Source of the DNA: Botryllus schlosseri | Taxonomy: Eukaryota | DNA length: 64,000 nucleotides | Direction of reading: 5' to 3' | NCBI GenBank assembly: GCA_051294905.1 | Contig: CM119373.1 | Coordinates: 37,572,001 to 37,636,000 of the forward strand | Shown: positions 1-64,000 of the stretch, piece by piece | Numbering within the stretch: position 1 is the stretch's first letter | Layout of the letters: the number at the start of each line of letters is the position of its first letter | Made by a program: the position numbers and the translations under genes | The notes under the pieces: generated by a model | The model's input: the letters and a program-made list of their open reading frames with translations, nothing else | Told to the model about the DNA's origin: nothing | Database searches by the model: none

Positions 1-64
1 ACATCGCTAGCTAGGTGACAAAGCCCAGCAATCCATATTTCGAGGCATTTTTGAAATTGCCCAC

Positions 65-250
65 GACTAGGTCTGGGCGCAATGATTTAAGCACTGGAAT
101 CTGAATCGAGTATCAATTTTAATGATTCGAGTCGAGCAGTAAAGACGGCTTTTTAAGCACTGAGTATTTTGAGTATTGAAATAATACGTTCCTCGCCACT
201 GAAAGGTAATTTACTAACGAGAATTATAGTTCCACTAAGGAACCCATGGG
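65..250. repeat. Partial copy of a MITE-like interspersed repeat (same family as 56012-56508)
   Basis: tctgggcgcaatgatt...gaatctgaatcgagta...ttttaatgattcgag...aacgagaattata...ccact aligns by eye to the left arm of the element at 56012; no right TIR seen here. Confidence 0.55.
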
Positions 251-574
251 TCGAAAAATTACCAAAGTATCTTTATAGCGACGGGTAATTGCCGTTATGT
301 TTGGTTGAAAATCGGTGATTGCGGAAATTCTCAAATAATCGACGAATTTATTTCCACCGAAAATGCTTTTTTTTAAACCCAAAACTTTTCACTCCAATTA
401 CTTCGTTCGAATTGAGACCAGAACTCAAATGTGAATGAAATTTCAGAACATTCAACAATTCCTCCCATGACGTAACCGGTAAAGCCGGAGATTCGTGACG
501 TCATGCCGACACCAAATAGACAATGACAGTTCACGATACAACAATTAAAAACTTCACAATCGGCTGAGTTTAGT

Positions 575-926
575 TAGGCTTACGTCCTCTTTTAAGAGGA
601 TTTGTCCTCTTTTTTGGCTTTTTTGAAAGTGTCCTCGGAGGACGCCCTTTTGTCCTCTTTTTTGAAAATTTAAGTCAGATTTAGAGCAAATCGCGAGTGA
701 TATGCCGCATATTAGCACAGAAGTGAAGCTCCGGCGGGTGTTTCGGAGTTAAAAACGGTGATTTTAGCTCTGAGCGAAAAGCTGACCTTTTTTTTTTTTT
801 TTTTTTAGTCCACCGATCACAAAGTGGGAAAAATTAACCGGTTTTGAGAATTTTACTCCGGTATTGCAAGTTGAAAATTTATGAAAAAGTGTCCTCTTTT
901 TTGATTTCCAAAATATGGTAAGCCTA
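575..926. mobile_element. MITE (non-autonomous DNA transposon) in the FReD intron
   Basis: TIRs TAGGCTTAC (575-583) / GTAAGCCTA (918-926); GTTTAGT duplicated on both sides (568-574, 927-933); internal gtcctc repeats. Confidence 0.6.
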
Positions 927-948
927 GTTTAGTATTGTTACCATTCAG

Positions 949-1255
949 TTCCTTCCGCATCGGCCCCGGATCCGACTTCTACAGACTGCACGTATCCGGA
1001 TACTCCGGGAATGTAACCGTCGGAGACAAACTCGCATATCACAACAATCGACAATTCTCGACGAAGGACGCGGACCACGATGGTCCGTTGTCGAGGCATT
1101 GCGCTGCTGAATACGGAGGAGGCTGGTGGTATGGCAACTGCCACGACAGCAACCTGAACGGAAACTTCCACAAAATAAGCACCAAGGGAATTTGGTGGGA
1201 ACACTACAACCTGCGTTTCTCGGAGATGAGGTTCCGGAGAAGAGCGGGAAATTGA
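949..1255 (+). CDS. Terminal exon of a fibrinogen-related domain (FReD/FBG; ficolin/tenascin/angiopoietin-like) gene
   Basis: Acceptor ccattcag| at 948; translation has FBG C-terminal motifs YRLHVSGYSG, FSTKDADHD, CA..YGGGWWYGNCHDSNLNG, GIWW, FSEMRFRR then TGA; upstream exons outside window or not recognised. Confidence 0.9.
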
Positions 1256-1316
1256 CTTCTGTACAGCTGTGGCGTCACACTTCAAACAGGATCCTTGCTC
1301 TCGTATGAGTGTGACG

Positions 1317-1604
1317 TCACGCCGACGTATGAATGTATTGACTGTTATTGACCAGACCCACTTGTGTATCGTTTGCTAAATCAGTTCCATCACGTTTAGT
1401 GAGCTTCAAACGTAATCTCAAGAATGTGTTTTGTAGATCCATATATCGATCCGTCCTTGGTAATTGTACTTCCATGACATTACCTAAACTATTGGGTTTG
1501 ACGACGACATATTGCGATTCTTCAATACTGGTTTGTGTGTGGGGTATACTAAATATGTTTAATCCGGAGTTATGACATTCTCGGGAACCCGCATGCATCA
1601 ACAT
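1317..1604 (-). pseudogene. MCP: Major capsid protein (double jelly-roll, PY) N-terminal ~87 aa, truncated by element breakpoint
   Basis: EC..SGLNIFSIPHTQTSIEE...YMDLQNTFLRLRLKLTKRDGT...VGLVNN matches the recalled Polinton MCP N-terminus; frame runs into host sequence and stops 8 codons later. Confidence 0.85.
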
Positions 1605-1609
1605 AGTTC

Positions 1610-1981
1610 TTAGTCGAATATATCCTGTTGTTTACGACGACGTTTGGATGAAGTGTTTTTTGACTTTGTTTTTTTCCTTTTTATAGCTTTTGGGGTTAAA
1701 ATTTTATCAATCACTCGACCGCCAGCTTGTTTACTTCTCTTGACAACACTAGACTTGATCGAGTTACCCCGTAATAGATCTCTCGCTATTTCACCTCCAG
1801 TCCGTAACAATTGACCGCCAGCGTATTTCGCAATAGGTGTCACTAAACGACCGAGTGATTTAAACAAACTCCCGATGCCGGATCCGGCTTGAACTCCACC
1901 ACTGAAATATCCATAACCATCACCTGTCTGGTTATAATGACGATGGACAGAATGATGGTCACACGTGAAAACAACTTTCAT
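1610..1981 (-). CDS. Basic virion core/membrane-lytic protein (PZ/cupiennin-like position between minor and major capsid genes), 123 aa
   Basis: QxGxG motifs followed by amphipathic GIGSLFKSLGRLVTPIAK, then K/R-rich tail; syntenic position as in animal Mavericks; family name assigned from recall, not search. Confidence 0.65.
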   Translation of the reverse strand: MKVVFTCDHHSVHRHYNQTGDGYGYFSGGVQAGSGIGSLFKSLGRLVTPIAKYAGGQLLRTGGEIARDLLRGNSIKSSVVKRSKQAGGRVIDKILTPKAIKRKKTKSKNTSSKRRRKQQDIFD

Positions 1982-2373
1982 AATCGCTTCCTAATGTTAA
2001 ATGTAGCTTGCAATGAACGACTTATTATATTTATAGGTTCCCCAAACTCATCCCTGAGGTAAAGACATACAGAATCTACAACATCTTTCGAAACAGGGAA
2101 ATAATACGGATTTGTCGCTATCCAATTATGTGCGACATCGCCAGGTGTCAGCGGTATAACTCGTAATAAACGCGCTAACGTATCTCCAAGTAAGTGAGGG
2201 TGAATAATATCACAATACACAAACAAATATTGACCAATCGCCGGTTCGGTTAAAGTGAAATCGATCTCCATGAGGGCTAATTCGCAATATCTCGTCGGGA
2301 TGTTGTTGATGGTGAGTAGTCTGTGTTCAAAATCAGCACCAAGCATAGAGGTGGTTAACGTCACTATTTTCAT
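1978..2373 (-). CDS. mCP: Minor capsid protein (penton-like single jelly-roll) paralog 3, minimal 131 aa
   Basis: ELALMEIDF...YLFVYCDII...GDTLARLLRV...PYYFPV...LRDEFG motifs shared with the two upstream paralogs. Confidence 0.75.
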   Translation of the reverse strand: MKIVTLTTSMLGADFEHRLLTINNIPTRYCELALMEIDFTLTEPAIGQYLFVYCDIIHPHLLGDTLARLLRVIPLTPGDVAHNWIATNPYYFPVSKDVVDSVCLYLRDEFGEPINIISRSLQATFNIRKRL

Positions 2374-3041
2374 CGCGCGTGGAGTGTCAATGTGGTCTCT
2401 ATATCATGTACTAACTGACCGTATTGGTCCCTGATGGTGATTTTTATATCGCGGATGTGGTTAATCGACACTGGGAAATAGAACGGTTTTTCAAATACAA
2501 CTTCTTGTCTCGTACACGTCTCGTTATTTACTTGGATCACACGAAGCAATTGACTCATGTAATCACCCACCGGATGATGTCGTAGTACATTGATATACAC
2601 AAATAGATATCTGAGGTGGGGTTGAGTTGGTTTAGATTTGATCGACGTGACATTACATACTGGTGTCGACACTTGATCAACTACACTGAAATAATTTGTG
2701 AATATATCCGTGGGGTGGAGTGTGATACGTTTCGGGTAACGAATTCGGAAAAGTTCATCGTTGATTCTTTCGGTGAAACAGTGTTTGAAACTTTCAGATA
2801 ATATTCTTCGCATCAACTCGAGGTTGTTTGCATAATTCCCAAGTGGTGTTAGGTACGCTTCTACTATTCGATCTTTCTCATTATGTAGCTCCCAGAGTGC
2901 TTGATCACGATTGATTATAATTCGATCAAGAGATTCACTGACAAAACTCATATCCATCAACGCAAGCTCATTACAAATAATTTCATTCGGTAACACCACC
3001 GAGAATTCACCCTGGGTGCCAGACAACGTGATGTAACTCAT
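2370..3041 (-). CDS. mCP: Minor capsid protein paralog 2, 223 aa
   Basis: ELALMDMSF...YLFVY...VGDYMSQLLRV...KPFYFPV...IRDQYG...LTLH. Confidence 0.8.
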   Translation of the reverse strand: MSYITLSGTQGEFSVVLPNEIICNELALMDMSFVSESLDRIIINRDQALWELHNEKDRIVEAYLTPLGNYANNLELMRRILSESFKHCFTERINDELFRIRYPKRITLHPTDIFTNYFSVVDQVSTPVCNVTSIKSKPTQPHLRYLFVYINVLRHHPVGDYMSQLLRVIQVNNETCTRQEVVFEKPFYFPVSINHIRDIKITIRDQYGQLVHDIETTLTLHAR

Positions 3042-3868
3042 ATTGAATCAACAGCTCTACGACGGAAGCGTAGGGTTACTGCCACTGGTGCTTTTCGAAA
3101 TTTAATGGGGTTGCCAGCTGCATCACGTAGATAAATTCGTATCGTTCTAAAATTGTTTCTCGCTAAAGCAAAGAAGTATGGTTTTGGGAATATGTTGATT
3201 TGGTTTTCATTCGGTTTAGCGGTTACAGTAACCACCCGTAAAAGTTGTTGCAGTTTGTTACCGTGTGGCCTTGGTTGTATCAGATCGCAATACACATAAA
3301 CCTTATCAATCCGTTCCAACTTTATCGCAGGTGTAAATATAAATTCTACCACTCCGCGGCGACGAGATACAACGCGTCTAAATGTTATTGTATCCAACAC
3401 AGAACCAAGTGGTATCAATCCGTAAGGTTCGGGTGAATCATGTGTGGTACGGGGTACGCGTCTGGCGCTAGAGTCTGCGGTGTCGGTATTTATGGGTACA
3501 CCCTGCTTGGGTCTTTTTTTACTCGTAACTAATCTTCTGAATGTGATTCTAAAGTCACCGAATCCTTGTAAAATGAAAATGTCCCCCATGTAATATTTCT
3601 CGTACGATTCTAACATTTCACCGATGTTGTAATACGAGCCTTCGGGAATATAATACTGTTCGGTGTATCCATTCGCATCGACAAATCCAAAACCGATACT
3701 TTTCGCTGTCACTTCAATTCGCGGCTGAAAATCATGGGGGAAGGTCAGCTCACATAATCCTAGCTCATGGCGATTCATTTCTAATTCTTTATAAAGTTCC
3801 GTTTGAAAATCTGTGCTAGTATTCGGAAATTTATCCAAACTCGCATTCGAAGGTAGAGTCAACAACAT
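3038..3868 (-). CDS. mCP: Minor capsid protein (PX/penton) paralog 1, ~276 aa from ATG at 3868
   Basis: Canonical TLPSNAS..FPN...F N-terminus, ELGLCELTFP, VYVYCDLI..G...LLRV, PYFF, LRDAAG; ORF track extends it upstream to 3925 but homology starts at MLLTLPSN. Confidence 0.85.
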   Translation of the reverse strand: MLLTLPSNASLDKFPNTSTDFQTELYKELEMNRHELGLCELTFPHDFQPRIEVTAKSIGFGFVDANGYTEQYYIPEGSYYNIGEMLESYEKYYMGDIFILQGFGDFRITFRRLVTSKKRPKQGVPINTDTADSSARRVPRTTHDSPEPYGLIPLGSVLDTITFRRVVSRRRGVVEFIFTPAIKLERIDKVYVYCDLIQPRPHGNKLQQLLRVVTVTAKPNENQINIFPKPYFFALARNNFRTIRIYLRDAAGNPIKFRKAPVAVTLRFRRRAVDSI

Positions 3869-3881
3869 TTTATTGTTTCTT

Positions 3882-4115
3882 TCAACATATACGGTGAGGT
3901 GATGGATTCGGTAATAAATACCCAAGTGAAGAAGACAGTAGCGTTAAATATATCTCACGATCCACCCCGACAGAAATTTGATATAATGAAAACACGATTA
4001 CACACACTAACATACAAATCTGTACAATAAACACAATCTGGTTTTTCAGACTGTTCGAGACTTGACCCATGCGAGATGAGACGGAATCAGAATCCATAGT
4101 TTGGTTGAACAACAT
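3882..4115 (-). CDS. Small two-helix membrane protein, 77 aa
   Basis: Hydrophobic IVFIVQICMLVCVIVFSLY and LLSSSLGYLLPNP segments; resembles small membrane ORFs recalled from Mavericks. Confidence 0.65.
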   Translation of the reverse strand: MLFNQTMDSDSVSSRMGQVSNSLKNQIVFIVQICMLVCVIVFSLYQISVGVDREIYLTLLSSSLGYLLPNPSPHRIC

Positions 4116-4124
4116 TTTCAGAGT

Positions 4125-5195
4125 CTATTTATACAAATCCGAGACCCAAGAATTAAATTTAGACGGATAACCCAACCATTTTACAAGATATTGCGTTTTC
4201 TTTCCTTTCCTGCGAGTAGACAGGATTTTTTCGATATTGTAAATATTATTATTTTTAGTTATTGGTTGTAACTCTTCACGCTGAAAGCGACCGTCTATAA
4301 CTTCACCATGGTAGTCTTTCAATTGATAAGTAGGAGGGTCACCTTTACGACATTGAGATACGAAAAAGATTTCTTCGGTCCAACTCGCCAAGGCACTTTT
4401 TACAAAATTACCACGTGATTTCGAAATCCTGACGGGTGTACCTATAGCTAGTTTGGGTTTTTTAGGGGTCATGTCAACGTATAACCTATGGAAAATTTGT
4501 TCTTGATTCGAATAATTAACATCCGCTGGAGGACACCCTATAGCAACGTGAAAAGTAGTGTTATACCCCCGGCATATCTCAGACAGGACACTGACATAAT
4601 TCAAAGTCTTATTATGCGTGAAATAACGGTATAACACTTGCTTCAGAGTACGAATAACACGCTCGCATATCGATGCTTTCAGTTCACTATTTGTATGAAA
4701 ATGTCGCACATTGTTCTCTTTTAAGAAAGTCTGAAACGCACGATTAGTAAACTCAGAACCTTGATCACTTTGAATAACATGAGGTATACGATTCTTAAAT
4801 ATTTCCTTGAATCCGCGAATAATACCTTGCGAGGTTTTGTTTTTGAGTGGATACAGATATAAAAATCGACTGAAACAATCGATCGTCACCAACACATATT
4901 CAAAATTATCGTTTTCTTTTGAAAGATTTTGCATATGCATGAGATCGGTTTGATACTGAACACCGAGACCGGACGTAATCACTCTAGGTCTCTTAAATTT
5001 CTTTCGATAGGGAAAATGTTTTGTGTACGCATCCTTGCTCGAAAGAAACTCCTTGACTTTGGCTCTATTCCGCCCTCTAGAGAATACGTATGCACCGCGG
5101 TAACTACCAGGTAGCCCTGGTGTGAAATACTTAGTATGGCTCCCATCCGTATCGTCTCGGGGTCTTGGGTGTACGACCACTTTTCGTCTTGGCAT
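4125..5195 (-). CDS. int: Retroviral-like DDE integrase (c-integrase) with C-terminal chromodomain, 356 aa
   Basis: QYQTDL (D), QSDQGSEF (D), ICERVIRTLK (E); chromodomain YNIEKIL...YLVKWLGYPSKFNSWV. Confidence 0.95.
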   Translation of the reverse strand: MPRRKVVVHPRPRDDTDGSHTKYFTPGLPGSYRGAYVFSRGRNRAKVKEFLSSKDAYTKHFPYRKKFKRPRVITSGLGVQYQTDLMHMQNLSKENDNFEYVLVTIDCFSRFLYLYPLKNKTSQGIIRGFKEIFKNRIPHVIQSDQGSEFTNRAFQTFLKENNVRHFHTNSELKASICERVIRTLKQVLYRYFTHNKTLNYVSVLSEICRGYNTTFHVAIGCPPADVNYSNQEQIFHRLYVDMTPKKPKLAIGTPVRISKSRGNFVKSALASWTEEIFFVSQCRKGDPPTYQLKDYHGEVIDGRFQREELQPITKNNNIYNIEKILSTRRKGKKTQYLVKWLGYPSKFNSWVSDLYK

Positions 5196-5526
5196 GTTGG
5201 GTCTTTACTTTGCTTCGTTGGCTACTCGGTGATGGTTTAGGAATCCTTGATGGTTCACCCTTGATCAGGCGTCGCAGTGCGTCCAACTCACTAGCCGAAA
5301 ATAGATTCCTTTGTTCTGATATATCGATTTTCATCGGTTGATTAAATGTGTCGTGTTTTGTTTGATAACGATTTAGTGCGTCGTTATATAAGGCTAATTT
5401 TCGTTCTTGGGGTATGTTCATCTGTAATATGTCGCTCATACATTTATCGATATCCAAATTCAATTTCTGAACTTCAACCTCGTTGATCGGGTTCGGAGTT
5501 ATGAAGATTTTTTTGAAAGAAGTCAT
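5131..5526 (-). CDS. Conserved Maverick hypothetical protein (PM-like position), 131 aa
   Basis: Lies between PW-like gene and integrase; LDIDKCMSDIL...ERKLALYNDALNRY helical core; identity by synteny only. Confidence 0.6.
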   Translation of the reverse strand: MTSFKKIFITPNPINEVEVQKLNLDIDKCMSDILQMNIPQERKLALYNDALNRYQTKHDTFNQPMKIDISEQRNLFSASELDALRRLIKGEPSRIPKPSPSSQRSKVKTQHAKTKSGRTPKTPRRYGWEPY

Positions 5527-5870
5527 TTTTTGAAAAGATTACCGAGTAAACCAGTGACGACGGGTAGGATGCTTGATAATAGAGTCATAAACATACCCCC
5601 ATTCTGATTAACCATACGTTTTTTATGTCGAATAGGGATGTCTTTCCTGACAAGTCGACGTAAACTACATTTATGAGCTGATAGTCGCTTTCTTTTATAC
5701 TTTGAAAGAGGGATGTTGCCGTTTAAAATGTTCTTTGTACAATCGCATATACACTCGATCAATTCTTTGCTGGCTCCCGATATAATTTGCTTGCGTATCT
5801 CGGGTTTACTTTTATGTAGGAACTCTAGTGTGGGTATATGCCGCCGTGTCCGAGCTGGTACCTTGGTCAT
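5523..5870 (-). CDS. Basic PW-like protein with C-terminal amphipathic helix, 115 aa
   Basis: RKQIISGASKELIECICDCTKNILNGNIPL...QNGGMFMTLLSSILP pattern recalled from Maverick genes adjacent to the ATPase. Confidence 0.7.
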   Translation of the reverse strand: MTKVPARTRRHIPTLEFLHKSKPEIRKQIISGASKELIECICDCTKNILNGNIPLSKYKRKRLSAHKCSLRRLVRKDIPIRHKKRMVNQNGGMFMTLLSSILPVVTGLLGNLFKK

Positions 5871-5895
5871 TTTGAGTTTAAAGTCGTCTCCGCGC

Positions 5896-5908
5896 TTGGC
5901 TATTTATA
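5896..5908 (-). promoter_or_regulatory. TATA-box motif TATAAATAGCCAA upstream of PW-like gene
   Basis: ~26-38 nt upstream of ATG 5870; identical 13-mer at 13184-13196. Confidence 0.55.
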
Positions 5909-6515
5909 CCATCGGGCTATAAACCACCATGGTTTCACCAGGAAATATATTGGTCATAACTCGTCGATTTTCAGGTGCTTCTTGCGTGAGATCGAGGAAT
6001 AAATAACTATGAGGTTGTCTAGCAGCGTCACGATAAGCCTCTGTTAAAAATCTAGAGTTTGGGTACATTTGTCGACCAAGAAAACTGATCTGTTGTTGGT
6101 CGCGCGGATTCTTGAAAATCACCATATACGAGCTTGAAAGACTCAAGTCACGTGCTCCTTTACCCTTGTGATACAGGTTCTGCGTGATATAGCAAATTGA
6201 CTTGGCTGAATGATGAGAAAATCTTGTAAAGTAGTCTGCAATTTTCGCGGTCTCAGTCATGAAATCATCCACTATAATCAAGGTATCTTCAGAGCAAACC
6301 TTCAACTCTTCTAAAATATCTAGACCGACGTGGAATTCTACATTATGCATCGTCTTGAAAACCTCCTGATAATTATTGTAACAATATACGACCCTGGATA
6401 CACTAGGTTTAATCATTGATGTCGCATGCCTAATCAGCTTTGCAACAAAAGTAGTCTTCCCACTTCTTGAAGGACCACTCACAATACACGCGAATGGGTG
6501 AATCAATTCCATCAT
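5904..6515 (-). CDS. ATPase: A32-like FtsK-HerA DNA packaging ATPase, 203 aa
   Basis: Walker A GPSRSGKT, Walker B LIIVDD, ITQNLY, YLFLD motifs. Confidence 0.95.
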   Translation of the reverse strand: MMELIHPFACIVSGPSRSGKTTFVAKLIRHATSMIKPSVSRVVYCYNNYQEVFKTMHNVEFHVGLDILEELKVCSEDTLIIVDDFMTETAKIADYFTRFSHHSAKSICYITQNLYHKGKGARDLSLSSSYMVIFKNPRDQQQISFLGRQMYPNSRFLTEAYRDAARQPHSYLFLDLTQEAPENRRVMTNIFPGETMVVYSPMV

Positions 6516-6557
6516 TTGTTGTTTATTGAAACTCGATAAAGTGCATGTGTTTATATA

Positions 6558-7026
6558 TCAACAAGGTTGGGAATATCCACTGTTGTAGTCATCTTGTTCT
6601 AGTGGAATATATAAACCCGGTAGAGTTCGATTTAACAATTTTCCCCGGGTTATGAAATCTTCATCTGTCCCTCGTAATTTCGTCAGTGGAAGTTGTAGTG
6701 TTACAAACGCTTTATTAAGGTTGTCAAGCAGCTGATCCCAATCTGCAAAATGAAAAATCGCATAAGAGGATTCATAACACGAGAGGATTCATAGCGCTTT
6801 AAAATCTAACAGTGTTACTATAACAACTATAGATCTCACCTTTTAAACACTCTTTTAAATCTTTATGTTGTGTCGATACGCGTTGTTCGTATAATTCATG
6901 CGATATCTCTCGATTCAAATACAGCTCCACGAAGTGTACATGATCGCGGCGTTGTACAAGTGTCTTTTCGTGTAACCGAGTCAGACCTGCTTGTTCCAGA
7001 AAAGCTATTATGTAATCACTAGCCAT
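6558..7026 (-). CDS. Two-exon hypothetical protein, 123 aa (exon1 7026-6840, exon2 6742-6558)
   Basis: Acceptor tttttacag|ATG at 7026; donor AAG|GTGAGA at 6840/6839; acceptor ttttgcag| at 6743; phases match and give an open frame ending ...YSQPC*; exon2 not in the ORF track. Confidence 0.7.
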
Positions 7027-7178
7027 CTGTAAAAACAAGACACAGATATCAGAAAATATTGTTACTAAAATGTTTCCATTACAAGTTGACATTTCGAAAA
7101 CACCCACAGATTGTAAACAAAGTTTCACCTAAAACTATCAGTGTTCACCGCAGATTATGTTCACAATGACCAAGAGAA

Positions 7179-7673
7179 TCATGTTTGCAAAAAATCATCG
7201 GTTGTAGCAGCACTACTTTCAGAGTCAGAACGAGGTCGTTTCAAACTGTTTGCGACTCTATGTTGATCAAGGAAAAATTGGAATTTTCGATGTCGCTTGC
7301 GGGTTCTCAAGTAGGCTTGTCTCTCTTCGTGACCGAAAAGCGGTATCCACGAACAATTTTTTCCCAAGACCACATAATTTGTCAGCTTTGCTCTGTTGAA
7401 TAGGATGTGGTTATCACTCGGCATCTTTCGATCAGGAAATTGTAGTTGAAGTAGCGCTTCTATGCAGACACTTCGGACACGGGTCCATTTCTCGTCTAGT
7501 TCCTGACGGCGCGCCTTGGATCGATCGGGTATCGTGCGGTCTTGTGAGTTGTCGTCGGTACCGTGAATCGAGAGCTGTGTTAATTCCTGCTCCAGTTCAA
7601 GCGTCTCTTTGTGCAAACTATTTAAATCCAATTCTGACATTACTGACTCAATATATGAAATAGCGTTATCCAT
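7179..7673 (-). CDS. Hypothetical protein, 164 aa from ATG 7673; paralog of 6558-7026
   Basis: Acceptor tttgttttccag|ATG; gap-free motif spacing shared with 6558-7026 protein. Confidence 0.7.
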   Translation of the reverse strand: MDNAISYIESVMSELDLNSLHKETLELEQELTQLSIHGTDDNSQDRTIPDRSKARRQELDEKWTRVRSVCIEALLQLQFPDRKMPSDNHILFNRAKLTNYVVLGKNCSWIPLFGHEERQAYLRTRKRHRKFQFFLDQHRVANSLKRPRSDSESSAATTDDFLQT

Positions 7674-7786
7674 CTGGAAAACAAATGACACATCAACACA
7701 TAAAAAATACAACTAAATCATAATAATAGCAGACACACAGATAAAATACAATAGCACACAAAATATACAATTACGTCACAATGGTA

Positions 7787-10700
7787 TTACACATTCAATG
7801 GCAGGGTTGACACACCATCCTCGAGCACTCGGCGTTTGGCATAGAAATAGGAAAATGTTTTACGCTGTTGTTTGTACGTATAGACACCCCTATCTCTGCA
7901 CCGAAACCCCTTGTTCACTCCCCCGACAGATTGCCTAGATGTCAAGACACCCAGAAAAGTTTCGAAATCGACTGGGTTGGATTTCTGGAGGCCTTTGGAA
8001 GCTAATTTTTTCTTTGGTCCATCACAAAAGTAATTTTTGGATTGGAGCCCACAGAAGGATGTACCACCTTCGTACTCCACTTTCATCAAACCCGGTTGAC
8101 GAAGGTAATACGCATACGTGTCTTTACAACACTGTCTCGATCGGTCAAAAGAAACCGGATCAGCCAAAAACTCAGTTCGGTGCTCGTCACAAAAATAGCG
8201 TGGAAACCAGTTCTCGTATTCCACATAAAATTCATCTCTTTTCTCGGGGATAAGGATATCGTCGAATGAGGCTGAGTGCGAAAGATAGAGAGAGTCCGTG
8301 TCCATCATTAATAGCATGAAGCACTCGTCACGGAAATATTTACACAAGCAGTCATAAAAAAACGAGAGCATCTTAAGCTTAGCATTGTTATAAACCCAGA
8401 ACCCCACTTGAATACAGTTACCCCACTTGATCGTTTTAGGTCGCTTCGTTACTTCAAATAGATCAGCGTTCAATTCATCATATTTCACAAAAAAGCGATC
8501 CTCAACATTGCCATCCAATTCACTTTTATCACAGTAGGTGGTTCGTTTGAATTTACGTGGATTCATCAAGACCCGGCCATAGCTGCTATTTCCGGCTAAT
8601 TTTTGCGTCAGGGCAATGATCTCTAGGCTAGGGTCACGATCTCCAGCACGTCGACAATCCGAGACATTTTTCGCGAAGGTGTCAAAACATGTCTTTTTGG
8701 TGAATTCGACCGCCTCATGAATTTTGGATATAATCAATCCGTGTTCAACATACCACTTGATCAAGTCGGAGGTCAACAAGATTTTCTTACCCCAGTATGA
8801 AGCAACTAACATGCGCGTGGGTTTGGTGAGTAATTTGCGATCAATGGCGAACTGTTTCATTTGACCTGACAAATGCTCGCGAGACACCATTGTATTTTTG
8901 AATATCGGACATAGTTCAACAAACTTCCTTTGCAAATGTTTTGGTGTAAAAATATCGACTGATAAACATCCAAAGAATGTACCGGTCATTACCATCTCCA
9001 TCAATTTATGCGCGGTGACAGACTTGGTTCGAGTCAATTGCGATTGAATTCCATCAAGATATCGCACAATATCAGGATTTTCCTGTTTCTCCGTGCGCCA
9101 GTCGCATTCCCATTTACATATGACTTGATAATTGAGGCTTTTGTAATAATCATGAACACGTTTAGTTCGTTCTCGACGTTCCAAGTCATCACAACCAAAT
9201 CTGCATTGATGCGCGTGAAAATGACACCCAAGAAAAGACAAGATTACCCCTTGACCAGCCGAATTACGATAGAACCCATCAGCGGGGTAATTACGGGCTC
9301 CTACGCGGATTTCAGGTCCATTAAAAGCATGGTGGACATGTACATTGTGAATATATGAATACCAGTTTAGCCATTGAGCTGCTGTCTCCCCCCATTTCGG
9401 TGCGGTCTTGACAGGTTTGAATTTAGTACACTCAGCATCGAGTGGTTGCCAATGTACCGGGAAACCAGTTGGACTAGGTTCACTCAAAGCAAAAAGGTAT
9501 AACGAATTGCTGTCCAGCCCTGTTACATGTTGGGTGATCTGAGCGTTTTCCTTATGAAAAAATTCTTTGATTCGAGTTTCACCCTGTTTTTGATATCGAT
9601 GGAAAATGACCGACGGCCCACCCACTAAATTGTCTCTGAATAGTGAAACCAGGTCTTGGTGTTTATCATTGAACAAGGTGAAATCGCGTGGGATGCTATT
9701 GAAAAGATGCCTCGATACAACCCCGGGTAGGGAGACAGCTTCTTTGAATATATCCACACTGAATTGACTTTTGAAAGATTGAAATTGTTTTTCTAACCCC
9801 TCAATGAAGTAGTGAGTATCGATTGCGTTGTACCATTTGAGATAATCACGTAAGGTTGTCATTTTGTTATCGTTCCAAACCTTCAAACAGTTTTCATATT
9901 CAGCTGTGGATATATTACGATCTTCTAGTGAGCTGTAAAAGTCGCTGTGGCTAGGAAGACTCGGATAATCTAACTTTTCCAAACTAGTCAGAAACTCGTA
10001 CGGAAAATGACCTTTAGCGGCGCTACATTTGAAGGCTTTCAAATAAGCATCGTACGAGAACCCGGGTGCCAAGTAATTTACAATGTCCAAAAATTTAAGT
10101 CTGTTAGTTGTCAACGAGAGGAAGTTGTTACCTCGTTTCAATACATTCAGATTTTCATCAACGAGTAAACCCATCAAGTACTCTTTGAGACAGTTCAAGT
10201 CATACCGACCACCATTGAACGATAAAACAGGGATTTGTTTTAAATATCGCATAAACTCCTCTTGTAAACGTTCAAGAGGTATTTTTCTTTCGGAAGGATC
10301 GAGCGCTCTCATTTCGGTAATTTTAGTTTCGAGCATGTCCAAGTAGTGTTGATATTCCGTCAGTAACAATCTGAATGACTCACTTTGAATATCATGAAAA
10401 TGATCAACCATTTCCGCACACAAGTCATTTGGGTCACCGTTCGAGACAATTACATACGGCTCCAAGAACCCTTCCACATTAGAAGAGATGCTAACCGAAA
10501 TGGGAATATGTTTACACTCCCATGAAGTTTTGGAGGAATCTGGAATATCACACTTTTCAAACATGCTCTCTATGTCGAACGCGATACGGTATTTGAAATA
10601 ACGAAGCTGGTGAGGAACAAACACCCCTTCTAAATCAAGCTTTTCAAAGATGTTCAGAGGAGGTGTATACACGCCACCTGGAAACACTTCAACGACACCC

Positions 10701-11629
10701 GTTGTACATTTGTGTCTGGTCAATTCATACTGTTCGTTAAATAATCGTAGACAAACATCACATTTATAGGTCTCTATATACCGCCTCATGTCAGTAATGA
10801 GACAGAAGTGTGCATTTTCTAAATGTAGGTACACAGGTTTCCCTTCAAACGTACTACGTCGGAGAGCGCTAGCTTTACCCTCTGTCTTGGTGTACACGAT
10901 TATAGCAACATTAAACAAATCCTCGATATCGTCCAACATGTCAAGAGTTACACCAGATTCTACATTGATCCCACAAACCGAAGTGAATTGTTGAGCCAAT
11001 GCTTTGGCATCTTTGCCCAGTGAGTGGGCGATGCAACGAAAAGCGCACAGATTGTCCTTGTACAGATGTCGATTGGGTCGACTTAACATTGTCAAGATGC
11101 ATTTCGATTTTGTAAGCCATGTCGGTAGCTTAATACCAGCACAACCAATCAGTAAATGACCCGTAGGGTATACATAAAACTGGACATTGGTCAGACAGAC
11201 TGGCAGTGACTTTGTATCTACTCGAGAGTTTTGTAACAAATCAAGTGCGGTTTCCAAGCGAATAGATTCAACAAATTCATCGAATTCAGGTAGTGTTGAA
11301 ATTAGCGCCGGTGTTTCTAATACACTATCGATGTTTGCCGAAGCATGAAAATACCGAAATCTCAGAGTCTCAGTGTGATATAAAATGAAGGCATGTGCGT
11401 AGTTCACTTTAAAGGTATGTGACTCGGAGAAAAATATCGCTTGGATATCGCGGTAAACATCCGTTAGCTCACGATCGATAACTCGAATATTATACACATG
11501 ACTGGTCTTTTTCACTACATACGATTTTATCGCTTGCCAGTTCTGATTTACAACTTCTTGGCGTTCGTCACCGATCTCTGGTGGTGCATTCTCTTCTTCG
11601 CGAACACGATTCCGTCTGCGTCGACTCAT
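7787..11629 (-). CDS. pPolB: Protein-primed family B DNA polymerase, ~1280 aa from ATG 11629
   Basis: Exo I AFDIES, Exo II FNGGRYD, Exo III YNAIDT, motif A DSNSLY, motif B KLAGNSSYG, motif C MDTDS; no internal stops; acceptor ttttacag| abuts ATG. Confidence 0.97.
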   Translation of the reverse strand: MSRRRRNRVREEENAPPEIGDERQEVVNQNWQAIKSYVVKKTSHVYNIRVIDRELTDVYRDIQAIFFSESHTFKVNYAHAFILYHTETLRFRYFHASANIDSVLETPALISTLPEFDEFVESIRLETALDLLQNSRVDTKSLPVCLTNVQFYVYPTGHLLIGCAGIKLPTWLTKSKCILTMLSRPNRHLYKDNLCAFRCIAHSLGKDAKALAQQFTSVCGINVESGVTLDMLDDIEDLFNVAIIVYTKTEGKASALRRSTFEGKPVYLHLENAHFCLITDMRRYIETYKCDVCLRLFNEQYELTRHKCTTGVVEVFPGGVYTPPLNIFEKLDLEGVFVPHQLRYFKYRIAFDIESMFEKCDIPDSSKTSWECKHIPISVSISSNVEGFLEPYVIVSNGDPNDLCAEMVDHFHDIQSESFRLLLTEYQHYLDMLETKITEMRALDPSERKIPLERLQEEFMRYLKQIPVLSFNGGRYDLNCLKEYLMGLLVDENLNVLKRGNNFLSLTTNRLKFLDIVNYLAPGFSYDAYLKAFKCSAAKGHFPYEFLTSLEKLDYPSLPSHSDFYSSLEDRNISTAEYENCLKVWNDNKMTTLRDYLKWYNAIDTHYFIEGLEKQFQSFKSQFSVDIFKEAVSLPGVVSRHLFNSIPRDFTLFNDKHQDLVSLFRDNLVGGPSVIFHRYQKQGETRIKEFFHKENAQITQHVTGLDSNSLYLFALSEPSPTGFPVHWQPLDAECTKFKPVKTAPKWGETAAQWLNWYSYIHNVHVHHAFNGPEIRVGARNYPADGFYRNSAGQGVILSFLGCHFHAHQCRFGCDDLERRERTKRVHDYYKSLNYQVICKWECDWRTEKQENPDIVRYLDGIQSQLTRTKSVTAHKLMEMVMTGTFFGCLSVDIFTPKHLQRKFVELCPIFKNTMVSREHLSGQMKQFAIDRKLLTKPTRMLVASYWGKKILLTSDLIKWYVEHGLIISKIHEAVEFTKKTCFDTFAKNVSDCRRAGDRDPSLEIIALTQKLAGNSSYGRVLMNPRKFKRTTYCDKSELDGNVEDRFFVKYDELNADLFEVTKRPKTIKWGNCIQVGFWVYNNAKLKMLSFFYDCLCKYFRDECFMLLMMDTDSLYLSHSASFDDILIPEKRDEFYVEYENWFPRYFCDEHRTEFLADPVSFDRSRQCCKDTYAYYLRQPGLMKVEYEGGTSFCGLQSKNYFCDGPKKKLASKGLQKSNPVDFETFLGVLTSRQSVGGVNKGFRCRDRGVYTYKQQRKTFSYFYAKRRVLEDGVSTLPLNV

Positions 11630-12150
11630 CTGTAAAATTAATAACATGCGGTCAAATTCAGCACTTGGGGAACATTAAACTAGTCTTACTTACATTCTAG
11701 TTTCTTCGCCGGTGTCTTCCTGGATTCTTTATGCTTAATAAAACAAGCAACACATCATACTATGTTCGCTAACATAGTGTTGTAGCAGATAACTTACCAG
11801 TAGACTCGTGTTTTCAACTTGAGTTTGCTCCGTCTGTCAACAACATAGAGAATTACATCATGTTCACTAGTTCTGAACAGCAATAACTTACCTATGCAAT
11901 TCTTTACTTCAATTTCGATGCTTGTTTTGGCTGTAGGATAAACGAATAACATATTATATTCATAAATCAAAGTAGTCATACCGAATAACTTACTAATTAA
12001 CTCCTTATCCAGCGATCCGCGTTCGAATATACCCAGACAGTCAGTCACGTTGTTCGCTGCTCGACACCCGGAGAGAAAGACCTAAACCGCTGATTCGAGA
12101 TTACAAGAGCGCCAGCACCACTAGTGGTTGCGCTTTTAGAATCTATTGTT
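11630..12150 (-). other. Putative multipartite non-coding 5' leader of pPolB (introns 11931-11993, 11834-11891, 11734-11797, 11630-11693; micro-exons 11892-11930, 11798-11833, 11694-11733)
   Basis: Four GTAAGT donors each paired with a pyrimidine-rich (Y/T)AG acceptor 58-64 nt away; exons lack ATG, every intron contains ATG. Confidence 0.7.
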
Positions 12151-12225
12151 TATTTATGGCTCTAATGTAAAATCTGAAACGGAAAACAGAAATTGAGAAT
12201 AGACACTCACAACAATGAAAATTAT

Positions 12226-13107
12226 TCAGCACAAATTATACTTCAATTTCGTTCTAATTTCTAGAAGTCGATGCAAGTACTCATTGGTTGCGGTATTTAA
12301 TTCAGGTTGAATCTCATCAAGACTCCAACGCTGACCCTTGACAGTGAGCAATCGTTTGATGTCAGCCATGAGCTTTGCGACAGTCAAATTTTTTTTCTCC
12401 GTCAACGAATCAACATAACATAGTATTGAACCTAAATGCGGCTTAACAACGTCAATAGTCTGAAGGTAGGTGACCATCTTGTCAACTGTGTATTGACATA
12501 ACTTTTCTTCCTGCTTCTTTTTTCCCTTCACGTCGTCGCGAAAATCATCGTCACTCGCGCTTTTAGATTTCACAGGTTTCTTACCAACCTTCTGTCTGGG
12601 TTCGGTACGATTCAAATTTTTCGATTTCCCATTACGAAGCTGTTTAGCCGGTGGTATGCCCACCGTTGTCGATATGGTTCTTTTTCGAGTTGGCTTGCCG
12701 GTTGATACAGATTTAGGAGTATCAGTCACCGATAGCGACTCCGCGGGGCGCGGTATCGTCATCCCAGAAGTCGACGGTTTCTCGGGATTCGGTAATTCGT
12801 TGCTAACGGCTGTCTCGTCGGTCGGTACACACGGTATCGTCACCAAGTTCGTGAGATCGTTAATCGCGCTTTCTCTAGCTAGTTGACCCGACTTCAACCA
12901 CGCCTGGCGCGCTATATCTGTATAGTTTGACTGCATTTCGATCGTTGCCGTAAGGTCGCGTTCTGCGGATTCTACTCTTAAATCCGACGTCATCAGATCA
13001 CCAGGATTAATCGCATCAAAGATATCCGCGTTCTCTTCAAATTGTGATTCGAATGCATTTGGTTCATAACCAAATTTATCAAGATTATCTATCTGAACCT
13101 CGGTCAT
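12226..13107 (-). CDS. Hypothetical Maverick protein, 293 aa (acidic N-terminus, S/T/P and basic linker, helical C-terminus)
   Basis: Long intact ORF with upstream TATAAATAGCCAA; no recognisable domain. Confidence 0.7.
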   Translation of the reverse strand: MTEVQIDNLDKFGYEPNAFESQFEENADIFDAINPGDLMTSDLRVESAERDLTATIEMQSNYTDIARQAWLKSGQLARESAINDLTNLVTIPCVPTDETAVSNELPNPEKPSTSGMTIPRPAESLSVTDTPKSVSTGKPTRKRTISTTVGIPPAKQLRNGKSKNLNRTEPRQKVGKKPVKSKSASDDDFRDDVKGKKKQEEKLCQYTVDKMVTYLQTIDVVKPHLGSILCYVDSLTEKKNLTVAKLMADIKRLLTVKGQRWSLDEIQPELNTATNEYLHRLLEIRTKLKYNLC

Positions 13108-13183
13108 TGTACAATAATTAATCTAACTGCTCCAACCAACGTTTATGTCTGCGACAGCGAAGTATAACAATCAGATCGCGGTG

Positions 13184-13196
13184 TTGGCTATTTATA
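13184..13196 (-). promoter_or_regulatory. TATA-box motif TATAAATAGCCAA upstream of 293-aa ORF
   Basis: Identical 13-mer to 5896-5908. Confidence 0.55.
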
Positions 13197-13201
13197 GATT
13201 T

Positions 13202-13289
13202 AATTCGATAGTAGCACGCGGCCGGATGGAAAATAATTCGGCGCGCAGGTCATTCGAAATATAGGCCGCACGCACACTGCGTAATCCTC
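13202..13289 (+). repeat. ~88-bp direct repeat, copy 1
   Basis: cgatagtagcac...cgcaggtcattcgaaatatagg.cgcacgcac...tgcgtaa.tcctc also at 15013-15098. Confidence 0.85.
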
Positions 13290-13570
13290 AGAACCGATCG
13301 CGTTTCCTAATTTCAGAACCGGACGTATTTAGTGTGTCACACAGGTCAAAACGCGGTCGCGGACATCTGTTTTTTCAAAATCGCACAGCGCACTGCGCTT
13401 TAGTGAATTTCCTGTTTAGCGAAACGGGCGATTTTATTGCGCCACACATGTCAAACGCACCCGCCAACATCTGTTTTTTCGAAATCTGAGCGGTGTATTT
13501 CACCATTTTAACACATTGTGGTGTCATTCTCATGGTTTACTTTTTCAGTTGATTGTTACATATACTCGTT

Positions 13571-13924
13571 ATGGCAACTAGCGCGATTATTGAGAATTAC
13601 CTTCTCTACTATCATAACTTGACAACCCCCATATTGAGCGAAACGGAAAAATTCATCCACGGAGTACTAGATTTCTATGTACATGGAGAAAACGTGAGCC
13701 GTGTTCGAAAGTGCGATTTTACCGCATTGGTTAACTCGATTCGATCATACGGCATCGACTGGAATGGGGTTTTTAGTGTCATAAGCATTGCGGCGATGAA
13801 AAGTGACATACGCACCCTAGCGGTGTACAGAGATTTAGCAACAGACATCTTGAATACTCACTACAGTACATTGATAAGTGACTGGGTACGAAGAAAATTC
13901 ATTCGTGTCGTTTGTCGCTTGTGA
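13571..13924 (+). CDS. Candidate Bcl-2-fold protein, 117 aa
   Basis: F.ALVNS.RSYGIDW.GVFSVIS aligns without gaps to BH1 ([23 protein letters not shown] of Bcl-xL); ISDWV resembles BH2; ATG 13571 follows acceptor tttttcag at 13548. Confidence 0.45.
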   Translation: MATSAIIENYLLYYHNLTTPILSETEKFIHGVLDFYVHGENVSRVRKCDFTALVNSIRSYGIDWNGVFSVISIAAMKSDIRTLAVYRDLATDILNTHYSTLISDWVRRKFIRVVCRL

Positions 13925-14086
13925 ACGGTATCATTTCTTACAGAACTCCTGTAAAGTTTATTTCAATCCAAGTCTATTCACGCGGGTCATCAGGATTATA
14001 CAAAGACTGTTAACTCACTCAATACCACGCACCTAATTCTATAAATATCGACGGATTTGTTGATGACTCTCACTTTATCAAACGAT

Positions 14087-14698
14087 ATGACATCGAACAG
14101 CGTCAGCAGTATGCAAGTCGGAGCAGTTTCAAATTTTCACGTCGGTGTCAAATTCGTCTCATCGCCCAAAAGAGGTGGCGTTAGTCAATATCTCAAAGGT
14201 ATATTCATCGACGGCAATAACGAAGAGATATCTTTCACGTGTTTCAATCGTGAATTGTTCGGGATCATTGAGAAAGCATTCTCCAAACGAAAAAAACTCA
14301 TGGTCAAATCCGGTTGGGTCCAAATTGACAAGTTTACTGGAAAACCTGCTGTATTACTGGGACGGGCTTCGTCAGTAACTCTGCATGGAAAATCGAGACA
14401 TACGACTGAAGAATACCCATTATTGACCTGTGAATCAGTATACGGAAATAAAGATGAATACGTCTCGATCGCCGCTACTTGTGTTTCTGGAGAGGAGAAG
14501 ACGGTCAATTCTGATGCCGGAAAGGAGTTGAAATTATACAGTTTTACATTGAAGGATGATACTGGTGAGGTGGTTTTGGACCAATGGAACAAAGCCTCGC
14601 TCGTACCCGGGAAGAAATATCAACTCACTCGTGTTAAAAACTGTGTCGGCAGCTTGAAAATCGATTCGTTAACTGGACTTGTTGAATTGAAAGAATAG
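14087..14698 (+). CDS. Tandem OB-fold, RPA/SSB-like single-stranded DNA-binding protein, ~203 aa
   Basis: C-half KTVNSDAGKELKLYSFTLKDDTGEVVLDQW...GKKYQL is an RPA-type OB signature; N-half has a similar FIDGNNEEISFTCF strand pattern; TATAAATA at 14040-14047. Confidence 0.6.
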   Translation: MTSNSVSSMQVGAVSNFHVGVKFVSSPKRGGVSQYLKGIFIDGNNEEISFTCFNRELFGIIEKAFSKRKKLMVKSGWVQIDKFTGKPAVLLGRASSVTLHGKSRHTTEEYPLLTCESVYGNKDEYVSIAATCVSGEEKTVNSDAGKELKLYSFTLKDDTGEVVLDQWNKASLVPGKKYQLTRVKNCVGSLKIDSLTGLVELKE

Positions 14699-15012
14699 TT
14701 TGCATATTTGTATACCACAATACAATATTTCATTTCGCGTAAAATGTATGACCTATGTGATTCGACAACTGGGTTAGCGCGGTGTTGTTCTACTGATCGA
14801 GGTGTGAAAATTGTACTATCGCGATGAAGTTGCGACTGTGAACAGCAGATTATTTTGTAGGTGCGAAACAGCGAATAAGCCGAAAGTATTATTCAGCTAG
14901 CGATCAATAGCGAGGAAAGAGAACACGATCGGTCATTTGACACGACTAAACTACGACATCATATATCATAATTTACGATCAAACTATTTCGCACTGAATG
15001 GAATAGTGTAAT

Positions 15013-15098
15013 AATCGATAGTAGCACACAGCTGCATGAGAAACAATTCCGCACGCAGGTCATTCGAAATATAGGTCGCACGCACTGCGTAAATCCTC
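15013..15098 (+). repeat. ~86-bp direct repeat, copy 2
   Basis: See 13202-13289. Confidence 0.85.
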
Positions 15099-15180
15099 TT
15101 GCAAGCCACGTTTCCGTTTGTGCGGTTATTGCTGGTGACTCGTACATATTCAACACCGCACGAGAGATGGCTGAAAGTAC

Positions 15181-15487
15181 GAATCACGACCGCACCCATA
15201 AGAACACATGGCGAATCACCACAGAACCCGTAAGAATACACGACAGGCGAATCGCCGCCACCGCCTATAGCAAAAAAGGCGAGTCACGACCACGAGTTTT
15301 CACGGCGAATCACCGCCACCGCCTATAGCAAAAAAGGCGAGTCACGACCGCACCCATAAGAACACATGGCGAATCGCGGCCCAGAGGAGGGTCTAAAAAG
15401 GCGAATCGCCACCCCGGGTTTCCAGGCGAATCGCCACCCCACCCATTAGAAACCTATGGCGCATCACGACCGATCTACATAACTACT
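15181..15487. repeat. Maverick terminal region: subterminal tandem repeats and terminal ACTACT
   Basis: cacgaccgcacccataagaacacatggcgaatc x2, gccaccgcctatagcaaaaaaggcgagtcacgacc x2, many ggcgaatc cores; ends ACTACT at 15487. Confidence 0.75.
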
Positions 15488-16175
15488 GCCGGTATATTTC
15501 GAACGTCTCTATTTGTAATTAATCCCAAATATTTTCTTTCAGCATTGCTTTCTACTGGTTGGAATTAAGCCAAATTTAAGTTATTTTAGATAATCTAACA
15601 ATTTTAAGAAGTAGCCTCTTTTTTGAGATTCTGTCCTCATTTTTGGGAATTTGTTTTGGTAAATGTAGGGCAAATTCGACTAAGACAACAGTAAATCAGC
15701 ACTAAAGTAACGCTCCGGCGACTATTTCGGCAGCTGAGCAGGTAAGTTGACGTTTTTTCTGGTCAACCACCTGATATGATGTGAAAGCAAAACTGTACCT
15801 CTACATAAGCGTTTATCTGTTGATTCTTTACCAGCTTGTATCTAGCTAGACGTGATTTCGTAGGTTCTCTATGAGATAGTATGTAGACCTGATTCGTTTA
15901 TTCTCTATAAGCTATTTGTGAGCGGTCGTCGATGTGCTCGTAATAAAAACTGAATGCTTTTATTTGTGAAATATCAGACTGACAAGACAGATATTTGATT
16001 TAAAGTTCTAAGATTAGTAACGTTATTGTATTGGCGGCCTGTCTCGTCTATCTGTAGCATCGGTATATGAGGCCAGGAACTGCCTGTTATCTGCCTAACT
16101 AAATAAACTTGTGCCAACACTATGATAGGGAGAAAATAAGCATGTTTGGCAAGCAAGGAATTCGATATCACCCAA

Positions 16176-16391
16176 GCAGGATTGAAAACATTAGTTGAAC
16201 ATGACATCAATACTGTGACTTGGACTCGACTCGAGTCATAACACTATGACTCGGACTTGATCCTTAAAACGGTGACTTGGACTCGGACTCGAGTCGGTGA
16301 TGAATTGAAAATTACTCGACTCGACTCGAGTCAAAACCACAAAAGTCAGATTGACTCGTGACTCGGAACCATGTGACTTGGTTACAACCCT
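16176..16391. mobile_element. MITE-like element with gactcg(a)g repeats
   Basis: Ends caggattg / caaccctg; internal gacttggactcgactcgagtc repeats; related fragments at ~26284 and ~35101. Confidence 0.4.
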
Positions 16392-16399
16392 GGTTTCCT

Positions 16400-19300
16400 A
16401 TAGTTTGAAGTGTTCTAGTTTATTTCATGTCCAAGCCTATTGCAATGGCTGCAAAGCTGATCGAATAAATGTTCTCAGGAATTTGAAATACGTGATACGC
16501 TACATTACGTATTTCTTTAAATGTCTGTTGAATACATCAGGGTTATCAGTATTGGCCTTCAGTGAAACAATATCACACAACGCTAATCTGCAACAGATAG
16601 AATATTGATCATTTCTTATAAGGTACTGGTGTCCAGACGTAGTCTTTCTAGTTTATTTCACGCTCAAGCATTACAACGGCTGTAAAGCCATCTAAATAAC
16701 TCTTCTGACGGCGCATCAAGCTAAATTTCATGTTTTGGGGAATGTAGGTTATATATATATTTGCTGATTTTTCACTTAAAGTGCTAGTTATGTACGTAAC
16801 CGCCTCAAAAACGTGACGTGACACCGGTCAGGCCCTAGTCAAGCTCCGCGTAAAATATCGAATGTCGGGTATTGAAGACAGATATAAAAAGTCCGAAACG
16901 GTCTGAAATCACGCGCTGCAAGCATCGCTGGTCACAAAATGCGTACCGCGCCCGGAAAACGCAGACTTACCGGTCCGCGAAAACCAGAAAACAAATAGGC
17001 TCGACCGATTGTCCTCGGCTTTTACAAAATCGGGTAGAAAAAAACAGGCGGGCCACGCATTAAAAATAACCAAAACGTCGCAAACACAGTGATGATTCAG
17101 CCGGTGGGTGCGTGGGGTCGTCATGCATCATGTTGTTGCATAACCCGGGTGGGTGAGACTGGCAGACAATTACCAAAGAATTCCAACTTCTATATACATT
17201 CGGAAAACGACAAAAATCATCCTTTTTAACTCATACGTAATGCAGCAAAGCCCGTGATGTCAAGTATGGGCAGAAGAACGCATATTTTCACCCGAGAGAT
17301 GGTAAGCGGGCGGAAAAAGGGGGGCGAAATTCGCAGCAGCCCCCCGATTTCAAATCGGCAGCAGCAGCTGAGAATTGTTATAACATCACAGCAGGTTATC
17401 ATCATCGAGCAGAGATTTTCGGGAAAAGCGCAAGGTCGTAGAAATCAAACACAGATTTTCATGTCGAAACAAAAATCGCGTCATATCCACGATGTCTCGG
17501 GGCCGGCCGTTGTTACAAAAAACGGTCTATTGTCGGGTAATATTTGCAGCTTTATGCCAAAAAAACATGGCAACAAAATAGTTTAGGGTTTTCACAACAG
17601 AAACAGTCGATATACGATCATTTTTCACAAAATCCAGGTCGACATTTTCAAACTTTTCCACATTTCTCCCGATTACGAAAAGACCCCAAAATATCTTCCT
17701 GGGGGAGTGGGGGCCTTTTTTGGAAGGCACCATCAATTTGTCATTGCTACGTCGCAAATTATTTTGCGGGAGACAAAAGTCATTGTTTCAACCAACAATG
17801 GTGGGTTCAGGGGTGCTTCTTTTTAGACATGGTCGTGGTCTTGTCATTGTTACGTGAAAAGTTTGCTTGTCTGAGACACAAAAGCGATTGTTTTTTTGAC
17901 AATAGCGTCATTTACAGGTTCAAGTGGGCAACTTTCATTGTATGGAGATTGTTACCTTTTTTCAAGGTGTGATCCTTGTCTGCTGCAGAAATTTTTTTTG
18001 TTCAAACACAGCATTTGTATTAACGTGGGGCAAAGGTGGGTGCCCCGACTACATCTCGTTAAGAGGTATCGTGACAGTTTCCCCTTTCCTGGGCCTGGTC
18101 TCGGCCAACGTCAGTTTCTTGATCTCGACCTCGTCAGACTTTGATTTGTTGGCAGCAGGCGATGTTGGAGAGGGGGGCCGGGGAGGTTCCGGTTGAGCGG
18201 GCAAATTCAAACTCTCGTCGGCCATCGGCTGTTGCTCGGAGACCTCGAACTTTCCGAAAGCCTTGTTCGATTGGCTGCTCCTGTGGGCGGCATTCTTGCT
18301 CGCTTTGGATCGACGGCCGGGTCTCGGCCGGTTCACCTCGTCCTCGGTCTGGGTGAATATCAGTAATATGTAAAGGGAATAAAGTTTTACTAAAAAAAAA
18401 TTTAGTTGCTCGACTCTGTTTCGTTCCTTAGTGCGCAGGTTTGACGGGGCAGCCAGTAGGGTAACCATGATAGTTATTGCCAGCCATTATAGCGGACGCG
18501 CTAAATCAAATAAGCGACGATAGCGATATCAGATGTCAATATGACCTATTTCGCATACAAATGATTCCCGCTAATTGGCAGTACGCGGCATCGATGATAC
18601 GAATTAGTGAATTGGCATTTCCACAGGACGGGATTTCTAGTTTTAAATGTGAGTCTCCCTGGCTACACACCTAGGGTTTTAATACCGACAACGAGCTGCT
18701 AAATATCAACCTGGGGCCTACGATCCTCGATATGGTTGCGCCCGATAGAGTCAGTCCAGCAATGAAGTCTATACAATATACATAGAACATAGGCACACAC
18801 AAACACTGTCCTATTTTCGCTCCAATTAAAGAGACAATCACGAAACTAACTCGTGAATTATTTTAAATCCTTGAATATTTAGTTGTATTAAGTTAATTGG
18901 CCTTCATTAGATACTAATTAGTGCTAATTACAGGTTGAAAGCTGCATGAGTAACTCGGCGCCTATGACTCTGGACATGATTAACCCAAAACAAATACGGA
19001 AATTATCCATACAGCAAGAAAAACACAATACTTGATCACCCTGCACTCTGGCATTTCCAGGATATGAAGCAAAATTATGACTCAGACCCACCATTTTCCT
19101 CGGGTCTCGTGCTTCTTTTGGCTTCCCGTCTTGAAAGAAATATTGCACAGACGACAAAAGGCTGAGTCGACCCTCGGACTGGGACTCCTAAAACAAAACA
19201 CATGCAGATTCATCCTCGACCCCGAATTATTACCCCGTTTTCACCCACCTTCACTTTCTCCATGGGTATAAACTGGCTTTTCTTGGGAGCCTCCCCTGTC

Positions 19301-19888
19301 TTGTGTGCACCACGAACCAGTGATGAGACCGGGGGTACTTTCTGGGGGCCGACACGCCGACAGTGGGTGAACTGACTTTGAGTTGTTGAGCCCCGGGTTG
19401 GAATTCTGCCCCGAAAGATGGTTGGGGTGCTGGAATAGAAACGGGGTCATTTTAGGGTTCTCAGAGTCTAGACTCAAATAGATATTTCTTTAAATACGGA
19501 AAATGACTCAAAACATCTCCTTACATACAGAAAGGGGTCAGACTCACCCTGGTTCGGCTGCTGCATCCGTTGGGGTCGAAACGGGGGCCTGTTCGGGCCA
19601 TCTGCTGTTGCTGAGTCATCGGCTGGTAAGACTAGGGCACGAAGTGTTGTTGGGGCATCTGCATACTGGGATTCTGCTTGCCCATCATGTCCAGCGGAGG
19701 CCTGACTAGCCCCATCTGTTGTTGCGGGGCCATCTTGTTGCTGCCCCACTGCATCATGTTTCTCGGCCCCATGTTGGGGTTGAAGGACATCTGATTGTCG
19801 GAGGTTCTCGATGGGAGGAACCCGCTCGATTGCGGGCCTCGTAACGTTTGGTTCATATCGCCTGGAATAGCAGTAAAGACGGAATTAA
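16400..19888. repeat. Segmental duplication copy 1 (paralogous to 28385-32946)
   Basis: Near-colinear high similarity over ~3.5 kb, e.g. matching ORF-track entries 16872/28900, 17254/28900, 18049/30078. Confidence 0.95.
18049..19861 (-). pseudogene. Gln/Pro-rich gene copy C (last four exons only)
   Basis: Same exons as 30078-32919; premature TAG at 19632 (CAG in copy A) and 1-nt deletion in G-run near 19345; homology ends at ~19888. Confidence 0.75.
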
Positions 19889-21884
19889 CCCGATCGAAAC
19901 GGCACACTCATTAATGATACATGAGCGTATTTTCACGAACACGCTTTACTTAATCCAAAATTTCCTGGGTTGTTCTGGTCGTAGACAATTACAACTATTA
20001 CCGATAGATAGCTATTATCAATACGCATACGTCGAGCCATAAATAACATCTTATACTATACTTATATACTATACTTATACTATCGAATAGCCTGTTCAAA
20101 ATGCAGATTGAATACATAAAAACGTTTTGCGCAAAACACAATTCGCCACGACGTTCGCGTGAATGTGCGCGCGTGAGATAAACCAGCGCCCGTGACCTAA
20201 ATCAGCGCATCTCCGAGACATCAAATTCATTTGCAGATCTTTTCTCCTAACATGTGTTGGTTATGCCCATAGCCCATCTATTGGAATACTTATAATCAAA
20301 AATTAGTCGCACAGAAGATTCTTCGAACTGGAAGTAAAAATATGTTACGAAATAACATGCGCGGGTTTTAGCAATGTATTTTCTGTTGCTGTTGAAGATT
20401 ACGCATATTGAATATTTTTGCTAGTTATACTAATACACCAATACTGCCATGATGTTCTTCTGCGAGCTACAAGATCTCCGCTATTGATATGACAGCAAAT
20501 TTATGTCCGTAAATGGCTTCACTTCTGGTGGAAATGTTTCACGTCTTTCCCGTAGTAACGAGTAAAAAGAAATGCAAAGCTCCGGTCGCGATTCTGGTAT
20601 TGAAAGGTATTTTCGTGTCTACTCGAGATTTCCGTTCACAACGCGCAGGTCATTTATGAAAATTTGACGACCAGCAAAGCCAGGCATCAAATCCCGGTTC
20701 CATCTAATCAATGCACTTTCTTGATTCAAGGTATTTTATTCGTCCATGATTCACGAGAGAGGCAAGAGAATTCGGCGTAACTCTGTCAAAGCAGTTGACC
20801 TATTATCATTGCAGTGTGGGCAACGAATATAATTGCAATAACTTCAGTTGCCAATGCTATAATGGTTTCTTACGTTTTCCCATGTGTTGGTGGTAGATGT
20901 ACTGGCTTGTTATTATTTCGATTTGCTGTTGTATTACACGTGTGATGCATTATTTCATATATTGTGTCACGCGACTCGACATGTCATTGCTACATATGCC
21001 GATATGCATAGCCTACCTGATATACTATACGACAGTCTCACTATTGCGCTGTTCGGCTTAGAGAGGCAATAAATGTCCGTGTTCCGTTTGTTAGTGTTAG
21101 ATGTGGTTTGTTGTTATCTGTCATTTCAACCACTAAATATTCAGTTCTAGTTGTTGTACAGCAGCGAGGTTCGTTTCAGCACATACTACTATCTCGTACA
21201 AAGGATGGATAGGCGATTACATGGCGTTATGAAATGAATCATTTGAACGTCCGCGATACTGTGTTATCTTCATTCTAGACATGTTTTCTTGTTGTGTTGT
21301 GGCAGTAACTATCTAGCAAAGAGGGATATTTATGGTATTTACGTTAATAATAAGATATAGAAATTGATGTTATATCAGCATTACACTCATAGGTGGTCAA
21401 AGTAATCGAGAATGCTACTCAAGTAGAAGTAGTACTGTTAAAAGCAACCTACACATATTTCAGGTCGAATTAAATTTGGCTGACTTGAAATCTAGCCAAG
21501 TATGTAAGTAGTTGTGAAAACAGTCATGTACGTTCGCATGTACTGTAAAATTTAGCAAATTTAGCTCTGTGGAATGTGCAGAGAGCTCGATTAATAGTAA
21601 TGCATTCCAGAAGGTATAAATCTTCGACAGCATCAGCATTCGACCGCATCATGGGATGCAAATGATTATTTTGCTACGGAAAAGCAAAACTAATCTTTTT
21701 TTACTCGAATACCATGTTTGAGAAAAAGTCATAGCACGACGCTCTTTCCCGGTATGATAAATACCATATACTGTTGTTAATTTCCGTAAAAGAGAGTCAA
21801 TACATGCACCTGATTTTAAAATTGGCTTTGCTTAACGTCTATGAAAATAAATTCTTTTTGGCTGGCACTGCGTGAAAGCAGCCC

Positions 21885-22021
21885 NNNNNNNNNNNNNNNN
21901 NNNNNNNNNNNNNNNNNNNNNNNNNNNNNNNNNNNNNNNNNNNNNNNNNNNNNNNNNNNNNNNNNNNNNNNNNNNNNNNNNNNNNNNNNNNNNNNNNNNN
22001 NNNNNNNNNNNNNNNNNNNNN
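21885..22021. other. Assembly gap (137 N)
   Basis: Run of n. Confidence 1.
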
Positions 22022-24179
22022 AATATTAGGAAGAAGTAGCGGGAAATTAGATTTACTTGAAAAAGTACCGCAAGTAGTGAAAAACTACTTTGAAAAAGTG
22101 GAATTACTTCATTACCGGCCAACTCCAATTACACCATATTGTATACCAAAGGTGGTCAAAGTAGTGAAGAAAGCTACGTAGGTAGAAGCAGCGACGGAAA
22201 ATTCCACTCAAGTACGAACAGAAGTGGAACTATACGTACTATCTGCTTAATGTATTGCAAAAAGATTTATTCGCCTTAACATCGATGTTATGTGGCTGCT
22301 TTGGTCGTTTCGAAGTCCACTCTTTTCGATACCATAGCAAATAAGTGACACGCGCGCAAGGTTGTTACGACGATGTGTTGGTGGACTACTCTACGTTCCT
22401 CTACGTTCTGAATCATCTTCGATTTCAAAATCTTCATCATTAGGCCTACTATCCCTAAGACTTTCATCTTGATCCAAATTATGGAGCTTATAGGAGTTTC
22501 AAGTTGCACTGGATAAGCTGAATGTGGCTTTGTACTTAAGCTGATACTAAATTCCGAACATTTTTCTTGTCTTATCGTGCAGTTTCCATCAAATATGTGT
22601 ATGAAATATCCTCTAACCAAAAATGAGTGAAAGCATCGGCCTAGATCGATACCATGCAGTACCATTTTTAATAATTCAATTGGCCCCTTGGTTAAATAAC
22701 TTATTATTTGATAAAACTGTGGATTTCTATATGGTATGCAAAAGTCATATGGCTAAATTCGTAAAAATGTACATATTTTGGGCATATGCCGTAGAGCAAA
22801 AACTTCAAGTGATAGAAGAAACCATCGGCATTTTTGGAATCAACACGCCAAAATTAGCCTAAACCAAGTGCCAAAGCAAAGTCAAGAAATTTTTCATTCA
22901 AAATTGTTGCCCAGTGTTATTGGACTAATTTCGGTATCAGTTATGCATATTTGTTTAGCTACATATATTTTCAAAATCAAGAAATACCGTTATACTAAAT
23001 GGCGCGAAGTACGGGTAAAATTTTAAGACAAATAAAATCTGATCAAAAGACCCTACTCTATGTTGATTTACAAAATATTATTGGTGACCATCGAGATTTT
23101 TCCATAGAAAACTTTTGTTTCACTTTTTGCACCAAACTTAAGTGCACGTAAAATTATTTAGTGTGTCATGGAAAATCATCTCGCGTGTCAACCGTGTGGT
23201 AGAGCGTCCCGATGAGAACAGTCATGGAAATTCTCAGTCTCTCTCATTGGAAGAACCTGATACTGATACTGATACTTGAGAAACGGTAAGTAGCGTTATT
23301 AAGGTGGTAATTCACTGAACGGGACGAAGTAGAAGTAGCGGAAAATTAGATTCACATGAGTAAGTGCTGCAATTAGAGGAAAACTGCTTCAGTACTTTGT
23401 AAAAGGAAAAGTACTTAATTATTAGTGACCAACTCTATACCTAAGTATTCAATGAAAGCCAACTCTCACGTTTGTGACTTCCTTTAGGTCTGGAAGCAAT
23501 GCATCAATTAACAAAGGCAGGGAATGTGGAGTTGAAAATCACCATGATCAAGAAAGATGGAATTTATTGGTGAACACCTATTCTTGTCTTCTTATGTACT
23601 TTGTGTTGTAGTTGGTCTTTGTTGTTATGAAGTTTGTGAGAAGCTAAGTCATACAAATATTGGAATTAATTATTTGTCACTTTTTAAATATTGGAATTGT
23701 ATGATTATAAATTGTTTTCACTTTTGACTTCTTATGATTTTTCCATGTAATTGAACTCTACCGGGGCCTACGATATCGTAGGCCCCGACTCTACCTTTTC
23801 CTAATTTGGCGCCTTCCGTGTTCTGGTATTTGCGACGCATGAATGAATCCGCGATGAAGTTCTCAACCTTTGACCCCATTTTCCAATTCACAATAATCCT
23901 CAATTTTATATCCACGTAGGATTTATGACTTAGATATAATTTTGAGTTGGGTTATGTATTCGCTTCGCTTTGAAAATCACTGATCAAAATTAAATAAAAT
24001 CCAATTTTATCTCTGCAGTGGAAACGCGCTTTCCTGGCAGTGGCGCAGGCAGGTAGAAATATCGTATGTACGATCACGCCCCTTCCAGGATCGAGTCCCC
24101 CTCTTTTTTGAATCAAAATTTCTAGCCCTAATATTTCTAAGCATACGGACCCATGAGGTCACCTAGTCTGTATGAAAAT

Positions 24180-24440
24180 CAGTAATTCAGTTTAATTTAG
24201 AATAAGGTTGGATACTACTTAGTGCTAATTACTGGTTGAAAGCTGCATGAGTAACGTAACCCGGCGTCTATGACTCTGGACATGATTGATCCAAAAAAAA
24301 TACGGTGATTATCATGACGAGGATTTCGGATTGCTGAATTCTAATCTTTGCTCCATAAACACAAAACTTGACCCCCCTGCACTGTGACATTTCCAGGATA
24401 TGAAACAAAATTATGACTCAAACCCACCATTTTCCTGGGC
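24180..24440 (-). repeat. Additional fragment of the Gln/Pro-rich gene intron plus exon end (..PRKM|GTGGGT)
   Basis: tagtgctaattactggttgaaagctgcat...aaacccaccattttcctggg matches 18915-19100 and 31050-31275. Confidence 0.75.
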
Positions 24441-24458
24441 CCCCGTTTTTTTTCTCCT

Positions 24459-24594
24459 CCATGCTATCCGTTATTGCTGAGCGCCTAGCAGGATAGCTGC
24501 GGATACCATTTTTCGAGTCTTTGGTATGACCCGGCTGGAGTTCGAACCCACGACCTACCGCTCAAGAAGCCGGACGCATAACCATTACACTATC
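24459..24594 (-). mobile_element. tRNA-derived SINE fragment
   Basis: Box A TAGTGTAATGG, box B GGTTCGAACTCC, followed by GGTCATACCAAAGACT..AAAATGGTA..GCTAGGCGCTCAGCA body that resembles the recalled Meta-SINE core. Confidence 0.75.
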
Positions 24595-24610
24595 TCGCGA
24601 ACGCATCACA

Positions 24611-24743
24611 TCGGTATAACAAGTGCAGTTGCGGCTACAACAACCTGAGCGGAAACTTCCACAAAACAGACAACAAGGGATTCTGGTGGACGGGATACGA
24701 CGACCTTCGATTCTCGGAGTTGAAGATGCGGAGAAGGCCGTGA
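24611..24743 (+). pseudogene. 5'-truncated FReD terminal-exon remnant (paralog of 949-1255)
   Basis: C..NNLSGNFHKTDNKGFWWTGYDDLRFSELKMRRRP* vs CHDSNLNGNFHKISTKGIWWEHYNLRFSEMRFRRRAGN*; 3' flank gtgacgtcac.ccg.cgt also shared. Confidence 0.85.
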
Positions 24744-25139
24744 GACGGACTTTGTCGATGACGCCTCACGACGGAGAGGACATTTTCTCCCATGAGAACG
24801 TGACGTCACACCGTCGTCTAGCGGGTTTGATTGAGCTTCATAGCGCCCCCTCGCGGTCTCAAAAAAAGGTCATTTTCGAGAACACGTTAAGTGATCTGGC
24901 TTCGATGTTTTTTTACATGAGCATTCTTGCTTGCCTGTAGTGATTTGCCTGCGGAAAACAAATCGTTGTTATGTGGGAGGATGTGTCTGGCGCTCCACAC
25001 ATCTTTATATCATTCAATCGGAATACACCGAATGTAATGATTGGATATTATCTACGTTTGCGAGAATCTGTTTTAGTTTAGAGAAAAAATTGAATTTGCT
25101 ATTGGGAAATAAATAAGTCGTGCGCTCCATCGATTGATT

Positions 25140-26280
25140 ATTTTCTTTGCTGGCGCTGATCACGACTGTCGGCTTAATATTTGTTGCATCGTTTGAAGAA
25201 ACTTTTCTGCGGCATGTCCAGTTTCTGCGCGTGCGCTCGATATGTCCTTGGCAATGATCATGAATGCTCGCGACTGAACTATGGGGTATTCCGTGACAAG
25301 CAGTTTGCGTGCGACAACACCTGATAAGAGGTCGTGTCTTTCGTCCCTTCTCGGTATGACATTCTCGATATTAGTAACCAAAAAACGTATTGCAGGACAG
25401 TCGGTTTGAATGAAGGTTCCTGTCGATGGGTCATTTTTGAACTCGCAAATAATAGCAGATGTCGATTGTTGATTAACAAACCCAACAGCTTTACCTATTC
25501 AGCTTAAGCAGTCTGTTCTCCTCAATCGTTCCTATTTTTGTTGCTCGTCATATCCTGTGATACGATTGTCGATGTGCAAGGTCTCCTACATCCTCAACTG
25601 TTACTCGGGTTTCTTTCGGTGTGATGAATTATTCAACTGTAAATATTTTGTATATTGTTTATTGTGTTATTGAAGCAATAAAACGTCAAGAAGATCGTAT
25701 GTTTCAATGAATTCGGAGTGGTTGCATTGCCAGACCACACTTAAATTCGTGGTGCCACATTAGCTTTTGATTCAGACCAGTCTCATTAAGTTTGATGGCT
25801 CGGCTTCAATGTACCTTCTTATTTTTCTCGAGTTATCGTGAACATACCAACTCATTTGAACTACAGTGCGTGACACCAGAATTCATTCCTTGTATGATTA
25901 AAATTCAATTACAGCATTTTCATTTCGTTTTACTACACGATAATCACATCATGACTGTAACATGATGGGGTCTCACCTTGAAGTTAAGCCATTGTAGCCG
26001 TTTTCTTCCGAAACCGTATTTCGAACAGCAGCCAAAAAATTTACAAAATATGTACCATAACAAACGTAGCCTATCATAAAATAAAGCGGGATTCGTTTCG
26101 TCAATTTGTATGTTGACAGCCGCACAAATTTCGTCTACGCCCGCAGGTTGGCCGACGCTGTTGTACACCTACTACGTTAAAACACTGATATGACGTCGAG
26201 TCATCTTTTTCGTTTGACTTGACATTGCCTCGAGTCACTTTGCGAAAATGAATATACTTGACTTGGCGCTTCAGAAATTT
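25140..26280 (-). mobile_element. Possible highly decayed hAT transposase relic
   Basis: Fragmentary GHAAEKFLQTMQQIL (HTxENI-like) and LINN..IICE-like segments among stops; weak. Confidence 0.25.
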
Positions 26281-28384
26281 CAATTGACTCGTGACTCGGA
26301 ATAAAATTTACGAGTCAATTTCAAGTCATCAAGTAGGCTAAGCTGTGTCGATTAAATCACCCTATCTCAGGGGTCACCAACACGCGGCCTGCGAGGTCTT
26401 ATTTTGCGGCCCGTAATTATTATTATCAGTCTACAATTGCTCATTCAGCACAAGAACAAACCCCATACCTTGGTGCCGCTCATTTCTATCACTGGCAGAG
26501 TGAAGATCCCAGCCCGAGACGGGTTTTAACTCTAAAAAGCGAACCGATGACAGAAGCGAATATGATAACTTGTGCGAATTGTCTCAGCCAATTCATGAAT
26601 GATTGCATATTCTGTGTAGACCTGGGATATAGCCAACACTCCCTGGTGTTGCCAAGGATCTAACTGTCTCTGGGGGTACAATATTTGAATTGAAAAAGGG
26701 TGTGACGTCATAACGCACTTTTGCATAGACATTTTTGCTTGCCTATAGTGATTTGACTTACATGTTCTGAATTTAATAAAACGCCCCTGTGTAGCTTTTC
26801 TTCGGTCCTTTGACTGTGGAAAAGCTGAAAAACCACTCATCGTTATATGTGAGGATGTGTCTGACGCTCCCCCGATTTTTATATCACTCGATCGGATTAA
26901 ATCGAATGTAATGGAGTGGATATTATCTATATTTGCCAGATCTGTTTTAGTATAGAGCCGAAAAAAATTGAATTTGCCATGGGGAAATAAATAAGTATCA
27001 ATATTGTTTGATGGGGAAAATATTGCAGAAAAACCTCGTGAATTTGTCTTTTAAGTTTTCTCGTAACTTTATTGCTGATAATAAATGCATCCCCCTCATA
27101 ATTTATGCAATAGATTTGCTCTAAATTTCAAAACGACCGTATCTTTCGTCGATCTTGAGTTTTTTAGTTGGCAAATCTAGTGTTTCTATTCGCGAACCTC
27201 GAGTGGCAACACTGTTGTTTACCTCAGGATTATCGGATGAGAACGGGATTGCGAATGTGTTTTGCTGCATGAGATCGACCCTGAAAAATTTGTTCTGTGA
27301 TTGGGCACTGGCCTAGTAAATAATTCGTTCAAGTAAACATACTTTTTATTGGTATCTAAATGAAACATCATGGTCATGGTCTCTCCAAACTACCTAGCGG
27401 TCACCCGATCCGAACCTTAAAAAAACCTGAACACCACTCTACCAGTCTAGTGCAAAATTCAATCCGTTTTATTGCTGTCAATATTTGAAAGAAGCTATGC
27501 CACCCAATCTCCGAATTTGGTAGCAATGTTTCCACTACCCGATCTTAAAGTACAGCCTAATTATATTTATAATATAAATTTAATTATATTTAGAGTTGCT
27601 CCATGGTACTGTGTTGTTTTTCATTTCGTCCCTATCAACTGAGATAATTGCTCCTGTCCTGGGCGGCTTGACTCGAGCCTCCCGTCCACATTACACTGCG
27701 AGTGATTTTGGTTGCGCCATGTTGATTTGCAACATGGACAAATGAAGAGTTTCTATTGATCTCTCTAACGACATCCCTACCACCCATTGACCCAAAACAA
27801 AACACATCGACCATTTTATCTTTCCACGTTTTCACAAACGGCGACTATCGGGAGTCGAACTCAAAAGCGTCACACTTCGACAGTAGAAGCAAAAACTCTT
27901 TGAGAGAAGACGAAAAAGCGGCAAAAAACAGCGCATTCCATTAAAGAACCAATGCAACTATCAGGCAGCGACAGTTCAGGACGCTGACAAACAGAGCTGT
28001 CACAAAGGCCATTACCGAATACGTTCAGAGTGTAATTAAATCGTGAATTACGAATTCAAGCAGCAAACCAACTATTTGTGTCGGACACTCAGAAACTGAA
28101 TGCAAGTCCAAGATGTCAGCAGAAAAACATTGGTCAACCAAAACGGTCCGCTCCCAGATAGAAACGATGTAACGACGCCGGTACGAAGCAAGAAAAATGA
28201 ATGAGTAATCCACACAAACACAAAACTATTCAGGATAAGAGCTCAACTATGTACAAGCCAGTCCGCGAATACAATCGACCGCACTACGCAGTCAAGATGA
28301 GGGCCCGGCCGGTAATTTCAAGTCGATCTCGCACTTTGTCACGAGCCACCATTAGAATTACCGAAATATCTTGAATATTTCTCA

Positions 28385-31300
28385 CAGTTCAATGTGTCCT
28401 AGTTTATTACCATGTCCAGGCCTAGCAATGGCTGTAAAGCTGATCAAATAAATGTTCTAAGGATTTTGAAATACGCGATACGTTACATTCCGTATTTCCC
28501 TAAATATCTGTTGAATACATCAGGGTTATCAGTATTGGCCTTCAGTGAAACAATATCAGACAACGATAATCTGCAACTGATAGAATATTGATCATTTCTT
28601 ATAAGGTACAGGTGTCCAGATGTAGTCTTTCTAGTATATTTCACGCATAAGCATTACAACGGCTGTAAAGCCATCTAAACTCTTCCGAAGGCGCATCAAG
28701 CTAAATTTCATGTTTTTGGGAATGTAGGTTAAGGGGGGAGGACCCCCTGAACTCATCAAATTTTTCAATATTCAATTTCAAAATATATTTGCCGATTTAC
28801 CGTTCAAAGTGCTAGTTATCCATGTTACCGCCTCAAAAACATGACGTGACACCGGTCGGGCCCTAGTCAAGCTCCGCGTAAAATATCGAACGCCGGGTAT
28901 TGAAGACAGATATAAAAAGTCCGAAACGGTCTGAAATCACGCGCCGCAAGCATCGCTGGTCACAAAATGCGTACCGCGCCCGGAAAACGCAGACTTTCCG
29001 GTCCGCGAAAACCAGAAAACAAATAGGTTCGACCGATTGTCCTCGGCTTTTACAAAATCGGGTAGAAAAAACAGGCGGGCCTCGCATTAAAAATAACCAA
29101 AACGTCGCAAACACAGTGATGATTCAGCCGGTGGGTGCGTGGGGTCGTCATGCATCATGTTGTTGCATAACCCGGGTGGGTGAGACTGGCAGACAATTAC
29201 CAAAGAATTCCAACTTCTATTTACATTCGGAAAACGACAAAAATCATTCTTTTCAACTCATACGTAATGCAGCAAAGCCCGTGATGTCAAGTATGGGCAG
29301 AAGAACGCATATTTTCACCGGAGAGATGGTAAGCGGGCGGAAAAAGGGGGGCGAAATTCGCAGCAGCCCCCCGATTTCAAATTGGCAGCAGCAGCTGAGA
29401 ATTGTTATAACATCACAGCAGGTTATCATCATCGAGCAGAGATTTTCGGGAAAAGCGCAAGGTCGTAGAAATCAAACACAGATTTTCATGTCGAAACAAA
29501 AATCGCGTCATATCCACGATGTCTCGGGGCCGGCCGTTGTTACAAAAAACGGTCTATTGTCGGGTAATATTTGCAGCTTTATGCCAAAAAAACATGGCAA
29601 CAAAATATTTTAGGGTTTTCACAACAGAAACAGTCGATATACGATCATTTTTCACAAAATCCAGGTCGACATTTTCAAACTTTTCAACATTTCTCCCGAT
29701 TACGAAAAGACCCCAAAATATCTTCCTGGGGGAGTGGGGGCCTTTTTTGGAAGGCACAATCATTATGTCATTGCTACGTCGCAAATTATTTTGCGGGAGA
29801 CAAAAGTCATTGTTTCAACACGACAATGGTGGGTTCAGGGGTGCCTCTTTTTAGACGAGGTCGTGGTCTTGTCATTGTTACGTGAAAAGTTTGCTTGTCT
29901 GAGACACAAAAGCGATTGTTTTTTGACAATAGCGTCATTTACTGGGTCAAGTGGGGCACCTTTCACTGTATGGAGATTGTTACCTTTTTTCAAGGTGTGA
30001 TCATAGTCTGGCCACATGGAGTTTTGTTGTTCAAACACAGCATTTGTATTAACGTGGGGCAAAGGTGGGTGCCCCGACTACGTCTCGTTAAGAGGTATCG
30101 TGACAGTTTCTCCTTTCCTGGGCCTGGTCTCGGCCAACGTCAGTTTCTTGATCTCGACCTCGTCAGACTTTGATTTGTTGGCAGCAGGCGATGTTGGAGA
30201 GGGGGGCTGGGGAGGTTCCGGTTGAGCGGGCAAATTCAAACTATTGTCGGCCATCGGCTGTTGCTCGAAGACCTCGAACTTTCCGAAAGCATTGTTCGAT
30301 TGGCTGCTCCTGTGAGCGGCATTCTTGCTCGCTTTGGATCGACGGCCGGGTCTCGGCCGGTTCACCTCGTCCTCGGTCTGGGTGAATATCAGTAATATGT
30401 AAAGGGAATAAAGTTTTACTAAAAAAATTTTAGTTGCTCGACTCTGTTTCGTTCCTTAGTGCGTAGGTTTGATGGGGCAGCCAGTGGGGTCACCATGATA
30501 ATTATTGCCAGCCATTATGTACTCATGGTATGCATATGCGCAGATCGCGTGTATGTGTATCATGAGTCGGTGTATATGCCGCAAAAACATCAAGGACAAA
30601 AATAAACTACGTCCTTCCTTTCCTTTCATTATAGCGGACGCGCTAAATCAAATAAGCGACGATAGCGATATCAGATGTCAATATGACCCATTTTGCGTAC
30701 AAATGATTCCCGCTAATTGGCAGTACGCGGCATCGATAATACGAATTAGTGAACTGGCATTTCCAAAGGACGGGATTTCTAGTTTTAAACGTGAATCTTC
30801 CTGGCTACACACCTAGGGTTTTAATACGGACAACGAGCTGGTTAATATCAGCCCGGGGCCTACGGTCCTCGATATGGTTGCGCCCGATAGATTCCGTCCA
30901 GCAATGAAGTCTATACATAGAACATAGGCACACACTAACACTGTCCTATTTTCGCTCCAATTAAATAGACTAGCACAAAACCAACTCGAGAATTATTATA
31001 AATCCTCGAGTATTTGGTTGTATCAAGTTAATTGGCCTGAATTGGATACTAATTAGTGCTAATTACTGGTTGAAAGCTGCATAAGTAACTCGGCGCCTCT
31101 GACTCTGGACATGATTAACACAAAGCAAATACGGTAATTATCCATGAGGATTTCGGATTGGTGAATTCTACTCTTTGCTCCATAAACCAAGAAAAACACA
31201 AAACTTTACCACCCTGCACTCTGGCATTTCCAGGATATGCAGCAAAATTACGACTCAAACCCACCATTTTCCTGGGGTCTCGCGCGTCTTTCGGCTTCCC

Positions 31301-32946
31301 GTCTTGAAAGAAAGATTGCACAGACGACAAGAGGCTGAGTCGACCCTCGGTCTGGGACTCCTGAAACAAAACACGTGCAGATTCATCCTCGACCCCGAAT
31401 CATCACCCCGTTTTCACCCACCTTCACTTTCTCCATGGGTATAAACTGGCTTTTCTTGGGAGCCTCCCCTGTCTTGTGTGTGCCACGAACCAGCGATGGG
31501 ACCGGGGGCACTTTCTGGGGGGCCGACACGCCGACAGTCGGTGAACGGCCTTTGAGTTGTTGAGCGCCGGGTTGGAATTCGGGTGCTGAAATGGAAACGA
31601 GGTCATTTGAGGGTTCTTAGAGTCTAGACCAGTGGTTCCCAACCTTTTTCGACTAATCGCCTTTTCAAACTCCACACCGATCATCGCCCCCCAAATATTG
31701 GGAACCGAAAAATGATAATACATACTGAAATCACCAGCTAGTTGACTAAGAAAAAGGTCAACTTGTCGGCTCGACCTCGAAATCACACTTTTCCAGCTCG
31801 GGCGGACCCGTGGGTGTAATGACTTCGTTAAGTAATGACATTTTGTGGCCTGTCTGCTATGTTAAAAGATATTCAAATCGCCCATGCGTACTAAACTAAA
31901 AGATGCACACGATTTCAGATTGGTATTTCTGCACTGGCAATTAATTTTTCTCTGCGAGATGGCAATTTTTGTGGGATTCTGATTGCCAGGACAGGAACAT
32001 TTGGCGCCAACCAATTAGGCGCCTATGGGCAATTAAATATATATGTATATCGTATATATATCGAAGTCGGTCAGCCTAAAGGCAGTCCTTTTCCGCCAAG
32101 GTTTTCTCGTTTTGGCACTCTATTCGGAGTCGCATGTTACATGGCATGAAACTTCATATGTCTTGGTGCGTCATGGTGTGATAGTGGCTGACGCCGAGAT
32201 GCCCATTTCTATAACTCATGCGTATTATTTCTTGAAGGAAGGGTATCCAATAAGCAAGAAATAAGCGACTAAGAAATGGCGCGCATCGCGAAATTTATTT
32301 GAAAAATCTGCCCAAATTTTCAAAATATTACTCTATAAATAATGTTAATTCACGAAAAACATATGAGCTCCCCATCCCAATTGTGGGTTTGGGTGTGGCA
32401 GTTACGGTCATCAACGGCAATCGCCCCCTTCGTCCATTTTCGCCCCCTTGGCTATTTTCGCCCCCTGGACCGACAAAACGCCCCCTGGGGGGCGATATCG
32501 CCCACGTTGGGAACCACTGGTCTAGACTCAAATAGATATTTCCTTAAATACGGAAAATGACTCTACACATCTCCTCACATACAGAAATGGGTCAGAAGAC
32601 TCACCCTGGTTCGGCTGCTGCATCCGTTGGGGTCGAAACGGGGGCCTGTTCGGGGCCATCTGCTGTTGCTGGGTCATCGGCTGGTAAGACTGGGGCACGA
32701 AGCGTTGTTGGGGCATCTGCATTCTGGGATTCTGCTTGCCCATCATGTCCAGCGGGGGCCTGACCAGCCCCATCTGTTGTTGCGGGGCCATCTTGTTACT
32801 GCCCCACTGCATCATGTTTCTCGGCCCCATGTTGGGGTTGAACGACATCTGATTGTCGGGGGTTCTCGATGGGAGGAACCCGCTTGATTGCGGGCCTCTT
32901 AACGTTTGGTTCATATCGCCTGGAATAGCAGTAAAGACTGAATTAA
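28385..32946. repeat. Segmental duplication copy 2 (contains extra 890-bp hAT MITE)
   Basis: Paralogous to 16400-19888. Confidence 0.95.
31630..32519. mobile_element. hAT (Charlie/Buster-type) MITE, 890 bp
   Basis: TIRs CAGTGGTTCCCAAC / GTTGGGAACCACTG; 8-bp TSD GTCTAGAC (31622-31629, 32520-32527); empty site with single GTCTAGAC at 19466-19473. Confidence 0.95.
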
Positions 32947-35900
32947 TTGCAAAAGAAAACACAAAAATTGCTCGTCCCTAAGCCAAACTCTTGAGAATCT
33001 CAGCATCCGCAAAAATCTCTAACCAAAAAATTTTAATAACAATATAAGGGAGTGAGAAACGGTCAGAGCCGCAGAACGCGCCTGAAAACGGCTTGGACAG
33101 AATCCCCTGAACCTGGTTATGCCGATACTGGTTCATCTGCTTGGTGCGTTCCGCTTGTTCCACGGCCTGGAACGTCTTCACCCCGGCAGACCACTGCTGC
33201 GAGAAGTATGGAGCCCCGGGCTGGGGCTGAACCCCATAGTTCGGGGTCTGCCCCATCATAAACTGCTGCTGGAACTGGTTGATTTTCATCGCGACCTCCT
33301 GGCTGGCAGTGCCCTTACCCACCGTGTACTGGGGCATGTTCTGGGTGAACTGGGACTGTTGCATGGGGTTAAAATCGTCGACGCGTCTCTGTTGGGTGGG
33401 GGCGCGATTGCGGCAAACCCGGGGTTTCCGGATGGGGCCACCATGCTCCCAGAGGTCGCCATTACACCCTCGGGCGACAGGGAGGTGGTGTCCTTGTTCA
33501 GCATCGTCTGTAAATTGGTAAGTATGATTTCATTTCAATTTGATGCAAGGAGACCAGCCCCTATAAAAATGAAAAAAGTATCAGCATTTTTAATTCATTA
33601 TTAACAAGGTACCTCTATAGTTTTTCGGGTATGTAGCAAATTTTTCAAACAAACCTGATATTGTGGATTCTGATAGGCTGCCTGCCTGGTCTGCTGTGGC
33701 GTCACGGCCGAGTAGAAGCCTGTGATCTGATTTGTAGCAAACTGATTGCTGGCCCTTTGCTGCGGTATGTAGATAGGACCAGCCGCGACTGGCGAGAGTC
33801 TGCCAGCGCCCGTAGACATTTTTTTCGGTGGGACACGCCAAGCCCTGAAAGACACATCATTTTATAGTTCCCTTTCAAGTTTAACTCCAAATGACTGAAA
33901 TTTTACAAACAAATTTAAGAATATGGAAAAAAGAGAGATTTCATGCTCAAATTCTAGCTTAAAAACACTGTAAAATTCAAATCCGATGCAAATCAAGGTT
34001 TTTATATCAAAATCAGAGGAGTTAGTGATTCTGACTGGACAAACCTTGCGCAGCAGCGTACGGGTTCCTGTTTGTGATCGCGTGAGTTTGTTGTTGTTGG
34101 GGTTTCAGCGACATTGTGTTGGAAGGCTGAGCTTTCACTGGAAAATCACAACACACTTTAAACATGGGTAGTAGTTGTTGATCACAAGTTCAGACGGCAG
34201 CTCGAAAGATCTGTTGTCAAACAGAGTTTGCATAAGGCGGGGGTTCTTGAATTCAATCCAGCGACTACAGCTTGTAGCCTACCTCATAGGCCTGTCGTTG
34301 TAGAGGACCCATTTTCTGCTCATTGTGAATCTCAAACAGTAAAAGAAAACAAATAGGTTGACATGGTGTTATGTTCAACATACCGCAATATCCTAACTGA
34401 AGCAAGACTTAGTCGGCATTGTATGGTTCTTATATTAAGAAGCGCATGATGAAAAATTGTGATATAGACAACATTGTCAGAATGAAGCAACACGGTTTGT
34501 CACCAGCAGTGTAAGCACAATTTCAGTGTTGCCATCCAACAACTTCTGCTGTTGAACGTTCTTTCTCCATTTGTGGCAGGCTACTTAGTAATGACAGACA
34601 CTTTCTACCTGAGAATGTAGGAAAGTATCTTTCGTTGTACTACAACAAATTTCAATTATTTCTACCATACTATGTGATGCGACTAATCGAATTTTTCATA
34701 GGTCCAGATTTCGTTAAAATAACGTTTTATCATGCAAAATGTTGTCGAACTTTACAGGCCAACCTACTTTGTAAGGACTGACGCTTACAACCAAAAATTT
34801 GAAGATAAGTAGTACAATTCTAACATTATGTGGGAAAACACCTAATTTACATACAAGAGGTCAAAATTAAGTTTTTGAAGGTAAAAAATGTTAAGATTTT
34901 GAAGTTTAGGTCAACATTTTTCCTAGTCATTCATTATCTAACTCGAGTGAATGCGTACGATGCGACATATTCTATACGAGTTATTGAAGCCATGTATACC
35001 TAGCTACGTATACCAGGACTGAGCATTATAATTGAGAAAGAAAGCTCCAAAACTGTCTTTTATTGGTTTGAATAAACCTGAAAAGAATGAAAATGACCCG
35101 GAACCTCGTGACTCGGTGACAACCCTGGTTTTGAAGGCTACATTCAAATTTTGTGCCACAAAACTTTAAACATCAATTTCAGAAACAGATCTCAGGTTTG
35201 AACCAGATTTGGACAGCTAGAGAACATCAGATGTCTGTACAGTGTAGCCTACAGCAAGCTTGGCTCGTTTAGCGCCACACAGTTCTCCTGTGGCTTTGGC
35301 GGTAAAACATGAAATGAGAGAGCCGAAACATTTCGCTGAGATCAGCAGTTCTAAAACTCACCCGTCGGCGTATTCACAGAGGTCTGAAGAAAGAGAGAGG
35401 TCTGATACTCGCGCTGTTGTGATTGCTGCTGCTGCTGTTGTGAGCCGTACGGATGATGGGCCAGGCTGTTGTAGGTCCCGATCAGCAGGTAGTCCGGCAG
35501 GTGACCCAGCAGGTGGGTCTGCTGCATTTGTTGAAGATTGTTGTGCAGGGACGTGGAAGAGATCGGCTGGATAATTAGAGGTTCTAGTTTACATTTTTAT
35601 AGGCCAAAAACTGATTCTGTAATCGCTAATTTCTAAACAATTCAAAATTTTACCAACAAGTCCAAACCGCTTCAGATGCTATCTAGCGTCGTAATCACGA
35701 CCGAGCCACAAAAACTGCCACTATTGGGTCAGAGTACAAGCGATTGTTTACATCACAAGCGATCCGCACTAGTATATGGGGATTAGTGCTTTCTTTCATT
35801 TAAAAATCTGTTATTATAGAAGACCCAGTATTTACTTATTTTGTTATAGGAGTATACTAGTAGATGGTTAATTTTTGCAGGCCCACGAATTTGGGCCTTG

Positions 35901-36275
35901 CCTGATTGAAACAGAGTTTCGGGAGCCATTGCGGACCTCAAATTCAAACCGCAGCTGAACACAGTTGAAAATGACAAGATTTGTGGTTATAATACCGTTC
36001 AATTTTGTAATTTAAAGATCCAATATTAGTGTAAATTGTATAATGTTTCTGTGCGGAAGAAAAATGTCTAAAAATATCAGTATTTTTTATTCCTATGGCC
36101 TTATTTCACCAATAAAATGGCCCCAGGATATGGGGATGCAATGCGCATATATGATCACTAGGTCGTGCTTTGAAACGCATACATAATCACTAATCTAAAA
36201 TTCCATAATGTCATTGTGATTTCAACTTTCCAAAATGCAAACCTGTTGAATTTGTTGGATTCTCTGAGGGTGGGG

Positions 36276-38675
36276 TGTTGCGGTCGCTGAACTGCCTATG
36301 TGATTCTGTGTAAGCTGTCTTCCCTTGAACTTACAGCGCCGCAAAGTCCTATAAGTTTCCCGATGTAAATATACGCGATCTTGAAGTACGGTAGAAAAGT
36401 ATATTGCTTGAAGTTCCAATTGATCGAATTTCCTTATATCCAAATTATAATACGACACAGTAGTAGCACGAATAAGATATTGTCCCAATAAGATCGGTAA
36501 ATACAGTGCGGGAACGTCCGGTGGGCCAATTACTATTGACAAACTGTACCCTATCACAGCTATATCCAGAATATTCCCTTAGACCAGACCAGGAAGTATC
36601 GTCAAGCATACGCCATCTAGCGAATACAAGTATGGCTCCTAAATTATTGAACCCCCTAAGATTAACATGAAATGCCCACAGTAACAATCCCCACCAAAAA
36701 AGTTATAAAATGACAAAGAACTTTTTTGCAAATTAAGTTAAACATCAGTCCATTAGTGGCTTCTCGTCGCTGGAATCCTCGGTAACTTCTTATGTAGAGA
36801 GAAGCACGACCAATTTGTGGCTAGGTCGTTCCAAAAACTGCACATCGTTGATTCTTCTTCCGTACTCATCAACCCATCACCGTCTAAAAATGGATCCGGT
36901 TTGTACAATGGACTACCTTTCTTCACAACATAACCGTTCAACTTCGATGAATAATCAAGACGTTCCATTTCTTCATGAAATAATTCACTTCGAAAGTTTT
37001 TCAAGATGATCATTTCTGCCTTTGACAACCTTTCAACTGCGAGAGAACTGTTTATCTTTGCTGATAGCACAGCTGCAGTCATTTCCATCCTTGGAATTAA
37101 AACTTGCTTCACTGGTGCAGCTATCGATTTTGACATAATGAGATTGCAATGAGCCTTTCCTTTGAGTAATTCCCTTCCAATTTGAACCTTATCCAAATTT
37201 GCATCAACATGATGGCTCACATTGGCCCCGTCGTTACTAGGAGCTCCATCCATCACATTTTCAATGTTATCCAGTACACTACTCGGTGTCGACTTCCGCC
37301 CTCTATCAATTAGCCTTTGCAAGTCTCGTTGATTCTGAGCCGACAGGTCCTTCATCTTCTGCTCGTTGTCTCGTTGATTCTGAGCCGATAGGTCCTTCAT
37401 CTTCTGCTCGTTGTCCCGTTTCATTTGTTCAACCAATTTCGCAGTCTCGCTATCAAGAGAGTTCAAATCTTCTAGTACAGCGAACCTATTCCGTCTCGGA
37501 GCAGGCTGAGTCGACTTGGCCTTCAATTGGCCGTTGTATTCATCCAAATAATCCTTTACGTCGTAGCCAGTCTCTGCTACATGATCTTGTATATCTTTGA
37601 ACGAACGAGAAAATGCTATCAATTCCTCTTGCTCAAGTCGAGGCTCAAGGTCTCTCCAAAAACCTTGCAATTCCCCAAACATTCTTTGCATCTTCAAATA
37701 AGCTTTGGAAACCTCATCCTGATTGTCCCCAGACTCTATCAGGGAATTCAAACCTTTGCAGTCTCGCAATAACCATTTGACACGGAAGTCAAACTCTTGC
37801 TTCATGTTTTCAAATACTGCGGAGGTTCCTCTAGTTCTCCTGCCCGTGCCCGATATCACAGTGTGACCATGCTTGTAATCCTCGGCCATGATTCTATAAG
37901 GATCCGAATCTACGTTATCTTCACCCCCCAAAGTAGAATTCCTCGAATTAACACCATTGTGGCCAACACCAGAAGCCTTTCCAGACTTCTTCCTTTTACC
38001 AGGAGTCATTATGAAAACTAGAGTACACCAACTTACTGTTTCCTCCAACAGAAGTGTGTCCTTTCTCCAATATCAGTATAAATGAAGCAAGTCCTATTAC
38101 CGGCACCAATCCACACAATATGGAATTGTCCTTTACTTATGTACCGATAGTCGTCCTGTGTTACTGTTCCGCTTCCTGGCGTTGAATTGTATATTCCAAT
38201 ACAATACTCCACCAAGGGACCTTTGTTGTGTTTACTCCACGACCGGACCTTTAGCTGTATTTACTGTTGCGGTCGCTGAACTGCCTATGTGATTCTGTGT
38301 AAGCTGTCTTCCCTTGAACTTACAGCGCCGCAAAGTCCTATAAGTTTCCCGATGTAAATATACGCGATCTTGAAGTACGGTAGAAAAGTATATTGCTTGA
38401 AGTTCCAATTGATCGAATTTCCTTATATCCAAATTATAATACGACACAGTAGTAGCACGAATAAGATATTGTCCCAATAAGATCGGTAAATACAGTGCGG
38501 GAACGTCCGGTGGGCCAATTACTATTGACAAACTGTACCCTATCACAGCTATATCCAGAATATTCCCTTAGACCAGACCAGGAAGTATCGTCAAGCATAC
38601 GCCATCTAGCGAATACAAGTATGGCTCCTAAATTATTGAACCCCCTAAGATTAACATGAAATGCCCACAGTAACA
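36276..38675 (-). mobile_element. Internally deleted BEL/Pao LTR retrotransposon, 2400 bp
   Basis: 411-bp TG..CA LTRs (36276-36686, 38265-38675) with no difference found by eye; 5-bp TSD TGGGG; purine tract GGTGGGGA before 3' LTR on minus strand. Confidence 0.95.
36753..38048 (-). CDS. Mosaic gag-like / RNase H / integrase-region remnant ORF, 431 aa
   Basis: Helical gag-like N-terminus; AHCNLIMSKS.AAPVKQVLIPRMEMTAAVL (BEL RNase H region); LSKAEMIIL...KGSPLYKPDPFLDGDG (RNase H-integrase linker); FLERPSHKLVVLL* BEL C-terminal motif in another frame. Confidence 0.75.
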   Translation of the reverse strand: MEETVSWCTLVFIMTPGKRKKSGKASGVGHNGVNSRNSTLGGEDNVDSDPYRIMAEDYKHGHTVISGTGRRTRGTSAVFENMKQEFDFRVKWLLRDCKGLNSLIESGDNQDEVSKAYLKMQRMFGELQGFWRDLEPRLEQEELIAFSRSFKDIQDHVAETGYDVKDYLDEYNGQLKAKSTQPAPRRNRFAVLEDLNSLDSETAKLVEQMKRDNEQKMKDLSAQNQRDNEQKMKDLSAQNQRDLQRLIDRGRKSTPSSVLDNIENVMDGAPSNDGANVSHHVDANLDKVQIGRELLKGKAHCNLIMSKSIAAPVKQVLIPRMEMTAAVLSAKINSSLAVERLSKAEMIILKNFRSELFHEEMERLDYSSKLNGYVVKKGSPLYKPDPFLDGDGLMSTEEESTMCSFWNDLATNWSCFSLHKKLPRIPATRSH

Positions 38676-40099
38676 TGGGGGTCTTGTCGTTGCAGCATCA
38701 GGTAAGGTGACATCACAGACCCGTGCGATTGAGCCGTGACAATGCCGGGAGCTGAGCTCGTCGTGCAACTAGACTCCTCCCATTCTTCAGACTGCTGAAT
38801 AAATAGAGATTCCAAACGTTCATTTTAATAAAATTAGTGCATTGAAAAATCTGAATAGCTTGATTAAGCTGCATTGTGGCAGAGGTGACAGAATATTCCC
38901 GGTTGAAAATATCAAATACCTGAGCGTTAGCAGGTTGAGTCTCGGCAGGTTTTGTTTGCAACGTCGAGTCGCGACTCGAAGAGTGGAACGAAAACGGAAC
39001 GCTCGACCCGCTCAGTCCTGGAAACAAAATTTCAGGCTCAAACTGTCTGGCACTCAAATCACAAGCCAAATTTTCGCTACAGAAATCTGATTCCGTGCTA
39101 TTAAATACAGTTACCTTGACACCAAATATCGTCAAGTCAGCAAAATCATTCCACAAATTTTCTGTCCAAATATAGGTTGGAAAAGAAAGAAAGTTACCGC
39201 GAAAGTGAATAATGGACATAACCTACCATGAATCCCCACACAGCGATATTTGTGTCGCATTTTTTGTCTAAAATCTCAAATTTAAAATGGCACAGTTCAC
39301 TTTTCAGGTTTAAACCGTTATGTATGTCCAAATACAGTTTACAAAAATGAAACATAATTAATTTCAACGTCTGAATTTGCTGCTGAATTTATTTCCAAAA
39401 TTTCCGAATTTGAATCATAACTGACTGTTGATTCTGGATATTTGATCTGATCACGTTGTGTCAAATACAATCATGATCAAAAGGGAGTGAAAATTTGACA
39501 AAACCTAGATTTTCTTAAAACGCGAAATATCGACACAAGCTAATCTGACGATAGATATATTCGGTTGATTATTTTTCCAGAATTCTTAAATTTATTTATA
39601 ACCTGATTGTTGGTTTTGCGGTTTTTCCATCCCCACGGGGCATAAACGAAGAGTCGAGTCCCAGGCCCTGCGTGCCTACTCCGTTTTCATGTTAAGTCGC
39701 TGGAAGGCGACGTAATCTCCCTCAGTACTTTTGCCGGGTCTGAAAAGGCGATGGTCCGGCCCCAGTTGTCGTTGCTGGTCCTGGTGGTTGTTGGGGTCGG
39801 GGACCGGCTGCGTTGTCCAGCTCTGAAGTCTCATTCATCGAGGGGCTGAGAACGGAAACGATACGGGATCAAATGGGTAGCAACGAGGGACGAATAACGC
39901 AACAAACACAAATTATGTCACGCATGACCGGATTTCAGATTCGAGAGAAAAATAATGGTATTTACAATGGGCAAACCTATAACTATTATTACTCAACATC
40001 CGATCCAAATGTAATTTGTTTACTCTAACTTCTGCTAGTTTTTGTTTCGCCCACGCCAGGGGTTCGTCTTACTCTGATCAGACATAGTGGCACACGTAT

Positions 40100-42420
40100 G
40101 AAGTCACAATGTACAAGTAGAAAATGGGATGGGAAACAACGAATTTTATCCCCCGACAATGACAACCTACGGCTAAAAACAACGAAAATATTTTTGATCA
40201 CATATTAACTAGAAGTTAATGTGGAAGTAACCAAGTATTCCTGCAGGGTCATATGTCGTATGCCGTTCAAGAGGGTGTGCATTAAACTCGGACAAAAGTG
40301 TATTTGATGTAGATTTACGGTACTTCGGCACATGGAATTATTGTGATATAAAAATATTCTCAATTGCAAATTAGTTATCAATTATCATCAACTTACTGTG
40401 GAATAATACTGCACCGCTGCAACAAATGGTAATGGATTGAGGATTTAGCACGGCACATTTTAATCTGTGGCGTCAGTTCAAGATGTACGGCCTTGAAATT
40501 AATGTATATAATGTAAGAGTTAGATGAATTGATTGTATCATTGGATTGAATGTTCTGGCATCGCAACTTCAGTAGGTACAAGACATACCTGTGCACATTG
40601 TAAAGTTTGCATATTATAATATTCTCTGTCCACTTCTCCGTGGTATCACATTCACTAAAGAATTGTTTGAAGCTGCCACAGAACCGGTATATTGCTCCCC
40701 ATCATAGTGGAACTAAAACCTCAATCACATAGTGGATGTGGGGATTAGATCATCGAGCTGTGATGGAAACAGCGGACGGCCATAATGCACACAAGAGTTA
40801 CACAATCTAGCAGGGCCGGAACTGCCACACCCGAAACTCGCAATTGGGGGAAGCTCGAAGGAGCCTAAAGTTATTTTGTTCGTCGCTTGTTGGAGATTTA
40901 TTAAACTTGAACACTTTCGTCGACCTTAGCGCAATTTCATGTCCCTATAGGTCTCGATTTCAATATGATTAGTGTGATACAAAGGTGCATATTTCAGAGA
41001 AATAGGCACATCAGCGCAGGCTATTAGTATGCATTGAACAGGACTATGACTCTTGGATAAGAAGTGGACCGCAGACCACTTTCAAACCGGGAAATGGGCC
41101 TCAACCAAAAAAGGTGGACAACCATCGGCCTAGGCCTAGGCCCATGGTCTGAGTTACAGAACTTCACAACGAACTTTGAAAAAATATTGAATTCTGACAT
41201 TTCGAAACGAAATTTCGATAAACTCTAGCAACATGTAGAACTGTCCTATTGCTTCCTAAAACTAAATTACTAGAACTCACAGACATAAACAGTGATTGTT
41301 TTCAAAGCAACATTTTCGACTGTGATAAATTCAATGGACGATTCTCACCGCTTTAGCGCCCCTTGTGAACGGTTGGCCGGAGTGATTTCGCCTCCATACG
41401 GCTAGCATTGTCAGCAGAGGCAATCTCATTATTTTCCCCTTCTGGCGACGCTTTTCTGCGAGCGTATGAGTTCTTAGTTATTGCTACAGCCCTTATGACT
41501 GATTTCATGTCATTGCTAGCAAAATCAGGACCCTATTTCTTCACTAGTTGCTTGAGGATCCTTATGCGTTGAACTGCATTTTGCCAAACTGCACTGATGC
41601 CAATGTTTGTCTCCAATGTCACAAATGGCAGGAACATTTTAGACGGTAATCGAACCGAGATCATGGAACTTGTATATTATGAGTTGTTGACGGGTTTACC
41701 CACGTTCAGTTTTGCTGACGTAGAGAGGATTGCCAGTGAATCGAGGGGCAGTGGAAATAACAAAGATAAAGGATATAAATTATTTGCTGAGTCTTATATA
41801 ACAGATTTTAGAGGTATGTAGAAATTTACACCAGCATAGGTCGTTGGTAGATATTTTCAAGCAGTTCAGTCGTTGGCTCTCACCTGCCTTTCCGTATTTT
41901 TATTTGACAACTAGTAGTAATGCCTTCGCAAGTAGCATCAGTAATGAGTTTGATCATCTCGGCATCAGCACAGTGTTGAGCGATGTACAGCACTTTGCAG
42001 GCAGAGTGATGTTATAGAATGTTAAATCAAAATTTTTAGTTATTTGTATTTTCCGCATGTCACGACACTGCAGTTTTCTATGTGCAGGCGAAGACCTGTC
42101 ATACCATGTAGAGAAACAGCCCTCTTCACAATTTGAAATTGGCAATCAATAGACAGGCAGGTCAAAAAATTTCAAGTCATTCCTGTTCATGTCCAGCTGG
42201 TGAAGGATTCTGCAACCATATTTTTGCACTGCTTTATCATATCGCTTGTTTTTCAACCCTCAAATGTGCCAAAGTCCCCCAACAAAGAGCTGCACATCAC
42301 AGCCACAGTCAAGGCACAGGCCTCGTTTGGATGGGTTTATGTTTCCGCCAATCCAAGACATAGTAATTAAAAATCCCATTTCCCAGTCTGCTTCCGCAAA
42401 CACGTATTATAGGGTAGCTA
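40100..42420. mobile_element. Decayed PIF/Harbinger (ISL2EU-like) transposon relic
   Basis: Plus-strand spliced fragments with SWIM finger SCSCPAGEGFCNHIFALL then SCTSQPQS.HRPR (41597-41815, 42095-42380; stop and frameshift); weak minus-strand DDE-like fragments (TEVAMPE, INFKAV..LTPQ) at 40300-40700. Confidence 0.45.
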
Positions 42421-42519
42421 CATCTGTTTTTTTTTTTCAGGCAATCAAACATTTCATGGAGTCTCCATCAAACATTTTCAGGTAGATGTTGAGGTACCGG
42501 TATGTAGCTAATTTGTCGA

Positions 42520-45500
42520 ACAAACCGGATATTGTGACGGCTGATAGGCCGTCTGCCTGGTCTGCTGTGGCACCACGGCCCCGTAGAAGCCTGGTTTGTA
42601 GGAAACCGGCTGCTGGGCCTTTGCTGCGGCATGTAGATAGGACCATTCGCGACCTGGGAGAGGCTGCCTGCGCCCGTAGACATCGATCGGTGGGACACGC
42701 CGAGACCTGGTGCAGAGAGAGACACAGATTCATTATTTTATAATACAAATGCTGAATCGAATTTAACATTGCGGAACCGTAGCTAAAATTTATTTTATAT
42801 TGCAGTCACCTCCTATTCGAAGTCCACTATTAATCTACTAACTAGAGCCCCACCGATATCTGATTTTTGAGCAGATACCGATACCGATACCGATAATTAA
42901 CACTGATGACCCTAATATATTCAGTTGATATCAAGAAAAATTAGCATCTAGCTCACGGCGGATTTTCAAAACTTCACAGCGTTATTTGAACTGCTTTAAA
43001 ACCACCGCAGTCGCAGATTATAGTTCCCTTTCAAGTCAAATGACTGAAATTTTAACAAAAAATCACAGAAAACGGAAGAGAGATTTCATGCCCAAAATCC
43101 AGCTTGAAATCACTCCAAAATCCATATTTAATGAAAATTGCATTTTTTTCAATCTAAATCGCAACAGGTAGTGGGAACAAACCTTGCGCAGCAGCGTACG
43201 GGTTCCTGTTTGTGACCGAGTGAGTTTGTTGTTGTTGTTGTTGTTGGGGTTCCAATGACATCGTGTTAGAAGGCTGTTCTTTCACTGCAAAATAAAAACC
43301 GATTAAACAGGGGCCTGTTACTGATCTCGAGTTCAAACTAGGTCAGTTGCTTAGGCTGCTGTTTTCCGATCACGGCAATATTAGGCGTGGGTTCAAGTCT
43401 CATGTTTCACAATTCATGGCAGCTAAATCCCTAAGAGAATTCTAAGTAAGTCGCATACCCCCAAAATTCCTATGTATGTGAGGCATACCCAGTTTACCAG
43501 AGTTCAGCTCGTATGGAGAAGGATCAAAGATACTTTGGTTTTTTTTTCCCATACCAATTTTATTGCACTTTGTGAGAATACTGAATGTGGGCCGATCATG
43601 GCTTCAAAAATATACCATTTCCAGTAACATTCGTAGGTTTGTACGATATGTTTCATATGCTGTGATCAGGGTTGGGACTTCGGGATCAAATTTGAAATCC
43701 CGGGATCGGGATTTCCCGGGATTTTCGCTTCTCAATCCCGGGATTCCCCGGGATTAGAAAAGTAGTAAAATACACATACAAGTTACACAAATAACATTTA
43801 GTCCTTGTGATATTGAATTGACGCAAAGCATATGAGCATCAAGAGTATCATCGTTTAGATCAGGGGTCCCAAACTCCAATTTGCTCGCGGGCCAATTTCG
43901 TAGTTTTTGATGACACGGCGGGCAGTAGCATCAAATAAGGGGTATAATATGTATTTCCCATTACGCCTTTTTTGTCGGACCTTGCCGATTGGCATTCCAT
44001 ACACATTTTGAAAATGTAATACACTATTGTAATATTCACGGCTGCCAAAAAAAGTCATATTTTTCAATGTTTTTAAAAATATTGTTGTGCTTGGCATAAT
44101 CATCGTAAAAGCTGTCACATTATAATTTAGCAGCTAGTGGACGTTTGATGTATGATAGCGTTTTTGGAGTGGTTTCAGAATGAAATTTCAAGGTCCCAAA
44201 TCCGAAATCTGAAATTTTCGAGTTTAATATTGTCGAATGCTTGAAAAGTCAAAACGCCGACGTGGGCCGCAAAAACAGTTCTTGCGGGCCGCGTGTTTGA
44301 GGCCACTGTTCTAGACAATCAGTCGAGTTTGTGACACTGCTTTATTACCAAAATAAGAGATACGGCGCTACATAAGCCTTGGTAGATGCTGTTCACAAAT
44401 CCCGGGATTTCACCGGGACCAATCCCGGGATCGGGATTGCTTCAAATCCCGGGATCCCGGGATCGGGATTTCCCGGGGTCCCAACGCTAGCTGTGATACA
44501 ACCATTTAAGGCAGTGGTCGGCAACCTATGGCTCTTTTGGCCCTGGGTATGAGGTATGGCTCTCAGTCAAATGTGTATTCTTGTACTGAATTGATCAATA
44601 TTGCAGCGACTTGTTAGTAAATTTTTATCACGGCCAGAATAAGTATTCCCATGGCAGTATAAACGTATCTTTGAGAGGTAAAGGCAATGCCGTCTTCGAG
44701 TTTAGGGGCTCGGACCCCCTCCTTTCAAAATCCCCAAATTTAAGTTACTGTTGCGCGACCAATATCACTCGCGAAGTCTATGTATACCTGACTCGAAATC
44801 TTGGGTTGTGCGATATGTTGCATAGCAGACATGGCGACGCCCATATCACAACGCAGTTTAGAATAGATATAGTCTTCCTGATCTACGGCGCGAAATGAAT
44901 TGCCGTGGACGTGACATTCACAATTACAAACTCGAATTACAAACAACGCCATTGCTGTCCACATTCTCGATTGGTACCTAACTCTGTACACTGTAGTACC
45001 TGCGATAAAATGTATGCGTGTAGCGCAACGTTATGTTACTGCCGAATACTTTGATAATTCAGAAGTCGACAAGTATTTAGATTTTCGAAATCAGTGTGAC
45101 AGATACATTAGATTAATATCAGTTATAATATATTCCAAGCTATTTACAATGAATTTCGTTATCAATGGTGAGGCTTAGCCCATCTGTGCCTTACCTTTCG
45201 TTTCGAGCTTTCTTTTCGAACAATAAATACCAGTTTTTACAGAGAAAATGTGGCGCACACGACGAATGCCATGTAGTGAGTTCGAAATAGTGCTACCATG
45301 ATGACACAAATTTTCAATTGTAACGTAACAGTATGGCTCTTTGGTAGTTGAAATGGCAAAAAATAGGCCCTATATGGCTCTTCGGACAAAAAAGGTTCCC
45401 GACCCGCGACCCCTGATTCAAGGTTTCAATGATTCCACATTACAAAGGAAACTATAATTCTCATTGATAAATTAACTCACTGTGGCAAGGTTAATACAAT

Positions 45501-48500
45501 TTCCGAATCTAAAATTGAATAGTATATTCATATTGAATTGAACCCGAATATTTTTTGCTGACACTCGTCAGGAGTAATCGTCAGCAACTAGTAGAGAATT
45601 GAGGAACATTGTATATGTATATCAACAATCGTATCACAAAATATGACTTCACCCCTGACGAGCGTCAGCCGAAATATATTCGGGTTCATTTCATCAAATG
45701 TATATTCAAGTTCTGTACATCCAAGAATCGAAAATTCGAAACTGGAACTAGTTATTTCACAAAACTTGAACTAGAGCTAAAACTACAGTTTTCAAAATCC
45801 GCAACTAGAATTAGAACTACTTAAAAAACCAGTAGTTAGTTGACCGTCAGCAAACTAGATTGTTAGTTTGTTCGTTCAAGTTTATGAAGGACGTGGATTT
45901 TTTACTTGTCGAAAGTTAACAGACGAAATTACTGCATGGCCCATCAACCGCGTTTTACGACTAAAACCCCACCTGGGTGTGTACCTACAGAGGTCTGAAG
46001 AAACAGCGAGGTCTGATACTAGCGCCGCTGTGAGCCGTACGTATGATGGGCCAGGCTGATGTAGGTCCCAATCAGCGAGTAGTCCGGCAGGTGACCCAGC
46101 ATATCGGCCTGTTGCATTTGTTGAAGATTGTTGTGCAGGAACGTGGAAGAGATCGGCTGGTAGTCAGACGCCTGAATAACGACACAGGTTGTTGTCGAAA
46201 AGTAGAGCAAAGCTGACTGCAAGACCGCAAAGATCGAACAATTTCAAAATTTTCATGACTCTCGAACAAAATTTTAGTCATGACCGGATATCAAATGTGG
46301 TTACTGTCAAACTGCACAGTTTCATTTTTCTAGGCCACACTAGTCCTGGAATACTCGCTTTCCCACTTGGAAATCACGATTTCTAGGCTACTTGTATATG
46401 ACGATTGCCACTACTTCACAGTTTACAGTTGGATCACTTACTGTTTTACTCACTCGAAAATCTGTATTTCTACCTATATTAGATTACTATTTGGCTACTT
46501 CTAGATGATTTCGCACACCAAACCAAAATACTTCTGAAAATTAACAAATCTTGCTCGAAATTACACAGAAGCGCGTCCGGATCACATTAGTTGCCATTTA
46601 ACGTCGAATTCACGACCGATCCACAAAAACTGCGGCTTTCGGCTCAGAGAACAAGCGACTGTGTACATCACAAGCGATCCAGACAGACCAACCATGCGCG
46701 CCTAAATGTTTAATACAGTAAGCAATACAGTTAGAATGCTCAAATGATATAAACACAACACACAATAAACAGAGGTTTGGGATCCGTGTCAAGTTCAAAC
46801 GGCAGGTGAACAGGGTCGAAATTGAGGTTCGTCAGCCATTTAATTCTGCAGAGCCACTCAGATTTGGGGATGCAACTTAATTCATAATTTGTGAATCTAA
46901 TGAAGGGGCCTGGTAGGACCAAGGAATTGAAAATAAAACAATTGTTCTGTTATTTTTTTACGGTTTAAAATTGTACCTGGTGTCCTATGCACTTACTTCA
47001 TGCCCTTATCTCACCTAGAAAATTGCTATAAATTGGCGGTTTTCAATTTTACTCGGGTGTGCCCCCTTCAGTATTTTTCTCCACTGCAAAATTTTGTTAC
47101 ATCTCTTTAACGTAAATTGAATTCTTGTACGACACGTCTGTAGTAAATCGAGTAAAAAGTCGAGGCCTTTTGTAAAGCTAATATCCAGAGCTATCTAACG
47201 CTACTAGTTTGGCCTAGCATGGCTCTTGGTTGCAGAAGTTGACAGCAAACTTTTGACAACAAACTCAGATCTGAATTTCGAATTGCAAATTCCAGAATTT
47301 CCGACCTGTTGCATTGGTTGGATTCTCCACCTGCGATTGTGCCGCAACAATATCAGGGGCTGAGGTCGTCGCGCAACTCGACTTCTCACATTCCTCAGAC
47401 TGGAAAAAAATTTAAAAAAAAAAAATTGGGAAACAATTTGAAAATTCAAAAGCTCATTTTCATAGCTGACAGAATATTTCCGAATCCAGAATGTATTTGA
47501 CAATCTGGGGTGAAACTAAACATGTCTGACATAGTCTGAAAGTATCACCATGATCCAATACCTGGTTGTTGTTTGGTCAAGCGTCGGCAGGTTTTGTTTC
47601 CGAGTCGCGACTCGAAGTACGGAATGAGAACGGAACACTCAACCCTGGATTAATCAATTTCTATGATCATTCGAAAGATATTACTCTGAGTCAAGAGTCA
47701 CACTGTTTCAAACAAAGCCACTGTCAGAGAAATTACAAGTTTTTCAAAAAATCCATCACACCGAAAGTGAGACGCAAGCTACTCTGATTCCAGTACGGAG
47801 TACAAGCCAGGTGTCATACGAGAGATGTTTCCAACTGTAATGCACAAAACCTAGTTTCATTATAGATATTTGACAGGATGACAGCAACATGGTTAAAAAT
47901 ATAATATGGTGAATAATACGAAATAGGTTATCATTTAATTAATTTAATTCTGTGATCATCTGATTTTGCCATTGTTCTACTTCTCATATGATAATGTGCT
48001 TCAGCAGATAATTATTGCCATGCTCAAAAAGAATTCTTATTTATTGAATGTGCTGCATTATGTTTGCAAAGGTGCTTCCGGGTTTATCGACTATCAGTAA
48101 TTCGAGTCGAAATCCAAATAACATGTCAATTTGCTTCGCGCCCTCTCCGATTTCTCTCCAATATCATGCAGGCTATAATAGGTTCTTAAGCAATTGCAGT
48201 TTGAAGAATGAGGATTTTGTGCTTACTCAACAATAAAATTTGATAAGAGGGAACCTGTGTATGATTATAACTCGTAAAATCATTACTTATACAGACTGCA
48301 GGTTGTAATGCTGGTTAGCAATAAGTTAATTGGTGATACAAGTTCTTCACTGACTAGGAATTCCCCTCCGCATTATAGAATCAAGGTTAAAAGCTTGATT
48401 TGAAAATTGACATGCCAGTATGATAAAAAGAGTGATGCGTAACGATACTTCTGAACCCTCTATCACGACTCTATCTAACTCAAAATTGATAAGTAATGCG

Positions 48501-50324
48501 TCATATGAAAGCTGTTACCAATTAGAATCTATCAGAATTGGTTATGATATAAATATAGCACGGTTTGACCTCTAACCCCCCAGTAGGAAAGGTAAAAAGT
48601 TGGGTCTATCACAATAAGCATTTAGCAAAACATCTTACTCCAGAAATCTAGGTCTGCCTGGCTGCAATTTGATCACTATATTGTCAATTACAATTAGACA
48701 CCGGTTCCAAGCTGTATAGCGTCACGGCCGAGTGAGCAAAAATTTTCCGATTTTCTTGAAACAAAGTTTGTTACGCTCCAAATTTGATACCTGATCTACC
48801 GTATGTGATATTTTTCAATTTCATCTGAAATGTAGTGGAGACGGGCGGTTGCATGTTGAGAGGGAATTACCCACTGGAGAACAAAAGATTTGACAACAAA
48901 AATCCTTTATAATTGATATTTGTAAACAAAACAGAAAAAATGAAGCAATAAAATTTGGGTAAAAACCTGAAAACGGTGGTTTCATCAATTCCGGAGATTT
49001 CCCAAACGGACTGAATGTTCGCTGCTGTAATAAGATAATGATTTTTTTTTTCAATTGAAATTTACTGCAGAAATTCCACCCACCTGTTTGATTGTCGGAT
49101 ATGTATGTGTCTGCGACAAACGAAACCGAGTTTTGATGTCCTAAAAAAACGAACAGACCCCCTCCACGTCCGAACCCATCGTCTCAACCTCAGACACGTT
49201 TTTCGGTGGCATTTAACCTCGTTCGCCCCCAATTGCCCAGGCCAGGTCTGACCCCATGCTACGAGGACTGTTGCAGGACTCGGTCTGAGAATGAAATTAA
49301 AATTAAATTTTGGACAAAAAGTGCTGTTGGGTCAAAATAGCGATATTTTGGCGTCAGATTGTGAAGAGACGTTTTTTCTTCAATATTCTTTCAGATGGGG
49401 GTGTCCTTTATCATCACTCGCCATTCTCTTATATAACAGATACATGTCACTCACATGTTTGAAATCGGGGTTTTTCTTCACTTCGGGGTTCGGGATCAGA
49501 TGGCGAATAGAAGGTAGCTCTAAAAATAAATTACAGTTCTGAAAAAGTTTAAAAACATGATGGTGATTACCAAACTTTAAAGTCAACAATATTGAATGAG
49601 TTCCTAAAAATATAACAAAATATAAGTTTCAAGTACTACTCAGCGATGTTATTACAGTACTTCCACTGAGGAAAATCTTTCATATTTTGGATTTCGTTAG
49701 CATCATGTTCGGGTCAGTAACAATTAACAAATCCAGCTTTAAAAAAGTTCAAAAATGAGTATTCGATTATGGGATGTTAAGTTGAATCTGAAAAAACTTG
49801 GAACTTAACAGAGTGAAATATTAGTTCCTAAAAAACATTTCAAGAGGATTTCGCCAACTTCCACTACTTACTCGAGTCTTGTCTAATTATTATGATTACA
49901 CCGAAATGCCAGAAATTTAATTCTAATCCAATTCGTCAAATCTGTCTTTCTTCCAATTCTAATCCAATTTGGAAAAAACTGTATAGTCATCATAGCAATT
50001 CCAATCTAATTTTAAAAAGCCAAAAATTTTTCAGTAGTCCAGCTCTGTGATAATGCGGGGTGTGGCTCAGCTACCTTTCCATTGCTACCAGTAATTGAGT
50101 AGAATATTTTTGAGGCTACATCGACCTCTGACAGTTTGGAAATAAAAACAGAGTGGGTCATCAAATGGGGTGTTATTGAAATGCAGACGTACCTTTCCAC
50201 CGCATACCGTCGTGACGATCCCCGTAGTGGTGGTGCTGACCGAGCTGAACTTACTGAAACTCATCTTGGGGTTGGAAGCGTTGGGGCTGTCGTGCTCGGG
50301 GCGCGCTCATGTAGAGTAGGCACC
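42520..50324 (-). pseudogene. Gln/Pro-rich gene copy B (upstream exons; ~47645-47555, ~47400-47305, ~46170-45975, ~43288-43180, ~42706-42520, candidate 50324-50193)
   Basis: Exon-level similarity to copy A (e.g. SNTMSLEPQ7THSVTNRNPYAAAQG; SSTFLHNNLQQMQQ); TAG for GAG at ~46019, 7-nt deletion at ~42590; downstream exons missing. Confidence 0.65.
43667..44490. mobile_element. Nested MITEs (atcccggga-repeat element interrupted by a CAGGGG-terminal hAT-like MITE at ~43861-44308)
   Basis: agggttggga / tcccaacgct ends with multiple tcccgggat palindromic repeats; inner element caggggtcccaaac / gtttgaggccactg. Confidence 0.5.
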
Positions 50325-50800
50325 TGAAAAAGGGTGGACATTTACAAATCTTGATACATCTATCGTAGCAATCTCTGACATGTAGGCATGGAATACTTAG
50401 TTTAGACTTGAAAATCAATACTTCCAATTTGAATTACACTTGATAAGTTTTCAGGCTAGTCTTGAAATACTCACTTGGACATCGTTACCTCTATATGTAT
50501 ATGATTAATTTCAGTAGTAAGCAGTTTTCAGTTTCCTAGGCGTGGAATTCTAAATTTTTACTTGAAAATCATCATTTCCACTTCTACTCGACAGTATTCA
50601 GACTTAAATAGTCCTGAAACACCTACTTTTTACTTGAAAATCGTCACTTCTGTCCATATTCATTTACCTGAGTTCGGTTTCCAATGTCAAACGAGGGCTT
50701 GAATACTTGCTTTTGCTTACTTGATAATGGCCACTTCCACTTGTATCAGACTAAAAATTTGGGGAAGCGCTCAAGCACAAACAACGGAGTCTCTTTAGCT

Positions 50801-52158
50801 CAGACCTGGGCAAAGTGCGGCCCGCGGGCCAAATGCGGCCCGCGAAGCCATTTTGTGCGGCCCGCGAAAGGTTGCCTGGAATTCAAAACATAAAACTTGC
50901 TTTTTGAATGATTAAAACTATAGGCTGTATCAAATGAACAGGAAATTCGTTTACTTTGAAGGCTGTTCATTAATATGTTATGGTTACGCTGCCGATGTAC
51001 CTGGCATACGTAATCAAGATTCAAAAGAGAGGCAATGTGGCAAAGTAGGAGTAGCATTTGAAGTCACAAGAAATCGCTCTTTCCATATAGTTTAGTTCAA
51101 ACCTTCCTTGTTGACATTGTCACATTAAGCATATTACGGTATGTGTTTGAATTAGTTACGTGATTAGTTTCCAAATCCCTAATTCGTCAAACAAGTCAAT
51201 CAGTGCTCGCGATTACTATATGACTCATCATATCTATCACTCACGCACAAAGGATTAACGGGCATGCAAAAAGAAAGAAATCCGAAAACTGAAATTCAAA
51301 GAAGGTTTAGGTATAGAATTTACAGCACTAAATATTCGCATACTGGAGTCAGGGGTAAACCCATCCTTTCGGTTTTCGCCGAGATTAAGTATTTTAATTA
51401 GGGTCGGTTTTATGACAAAAGCACGAAACACTCGGTAAAGGGAGGGGAAAGTTCAGAAAAACTGCAAGCTTCGCTCAACATGAAGGCTATCTGAGCTGGA
51501 TGCTGGATGCCCGGAAGGCAGCGACCATGAAAATAAGCTTTGTACTATTGCATATACATTTCAGTGCAGTGGTTCTCGAACTGGGAGACGTGAAAGCATC
51601 AGAAGAGTGGCACGAAGCCAAAGTTTATTAAAAAAAATTTTCGCGCTTCGCGCGATATACCCCGGTTTATGGCTGTTGCTCTGTGTATTGTTTGACTTTG
51701 ATATTTCACAATTCTCTCATCAACAGCCATCATCTTCCATGCCATCAAACTATCCGTTGAGATTGCTAGCATTCTGGTTGCACTTTTTAATATTTTGTGA
51801 TATCACGACAACGGGGCGCGAAATTGTTCACTATCATAAAGGGAGGCGTGCCTAAAAAGTTTGAGAACCACAGTTTTAGAGTATTCATAAAATAACGTGG
51901 ATAGGGGTTTGAAGAGAGCTGAAATGTATCATGTTTAACATTGTTTCGAATTATGACAGCAGAAAGATATTTTTTAAATTAACCGTCGTTTTCTCATTAC
52001 CTAATATCAACACATTCACTGAACAGCATGTATTAACAATGTAATTTGGAAATGAAATTAAAATACGCTGGAGAATATAGCTAATTTTTTTCACTCGGCC
52101 CGCCAACGTATATATTTTTCTCATTTGGCCCGCGGAGGAAAATAATTGCCCACCCCTG
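50801..52158. mobile_element. hAT non-autonomous element, 1358 bp, with nested MITE at 51567-51873
   Basis: TIRs CAGACCTGGGCAA / TTGCCCACCCCTG; 8-bp TSD CTTTAGCT (50793-50800, 52159-52166); inner CAGTGGTTCTCGAACT / AGTTTGAGAACCACAG. Confidence 0.85.
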
Positions 52159-53751
52159 CTTTAGCTAATATAGCCGAACCAAGAAAAGACTTTACAATAT
52201 ACTACAAATATGTCCGGATCGCTTCAGTTGCTATCTAGAATCAAAATCACGACTGAGCCCCAAAAATGCGTGGCTTTCGGCTCTGAGAACAATCGATCGT
52301 TTACATCATAAGCGACCCGGGCACTAGAATTTGATAGTAGACGCTTGATTTGAAAGTTTAAAATTCTAAATTCAATAGAAAAAGAGAATTCTTCATCAAA
52401 TTTTACTGGCAAACGAACGAAATTGTCGCATTATCTAAAAAAACGATGCACCAGAGATTTGGCACAATTTCTACCGATATAAGCAAAGATATACGAGCAC
52501 AAAATTTCGGATTTCGTGAAATCCTATGGTCATTAATTTTAGATCCACCCACTGTAAATACTATTATTGGAGTTGAGACTTTCCGATTTTAAATATTAGT
52601 ACTTATGGTGGGCAGCTGTGTCAATGAATTTCTCACTGTAAATACTCTTTTTCCAATTTTCAAATATTTTTGAAGCCAAATTTGGTGTGCATTGCGTCGT
52701 CTTTTTTAGCTAGACCAACGATTTCAAAGTAGCCTGTAAAAATTTAACGAAAAAAGTTGTTTGTAAACAAGCCCTAACGCCTACTCACCACAGCAACTGT
52801 GTTCGGAGGCTACAACCTGCGCCGGGTCCCAGGTTCTGATGGGTTCGTAGCGACATTAGCGCTTGACTCGTTTGGCGGGTTACTTCATCGAGCCGATGCC
52901 CCCCACAACCTGGCCAGAGGTCTTTGTTGAAAACGTGATAGCTCTTTTGCTGATGAGACACTTCGCAGACGTTCACCTCCTCGAGGAAGAAAATCGGTAC
53001 TTTCAAGCAGTGGAAGTGAAGTTATTCCAGCAAAAAAATTTCGATTTGAAAAATTTGTAATCACGACGGCAAATTCTTTGACCATTTGCTATGTGATAAT
53101 GTCTATATTGGGCCTGTTCAAAAAAATATTCCACTTGATATTATTGTTAGGCTGCCTAAAAAAAGCTGCACACAAATTTTGTCTCAATTCCAACCTATAG
53201 GGGCATTGCTACGAGAGAAAAAAGTTTAGGATTTAGGAAATAAAAACAAATATGAAAATGTTTCAAAATTTTACTGGCGATCCCGTGGATTTGTTTCGTT
53301 GTCTCGAAAAAAGCGTGTAGGCTATATAGAATTTAGCTTTCCATTATAGTTGATTCTAATGAGGATGAGGATATCAAATGTCCGTCCGGCAAGCTTGGCT
53401 CGTATCGCCGATCTCCAGAACCATTTACAGGAAACCCAGAAATTGGATTAGAATTATAACGAGGGCATAGAAACAATTCGCAAATGAGATTAGAATAAGG
53501 GGCAAAGAAATATTTCACAAATTAGATTACCGGCACTACTCTTTAATTAGTCTAATTACAATTATCTACTTGTCCAAGTCTGTGTCCTCTAGTACTTCCT
53601 AACCATTAGATAGGAAAAGGCGTATAGCAATTTTGTTTAGCGTGTCGGTGCACTTTTTCTCCCGTCAAATCAAAAGTATGGTCTGTAGAACTATAGAGGA
53701 TGTAGGATTCTTACATGCCAAGGCAACATGAAAAGAATACACTGTTAGTAG

Positions 53752-54615
53752 GGCCCTGTGGATATACGCAGTTCACGCAGATCACGCAGGTCACACAGAT
53801 CACGCAGGCATCACTCTCCCACGTTGTTCTGGTGCTCAGGTATCAAGTCTGGAGTGTTTTGGGGATGTGTTCAAGTTTGTTTAGTAATCAGGTATCGCAC
53901 AGGTAAATCTCCAGCACTTAGGAATCGAACTCTGAAGTCGACCTCGGACGGACTCGAACCCGTGTGTCTGCGGCGGTGTGTTCACGCTAGTTATCATGAT
54001 TTGTGTTTATTTGTCGCCGATTTTTAAATTCGCTGTATTTGCATTTTGCCAAATGGTTTGAAGCGGCTGAAGGAGACACTTTGCTCGCGTGAGCTGACGA
54101 CTCGGACTAGCATCGAACAGGCGGCCTTGGAAGCAAAATCTATACTGCTACCGGTAGTGGTTACTTCCAACATTTGGAACGCAGATCCCAAGTGGCAAAA
54201 GTTTATCTGTGATCCTTGATGAAGGAGCGAAAAGGAAGCGAATGTGAAGGACGGGATTTCGTATCTCAATTCCCAAATACATCACGTTGAACGCTTGTCC
54301 ATTATTAAAGAAATAACACCTCAATGTCGTCATAGTCAATTCATGGTCTACTTTGGACGTACGTCACAAAGATGCGAATTTTCGGACAGATAATATGGAG
54401 TTTGCGCAGCTGTTCTCAGATTAGTTGATATCATTATTGATGTATTGGAATAATTGGCTACTATATAATTTATTTGCTGTTCATCAATATAATTGGCAAC
54501 CTTCGTTGCGAGTTACTTTCAAAGAGTAAGCTAAAACTCGTTTCAGACAGATAATAAATGCGTGTGAACTGCGTGAATTGCGTGAGCTGCGTGAACTGCG
54601 TATATCCACAGGGCC
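53752..54615. mobile_element. Non-autonomous DNA transposon with GG-starting TIRs and 8-bp TSD (Merlin-like by those criteria)
   Basis: TIRs GGCCCTGTGGATATACGCAGTTCACGCAG / CTGCGTGAACTGCGTATATCCACAGGGCC; TSD GTTAGTAG (53744-53751, 54616-54623); subterminal cacgcag repeats. Confidence 0.85.
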
Positions 54616-54957
54616 GTTAGTAGGCCTATATAGGCCTACGTGATGGTCTTACGTTTCCTTGTGAAGCATCACTTTAATTTTGTCCCCCTTTTCAAAATCC
54701 CGCAAAGATAATATGAATTTCGTTAACTCTTCATGATGCTTTCTTTCATTTGCTTTTCGAACTAAATCAGGTCGGCGAATCCTGAAGAGTGATCTTCTGC
54801 TGTCCTGACAAGTCCGTTTATTTGAATAACTACAACCTGGAGTCGCCATATTTGTACACTAACTGTTTAATTCAACCTGTGGAGAGAATAGACCTTGCGA
54901 CTAACTAAATCCTGAGAAAATTGTCGTAGAGTAGAAAAAAATGTCATTCAAAAAGTA

Positions 54958-55909
54958 CCGTCAACCGGGGTGACTTTGATAGTCAGGGTGACTTTGATAA
55001 CTGTGAAAAAAAGGTCATCACTCGGCTCGAGTCCCGAATTACCCACTCTTTACCTATAGTTCTGTAGTGTTGACTTAAATAAAACCAGTTTATACACGCA
55101 TGTGCCCAGTTATCTATCTTTTAGGCCAAAATTTAATGTCATTTATGGTCTTTTGGGGCATCTAGGGCTAAAAAGGAAAACAAATTGACAAAACGGAGGA
55201 TATTTGGGCAAAGGGAGGACATTTCTTCAAAATGGAGGACAAATCCTCCTGAGGAGGATGTATGAAAACCATAGTTCCAATAGCAAGTTTTAAAGCAGCG
55301 AAATATACGATCTAATAGTGTGGAATTCTGTAACAAGTTGGGGCTAGGATTAGTTCAGATCTGGGCGAACCAAATGCGTCCCGTGACGCGATTCTGACGG
55401 GCTCCTACACTAAACTTGGAAGTTATAAGATGAACCTACCTCTGGGAACAGTGTGACAATTGTGATAACCTGTTACATGAACTCTGTCTTGAGAGAGAAG
55501 GGAAAATCAGTGCAACTGCAAGTTCCAACTCTCAGAATTATGGTGGTGTCTGAACATCTCAGAAAACTTCTTATTGGTGGAGTAATTTGTGTTGGTGGAT
55601 GTTTCTTTTATGTCTAGTATTATTTTTTAAACAATTGGTTATCAAAGAGACACCAATAAGGATTTCAATTTGATAACAAATTGTTTTTTCATGGAGTATC
55701 AAAGTCACCCCGACGCCGGGGTGACTTTGATATTTTTTTGACCTTTTAAAAAAGCATGAAGACAAAAGCTGATAAAAAAATGATTTGGTATATTGATAGC
55801 CAAGAGCCACATTGTTACTAGTTCAGAGAATAAGAAATGAAAAACCCCTTTAACCTACTCAAAACGTATCAGAAGTGCCAAAAACTATCAAAGTCACCCC
55901 GGTTGACGG
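54958..55909. mobile_element. Tc1/mariner (pogo-type) MITE, 952 bp
   Basis: TIRs CCGTCAACCGGGGTGACTTTGATAG / CTATCAAAGTCACCCCGGTTGACGG; TA on both sides; internal repeats of gggtgactttgata. Confidence 0.85.
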
Positions 55910-56011
55910 TACGACTTCACTCCTACAGCTGACATTATTTACGTTAGCGACGCACGTCGTCCCTAATCACTCAAGCGCAGCCAGCCTAAACGGAGACCAA
56001 TGGGTCGTCAC

Positions 56012-56508
56012 TAGGGCTGGGCACAATGATTCGAGTACTCGAATCTGAATCGAGTAATAATTTTAATGATTCGAGCCGAGTAGTACAATACGATTTTTTC
56101 GAGTACTGACATTATACGCTCCTCGCAACTGAAAGTTAATTTACCAACGAGAATTATACTTTGGTTACTATTTTCCACTGAGGAAGCCTTAAAACCTTGA
56201 TTGGCTGTGTCGCAGCATACGAGACATAGTACAAAACTACAAACTATACTCGAAATGATACATTTACGAAGCCATGACCATCCCACAAACTTGCCAAGAA
56301 GTGCAATGAAATCGGTATAGGTCGAAAAATACGAAAATATCTATAATATGACGGATAATGGTCATTATGTTCTTTGTGGCGGCATAAATGCAACATATCT
56401 GAACTTTGATATAGTACATTATGTTATGACGTCATAATGAGCGATACTCGAAGGGTAACACGTGATTCAGAATCGAATCTTCCAGATACTCGATTTTGCC
56501 CAGCCCTA
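56012..56508. mobile_element. MITE with TAGGGCTGGGCA TIRs
   Basis: TAGGGCTGGGCA (56012-56023) / TGCCCAGCCCTA (56497-56508); no clean 8-bp TSD. Confidence 0.7.
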
Positions 56509-58046
56509 CTAGCCAGTAATAAAAACTTTCGTCAGACGCATCGGAGTCGAGATCAACTGACGATTCGCGACGCAGTATTGCTTTAATATTAGATGTTGTA
56601 GAGGCGCATGGCCTCCGATCTCATTCTTTCCTCTATTGATTTTCCCACATCGTAAGTATATCATAAGGAGCATCACTGTGGCAATGTCAAGACGTACTCC
56701 CCAATCCGCAAGTGCCACGTATTCACCCCAATCTCAATAATTTATTTAGACTACGAGCCAGAACGGGGCTGAAGATGTTTACGATTGCATTGCATACGCT
56801 TGGACGTTTCTTGGTCCATTTCAACACAGCATTGCCACGCTATCAAGCCCGTTCAAGCCCGTTCAAAACTACTACTACTACTTGGTTTGAGAAAAGTGAC
56901 GTTGGCCCGATATGAAAAGGATTCAGGATTGTATTTCTTTACAATATAGCAGAGTCATCCTCATAGGGTGATAAACCGAACTTCTGGGGGAATTGCATAT
57001 ATATTGCTGTCATTTTTTTGTCCTCTCTCTGCTCATGTTATCATAATTACCGCTAGAGCTGAGTGAGGTGACTTGGAAAATGTAGGACCCGTAAGTCATA
57101 ATTAAACATATTTGGGCGGACCCGTTTGTATAATGACTTCATTACGTGATGGTATTTCGTGGCCTGTATGGGCTCAACTATCACATTATCGGCGTGATTA
57201 TAGCTGCAAACATGTACCTGTACCGTTTGAAATTGCGCTTGGGCTATATCTCATTATTTATGCCACGTTCAGATATTTTGCAGCCATCAGTGTATAACTG
57301 TAGCCTATATTCACGGATATAAATCGGTTCCGTGTATTACGCGATGATACTCGATGATCAAACTAACGCAGTTCACTAAAATAGCGGGCAGTCAGTGTTA
57401 CATTACTGTCCCGTGGGACTGCGAAAGCAATTTTACACAGGATTGAAACAGCTCAGCTTGAGCCGGACTAGAGTACCGGTGCGAGTAATGACGGACTTCG
57501 AGTATCTTCAACTGACTGCTATAAGTCCAGACCACAGACACAATAATATCCCCGTTACGATGTATTGTAGAATCAAGGTCAATCAGTCTGGTCCAATAAC
57601 ATAACGTTAAAAAATACGCTGGCAATACTCTGAGAAATTACAACAACATCAATTAGAATGTAAGAGCGATAAGACCACCCTGTTAACTGCGCGACGTTCT
57701 CAGACAAAAGAATGAACACGTGCGCTCGATGCCTAGCCTCGTTCTGTGAGGTAGTCATGTGTAACGAACCGTAGAATACGGGCGGAAAGCCACCGTGACA
57801 TAGCCGCCCCCGTGACGAAACGTAATTGCAAAGGTGGTTATCGGTGAGCCACAAAAAAAATGAAGGAATGGTGGTTTTCAGCTTGACAATGGGGGAGTGA
57901 AGAAACATGTAAAACAAAAGCAATTGTACCGAACGCTGACACAGCGCCAGTAAGCGAAGTCAATGTACAAAGAAAAAAGCACAACATTGGCAAGTGGGGT
58001 GCGAGGTTGGCAAGATACAAAGAGCATGCAATAAAAGAGAGCAAAA

Positions 58047-61000
58047 TCATTCAAGCTCAAGACGACACAACTTGCGGATGTCGCGACTATAAGTACCAGT
58101 GGGAGTACGCACAGTAACTTTTCGAACCAGCCCATGGCCATCCGGAAATGTTTGTTCAACTATGGCTTTCGGCCATTTACCACGGGGTACAGAGGAATCA
58201 GCCATGAGTTCCAGCCTGGGAGTGCTTGGGGCATTCTTCGGCATGACTCTAGAGATTCCTCTGACGAAAGAAACGTGAACCTGTCCGTCAGGATCCTCAA
58301 AACGGATGTAACAACAGGCAGAATAACCATGTGTGCTGGCATCAGCAAATGCATGGAGCTGAATATTCACTGGCGAGAAACCAGGCGGCTTGTAGCATCT
58401 GGGAAACGACAGCTTTTCGAGTTCTGGGAGTGAGCCGACCCATTTTTTCCATTTTGCTTTGAAACTGTCGTCGATCGGTGTGTCCCAATCCAGGTCGTCA
58501 CGAGATATTTTCTGTAGGAGCAGTCTTCCCGGTAACAGGAACGGGCTTAGATATCCGAAGGGAGTGTAGATCTGAGCTATCTGGCTGGCGATGCCTCTTC
58601 GAGTAAAAGGCTTAGGTTTGATGTTAGTACAGGCGCAAAGTGAGTCCTCATTCATGTTCCAGATAATTCCCAACGTACGTTCGTTACCGGAATTTGTGAA
58701 GTCGAGATCCACCAGGTTGGCAACACGGGCGTCTTCGGGAATCCGCGACATGATCTCGGTCGTGCCGCTAGCAAATTTTGTAAGGTTGAAACCGTAGTGA
58801 GCGAAAAGTGTTCGCAGCTCTTCGATGACTTTGATCGAAGTTTCAAGGTCGTCTGATGGATGTAGTATGTCGTCGACATATGTGTTACGTAAGATACAGT
58901 CAAGCGTAGGCTTGTCGGCACTGGTGCCGTTCAAAAGAACGATCTGACGAAGACAGAATTGAGCAACGCATGGTGAAGACGTGCTTCCGAAGACATGAGA
59001 CGTCATCTGGTAATCCATCGCTTTTCCATCTAGTCTGCTGTCTTCAAACCAGAGGAAGCGTAGGCTATCAGAGTCTTCCGGATAGGTCTGAATTCTCGAG
59101 AACATCTGGGCGAGATCGGCAACCCAAGCGTACCTGCCCATACGAAAACGGCATGGTACTCCAATTATAGAGGAGTTGACGTCAGGCCCGCTGGGCAGTT
59201 GACTGTTCAAACTGATGCCCGAGAATTTGCGGCTCGCGTCGAATACGATTCGCATCTTCTGTTGTCGGGTGTGGAAATGGATGAGATAAAAACTCCTTTC
59301 GGATGAAGGAAGTAGGTCGGGCGGGACTACCCGTGCATAGCCTCGAGACAGGTATTCGTCGATTTTTTCTTTATACTTGCGAAAGAACTCAGGATCTTTC
59401 TGGAATTTCAAGCGTTGGTTTTCGAGCGATTTCTCGGCAGCTCCATGATTATATGGAAGCTTCACTTCTTTCGTTCTCCATGGAAGACCGACTCGGAAAC
59501 GGCCGTTCAATATGTGCGCGGTTTCTTTCATAGTCGACAGAGCTTGTTCGTCTTCGATCGAATTTTGCGATTCATAGGGATCAACCCAAACGTCCGAAAA
59601 ATCAGCGTTACAACTAGAGCAAATTGGCAATTTTGGCGACTCATATCGGTTAAAAATGGTATTCTCGGCATGCACGAAATTCATATCGATAAAATTCACA
59701 ATATTGGGCTTAAAGCCAGATTTGACAAGGGTGCGGTCGGCGCCAGCAAGGGACCAACCGAAAACCGAGAGCTCGGCACCGGGCAGACCATTTTTGGGCC
59801 TGATGATTTCTGTATTTGGGTACTGCATTAGGAAATCTTTTCCTATGACAAGGTCGACGTCATTCGTATCGGCAACCGGTATGTTAATATGACTGAGGTG
59901 ATCACATTTAGAAATAGTATCAACATTCGGCGTATGATTTTGCACATCGGGAAAATGAGAAGTCGCGAGCACATTTTTTATATCGATAACTGTGCTTTGA
60001 TCAAGGGCTTGCACAGTAAGAGAAATCACTTCTACCTCCCCTTCGAAAACGCCACCCGCAGTCGACGTTTCACAAACCATTCGATCACCCTGGATATTTA
60101 ATTTTTTACGCAGGCGGTGTGTGCACAGAACATGACCACAGCCTGGGTCTAGGAATGCGTTGGTGACCACTCTAACATTTGAATCGGGGGAGGTGATTAT
60201 AACCGGTACAACAGATAACCGCACGGGATTTACTTTCCCGTTTAGCCAAGATGACATCGTGTTGACGTCAGCGGTTATTTTATTTTGAAAACCCCCATGA
60301 AGTAGGGTGTGATGCGACGCTCCGCAGCCGCTGACGTAGCACTTGCGATCTGACTTGCACGTACGGGCTTCGTGCCCGTAACCCAGGCAGTTGGCACATA
60401 CCGGCTTTTCTTCTACAAATTTCTTGCGTTCGGCTGGAGTCTTCTGGTGGAAGAGGTCACATTGGTAGAGCGGGTGCGAGTCGTCGCAGAGGTGACAGCG
60501 AGGCGTTGGCTTCGTACGTGAAGAGCTTTGTCTTGGTTCGTTAGTGACAGCGACGGGACGATCGACGGACGTTGCATTCACTTGCGTCTTTCGAGGTGGA
60601 AACTTGGTAGCTCTGGCGAACGGCATGCTCGACACGAATTTTCCGAGTCGAGTTCTTGACGTACCAGCTTGTCTACCAACGAAGGTGACAAAATCTTTAA
60701 ACTGCGGCTCGTACCCGTTTTCCATCTTTTCTTCATACTTGCTAGAGAATTTTTGTATGAAGTGGCGGGGAAAACGCTTCATTATCGCGTCAGAGACTGC
60801 CGGTGCATTTACTTGGGCCATTGCGCCAAGTTGCGAGAGGATGTGGTTTGCCGACCGAAGCTGATCATAGGCCCCAGCCAGTTCACGATTATCATTAGGG
60901 TTAACATCATCTCCATGCATCAATTCATCAATGAAAGCGTCAATAACGTAGGAGTCTCGGCCAAAGCTATCATGTAGGACGTTACGGGCATGTAAGTATG

Positions 61001-62969
61001 CGTCCTCGCCATACCGATTAGCACTGCAGCCAGCAAGTGCGGATTTAGCGTCGCCCGTACAGTACGATATCAGCTTGTTAAGCTTGGTACGGGCGTCGTG
61101 CCTTTCACTAGGATTGGCATTTATGGGTTCAAAAGCACTATCGAATTCGTTCATGAACCGGTAATAATCTCGCGGGTTGCCATCGAAACTGGCAATTGTA
61201 ACAGTGTTGAGGTCCATGCTACGCTTCATAGAGCCTAACATGGAATTCACCGAGGCAAGATAGGGGTCGTTATTACAGTTCGCCGGGCTATCCGGTGTCA
61301 TTAGGACGGAAGGACCGTAATCGCGCGGTTGATAGGGGCCAGGAGTGATACTACTGCGGTTATGTACGGCATTACTATAGCCAGAAAGCGCGAAATCTCC
61401 TTGCTCTCGATACCGGGGAATAGAACCGTCGTGCTCGGAAAACGAAAAACCGTCCGGGCGGCGGTAACTAGTCATTAATCGATTGCGAGAATGAGAGCGA
61501 AGATCGTCGTGCGCGTTCGGCACAGTACGAATATCGGCGGGTTGACCGCGAGAATGAGAACTAAGATCGGTGTGCGCGTTCGGCACAGTACGAATATCGG
61601 CGGGTTGACCGCGAACATGAGAACTAAGATCAGTGTGCGCGTTCGGCACAGTACGAATATCGACGGGTCGACCGCGAAAATGAGAACTAAGATCGGTGTG
61701 CGCGCTCGGCACAGTACGAATATCGGCAGGTTGACCGCGAAAATAAGAATTATGATCGGTGTGCGTGTTCGGCACAGTACGAATATCGGCGGGTTGACCG
61801 CGAACATGAGAACTAAGATCAGTGTGCGCGTTCGGCACAGTACGAATATCGGCGGAGTGGCCGTGAGGACGATGAATGGGATCATTGTGCATAGTAAACA
61901 TGAAATCGTTTTGCCGACGATGAATATCGGCGAGCGTATTACGAGGATAAGAAATATGTTCATTGACAAAACGTTCACCCTGCCACTGCGGAGTGCTTCG
62001 AGGGTCTGAACGAGTGGCCGGCCCAGCATCTAGACTACGCGAACAAACAGGCTGGGAATGCGAGCCTAGCTCCCTAGCCTGGTAACTATAGGTATCCGCT
62101 GCGAAACTGACGGACGGGCGACAGTTACGATTAGGGTTTTGAACTAGATCATGCGCGACTTCTACCTTACTTGCTTGTGCGGTTGGCTGATGGTTGGTTG
62201 TCAACGATTGGGTTACCGCCGGCTCGTTAGCCAGTCTTTGCCCAGTACTACTGCCTGTTGCAGACGCTGGCGTTCCCCAGGGAACGAACCACGATGCGTG
62301 AGTAGCAGCCAAATTCAAAGGTTCAGTACTCGCAGCAATGTTTTCTGTGTCGGAAATGATCGACCCTCGTGATCCGATAGAACCGGCAATTGATGCTTCT
62401 TCCTCGGCGGCTTCCAAGTTCGAGGTAGCTTCGAGAACCTCAAATCTACCTTCAAATTCGGCATCGATTGTAGCTCTTCTCTGTTCTTGTCTCAGTTTAA
62501 TCCTCTCGAGTGCCAGTCTAGCGTTGCGGACTGTTGCTGGTGTTCTGGACGGCGTGACGGAATGAAGACTTGATGGTTTCTTCGAAGTTTGGGCATTAAT
62601 GTAGTCGATGGTAACTTCGGAAGAAGAGTTCGTGCTTCCTTCTTGGTAGGATTTGTAGGCGTGACGTGCATTGACCTGTGCGCGTGAAGCTGTTGCGAGC
62701 AGCTTTTCTATTTGTGGTATCCAATCTCGAAGGGCGTGATCCTGTTCAACGCTTCTGACCAATCGGTCCAAGTCGGCGGCGACTTGAACGCAGAGTTCTT
62801 CTAGTTCGTCTCTGAACTTGACAACGTGTTTGATGGGCGAAGCATTATCGATAGAGGAAATGAAAGCACGTTCGACTTTCAGGAGAGCGGCGCTGGAATT
62901 TTCGAGGACCTGGTCGATATACTGCTTGCTCCGGTACTGTTGATCAGCAGCTTGCAGTGTTGTATCCAT
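58047..62969 (-). CDS. gag-pol: Gag-protease-RT-partial RNase H polyprotein fused to the integrase C-terminal tail, 1640 aa
   Basis: FDGNPRDY gag domain; three Cys/His knuckles (CHLCDDSHPLYQC, CANCLGYGHEARTC, CYVSGCGASHHTLLH); protease AFLDPG; RT FGSTSSP, TYVDD; RNase H LHAFADAS...PRLEL; then directly PRGKWPKAIV...DGHGLVRKVTV...RDIRKL. Confidence 0.93.
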   Translation of the reverse strand: MDTTLQAADQQYRSKQYIDQVLENSSAALLKVERAFISSIDNASPIKHVVKFRDELEELCVQVAADLDRLVRSVEQDHALRDWIPQIEKLLATASRAQVNARHAYKSYQEGSTNSSSEVTIDYINAQTSKKPSSLHSVTPSRTPATVRNARLALERIKLRQEQRRATIDAEFEGRFEVLEATSNLEAAEEEASIAGSIGSRGSIISDTENIAASTEPLNLAATHASWFVPWGTPASATGSSTGQRLANEPAVTQSLTTNHQPTAQASKVEVAHDLVQNPNRNCRPSVSFAADTYSYQARELGSHSQPVCSRSLDAGPATRSDPRSTPQWQGERFVNEHISYPRNTLADIHRRQNDFMFTMHNDPIHRPHGHSADIRTVPNAHTDLSSHVRGQPADIRTVPNTHTDHNSYFRGQPADIRTVPSAHTDLSSHFRGRPVDIRTVPNAHTDLSSHVRGQPADIRTVPNAHTDLSSHSRGQPADIRTVPNAHDDLRSHSRNRLMTSYRRPDGFSFSEHDGSIPRYREQGDFALSGYSNAVHNRSSITPGPYQPRDYGPSVLMTPDSPANCNNDPYLASVNSMLGSMKRSMDLNTVTIASFDGNPRDYYRFMNEFDSAFEPINANPSERHDARTKLNKLISYCTGDAKSALAGCSANRYGEDAYLHARNVLHDSFGRDSYVIDAFIDELMHGDDVNPNDNRELAGAYDQLRSANHILSQLGAMAQVNAPAVSDAIMKRFPRHFIQKFSSKYEEKMENGYEPQFKDFVTFVGRQAGTSRTRLGKFVSSMPFARATKFPPRKTQVNATSVDRPVAVTNEPRQSSSRTKPTPRCHLCDDSHPLYQCDLFHQKTPAERKKFVEEKPVCANCLGYGHEARTCKSDRKCYVSGCGASHHTLLHGGFQNKITADVNTMSSWLNGKVNPVRLSVVPVIITSPDSNVRVVTNAFLDPGCGHVLCTHRLRKKLNIQGDRMVCETSTAGGVFEGEVEVISLTVQALDQSTVIDIKNVLATSHFPDVQNHTPNVDTISKCDHLSHINIPVADTNDVDLVIGKDFLMQYPNTEIIRPKNGLPGAELSVFGWSLAGADRTLVKSGFKPNIVNFIDMNFVHAENTIFNRYESPKLPICSSCNADFSDVWVDPYESQNSIEDEQALSTMKETAHILNGRFRVGLPWRTKEVKLPYNHGAAEKSLENQRLKFQKDPEFFRKYKEKIDEYLSRGYARVVPPDLLPSSERSFYLIHFHTRQQKMRIVFDASRKFSGISLNSQLPSGPDVNSSIIGVPCRFRMGRYAWVADLAQMFSRIQTYPEDSDSLRFLWFEDSRLDGKAMDYQMTSHVFGSTSSPCVAQFCLRQIVLLNGTSADKPTLDCILRNTYVDDILHPSDDLETSIKVIEELRTLFAHYGFNLTKFASGTTEIMSRIPEDARVANLVDLDFTNSGNERTLGIIWNMNEDSLCACTNIKPKPFTRRGIASQIAQIYTPFGYLSPFLLPGRLLLQKISRDDLDWDTPIDDSFKAKWKKWVGSLPELEKLSFPRCYKPPGFSPVNIQLHAFADASTHGYSACCYIRFEDPDGQVHVSFVRGISRVMPKNAPSTPRLELMADSSVPRGKWPKAIVEQTFPDGHGLVRKVTVRTPTGTYSRDIRKLCRLELE
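61491..61858 (-). repeat. 63-bp tandem repeat x6 encoding 21-aa units in gag N-terminal region
   Basis: ctaagat recurs at 61561, 61624, 61687; units ADIRTVPNAHTDLSSHVRGQP. Confidence 0.95.
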
Positions 62970-64000
62970 ATCGAGGTCAGTCAGCTCTCGTATTTTTCAA
63001 CTCTTATGTCCCGTGGGACTGCGAAAGCAATTTTACACAGGATTGAAACAGCTCAGCTTGAGCCGGACTAGAGTACCGGTGCGAGTAATGACGGACTTCG
63101 AGTATCTTCAACTGACTGCTATAAGTCCAGACCACAGACACAATAATATCCCCGTTACGATGTATTGTAGAATCAAGGTCAATCAGTCTGGTCCAATAAC
63201 ATAACGTTAAAAAATACGCTGGCAATACTCTGAGAAATTACAATAACATCAATTAGAATGTAAGAGCGATAAGACCACCCTGTTAACTGCGCGACGTTCT
63301 CAGACAAAAGAATGAACACGTGCGCTCGATGCCTAGCCTCGTTCTGTGAGGTAGTCATGTGTAACGAACCGTAGAATACGGGCGAAAAGCCACCGTGACA
63401 ATTACCCTTACATGACATTTCCTTTACGTTACCTGTACATTAGCCTACCTTTTCACGAAATGTTACTGTTCTGAGTTTTAGTCAGTGAGGTTACTGGTTG
63501 ACTTCCTGAAATCATAATATCATTAGTAAATCAGTAGGCTAAACAAATAAGTATCATTAAAATGACAAGACGTCATGTCACCCTATTGCAGGGGTTCCCA
63601 GACTGAGGTGCATGATAATTTTCCCGAACAAATTCATTTTTCTGGCACTATTGCATTGTTCGGCAACAGAGATTTTAATATTTATGTGACATGCTGAAAA
63701 ACGTTTACGCTTACTGAATGTAGTGTTCATTAAGTTCAATCAGCCATGCTTTTATAAGGCAGTGTCCCGTTATTCGCCTCATGTAGGCCTACATCCATTG
63801 TAATGTATTTCTCTTTCTTTATACTACCGCGGCGATTAGAGTTACTGCATAGCCTACTGTAGATCGTTGATTGTTTCTGTACAGAACCATAGTGTCATCT
63901 GCTTATTATGAATACCATTTGATTATCTAAAAGAGGTTCTAGTATGGTAAGGTTGTAAATTATTCGGAGAGTATTTTGCTGTACTGCTTCACTTACAGCT

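Follow-up and report, generated by a model that had tools for sequence, protein, structure and literature searches.

Our data show that the penton slot of a Maverick/Polinton (adintovirus) element in Botryllus schlosseri holds three open reading frames (ORFs), named A, B and C here, and that complementary losses have divided conserved penton motifs among them. The element lies in the window, i.e. the whole stretch of 64,000 nucleotides that was analysed. The reading which we prefer, and to which we give about an even chance, is drawn from the genes: A, B and C are old, selected duplicates that have lost different ancestral parts and that likely meet in mixed five-fold vertices. What is new is the conserved triplet with its complementary motif loss; penton paralogs and insert-less pentons were already known, hence the gain is limited. 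The features of the window copy are as follows.

1343..1604, minus strand: putative 5' fragment of the major capsid gene; sister copies have a 423-aa ORF here
1610..1981, minus strand: PW, a conserved 123-aa ORF named by its position between the penton and major capsid genes
1978..2373, minus strand: penton C, 131 aa, a bare eight-strand jelly roll by its model, with a DE loop of about 7 residues
2370..3041, minus strand: penton B, 223 aa, jelly roll with a DE insert of about 107 residues
3038..3868, minus strand: penton A, 276 aa, jelly roll with a DE insert of about 141 residues
4125..5195, minus strand: RVE integrase with a C-terminal chromodomain (Pfam rve E 1e-15, Chromo E 5e-9)
5904..6515, minus strand: P-loop ATPase, likely the packaging ATPase (weak P-loop matches; Pox_A32 E 0.007, below the cut-off)
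7787..11647, minus strand: family B polymerase (Pfam DNA_pol_B_2 E 5e-7)
15178..15488, no strand assigned: terminal repeat array (repeat family D13), likely the right end

The gene pair by which such elements are recognised, a protein-primed family B polymerase and an RVE integrase (with a chromodomain in adintoviruses), is present, and the order of integrase, penton(s), PW, major capsid gene and protease in the window family agrees with the int-mcp-pw-Mcp-pro order of vertebrate Mavericks (PMC8097293, accessible text). PW alone separates the penton genes from the major capsid gene, and a place next to that gene or one gene from it is the criterion for a penton gene in the accessible text of PMC4028283. 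In the window the element stops short at 1343, within the putative major capsid gene; all 29 other copies match the window from 1343 onward only, and loose ends at 1343 were seen in three sequencing runs. A fibrinogen C-terminal domain exon (1019-1222, plus strand, E 7e-15) lies just beyond this broken end. At the capsid position the sister copies carry a conserved ORF of 423-425 aa, which has no Pfam match and no relevant PDB sequence match, and after it a cysteine protease gene that the window copy lacks, being broken off; aligned across the family, this gene resembles protease S273R (E 7e-5), and an SHW motif is conserved in it. Two accessory ORFs on the plus strand near the element end (13571-13924 and 14063-14698) have no Pfam match. 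Judged by eye, we take them to resemble a Bcl-2-like helical protein and an OB-fold DNA-binding protein, respectively. The repeat array ends in ACTACT at 15483-15488, the matching left end being lost from the window copy, and Maverick ends have been described as (AGT)2//(ACT)2 (PMC8097293, accessible text).

The initial annotation had proposed three tandem penton, or minor capsid, paralogs with common N- and C-terminal motifs. These motifs were indeed found in all three ORFs, and the profile-profile comparisons gave probabilities of 98.9 for C against A, 99.2 for C against B and 99.7 for B against A, with E values from 2e-17 to 4e-25. Scores this strong mean that the likeness of A, B and C is not due to chance. 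The match between B and A reaches into the start of the insert, where G-x-Y/F occurs in 7/7 A and 7/7 B; thus the A and B inserts are related. The late genes at 1610-3868 are linked by stop-start overlaps: the A-B and B-C junctions each overlap by 4 nt (ATGA), and ATGA stands at the A-B junction in all seven families. AATAAA is absent between the A start and the capsid gene in the window region and in six other families. A programmed -1 frameshift fusing A to B or B to C is rejected for now, as no canonical slippery heptamer was found upstream of the penton junctions in the seven families.

Pfam holds no family for penton A, B or C, and a PDB sequence search with the C alignment as query gave no match; the proposed penton identity is borne out by the models of B and C, which match solved pentons. 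In the C model (pLDDT 82, built from 7 sequences) eight strands form a sandwich and a short loop links the third strand to the fourth, strand letters (B-I) being given by order; this agrees with the earlier claim that the 131-aa copy is a bare jelly roll. Comparison with 48,161 solved chains returned six matches at Z>=8, all from virus capsid structures: Sputnik 3j26_N (Z 11.6, rmsd 3.1, 129 aligned), PBCV-1 6ncl_a6 (10.9), the mavirus penton 6g41_A (10.9), EhV-201 (9.9), PBCV-1 8h2i_bG (9.7) and an aviadenovirus chain (8.9). Those that can be named from the literature are pentons, and the best non-viral chain reached 6.4. Foldseek against the PDB found nothing at E<=0.001 for the C model, the best match being the PBCV-1 capsid chain 6ncl_a6 (E 0.002); in BFVD the best match was a 161-aa Drosophila adintovirus protein (E 1e-7, TM 0.79). 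The B model is confident in the core only, the insert being modelled at low confidence (pLDDT <50, residues 43-69 and 83-140), and it matches the same structure set as C with Z from 11.1 to 7.8 (PBCV-1 6ncl_a6: Z 11.1, rmsd 3.1, 113 aligned; mavirus penton: Z 10.2). Both shorter ORFs are therefore penton-like jelly rolls by their models. For penton A the evidence is one of sequence: 203 library proteins are found with its profile, and its profile likeness and its membership of the canonical penton family point to a penton with the same single eight-strand jelly roll. By model strand order and insert counts the variable insert lies between strands D and E, where C has a short loop only, and the mavirus penton insert sits at the same DE position (PMC6048507, accessible text). 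Both penton models also match two different BFVD proteins of Tetraselmis viridis virus S1, M4QZG2 and M4QR75, of 300 and 379 aa, which is a hint that two penton-like proteins may occur in this Polinton-like virus as well.

The triplet is not confined to the window family. We examined 25 loci of the genome, a non-random sample chosen from C matches and a canonical-penton search, and 13 of them carry the triplet (families F1-F4, F1 being that of the window; one locus has C cut short), while the other 12 carry a doublet (F5-F7 and a related pair); no single-penton locus occurs among the 25. The gene order A-B-C-PW-MCP is conserved in four families and the two-gene state in three. Beyond this genome, scans of viral and metagenome contigs gave no usable locus; one match of 22 residues was set aside. 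In the doublet families the second gene overlaps PW by 23 nt, so the doublets have no room for a third gene. Insert lengths in A, B and C are 141/107/7 in F1 (counted on a sister copy of the same family, 95-100% identical to the window, and close to the initial estimate of about 145/110/9), 142/109/7 in F2 and 128/133/4 in F3 and F4, and the two genes of F5-F7 have 135-141/112-122. A stepwise shrinking of the insert, which had been put forward as a feature of the set, thus fails as a general rule, since in F3 and F4 the second insert is the longer one (133 vs 128). The graded series is peculiar to F1 and F2 and is incidental; the conserved pattern is two insert-bearing copies and one bare copy. 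From family to family the pentons have changed faster than the major capsid protein has (F1 vs F2 identity: MCP 79%, A 56%, B 53%, C 62%), and C is kept in four families whose C proteins share only 35-62% identity. Beyond the protease, a gene for a ubiquitin-conjugating enzyme (UQ_con, E 2e-48 and 4e-47) is present in the doublet families, one of which has a caspase-domain gene as well (Peptidase_C14, E 2e-13). These genes (L056:1185-1655, L060:488-967, L059:7571-8311) recur in several copies and are thus likely element cargo.

The division of motifs among the copies is more informative than the graded insert sizes. Among 44 single-domain library pentons taken as reference, a BC-loop motif, P-S-N-A-S with a later P-N, is 84-100% conserved, and a V-G-D in the EF hairpin is 77-100% conserved. 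In 7/7 A the BC loop still has S-N and the later N, and in 7/7 B and 4/4 C the loop is shortened and its motif gone. Conversely, VGD is found in 7/7 B, VGD or LGD in 4/4 C, and VGD in 0/7 A, where the site reads HGN, HGN, FGS, VGG, SNG, SSG and DSG. In the window, A keeps PSNAS...PN and has HGN in place of VGD; B has lost the BC-loop motif and keeps VGD, and C has lost it and keeps LGD. The same holds across the window family, with HGN in 29/30 A, VGD in 30/30 B and LGD in all 29 C that the pattern read. Core penton positions are mostly kept in all three copies. Both motifs occur in 87 of 113 library proteins from the A profile (8 of the rest were not parsed, 16 have a VGD variant and 2 escaped the BC pattern); for the C profile the figure is 51 of 86, with 16 not parsed. 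Either search favours proteins like its query, yet the motif that the query lacks still prevails among its matches. Census proteins without the BC motif mostly look truncated at the start, except for the B-like P0128 and P0133. VGD is also missing from P0005 and P0006, the two nearest outside relatives of A, which are the only library proteins with an A-like TGG. In capsid jelly rolls the BC and DE loops lie outside and the EF loop inside (PMC9617893, accessible text). By analogy with the capsid jelly rolls of PBCV-1, the BC-loop surface of A likely faces outward and the VGD hairpin of B and C inward.

The duplications are old, as the triplet spans four families and the doublet three. In the main tree (133 core columns, 30 rows; a tree of 82 rows was a quick search only) four library proteins group with the A, B and C genes of this genome, and a branch with 95/95 support separates this set from eight canonical pentons. 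The AU test rejects trees in which the three genes of a family pair form one group (F1/F2 p=0.0003, F3/F4 p=4e-6); thus the triplet did not arise separately in each pair, and the duplication was not local to the window family. B, C and P0128 stand on one side of a branch with weak support (78/83), and C has long core branches. A single clade of all seven B genes is rejected (p=0.015), as would be expected if the doublet gene gave rise to B as well as C. For C, the tests neither establish nor reject one origin (p=0.33), and they allow the F5-F7 doublet to have arisen locally (p=0.078). The simplest history that we infer would lead from one copy to two and then to three: a single penton would have been duplicated into A and a B/C precursor, and the precursor would have been duplicated again, with C losing the DE insert.

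All three genes are under purifying selection. A DNA search gave 120 candidates, of which 40 were scored, all of them full length and 97-100% identical, and the best 30 were analysed. An intact A frame is found in 29/30 of these sister copies, and the figure is the same for B and for C; none of the three is a pseudogene. Four sequencing runs cover the region; they were taken as RNA by guess, may be DNA and were not counted as a sign of expression. Pairwise piN/piS is below 1 for each gene: 0.20 for A (95% 0.12-0.32; core 0.07, insert 0.30), 0.28 for B (95% 0.17-0.49; core 0.19, insert 0.43) and 0.36 for C (95% CI 0.16-0.74), next to 0.09 for PW and 0.15 for the integrase; the codon-bootstrap 95% intervals are approximate, the 30 copies being related and picked by likeness to the window. 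In a protein search with C, in which 150 of 563 candidates were scored and the identity classes were counted from the rows, there were at least 90 near-full-length matches at 93-100% identity, 88 of 90 without an internal stop, as well as at least 12 full-length matches at 61-64% and at least 24 at 37-40%.

Penton jelly rolls have also been joined in single chains in other lineages. The C profile, run against 1.84 billion representatives, gave 3,378 matches at E<=0.001, and among the best 150 of them 14 long matches were examined, of which 8 fuse a bare and an insert-bearing jelly roll in a single chain. These form one group of five clusters, 36-41% identical to the first (P0130, P0135, P0163, P0225, P0229), and another of three clusters, 48-52% identical (P0125, P0198, P0247); several other long matches join two insert-bearing units. 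At every fusion junction a methionine opens the second unit, as a fusion of adjacent genes would give. Logan, ENA, JGI and NCBI are the sources of the fused proteins; the first group, which has same-length cluster mates, draws on four sources and includes a protein of the sea anemone Actinostola (KAK3743572.1). The fused proteins do not show the split of motifs between A and B/C, and single records among them may be gene-calling artefacts. Tandem penton jelly rolls in a single chain are also listed for P0126, P0137, P0220 and P0124, and such chains could possibly be a second route to the double jelly roll.

The idea that A, B and C share mixed vertices comes from the complementary loss, from the fusions in other lineages and from the penton base of tectivirus PR772, a heteropentamer of 3 P5 and 2 P31 (PMC6750898, accessible text). 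The ancestral penton would have been subfunctionalised while its products co-assembled. A would give the BC-loop surface, and B and C would give the VGD hairpin of the EF loop. The outer DE domains shown by A and by B would differ, and C, like P31 beside P5, would take up places in the ring and add no bulky crown. PR772/PRD1 resembles our case in that a bare P31 of ~126 aa and a decorated paralog meet in one 3+2 vertex, whereas P5 has a C-terminal trimeric spike and no DE-loop insert and the host is bacterial (PMC6750898, accessible text). A stricter form, for which we see distinctly less than an even chance, is that the ancestral penton was split into an obligate three-subunit vertex, with two different attachment domains at each corner. 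A would then be the outer BC-loop surface, B and C the inner VGD hairpin and the bare jelly roll a spacer, and other lineages would have reached a similar design by fusing bare and decorated jelly rolls. One would argue instead that each paralog builds its own homopentamer, giving differing vertex types, for example a common one and one special for packaging or entry. The two penton paralogs of PBCV-1, which share their jelly roll but differ widely in the DE insert, do form separate homopentamers, P1 at 11 vertices and P1v1, with its large spike-holding insert, at the unique one (PMC9617893, accessible text); this arrangement fits the same gene pattern as here, and both PBCV-1 chains, 6ncl_a6 and 8h2i_bG, rank near the top when the B and C models are compared with solved structures. 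PBCV-1 is a giant virus with two paralogs, whereas here three adjacent genes sit in a Polinton-sized element. The SGIV penton, which lacks a crown, makes pentamers alone (PMC10090177, accessible text), and complementary motif loss could also mean different partners at different vertices. However, the literature consulted gave no precedent for three vertex types in a small particle, and the single-chain fusions of other lineages could not be divided between vertices unless cleaved. We consider separate homopentamers rather unlikely, although they are the main rival reading.

It is improbable that only one paralog is the penton base, with the others forming a second ring, a collar or turret, or a pseudo-hexameric variant capsomer beside the vertex. 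Two-jelly-roll fusions would misfit a single five-membered ring and would rather suit a pair of such rings or three double units in a trimer, and the long core branches of C suggest changed contacts; nevertheless, A, B and C keep most core penton positions and there is no structural sign of stacking. The view with the least in its favour, and a very improbable one, is that the additional genes are redundant, are decaying or serve outside the virion. C is indeed the least constrained of the three (upper bound of piN/piS 0.74), and the doublet families do without it, so it is not needed by all relatives. Against decay, the near-full-length C copies of the window family are free of internal stops in the 88 of 90 cases given above (150 of 563 candidates scored), and C has been retained across four families despite the divergence in its sequence, its model indicating that the penton fold was kept.

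PX was identified as the Polinton penton by Krupovic 2014 (PMC4028283, accessible text), and the accessible text of Buck 2024 (PMC11071296) reports duplicate adintovirus Pentons in two genomes and Pentons without the DE insert in three. The genes described here are like the Polinton PX/adintovirus Penton in having a single jelly roll, a DE-loop insert and a place one gene from the major capsid gene, and differ, as far as the accessible texts go, in having three copies in a fixed order in four families, one of them bare, with complementary motif loss. The mavirus and Sputnik pentons (PMC6048507, accessible text; 6g41, 3j26) have the same jelly roll with a D-E insertion domain and match our models with Z 9.6-11.6; unlike the vertex that we propose, the mavirus crystal structure is a homopentamer of one protein. 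In the mostly open-access literature that was searched for triple or multiple Polinton pentons, only the duplicates of Buck 2024 were found. The accessible texts of 10.1101/697771, PMC8502044, PMC11131425, 10.1101/2023.08.22.554363, 10.64898/2026.10.13.758929, PMC11161782 and 10.1101/2022.07.28.501842 do not mention a conserved triplet.

Maverick particles were unobserved as of 2021 (PMC8097293, accessible text), and our literature search for a later particle structure found nothing. That selection keeps three specialised vertex proteins across diverged families speaks, indirectly, for particles being made by these elements. Two conserved penton surfaces, which single-copy pentons do not allow one to tell apart, are separated by the complementary loss, and, if the vertices are mixed, a tectivirus-like asymmetric vertex would have been re-invented in an animal virus.

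Elsewhere in the window, two elements (57407-63306 and 36276-38564) are flanked by identical direct repeats, and the larger one (57407-63306) contains a frame of 1649 codons. This frame resembles that of a BEL/Pao-type retrotransposon. A segmental duplication joins ~16400-19900 and ~28400-32950, with a spacing of about 12 kb and 91-98% identity.

Follow-up and report, generated by a model that had tools for sequence, protein, structure and literature searches.

The window analyzed here is a 64,000-nt stretch of the Botryllus schlosseri genome. Its portion from 1343 to ~15430 is a Polinton/Maverick whose genes are ordered along the minus strand: ORF1, a protein-primed B-family DNA polymerase (pPolB), two small genes (g7673 and g7026), an ATPase, an integrase with a chromo domain, more ORFs, and a cut capsid gene. 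Positions below refer to this strand unless stated otherwise. The pPolB (7787-11629, 1280 aa) matches PF03175 (E 5e-7, 29.4 bits versus a cut-off of 25.8), and a homologue search returned 13 matches at 32-47% identity. The retroviral-type integrase (4125-5195) matches rve (E 1e-15) and carries the chromo domain. The window copy is 3'-truncated, with its break at 1343 inside the capsid gene, and lacks a protease-like ORF and the right terminal repeat. Terminal inverted repeats of 784 and 801 bp (>99% identity) were found in both siblings checked. Both also have a capsid-like ORF of 423 aa. In one sibling, this ORF scored 0.98 in the Atlas against clusters in which 14-30% of the members carry PF21738, which identifies the double-jelly-roll capsid; the ORF itself had no Pfam match and no match in a phage search. 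Behind it, both siblings carry a 167-aa ORF with no Pfam or PDB match, in which a pattern of H, D, Q, and C seen by eye may correspond to an adenain-like protease motif.

At least 26 copies of this element (family A; 91-95% identity) were scored in the genome assembly (G000, 495 Mb), which also contains more distant families; 130 of 255 candidates were scored. Sibling comparisons below use 19 of the 26 scored copies, or 20 when the window copy is included. Outside the element, Pao/BEL-type retrotransposon frames occupy the minus strand at 58047-62969 and 36753-38009 of the window. Between ORF1 and the left end of the element there are two plus-strand ORFs with no Pfam match, at 13571-13924 (117 aa) and 14063-14698 (211 aa). 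A 71-nt direct repeat (86%) occurs at 13205-13275, just before the TATA box of ORF1, and again at 15015-15085 in the left terminal region; it is possibly a promoter element.

The early region opens with a TATA-like box, TATAAATA (13189-13196), ~90 nt before the ORF1 ATG, a putative promoter of the early unit. ORF1 (12226-13107, 293 aa) belongs to no Pfam family and is likely the first cistron; families B and C have homologues of it in the corresponding position. Past pPolB, a U/G-rich spacer of 113 nt (7674-7786) leads to g7673 (7179-7673, 164 aa, intronless), and a 152-nt spacer (7027-7178), likely the g7673 3' UTR, leads to g7026. The latter consists of exon 1 (6840-7026, 187 nt), a 97-nt GT-AG intron (6743-6839), and the coding part of exon 2 (6558-6742, stop at 6560-6558), giving a spliced product of 123 aa. 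The joint 6742-6840 was seen in 53 reads of RNA run X24, 3 of X22, and 2 of X23, and in contig sets X1, X2, and X3. Directly behind lie a TATA-like box and putative promoter of the ATPase gene (6550-6557, overlapping the g7026 end, kept in 19/19 siblings) and the candidate packaging-type ATPase itself (5904-6515), the first gene past the early unit, which has no acceptor before its ATG. The ATPase matches Pox_A32 at E 0.007, below the cut-off, and P-loop families as well. Within just 46 nt (6560-6515) lie the g7026 stop, this TATA box, a poly(A) signal, and the start codon of the ATPase, so the early 3' end overlaps the start of the next gene.

The two small genes are paralogues. Compared with spliced g7026, g7673 shows 21% identity over 118 aa (E 2.7e-5), and family C has just one gene, with a start like that of g7673 and g7026 exon 2 behind it. 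Sequence comparison thus suggests that they are likely duplicates, each headed by its own acceptor. Searches with g7673 gave no Pfam and no Atlas match, and none of 33 candidates in a homologue search reached E ≤0.01.

Introns ahead of the polymerase gene

The pPolB ATG is preceded by a leader of four exons, read from contigs of three studies (sets X1-X4). We took these contigs to be RNA, which their canonical spliced joints support. Exon 1 (11994-12173, with a probable 5' end at 12173) uses a donor at 11993 in an X3 contig. Intron 1 (11931-11993, 63 nt), whose GT and AG are kept in 19/19 siblings, is removed in X3 by a joint 11929-11994 with one other letter. Exon 2 (11892-11930, 39 nt) is followed by intron 2 (11834-11891, 58 nt; joint 11833-11892 in X2 and X4), exon 3 (11798-11833, 36 nt) by intron 3 (11734-11797, 64 nt; joint 11733-11798 in X2, X3, and X4). 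In X2 and X3, a 37-nt variant of exon 4 (11694-11733, 40 nt in the window) stands between exon 3 and the pPolB ATG (joint 11629-11798 with exon 4 between). This variant joint removes intron 4 (11630-11693, 64 nt), the acceptor of which abuts the ATG.

The spliced leader exons amount to 295 nt if transcripts start at 12173. They contain no ATG, which rules out a coding role, whereas each intron has 2-3. An upstream ATG at 11647 falls within a leader intron and is present in 0/19 siblings. Among the joints listed for these contigs, pPolB is the one gene to which the element splices its own leader in cis. The original prediction of one leader (donor 11693) spliced alternatively to three gene bodies, as in adenovirus, is not supported: among the listed joints, exon 4 leads to pPolB alone.

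Two other joints in the contigs are not splicing. A joint 12888-11628 (X1 and X4), a candidate for splicing from ORF1 to pPolB, is non-canonical at its ends and is present at the DNA level in loci L035 and L049, where ORF1 codons 1-73 have been fused by a genomic deletion to the pPolB start in a 235-aa frame. A back-joint in X1, 12000/7635, is explained by variant copies in the genome in which the leader cassette is duplicated. In such mosaic elements (L035, L046, L049, and L050), an incomplete start of pPolB precedes a second leader with four introns, behind which pPolB is complete; this second cassette opens with a g7673-like stretch. In the distant families, L039 and L041 have sequences resembling acceptors 7-15 nt ahead of the likely start codon of pPolB; judging from these sequences, splicing ahead of the polymerase gene may be general in this host.

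A fourth acceptor (AG at 12175-12174) lies directly before 12173, at the end of 52 U-rich nt (12174-12225, 52% T) past the ORF1 stop. It is strong and unpaired, with no usable donor; cis-splicing from 12210 to 12174 was rejected because the intron would be too short (37 nt) and its donor is missing in L037 and L038. The AG is kept in 17/18 covered copies, and families B and C have an equivalent acceptor. An AATAAA follows the acceptor, at 12154, in 4/18 aligned copies. Raw runs and contigs gave no read support for a spliced leader at 12173. In L046, L049, and L050, the extra leader cassette starts behind a g7673-type acceptor whose ATG is replaced by GTG, as if any acceptor of that kind could start the leader. 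The predicted site at 12173 may put a host spliced leader on the pPolB message too.

Acceptors of the small genes and the host spliced leader

Each small gene begins directly behind an acceptor. As originally described, a T-rich tract plus CAG stands immediately before the ATG at 7673 (AG 7675-7674) and at 7026 (AG 7028-7027), with TACAG|ATG at 11629. The two spacers are rich in U, with T making up 54% and 41% of their sense strand (29% in pPolB), and neither contains TATAAA. A strict filter (10/14 pyrimidines, 7 T, YAG|ATG), which was chosen after the sites were seen, matched only these two sites on the element minus strand from 13300 to 1301. Shuffled sequences gave a mean of 0.2 matches, with at least 2 in 9/500. 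AG and ATG at 7673, 7026, and 11629 are kept in 19/19 sibling copies. We regard this conservation alone as a weak test at ~7% divergence and the distance between families as a stronger one. Family B (3 loci; 68% identity to family A in pPolB, 58% in g7673, and 38% in g7026 exon 1) has YAG|ATG at both small genes in 3/3 loci, and its spacer before g7673 measures only ~50 nt from stop to acceptor, versus 113 nt in the window. In family C (5 loci), the one hybrid small gene has the acceptor in 5/5 and the ATG in 4/5.

Four raw RNA runs were aligned to 5000-13500, with 3-12% of each run read; X21 gave 0 reads. Loose ends in X24 reads start behind 7028 (70 reads, with a depth of 83 at 7017) and behind 7675 (15 reads, with a depth of 23 at 7667). 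Loose ends at the two sites share the same majority letters, with an agreement of 0.79 and 0.96, respectively; at 0.79, not all 70 ends at 7028 need be the same leader. Beyond the shared piece, the reads continue into what we take to be the end of a template-switch primer, so the piece is the 5' extremity of the cDNA. It corresponds to a leader of stolidobranch ascidians. It is absent from the window and from 20/20 element loci, and occurs in 254 exact copies elsewhere in the assembly, versus 0 for a control sequence. AG|GT follows directly in 101 of the 254, and several of the first ten copies examined have a short hairpin and a stretch resembling an Sm site. These exons are dispersed over the chromosomes (loci L021-L030 and 244 further matches) rather than forming one array, and their downstream parts vary. 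The sequence is that of the 'Chordata 1' spliced leader (SL) exon in Table 1 of PMC3795323, a match that points to a tunicate host.

We are highly confident that SL trans-splicing takes place at both acceptors, 7673 and 7026. Host SL trans-splicing had been offered originally as the alternative to the shared leader, and X24 reads place the SL directly at both starts. The SL ends in AAG, so the joined message has it as the whole 5' UTR, with a purine at -3. These junctions come from one run of one study. Among the ends listed for the four contig sets there was no SL end, with 138 further loose ends lying beyond those listed, and the two single-cell runs barely reach the 5' ends of the small genes. 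We rejected family C as the origin of the SL-bearing reads at 7675, since over the first 50 nt its identity without gaps is ≤66%, versus a cut of 88%. Meanwhile, at 8 of 13 sites checked, reads carry letters missing in the window copy where 18-19/19 siblings have them. Expression is therefore established for family A and not for the window copy, which keeps all signals.

Could the junctions be chimeric artefacts of the library, or trace back to a single aberrant copy that is fused to an SL gene, with the acceptors being chance low complexity? The single run fits this explanation, as do read variants at 7667 and 7017 found in 0/19 assembled siblings and the dispersal of SL-like sequences through the genome. 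Against it, both genes, which are separate, have the junction precisely at the AG, the acceptors are kept across families at 38-58% protein identity, and 20/20 element loci have no SL match. We find it scarcely credible.

The same reads bear on alternative cis-splicing of the adenovirus kind, with one leader going to pPolB, g7673, or g7026, and all messages ending at a common poly(A) site near 6500. There is indeed a multipartite leader that is spliced in cis and ends at the pPolB ATG, and long-range splicing may occur (2 reads; see below). Yet the junctions 11694->7673 and 11694->7026, and any from another leader donor to these two genes, were absent from the joints listed in 7/7 runs with cover, and SL-type ends make up 70 of ~83 and 15 of ~23 reads at the two sites. 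Joints were listed only from at least 3 reads and leader depth in X24 is ~1, which leaves room for a minor leader route. Such splicing is very improbable and would be, at most, a minor route beside the SL.

Organization of transcription

We then considered how the small genes come to be transcribed. First, no AATAAA lies between the pPolB stop and 7673, as had been noted, and the gap is far wider: the hexamer is absent from 12000 to 6717 (5.3 kb) in the window and in 19/19 copies. Over this interval 3.2 would be expected, and 14 of 500 shuffles had 0. Second, the candidate poly(A) signal named originally is present at 6527-6522 in 19/19 copies, likely closing the early unit, and an AATAAA stands at the same position in all 8 loci of families B and C. 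Another AATAAA, at 6716-6711, lies within coding sequence. Third, TATAAA precedes ORF1, the ATPase, and the genes at 5870 and 4115, and neither g7673 nor g7026. The predicted 3' end near 6500 holds approximately: depth in X24 is 15 at 6501 and 0 in the bin 6136-6419, which places the end between 6501 and 6420.

Reads through the region are consistent with linkage of the genes. X24 reads cover the spacer between g7673 and g7026 (12 at 7053). Two X22 reads join 11538 to 6740 over 4.8 kb, linking pPolB to g7026 exon 2, with no exact match in the genome. Their joint has a GC donor (in 19/19 siblings) and two letters unlike the window, and may be a chimera. Single-cell reads, likely 3'-tagged judging from the presumed library type, pile up at 6615-6705 and, in X22, at 7175-7260, which hints that messages end near 6500 and towards the end of the spacer before 7026. 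A further single-cell pile at 8050-8140 was rejected as a pPolB 3' end because it stems at least partly from family C copies. The single transcription unit foreseen originally fits these data, with the qualification that a long precursor was never seen whole.

The distant families (35% pPolB identity) offer a comparison. In 7/7 loci without both small genes, an AATAAA sits on the pPolB stop and the ATPase follows. Family C is an exception to the rule of AATAAA-less upstream cistrons, with AATAAA at the pPolB end in 3/5 loci.

With the SL at the 7673 and 7026 AGs and the element's own cis leader at the pPolB AG, the region is probably one SL-resolved operon. We suggest that a single Pol II operon would be divided into separate mRNAs by host trans-splicing. 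Transcription would start once, at the TATA box before ORF1, run through ORF1, pPolB, g7673, and g7026, and terminate by way of the AATAAA at 6527. Each U-rich spacer would supply a branch point and an acceptor, and upstream messages would acquire their 3' ends near the next acceptor with no AATAAA, as in most Ciona operons. The unpaired 12173 acceptor would put the SL on the pPolB message as well.

X24 depth is ~25-95 over the small genes and 0-2 over pPolB, an excess for which internal promoters are as good an explanation as RNA stability. Each small gene might then have its own TATA-less promoter within the upstream coding sequence, with the SL only removing a short outron and no operon at all. 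Besides the depth, the AATAAA at the pPolB end in family C speaks for this, and in Ciona about half of the genes are trans-spliced, most of them outside operons, according to the available text of PMC1488885. Several observations argue the other way: neither pPolB nor g7673 has an AATAAA in 20/20 family A copies, the family B spacer leaves ~50 nt, and other element genes use TATA boxes that g7673 and g7026 do not. The reads through the spacer before 7026 and the two reads linking pPolB to g7026 count against it too. We consider separate promoters unlikely.

The operon would be of the tunicate type: the SL is on downstream genes, stop-to-acceptor spacing is 113 and 152 nt, and upstream cistrons lack AATAAA. 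A wider interpretation, which we put forward tentatively, is that the whole early region (ORF1, pPolB, and the two paralogues) might be a four-gene operon built for and dependent on host SL RNA, with the SL also at 12173. Such a lineage would be a DNA virus of animals whose caps and 5' UTRs are supplied by host trans-splicing and which could add or reshuffle genes by copying an acceptor.

Relation to known systems

There are almost no publications on gene expression of Polintons, which are relatives of adenoviruses. Here, cis-splicing, host SL trans-splicing, and TATA-driven genes are combined in 14 kb, and the virus-like element would thereby be adapted to an RNA process that is specific to the lineage of its host. 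A duplicated acceptor plus ORF would offer a route for gene gain. The element may also provide a compact, multi-copy case for the question raised by Ciona operons, namely how an upstream mRNA obtains its 3' end with no AATAAA.

The adenovirus major late unit has a multi-exon, cis-spliced tripartite leader in a DNA element of the pPolB type. The leader found here is likewise multi-exon, ATG-free, and cis-spliced; unlike that of adenovirus, it serves one gene, and other bodies receive a host RNA in trans. Bdelloid rotifers, which use an SL, harbour mobile elements (Terminon/Athena) that are polycistronic and possibly carry the SL on downstream ORFs, but these are retroelements and not DNA viruses.

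Our literature search, which left most subscription papers outside its reach, found no report of SL-capped Polinton or DNA-virus mRNAs. A C. elegans Polinton paper using the word 'trans-splicing' contained no SL or operon term, and neither did an Oikopleura Tor paper. In Hydra, the available text of a preprint (bioRxiv 10.1101/2024.03.13.584568) states that ~30% of long reads from transposable elements carry the host SL, shown for CR1 and Tc1. Maverick is among the active families there and is not shown with an SL, and, in contrast to the present case, that text describes no operon-like unit and no conserved start-codon acceptor. General background is given in the accessible portions of PMC3691228, PMC4893630, PMC4122922, PMC5240408, and PMC7943196.

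With Polintons/Mavericks (adintoviruses), as far as the available text of PMC8097293 and PMC8502044 describes them, the element shares pPolB, the rve integrase, the double-jelly-roll capsid, long terminal inverted repeats, and many young copies, with the ATPase as a candidate further likeness. Intact vertebrate Mavericks are described as intronless (PMC8097293, available text), whereas the family studied here has five confirmed introns and SL-capped genes. No word containing 'splic' occurs in the available text of PMC8097293 or in that of PMC8502044.

The closest likeness in gene expression is to the SL operons of Ciona intestinalis and Oikopleura (PMC1488885 and PMC2760879, available text), where close genes on the same strand are grouped, downstream ones take the SL, and upstream cistrons mostly have no AATAAA. 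According to the accessible part of PMC1488885, 16/18 Ciona operons have no AAT(U)AAA upstream, and trans-splicing was proposed to make the upstream 3' ends. Exact abutting of poly(A) site and acceptor is only a candidate feature here. In contrast to those operons, the present unit lies in a virus-like mobile element, and its SL lands directly on the ATG.

Follow-up and report, generated by a model that had tools for sequence, protein, structure and literature searches.

How is the protein-primed DNA polymerase gene (pPolB) of a Maverick/Polinton element expressed when four short introns lie directly ahead of its start codon? The question is raised by the minus strand of a 64,000-nucleotide window, which is the whole stretch of DNA that was analysed and to which all coordinates refer. 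The first-pass annotation had described this region as an AUG-free spliced leader in the style of the adenoviruses. As set out below, pPolB is probably one member of an operon-like unit that, to judge from its sequence features, would be split into single mRNAs by spliced-leader (SL) trans-splicing of the host.

The window contains a Maverick/Polinton element that extends from approximately position 1370, where it is cut, to a terminal AGTAGT at 15487. Besides pPolB (7787-11629), the minus strand carries an ATPase-like ORF and an rve integrase. The polymerase is a protein-primed PolB (PF03175, E = 5e-7), the retroviral-like integrase is located at 4125-5195 (rve, E = 1e-15) together with a chromodomain, and a candidate packaging ATPase at 5904-6515 gives AAA_14 and RNA_helicase matches, both weak. 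The left end near 1370 is interrupted by other sequence, and a matching terminal repeat was not found in the 9 kb preceding the window. The reading frame that starts near 1603 is presumably capsid-like; at 950-1370 the element is cut within a capsid-like ORF and adjoins a stretch that by eye resembles a fibrinogen-domain exon. Homologues of pPolB number 32 at E<=1e-20; some are 42% identical, and the nearest named ones come from marine molluscs (31-34% identity). Searches for relatives outside the host genome gave 16 candidates among metagenome contigs, none of which was confirmed, and no locus among viral contigs. The host genome of 496 Mb contains adjacent cellulose-synthase and GH6 matches, an arrangement that we take to be a tunicate trait and to mark the host as tunicate-type. 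Other repeats in the window include two LTR elements of the Pao/BEL type whose long terminal repeats are identical (57407-63306, which encloses a 63-nt tandem array at 61416-61919, and 36276-38564), and a 3-4 kb repeat in two copies, 16442-19888 and 28425-32946, with 91-98% identity and about 12 kb apart.

Four GTAAGT donors on the minus strand, at 11993, 11891, 11797 and 11693 (three of them GTAAGTTAT), are followed by acceptors ending at 11931, 11834, 11734 and 11630, respectively. They delimit introns of 63, 58, 64 and 64 nt and inner exons of 39, 36 and 40 nt, and the final acceptor AG directly adjoins the pPolB ATG at 11629. Every position and length that the first-pass annotation gave is right. 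It had also reported that the joined exons lack start codons and that no frame stays open into pPolB, and both statements hold: ATG is absent from 12173-11994, from the inner exons and from their joins, the four introns contain three, three, three and two, respectively, and a stop lies two codons ahead of the pPolB ATG once the leader is spliced. The hexamer GTAAGT occurs four times in 12173-11630, a region picked post hoc, against a shuffle mean of 0.285, and none of 5000 shuffles reached four; along the minus strand of the 14,118 nt of the element it is found only at the four leader donors. The leader exons contain no ATG where 3.7 would be expected (shuffles, P = 0.006), and the 249 bases of the introns contain 11 where 6.1 would be expected (shuffles, P = 0.009). 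The coordinates of the leader and of its neighbours are collected in Table 1.

Table 1. Features of the pPolB leader, the surrounding transcription unit and the right end of the element; ranges and fractions refer to the aligned copies described in the text.
Feature	Position	Strand	Basis or variation
Terminal AGTAGT, right end of the Maverick within the window	15482..15487	-	sequence
TATA box (TATAAA), predicted early-unit promoter	13191..13196	-	present in almost every row of the 40-row alignment
ORF293, 293 aa, single exon, first ORF of the unit	12226..13107	-	reading frame
52-nt spacer, 52% T, ending in a predicted trans-splice acceptor	12174..12225	-	CAG 40/40, AATAAA 0/40
Leader exon 1, non-coding	11994..12173	-	start placed by the acceptor; spliced contig extends to 12153; ATG in 1/40 copies
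Intron 1, 63 nt	11931..11993	-	joint in X3; 63 nt in 39/40 copies
84-codon frame through introns 1 and 2, no gene	11794..12048	-	GTG start, variable length
Leader exon 2, 39 nt	11892..11930	-	33, 34 or 39 nt among copies
Intron 2, 58 nt	11834..11891	-	joint in X1; 57 to 66 nt among copies
Leader exon 3, 36 nt	11798..11833	-	35 to 43 nt among copies, in steps that are not multiples of three
Intron 3, 64 nt	11734..11797	-	joint in X1 and X3
Leader exon 4, 40 nt	11694..11733	-	31 to 40 nt among copies
Intron 4, 64 nt	11630..11693	-	joint in X1 and X3
pPolB, 1280 aa	7787..11629	-	PF03175
113-nt T-rich spacer, terminal acceptor adjoining the ATG at 7673	7674..7786	-	CAG-ATG 30/30, AATAAA 0/30
ORF164, 164 aa	7179..7673	-	reading frame
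152-nt spacer, terminal acceptor adjoining the ATG at 7026	7027..7178	-	CAG-ATG 30/30, AATAAA 0/30
ORF75, 75 aa, last ORF of the unit	6799..7026	-	reading frame
Predicted poly(A) signal, first conserved AATAAA past the TATA box	6711..6716	-	within 6798-6600, 30/30

Conservation of the leader was scored in the 40 best of 150 candidate copies, which are 87-100% identical and form 39 distinct rows. Comparison of copies had been suggested in the first-pass annotation as a check of whether splice ends and intron lengths are kept while intron interiors diverge, and this is the case. Donors read GT in 159 of 160 cases and acceptors AG in 160 of 160, and the introns measure 57-67 nt throughout, with exon lengths varying by non-multiples of three. 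Diversity amounts to 0.003 at GT/AG and 0.027 at donor positions +3 to +6; intron interiors reach 0.086, the inner exons 0.090 and the third codon positions at the start of pPolB 0.139. Polymorphism affects 1 of 16 GT/AG sites versus 102 of 213 other intron sites (P = 0.001). Exon 1 is given a natural start by a conserved acceptor at 12174, which reads CAG in all 40 copies. The joined leader contains an ATG in a single copy; the local substitution spectrum predicts about 8.6 exonic ATG gains, whereas one was seen (P = 0.002), the prediction being a rough count with kinship ignored. Of the 40 copies, the window copy alone has an ATG at 11647, within intron 4 and in frame with pPolB six codons ahead of 11629; neither this ATG nor the acceptor at 12174 had been noted in the first-pass annotation. 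A more diverged sample comprised 26 leader cassettes (76-93% identity) from 25 loci chosen by partial pPolB matches. All eight intron ends are intact in 23 of these cassettes, two lack intron 1 and one has an altered acceptor, and an inner exon contains an ATG in 7 of 26. Selection maintains the splice ends and removes ATG from the leader exons. The simplest reading is that the leader is a 5' UTR purged of ATG, the introns being free to retain theirs.

Micro-exons that encode part of a protein were considered and rejected because ATG is absent, an in-frame stop precedes the pPolB ATG in 39 of the 40 copies, and exon lengths shift by non-multiples of three. The 84-aa ORF listed for this region had been regarded as an artefact of reading through the introns, and this explanation is borne out by its GTG start and by a length that ranges from 10 to 104 codons across the 40 copies. 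An origin of the leader units by tandem duplication has weak support. Among six pairs each of exons and introns, intron 1 versus 3 was matched by 7 of 500 shuffles and intron 2 versus 3 by 13 of 500, and the exons gave no signal.

A sister family has been identified in which the pPolB start is 63-66% identical and the leaders cannot be aligned by blastn. In all 14 copies the sister leader contains three introns, each 69-75 nt long, that are separated by inner exons of 36-46 nt, the final AG directly adjoins the ATG, and a counterpart of the upstream acceptor at 12174 is present. Exon 1 and one intron are homologous between the families (0 of 300 shuffles each, among 24 comparisons). Exon 1 contains an ATG in 13 of 14 sister copies, and in all 14 intron 2 is ATG-free and the last intron has an in-frame ATG three codons ahead of the start. 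The gene order matches, both downstream acceptor-ATG junctions are present in the three copies read, and ORF293 is 39% identical to its sister counterpart. The layout is shared with diverged sequence and is therefore old, having been kept during sequence turnover.

Splicing was examined by comparing 4 of 24 listed sequencing runs with positions 11000-13400. In contigs of two of these runs (X1 and X3, from two studies, both presumed and not recorded to be RNA), all four introns appear removed, which is the result that the first-pass annotation had anticipated from a junction check. Intron 2 is exactly missing from X1 contigs, and intron 3 is missing from contigs of both runs. Introns 3 and 4 are both removed in X1 and X3 contigs with exon 4 retained between them, and intron 1 is removed in an X3 contig with one substituted base at the join. 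Exon 4 in the spliced contigs has the 37-nt form that is present in 24 of the 40 copies, the window copy having 40 nt, and the splicing evidence therefore concerns the family and not the window copy. X1 covers 30 of 30 bins including the intron interiors, so this run contains unspliced RNA or DNA. In two further runs that are certain to be RNA (read at 6 and 13 in 100), 21 and 43 reads were found in both directions; five reads lie within intron 1, and no joint occurs in 11000-13400 among the reads listed. Expression seems to be low and splicing incomplete in bulk. The spliced contigs reach 12153 at most, short of the acceptor at 12174. A loose end at 12173, as SL addition might leave, was not present among the rows listed at this low depth. 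No joint of exon 4 to another acceptor was listed either, but the stretch 11000-13400 could not reveal such a joint.

The leader and pPolB belong to a series of minus-strand ORFs (ORF293, pPolB, ORF164 and ORF75) that follows a TATA box, counted with rows L006 and L030 misaligned in the 40-row alignment. The three smaller ORFs gave no match in a Pfam search. No conserved TATA occurs in any of the three spacers (1 of 30 and 0 of 30 copies in the two downstream ones). An AATAAA is located 20 nt into exon 1 in 20 of the 40 copies. Between 13175 and 12175 a simple U1-match scan found no conserved strong donor: no GT has 7 of 9 U1 matches in at least 10 of the 40 copies. The later ORFs (6515, 5870 and 1981) have TATA-like boxes instead and no abutting acceptor. 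A possible extra GT-AG intron of about 96 nt overlaps the end of ORF75 at 6743-6840 on the minus strand, its donor being altered in several copies. Two plus-strand ORFs of 117 and 211 aa at 13540-14698 point away from the early unit, with acceptor-like sites near 13549 and 13941. A Pfam search of both gave no match; by eye, the 211-aa protein has the look of an OB-fold single-strand binding protein.

From the domain order given by Krupovic 2024 (10.1101/2024.03.18.585575), pPolB is predicted to consist of a terminal protein (aa 1-162), a vOTU-like domain (Cys195, His274) and the polymerase. An insert at residues ~760-850 (window ~7790-9300, minus strand) has by eye the look of a Vsr-like nuclease, and inserts of this kind are described from marine pPolB2 (10.1101/2023.08.22.554363).

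Rearranged copies of the gene follow the predicted domain boundary. In 18 of the 25 loci chosen for partial pPolB matches, an ORF stops exactly after Leu-Ile-Gly162, before the vOTU-like domain, and the split ORF is predicted from this position to be the terminal protein. Five of these ORFs, each preceded by a leader of its own, are 162 aa long; in 12 the ORF is a 235-aa fusion with the beginning of ORF293, and one measures 254 aa. Downstream of the split ORF lie the ORF164 acceptor, now followed by GTG in place of its ATG (17/17), a second four-intron leader and a pPolB that lacks about 82 residues of the split-off region. The recruitment of this acceptor together with a second leader indicates that acceptor and leader act as portable parts. 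The split subfamily consists of loci L003, L086-L089, L093-L096, L101, L102, L105, L106 and L108-L112; those fused to the first 73 codons of ORF293 are L086, L087, L089, L093-L096, L101, L102, L108, L111 and L112. Four other loci (L040 and L097-L099) contain a shortened pPolB alone within the stretch read, and L098 and L099 lack intron 1. The fusion junction is one base off a GT...AG pair, and a donor-like site is created there in 8 of the 10 loci read. Because this site lies upstream of the recruited acceptor, the fused variants were rejected as a clean trans-splicing test of unpaired acceptors. According to Krupovic 2024, the terminal protein is predicted to be cleaved from the vOTU domain, and the gene is split in adenovirids and in one coral polinton. 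A stand-alone terminal protein, here a predicted one, is shared with these systems, and here the split and fused forms coexist in one family.

These features are probably best accounted for by an SL-resolved operon. A single transcript starting from the TATA box at 13196 would run through ORF293, the leader, pPolB, ORF164 and ORF75 and end at the poly(A) signal at 6716. The SL of the host would be joined at the acceptors 12174, 7674 and 7027, and the SL-capped pPolB message would then undergo four cis-splicing events before being scanned as far as the ATG at 11629, with the ATGs of the introns tolerated and forming no gate. The reading is preferred because the host is of the tunicate type and the acceptor at 12174 has no conserved strong donor. 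In Ciona, unpaired acceptors receive the SL, which also resolves operons that lack intercistronic DNA (PMC1488885), the 5'-most gene of an operon is often single-exon (PMC2760879), and intron sizes peak at 60 bp (PMC4122922). The single-exon ORF293 at the head of the unit matches the 5'-most Ciona operon genes. An acceptor lacking an upstream partner donor, as in ascidian SL operons, is present at 12174. It is not strictly so at 7674 and 7027, since the leader donors lie upstream of both, and this counts against the SL reading. The genes are closely packed on the same strand, with no intervening promoter or poly(A) signal in the 52, 113 and 152 nt between them; the single shared poly(A) site is, however, equally predicted by a cis-spliced shared leader. 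In the host genome, a query of the Ciona SL plus donor gave one single-mismatch match, which is chance-like, and did not reveal the SL gene of the host. Further points against the SL reading are that no SL was seen in the stretch 11000-13400, that the certain RNA runs gave no listed joint, that most of the fused variants read have a donor-like site upstream of the recruited acceptor, and that half of the 40 copies have the AATAAA in exon 1.

Why a 3.8-kb intronless ORF should have introns ahead of it is a matter of guesswork. They may make the ORF pass as a normal host message with respect to export, stability or escape from silencing. The host genome contains a DUF3715 match, presumably a TASOR-type domain, and pPolB has an A content of 29%. 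Escape from HUSH as the purpose of the introns was rejected and remains a guess: introns shield against HUSH in human cells, yet one of 0.13 kb gave no protection there (PMC8770142), and pPolB is not A-rich.

Among the alternatives, an adenovirus-style cis model survives best. The leader would be shared by splicing its donor at 11693 to 11630 (pPolB), 7674 (ORF164) or 7027 (ORF75), with one poly(A) site for all messages. Adenovirus late messages have a common three-exon non-coding leader (PMC7070027), and the model accounts for the three acceptors that abut an ATG, which are conserved in 40/40, 30/30 and 30/30 copies and also in the sister family, and for the one conserved AATAAA behind the last ORF. 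Under this model the acceptor at 12174 lacks a donor, and the split-gene copies duplicate the entire acceptor-plus-leader and not a single acceptor. The cis model is for these reasons doubtful, and the SL-resolved operon probably fits the locus better.

It is distinctly less likely that pPolB is driven by a promoter of its own near 12200-12150 and carries an ordinary intron-bearing 5' UTR, the other acceptors being incidental or separately promoted. The diversity of 12225-12151 is 0.018-0.046 versus 0.090 in the exons, a spliced contig begins at 12153, and a TATA box is unnecessary for most Ciona promoters according to PMC4691747. Such a promoter fails to explain the CAG at 12174, present in 40 of 40 copies, or its counterpart in 14 of 14 copies of the sister family. 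The same stretch is replaced by the ORF164 acceptor in 17 cassettes in which the leader is nonetheless retained, and roughly half of the copies have lost 4 nt of the A/T box at ~12155.

The least probable reading is an AUG gate, in which intronic ATGs are kept as traps and pPolB is made only once all four introns are removed: the excess of intronic ATGs given above (11 versus 6.1 expected), the presence of at least one in every intron of all 40 close copies and the purge of ATG from the exons favour it, but intronic ATG bases are polymorphic at 7 of 21 positions versus 102 of 213 other intron positions and are thus no better kept, an ATG-free intron occurs in 8 of 26 cassettes and as intron 2 of all 14 sister copies, the last intron has an in-frame ATG in the window copy and in the 14 sister copies, the recruited exon 1 contains one to three ATGs in 17 of 17, and retention of any one intron gives either upstream ORFs of 1-35 codons ending 28-95 nt before pPolB or an in-frame start. 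A strict gate is unlikely. The first-pass annotation had proposed a splice-dependent non-coding leader, and its description as spliced, multi-exon, AUG-free and non-coding stands; the dependence of translation on complete splicing is not supported, given intronic ATGs that are not conserved, the in-frame ATG in intron 4 and the exon 1 ATGs of the sister family.

The element shares pPolB, an rve integrase with chromodomain, an ATPase-like ORF and the AGTAGT end with the Maverick/Polinton group (polintoviruses, adintoviruses). Vertebrate Mavericks are described as intronless (PMC8097293). The coding frames of the present element are also intronless, but the pPolB leader contains three to four introns. 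The available portions of an adintovirus paper (PMC8502044) and of a nematode Polinton paper (10.1101/2023.08.22.554363) make no mention of a spliced Polinton gene. Introns in a UTR would escape such surveys because they examined ORFs. In the open-access literature, no paper was found on spliced or trans-spliced Maverick messages, nor on a virus-like element that uses host SL trans-splicing.

The unit resembles the SL operons of the ascidian Ciona intestinalis in its packed same-strand genes, donor-less acceptors, single-exon first gene and lack of intergenic poly(A) signals. The Ciona operons consist of host genes, whereas the present unit is located in a virus-like element and SL addition is predicted. 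Its stop-to-acceptor distances are 52, 113 and 152 nt, in contrast to the Ciona operons without intercistronic DNA.

With the adenovirus tripartite leader the present leader shares several non-coding 5' exons ahead of a coding exon. The introns of the adenovirus leader are kilobases long, and that leader drives selective translation by ribosome shunting; the introns here, unlike those, are about 60 nt. The tripartite leader heads late structural genes, whereas the present one heads the polymerase, and the late genes of the element have TATA-like boxes of their own. The leader works like a multi-exon leader but does not belong with the adenovirus tripartite leader. In adenovirus E2, the replication genes DBP, pTP and Pol are grouped under shared promoters (PMC7070027, PMC7851563). 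There is perhaps an even chance that the replication genes of this Maverick have been remodelled into an operon of the tunicate style, with a borrowed host SL, conserved 60-nt introns and portable cassettes that split the terminal protein from the polymerase, and that the element has in this way repeated, within one genome, the step toward the adenovirus layout.

Mavericks have been treated as intronless, and their mode of gene expression is hardly known. Splicing observed at four predicted sites, which is selected in more than 40 copies and common to a diverged sister family, indicates that expression of the polymerase is nuclear and depends on the spliceosome. Should the operon reading be true, a virus-like element exploits the SL trans-splicing of its host, its host range would be tied to the type of RNA processing, and junction and SL reads would be simple markers of Maverick activity.

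Follow-up and report, generated by a model that had tools for sequence, protein, structure and literature searches.

The question raised by this locus of Botryllus schlosseri is whether a 117 aa open reading frame (ORF117), situated on the plus strand of a transposable element of the Maverick/Polinton type, encodes a Bcl-2-like protein, and what such a protein would do there. The stretch of DNA that was analysed, 64,000 nucleotides in length, is referred to throughout as the window. The first-pass annotation placed the frame over exactly the ATG-to-stop interval recovered here (Table 1), with between four and eleven stops in each of the remaining five frames at the locus, and proposed a viral Bcl-2-like modulator of apoptosis. 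On the basis of the motifs described below a Bcl-2-like fold is plausible, with chances slightly better than even, and by analogy such a protein would most likely be a soluble, poxvirus N1-like antagonist of host defence.

Pfam comparison identified pPolB, an rve integrase with a chromodomain and an A32-like ATPase scoring below the cut-off, in agreement with the Maverick context originally proposed, and on this combination of genes the host element of ORF117 is a Maverick/Polinton, present in high copy and truncated on the left. The left break falls within a 95-aa 5' remnant of what is presumably the major capsid gene, and the copy is considered truncated since AGTAGT is absent to the left of this remnant and a matching inverted arm was not found. 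The remnant forms part of what we take to be a virion module (1317..3868, minus strand), together with three minor-capsid-like ORFs and a basic core-protein-like ORF, all of them named without a library hit. Three consecutive minus-strand ORFs at 1978-3868 share similar C-terminal motifs and presumably represent an apparently triplicated minor capsid (penton-like) gene, with no Pfam hit above the cut-off. ORF117 is paired on the plus strand with an SSB/OB-fold-like gene, which has a TATA-like box ~23 nt upstream, in an accessory region upstream of pPolB. The accessible text of PMC8097293 (Barreat and Katzourakis) describes Maverick/Polinton accessory regions as flanking the core, with Bcl unmentioned in that text.

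Table 1. Coordinates within the window of ORF117, its motif-bearing segments and the surrounding features of the element
Feature	Position	Strand	Evidence
ORF117, candidate minimal Bcl-2-like protein	13571..13924	+	ORF, homologue P0001, gap-free diverged assembly pieces
IIENYL, residues 6-11, BH4 pattern, predicted helix 3-17	13586..13603	+	invariant in P0001
alpha4-BH1-alpha5-like segment, residues 50-72	13718..13786	+	p about 1e-4 in W-fixed shuffles
residues 64-76, hydrophobic helix lacking charged residues, candidate for the buried central alpha5	13760..13798	+	mean hydropathy 1.48; helix in both models
residues 93-108, last part of an alpha6-like helix plus BH2-like W105	13847..13894	+	W-W spacing, window counts
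pyrimidine tract ending in CAG, splice-acceptor-like (presumed function)	13537..13548	+	sequence; 22 nt upstream of ATG
SSB/OB-fold-like gene	14063..14698	+	NCBIfam SSB hits, weak (E 0.0011 and 0.0025) and falling well short of the cut-off
pPolB	7787..11647	-	PF03175, E 5.3e-7
packaging ATPase	5904..6515	-	Pox_A32 E 0.0074 (below Pfam cut-off) and AAA hits
rve integrase, C-terminal chromodomain	4125..5195	-	PF00665 E 1.1e-15; PF00385 E 4.6e-9
85-bp direct repeat, first copy	13205..13289		85 % identical to 15015-15098
85-bp direct repeat, second copy	15015..15098		brackets ORF117 and SSB cassette with first copy
repeat-rich right end of element, ACTACT at 15482-15487	15180..15487		sequence; end motif per PMC8097293

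Part of the region between 12000 and 15500 is present in 20/24 of the listed runs, which carry four organism labels. All thirty bins are covered in the three contig runs for which depth was considered, and the depth, which is not a copy number, climbs steeply toward the right end. Across 14012-15350 it is approximately tenfold higher over the SSB-like gene than over ORF117 and the core, and higher still over the terminal region, a shape which fits many short derivatives keeping the right end and the SSB-like gene without ORF117. Contig joints from ~13265 to 15092 fall at the 85-bp repeats and could reflect either true deletions or errors of mapping, while an 80-bp tandem duplication (75 % identical; 13303-13382 and 13408-13486) is non-coding, lies between divergent genes and is possibly regulatory. 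A pyrimidine tract with CAG immediately precedes ORF117 and a 164-aa ORF, and in the pPolB and 97-aa ORFs it falls within the first codons, before a second Met (all within 6799-13924 of the window). TATA-like boxes are found upstream of several virion-module genes (1317-6515) and of the SSB-like gene (14063), and the two kinds of upstream signal suggest, from their sequence, that the non-structural genes use leader splicing of the adenovirus kind, or trans-splicing. Next to the broken left end of the Maverick lies a fragment of a fibrinogen C-terminal domain (1040-1240, plus strand; PF00147, E 8e-14), of which there is a partial copy at 24637-24752. The window further contains two BEL/Pao LTR retrotransposons with near-identical terminal repeats, one at 57407-63306 with a 1640-aa ORF and a 63-nt tandem array (61416-61919), and a shorter, internally deleted element with a 418-aa ORF at 36276-38564. 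A multi-kilobase duplication is found between 16400-19900 and 28400-32950 (91-98 % identity; ~12-13 kb spacing), where the tested ORFs were without a Pfam hit.

The likeness of ORF117 to Bcl-2 had been read from residues 50-72, FTALVNSIRSYGIDWNGVFSVIS, for which six identities (F, V, N, G, W, S) to a quoted Bcl-xL BH1 string were claimed. This count (6/23) and its offsets are correct, and in the same ungapped register three to five identities are shared with five fetched Bcl-2 proteins. The BH1 match was reached by 0/2,000 shuffles and 0/111 natural windows for the segment of P0012, and by 2/2,000 shuffles and 0/111 natural windows for that of P0004, while the match to P0005 (89/2,000 shuffles; 4/111 natural windows) is not significant. 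MAFFT and hhalign pick this register unprompted. In a single comparison, the sequence likeness of the BH1 segment to Bcl-2 is greater than chance. At the NWGR position ORF117 reads DWNG (G-I-D-W-N-G, against G-V-N-W-G-R), so that the motif is degenerate, as the first-pass annotation had also observed, and the BH1 Gly-Arg is absent. The register of residues 39-50 relative to the Bcl-2 alpha2/alpha3 junction was set aside, the residues not being conserved in the homologue P0001.

The BH4 pattern, given as aliphatic-aliphatic-X-X-aromatic-aliphatic in the available text of PMC3847314, is matched by I6-I7-E8-N9-Y10-L11, and is weak when taken alone, with 46/628 natural windows scoring as high. LISDWVRR (residues 101-108) had been likened to BH2. 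W105 lies 41 residues after W64, these being the sole two tryptophans of ORF117. The segment is reached by 2/628 natural windows, p is 0.047 with the tryptophan fixed, and the following xxNGGW is absent. The corresponding spacing between tryptophans is 44 residues in 115/116, and 42 in 1/116, of the fetched Bcl-2 proteins that match both motifs. A BH3 motif (Leu-x3-[GAS]-Asp) was not detected in ORF117, with 211/628 natural windows scoring as high; BH3 is optional in pro-survival Bcl-2 members according to the portions seen of PMC3847314 and PMC7022251. The order BH4, (BH3), BH1, BH2, as defined in the consulted part of PMC7022251, is kept, with best positions for BH4, BH1 and BH2 at residues 3, 50 and 97. 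There is no C-terminal transmembrane anchor in ORF117, as previously stated, since the hydropathy over 19 residues does not exceed 0.31 in any window that begins at residues 91-99, and the C-terminal end is basic.

A chain score was computed for BH4, followed by BH1, followed by BH2 38-48 residues on, against a natural null of 628 windows from 138 natural ORFs, from which ORFs with a scanned motif were dropped. The score of ORF117 is 49.7, compared with a natural maximum of 39.1 (0/628 windows; 0/1,000 shuffles), and its BH1 component alone was reached by 0/628 natural windows. With both tryptophans fixed, p was about 1e-4 for BH1 and 0.15 for BH4, beside the value already given for BH2, and the sum was reached by 0/20,000 shuffles. 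To control for the look-elsewhere effect, z values were computed for five Bcl-2 templates and came to 5.2-6.4 (seven were tried, two being dropped because the motif expressions did not match them), while 0/5,616 overlapping pseudo-templates reached 5 (maximum 4.69). The chain score varies with the choice of windows, with z between 2.6 and 5.8 over eight settings and the median template z reached by 0-17/900 pseudo-templates. Since the first windows were picked after the match had been seen, and the natural null consists largely of bacterial protein without selection for helices, the per-family p for this sequence match would realistically lie between 1e-4 and 2e-2; the templates are mostly vertebrate Bcl-2. 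Local alignment of ORF117 to seven cellular Bcl-2 proteins scored 41-46, with 1-2/326 natural windows as high, while three herpesviral-type Bcl-2 proteins gave 25-29, which is background level.

Profile methods returned a different picture. In a Pfam search that recovered PF00452 for two viral Bcl-2 controls, themselves obtained by motif scan, ORF117 matched no family at E<=10. An HMM built from the best 120 of 581 relatives of these controls, nearly all of them vertebrate Bcl-2, scored ORF117 at -1.0 bits, with 165/2,000 shuffles as high. The full HMM placed ORF117 91st, and the core HMM 36th, among 1,230 segments of the window, of which no further one resembled Bcl-2 (best E 1.2 and 0.17). 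With hhalign the BH1 register was recovered at a probability of 0.2-0.3 % (E 0.19-0.32), which is not significant. The signal comes from the alpha4 helix together with the turn that precedes W64, the most invariant residues of the family are lost, and HMMs consequently miss ORF117. Furthermore, divergent viral members are likewise without sequence similarity, as stated in the part of PMC3847314 consulted, so that the failed profile match lowers the case for PF00452 membership and not that for the fold. Sequence searches with ORF117 in Pfam, NCBIfam, PHROGs and PDB gave nothing meaningful, and the ESM Atlas gave no usable hit.

Structure prediction with Foldseek comparison had been named as a check in the first-pass annotation. 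Neither AlphaFold (AF2) model, with a pLDDT of 49.1 from one sequence and 52.7 from two, is confident enough to assign a fold. The all-helical character that had been claimed agrees with the secondary structure of both models, but these are of low confidence; in both, the helices are interrupted at the BH1 turn and ahead of the BH2-like helix, and the helix layout and hydropathy are compatible with a bundle that encloses a hydrophobic central alpha5. Among the matches listed for the two models (Foldseek PDB, BFVD, VIA-align) none is named as a Bcl-2 protein, which is not an exclusion, many of the BFVD entries, including one top hit, being unnamed.

These results have to be weighed against two other readings of the locus. 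On the first, the accessory gene is real but its small helical fold has nothing to do with Bcl-2; it might be a right-handed helical stack of CID/VHS-like or HEAT-like type that serves as an adaptor when the element is transcribed or replicated, in which case the Bcl-2 likeness would derive from two tryptophans and amphipathic periodicity. This is quite possible, if short of an even chance. The Bcl-2 likeness claimed in the first-pass annotation is above single-comparison chance and is joined by the BH4 pattern, the motif order, the tryptophan spacing and a hydrophobic helix of the central type, but no standard method (Pfam, HMM, hhalign) confirms it.

The other reading, in which the frame is decayed or incidental, left over in a high-copy family of recent origin and without a function today, is improbable. 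This Maverick copy is broken at its left end, and some assembly contigs have cleanly lost the whole of ORF117, with a joint from ~13412-13421 to 13964 (five joint records, one run), so that the gene is dispensable for some copies. Four substitutions are listed in ORF117 between this copy and others (with 357 further entries over the stretch), two of them synonymous and two non-synonymous, and the ESM Atlas recognition of 2213 lies below the 2300 typical of known families, a score which does not show whether a gene is real. Against decay stands a protein-level homologue, P0001 (51 aa), which matches residues 3-47 with 58 % identity (E 2.4e-8; HMMER search, three hits), a comparison covering only the N-terminal 47 residues of ORF117. 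Its start lies at a similar place, 13/15 residues are identical at positions 6-20, and the strongest conservation falls on alpha1 and the loop after it. The other two HMMER hits, P0002 and P0003, are tandem-repeat proteins whose scores are sums of weak matches, and they were rejected. Likewise, gap-free copies of ORF117 are ~86 % identical: three assembly pieces of 175-228 nt inside the frame carry 23-32 differences and no gaps (among 24 pieces inspected; 26,944 more exist), and no indel lies inside ORF117 among 12 records inspected (24 further records exist). The acceptor-like signal upstream, as for other non-structural genes, also speaks against decay, while an in-frame stop at 13550 precludes a 5' extension of the frame. 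The homologue and the gap-free copies thus support ORF117 as a genuine gene, and on this sequence record it is a real accessory gene of the Maverick (adintovirus-type Polinton) family.

No second copy of ORF117 occurs within the window, a word-index search gave no homologues and a two-sequence profile returned only P0001. No homologues were found in viral or metagenome contigs; part of pPolB searched against the viral contigs likewise gave no match. A degenerate scan for the N-terminal motif yielded at least 118 stretches, none of which extended beyond the motif by tblastn. The literature searches listed no paper on ORF117 or its family.

On the Bcl-2-like reading, ORF117 would be a minimal soluble Bcl-2-fold protein without a membrane anchor. 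The predicted layout comprises alpha1/BH4 (residues 3-17), a short loop, alpha2 (24-39), a very short alpha3, alpha4 (47-58), a BH1-type turn, a buried hydrophobic alpha5 (64-76), alpha6 (80-96) and a BH2-like terminal helix (101-115), and the canonical NWGR contact would be lost, as in vaccinia N1. The protein would most likely act from the cytosol, early in the replication cycle of the element, and may damp the death or innate-signalling response of the host cell. It could do so with a non-canonical groove that holds BH3 helices, or with an alpha1/alpha6 face that serves as a dimer or partner-binding surface. The conservation with P0001 in alpha1 and the next loop would fit such a dimer or partner face. 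A more specific version, in which ORF117 is among the smallest Bcl-2 folds and has been repurposed independently of the poxviruses as a groove-independent antagonist of innate immunity or cell death through its conserved alpha1 face, is unlikely, though it merits mention.

Were the fold Bcl-2-like, vaccinia N1 would be the closest functional analogue. As described in the sections available of PMC2885619 and PMC3847314, N1 is a 14 kDa cytosolic protein of Bcl-2 fold with no NWGR or membrane anchor, and in the former it binds BH3 proteins and dimerises through alpha1/alpha6. The same portion of PMC3847314 reports that A52, B14 and K7 use a Bcl-2 fold without a groove, and that N1, A52 and B14 are without a C-terminal transmembrane anchor. 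From these partial accounts, ORF117 would share with this poxviral group (N1, A52, B14 and K7) a small, soluble and anchor-less form, the absence of NWGR and short loops, while the use of an alpha1/alpha6 face for dimerisation and signalling is a feature of the group itself. ORF117 keeps the tryptophans at the BH1 and BH2 positions, whereas N1, in the text seen, has Ile at the BH1 Trp position, and no sequence or structure match between ORF117 and the group was obtained. As the poxviruses are a different virus lineage, any likeness would be convergent. The cellular and gammaherpesviral Bcl-2 proteins (PF00452) share with ORF117 the ordered BH4-, BH1- and BH2-like segments and a comparable distance between tryptophans (41 versus 44), but ORF117 has no Pfam hit, NWGR, detectable BH3, long alpha1-alpha2 loop or hydrophobic tail, and is at least 50 residues shorter. 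Adenovirus, a linear DNA virus that encodes pPolB, has in E1B-19K an early gene of accessory, Bcl-2-like type with which ORF117 may be comparable, although ORF117 matched no Pfam family at E<=10.

A Bcl-2 gene in a Maverick is less new than the first-pass annotation implied, since Bcl2 and IAP homologues of adintoviruses (animal Polinton/Maverick elements) are already reported in the accessible text of PMC8502044 (Starrett et al. 2021), where the text of the map in figure S2 carries 'Bcl2' three times. Similarly, the available part of PMC11071296 (Buck et al.) records anti-apoptotic homologues in mammal-associated adintoviruses. These adintovirus homologues belong to the same element class as ORF117 and can be compared, from the text seen, by description only; ORF117 is too divergent for Pfam. 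Confirmation of the fold would thus bring no new principle. The true viral life cycle proposed earlier does not follow from ORF117, because a transposon can also gain from a living host cell and this copy has lost its left part; nor would ORF117 alone establish that infectious particles are formed by the element. Should the fold be confirmed, a very small, anchor-less and NWGR-less Bcl-2-like protein would join the accessory genes of animal Mavericks, as a parallel to the poxvirus N1/A52/K7 group, and would provide a testable handle on the control of host cell death by virus-like transposons.
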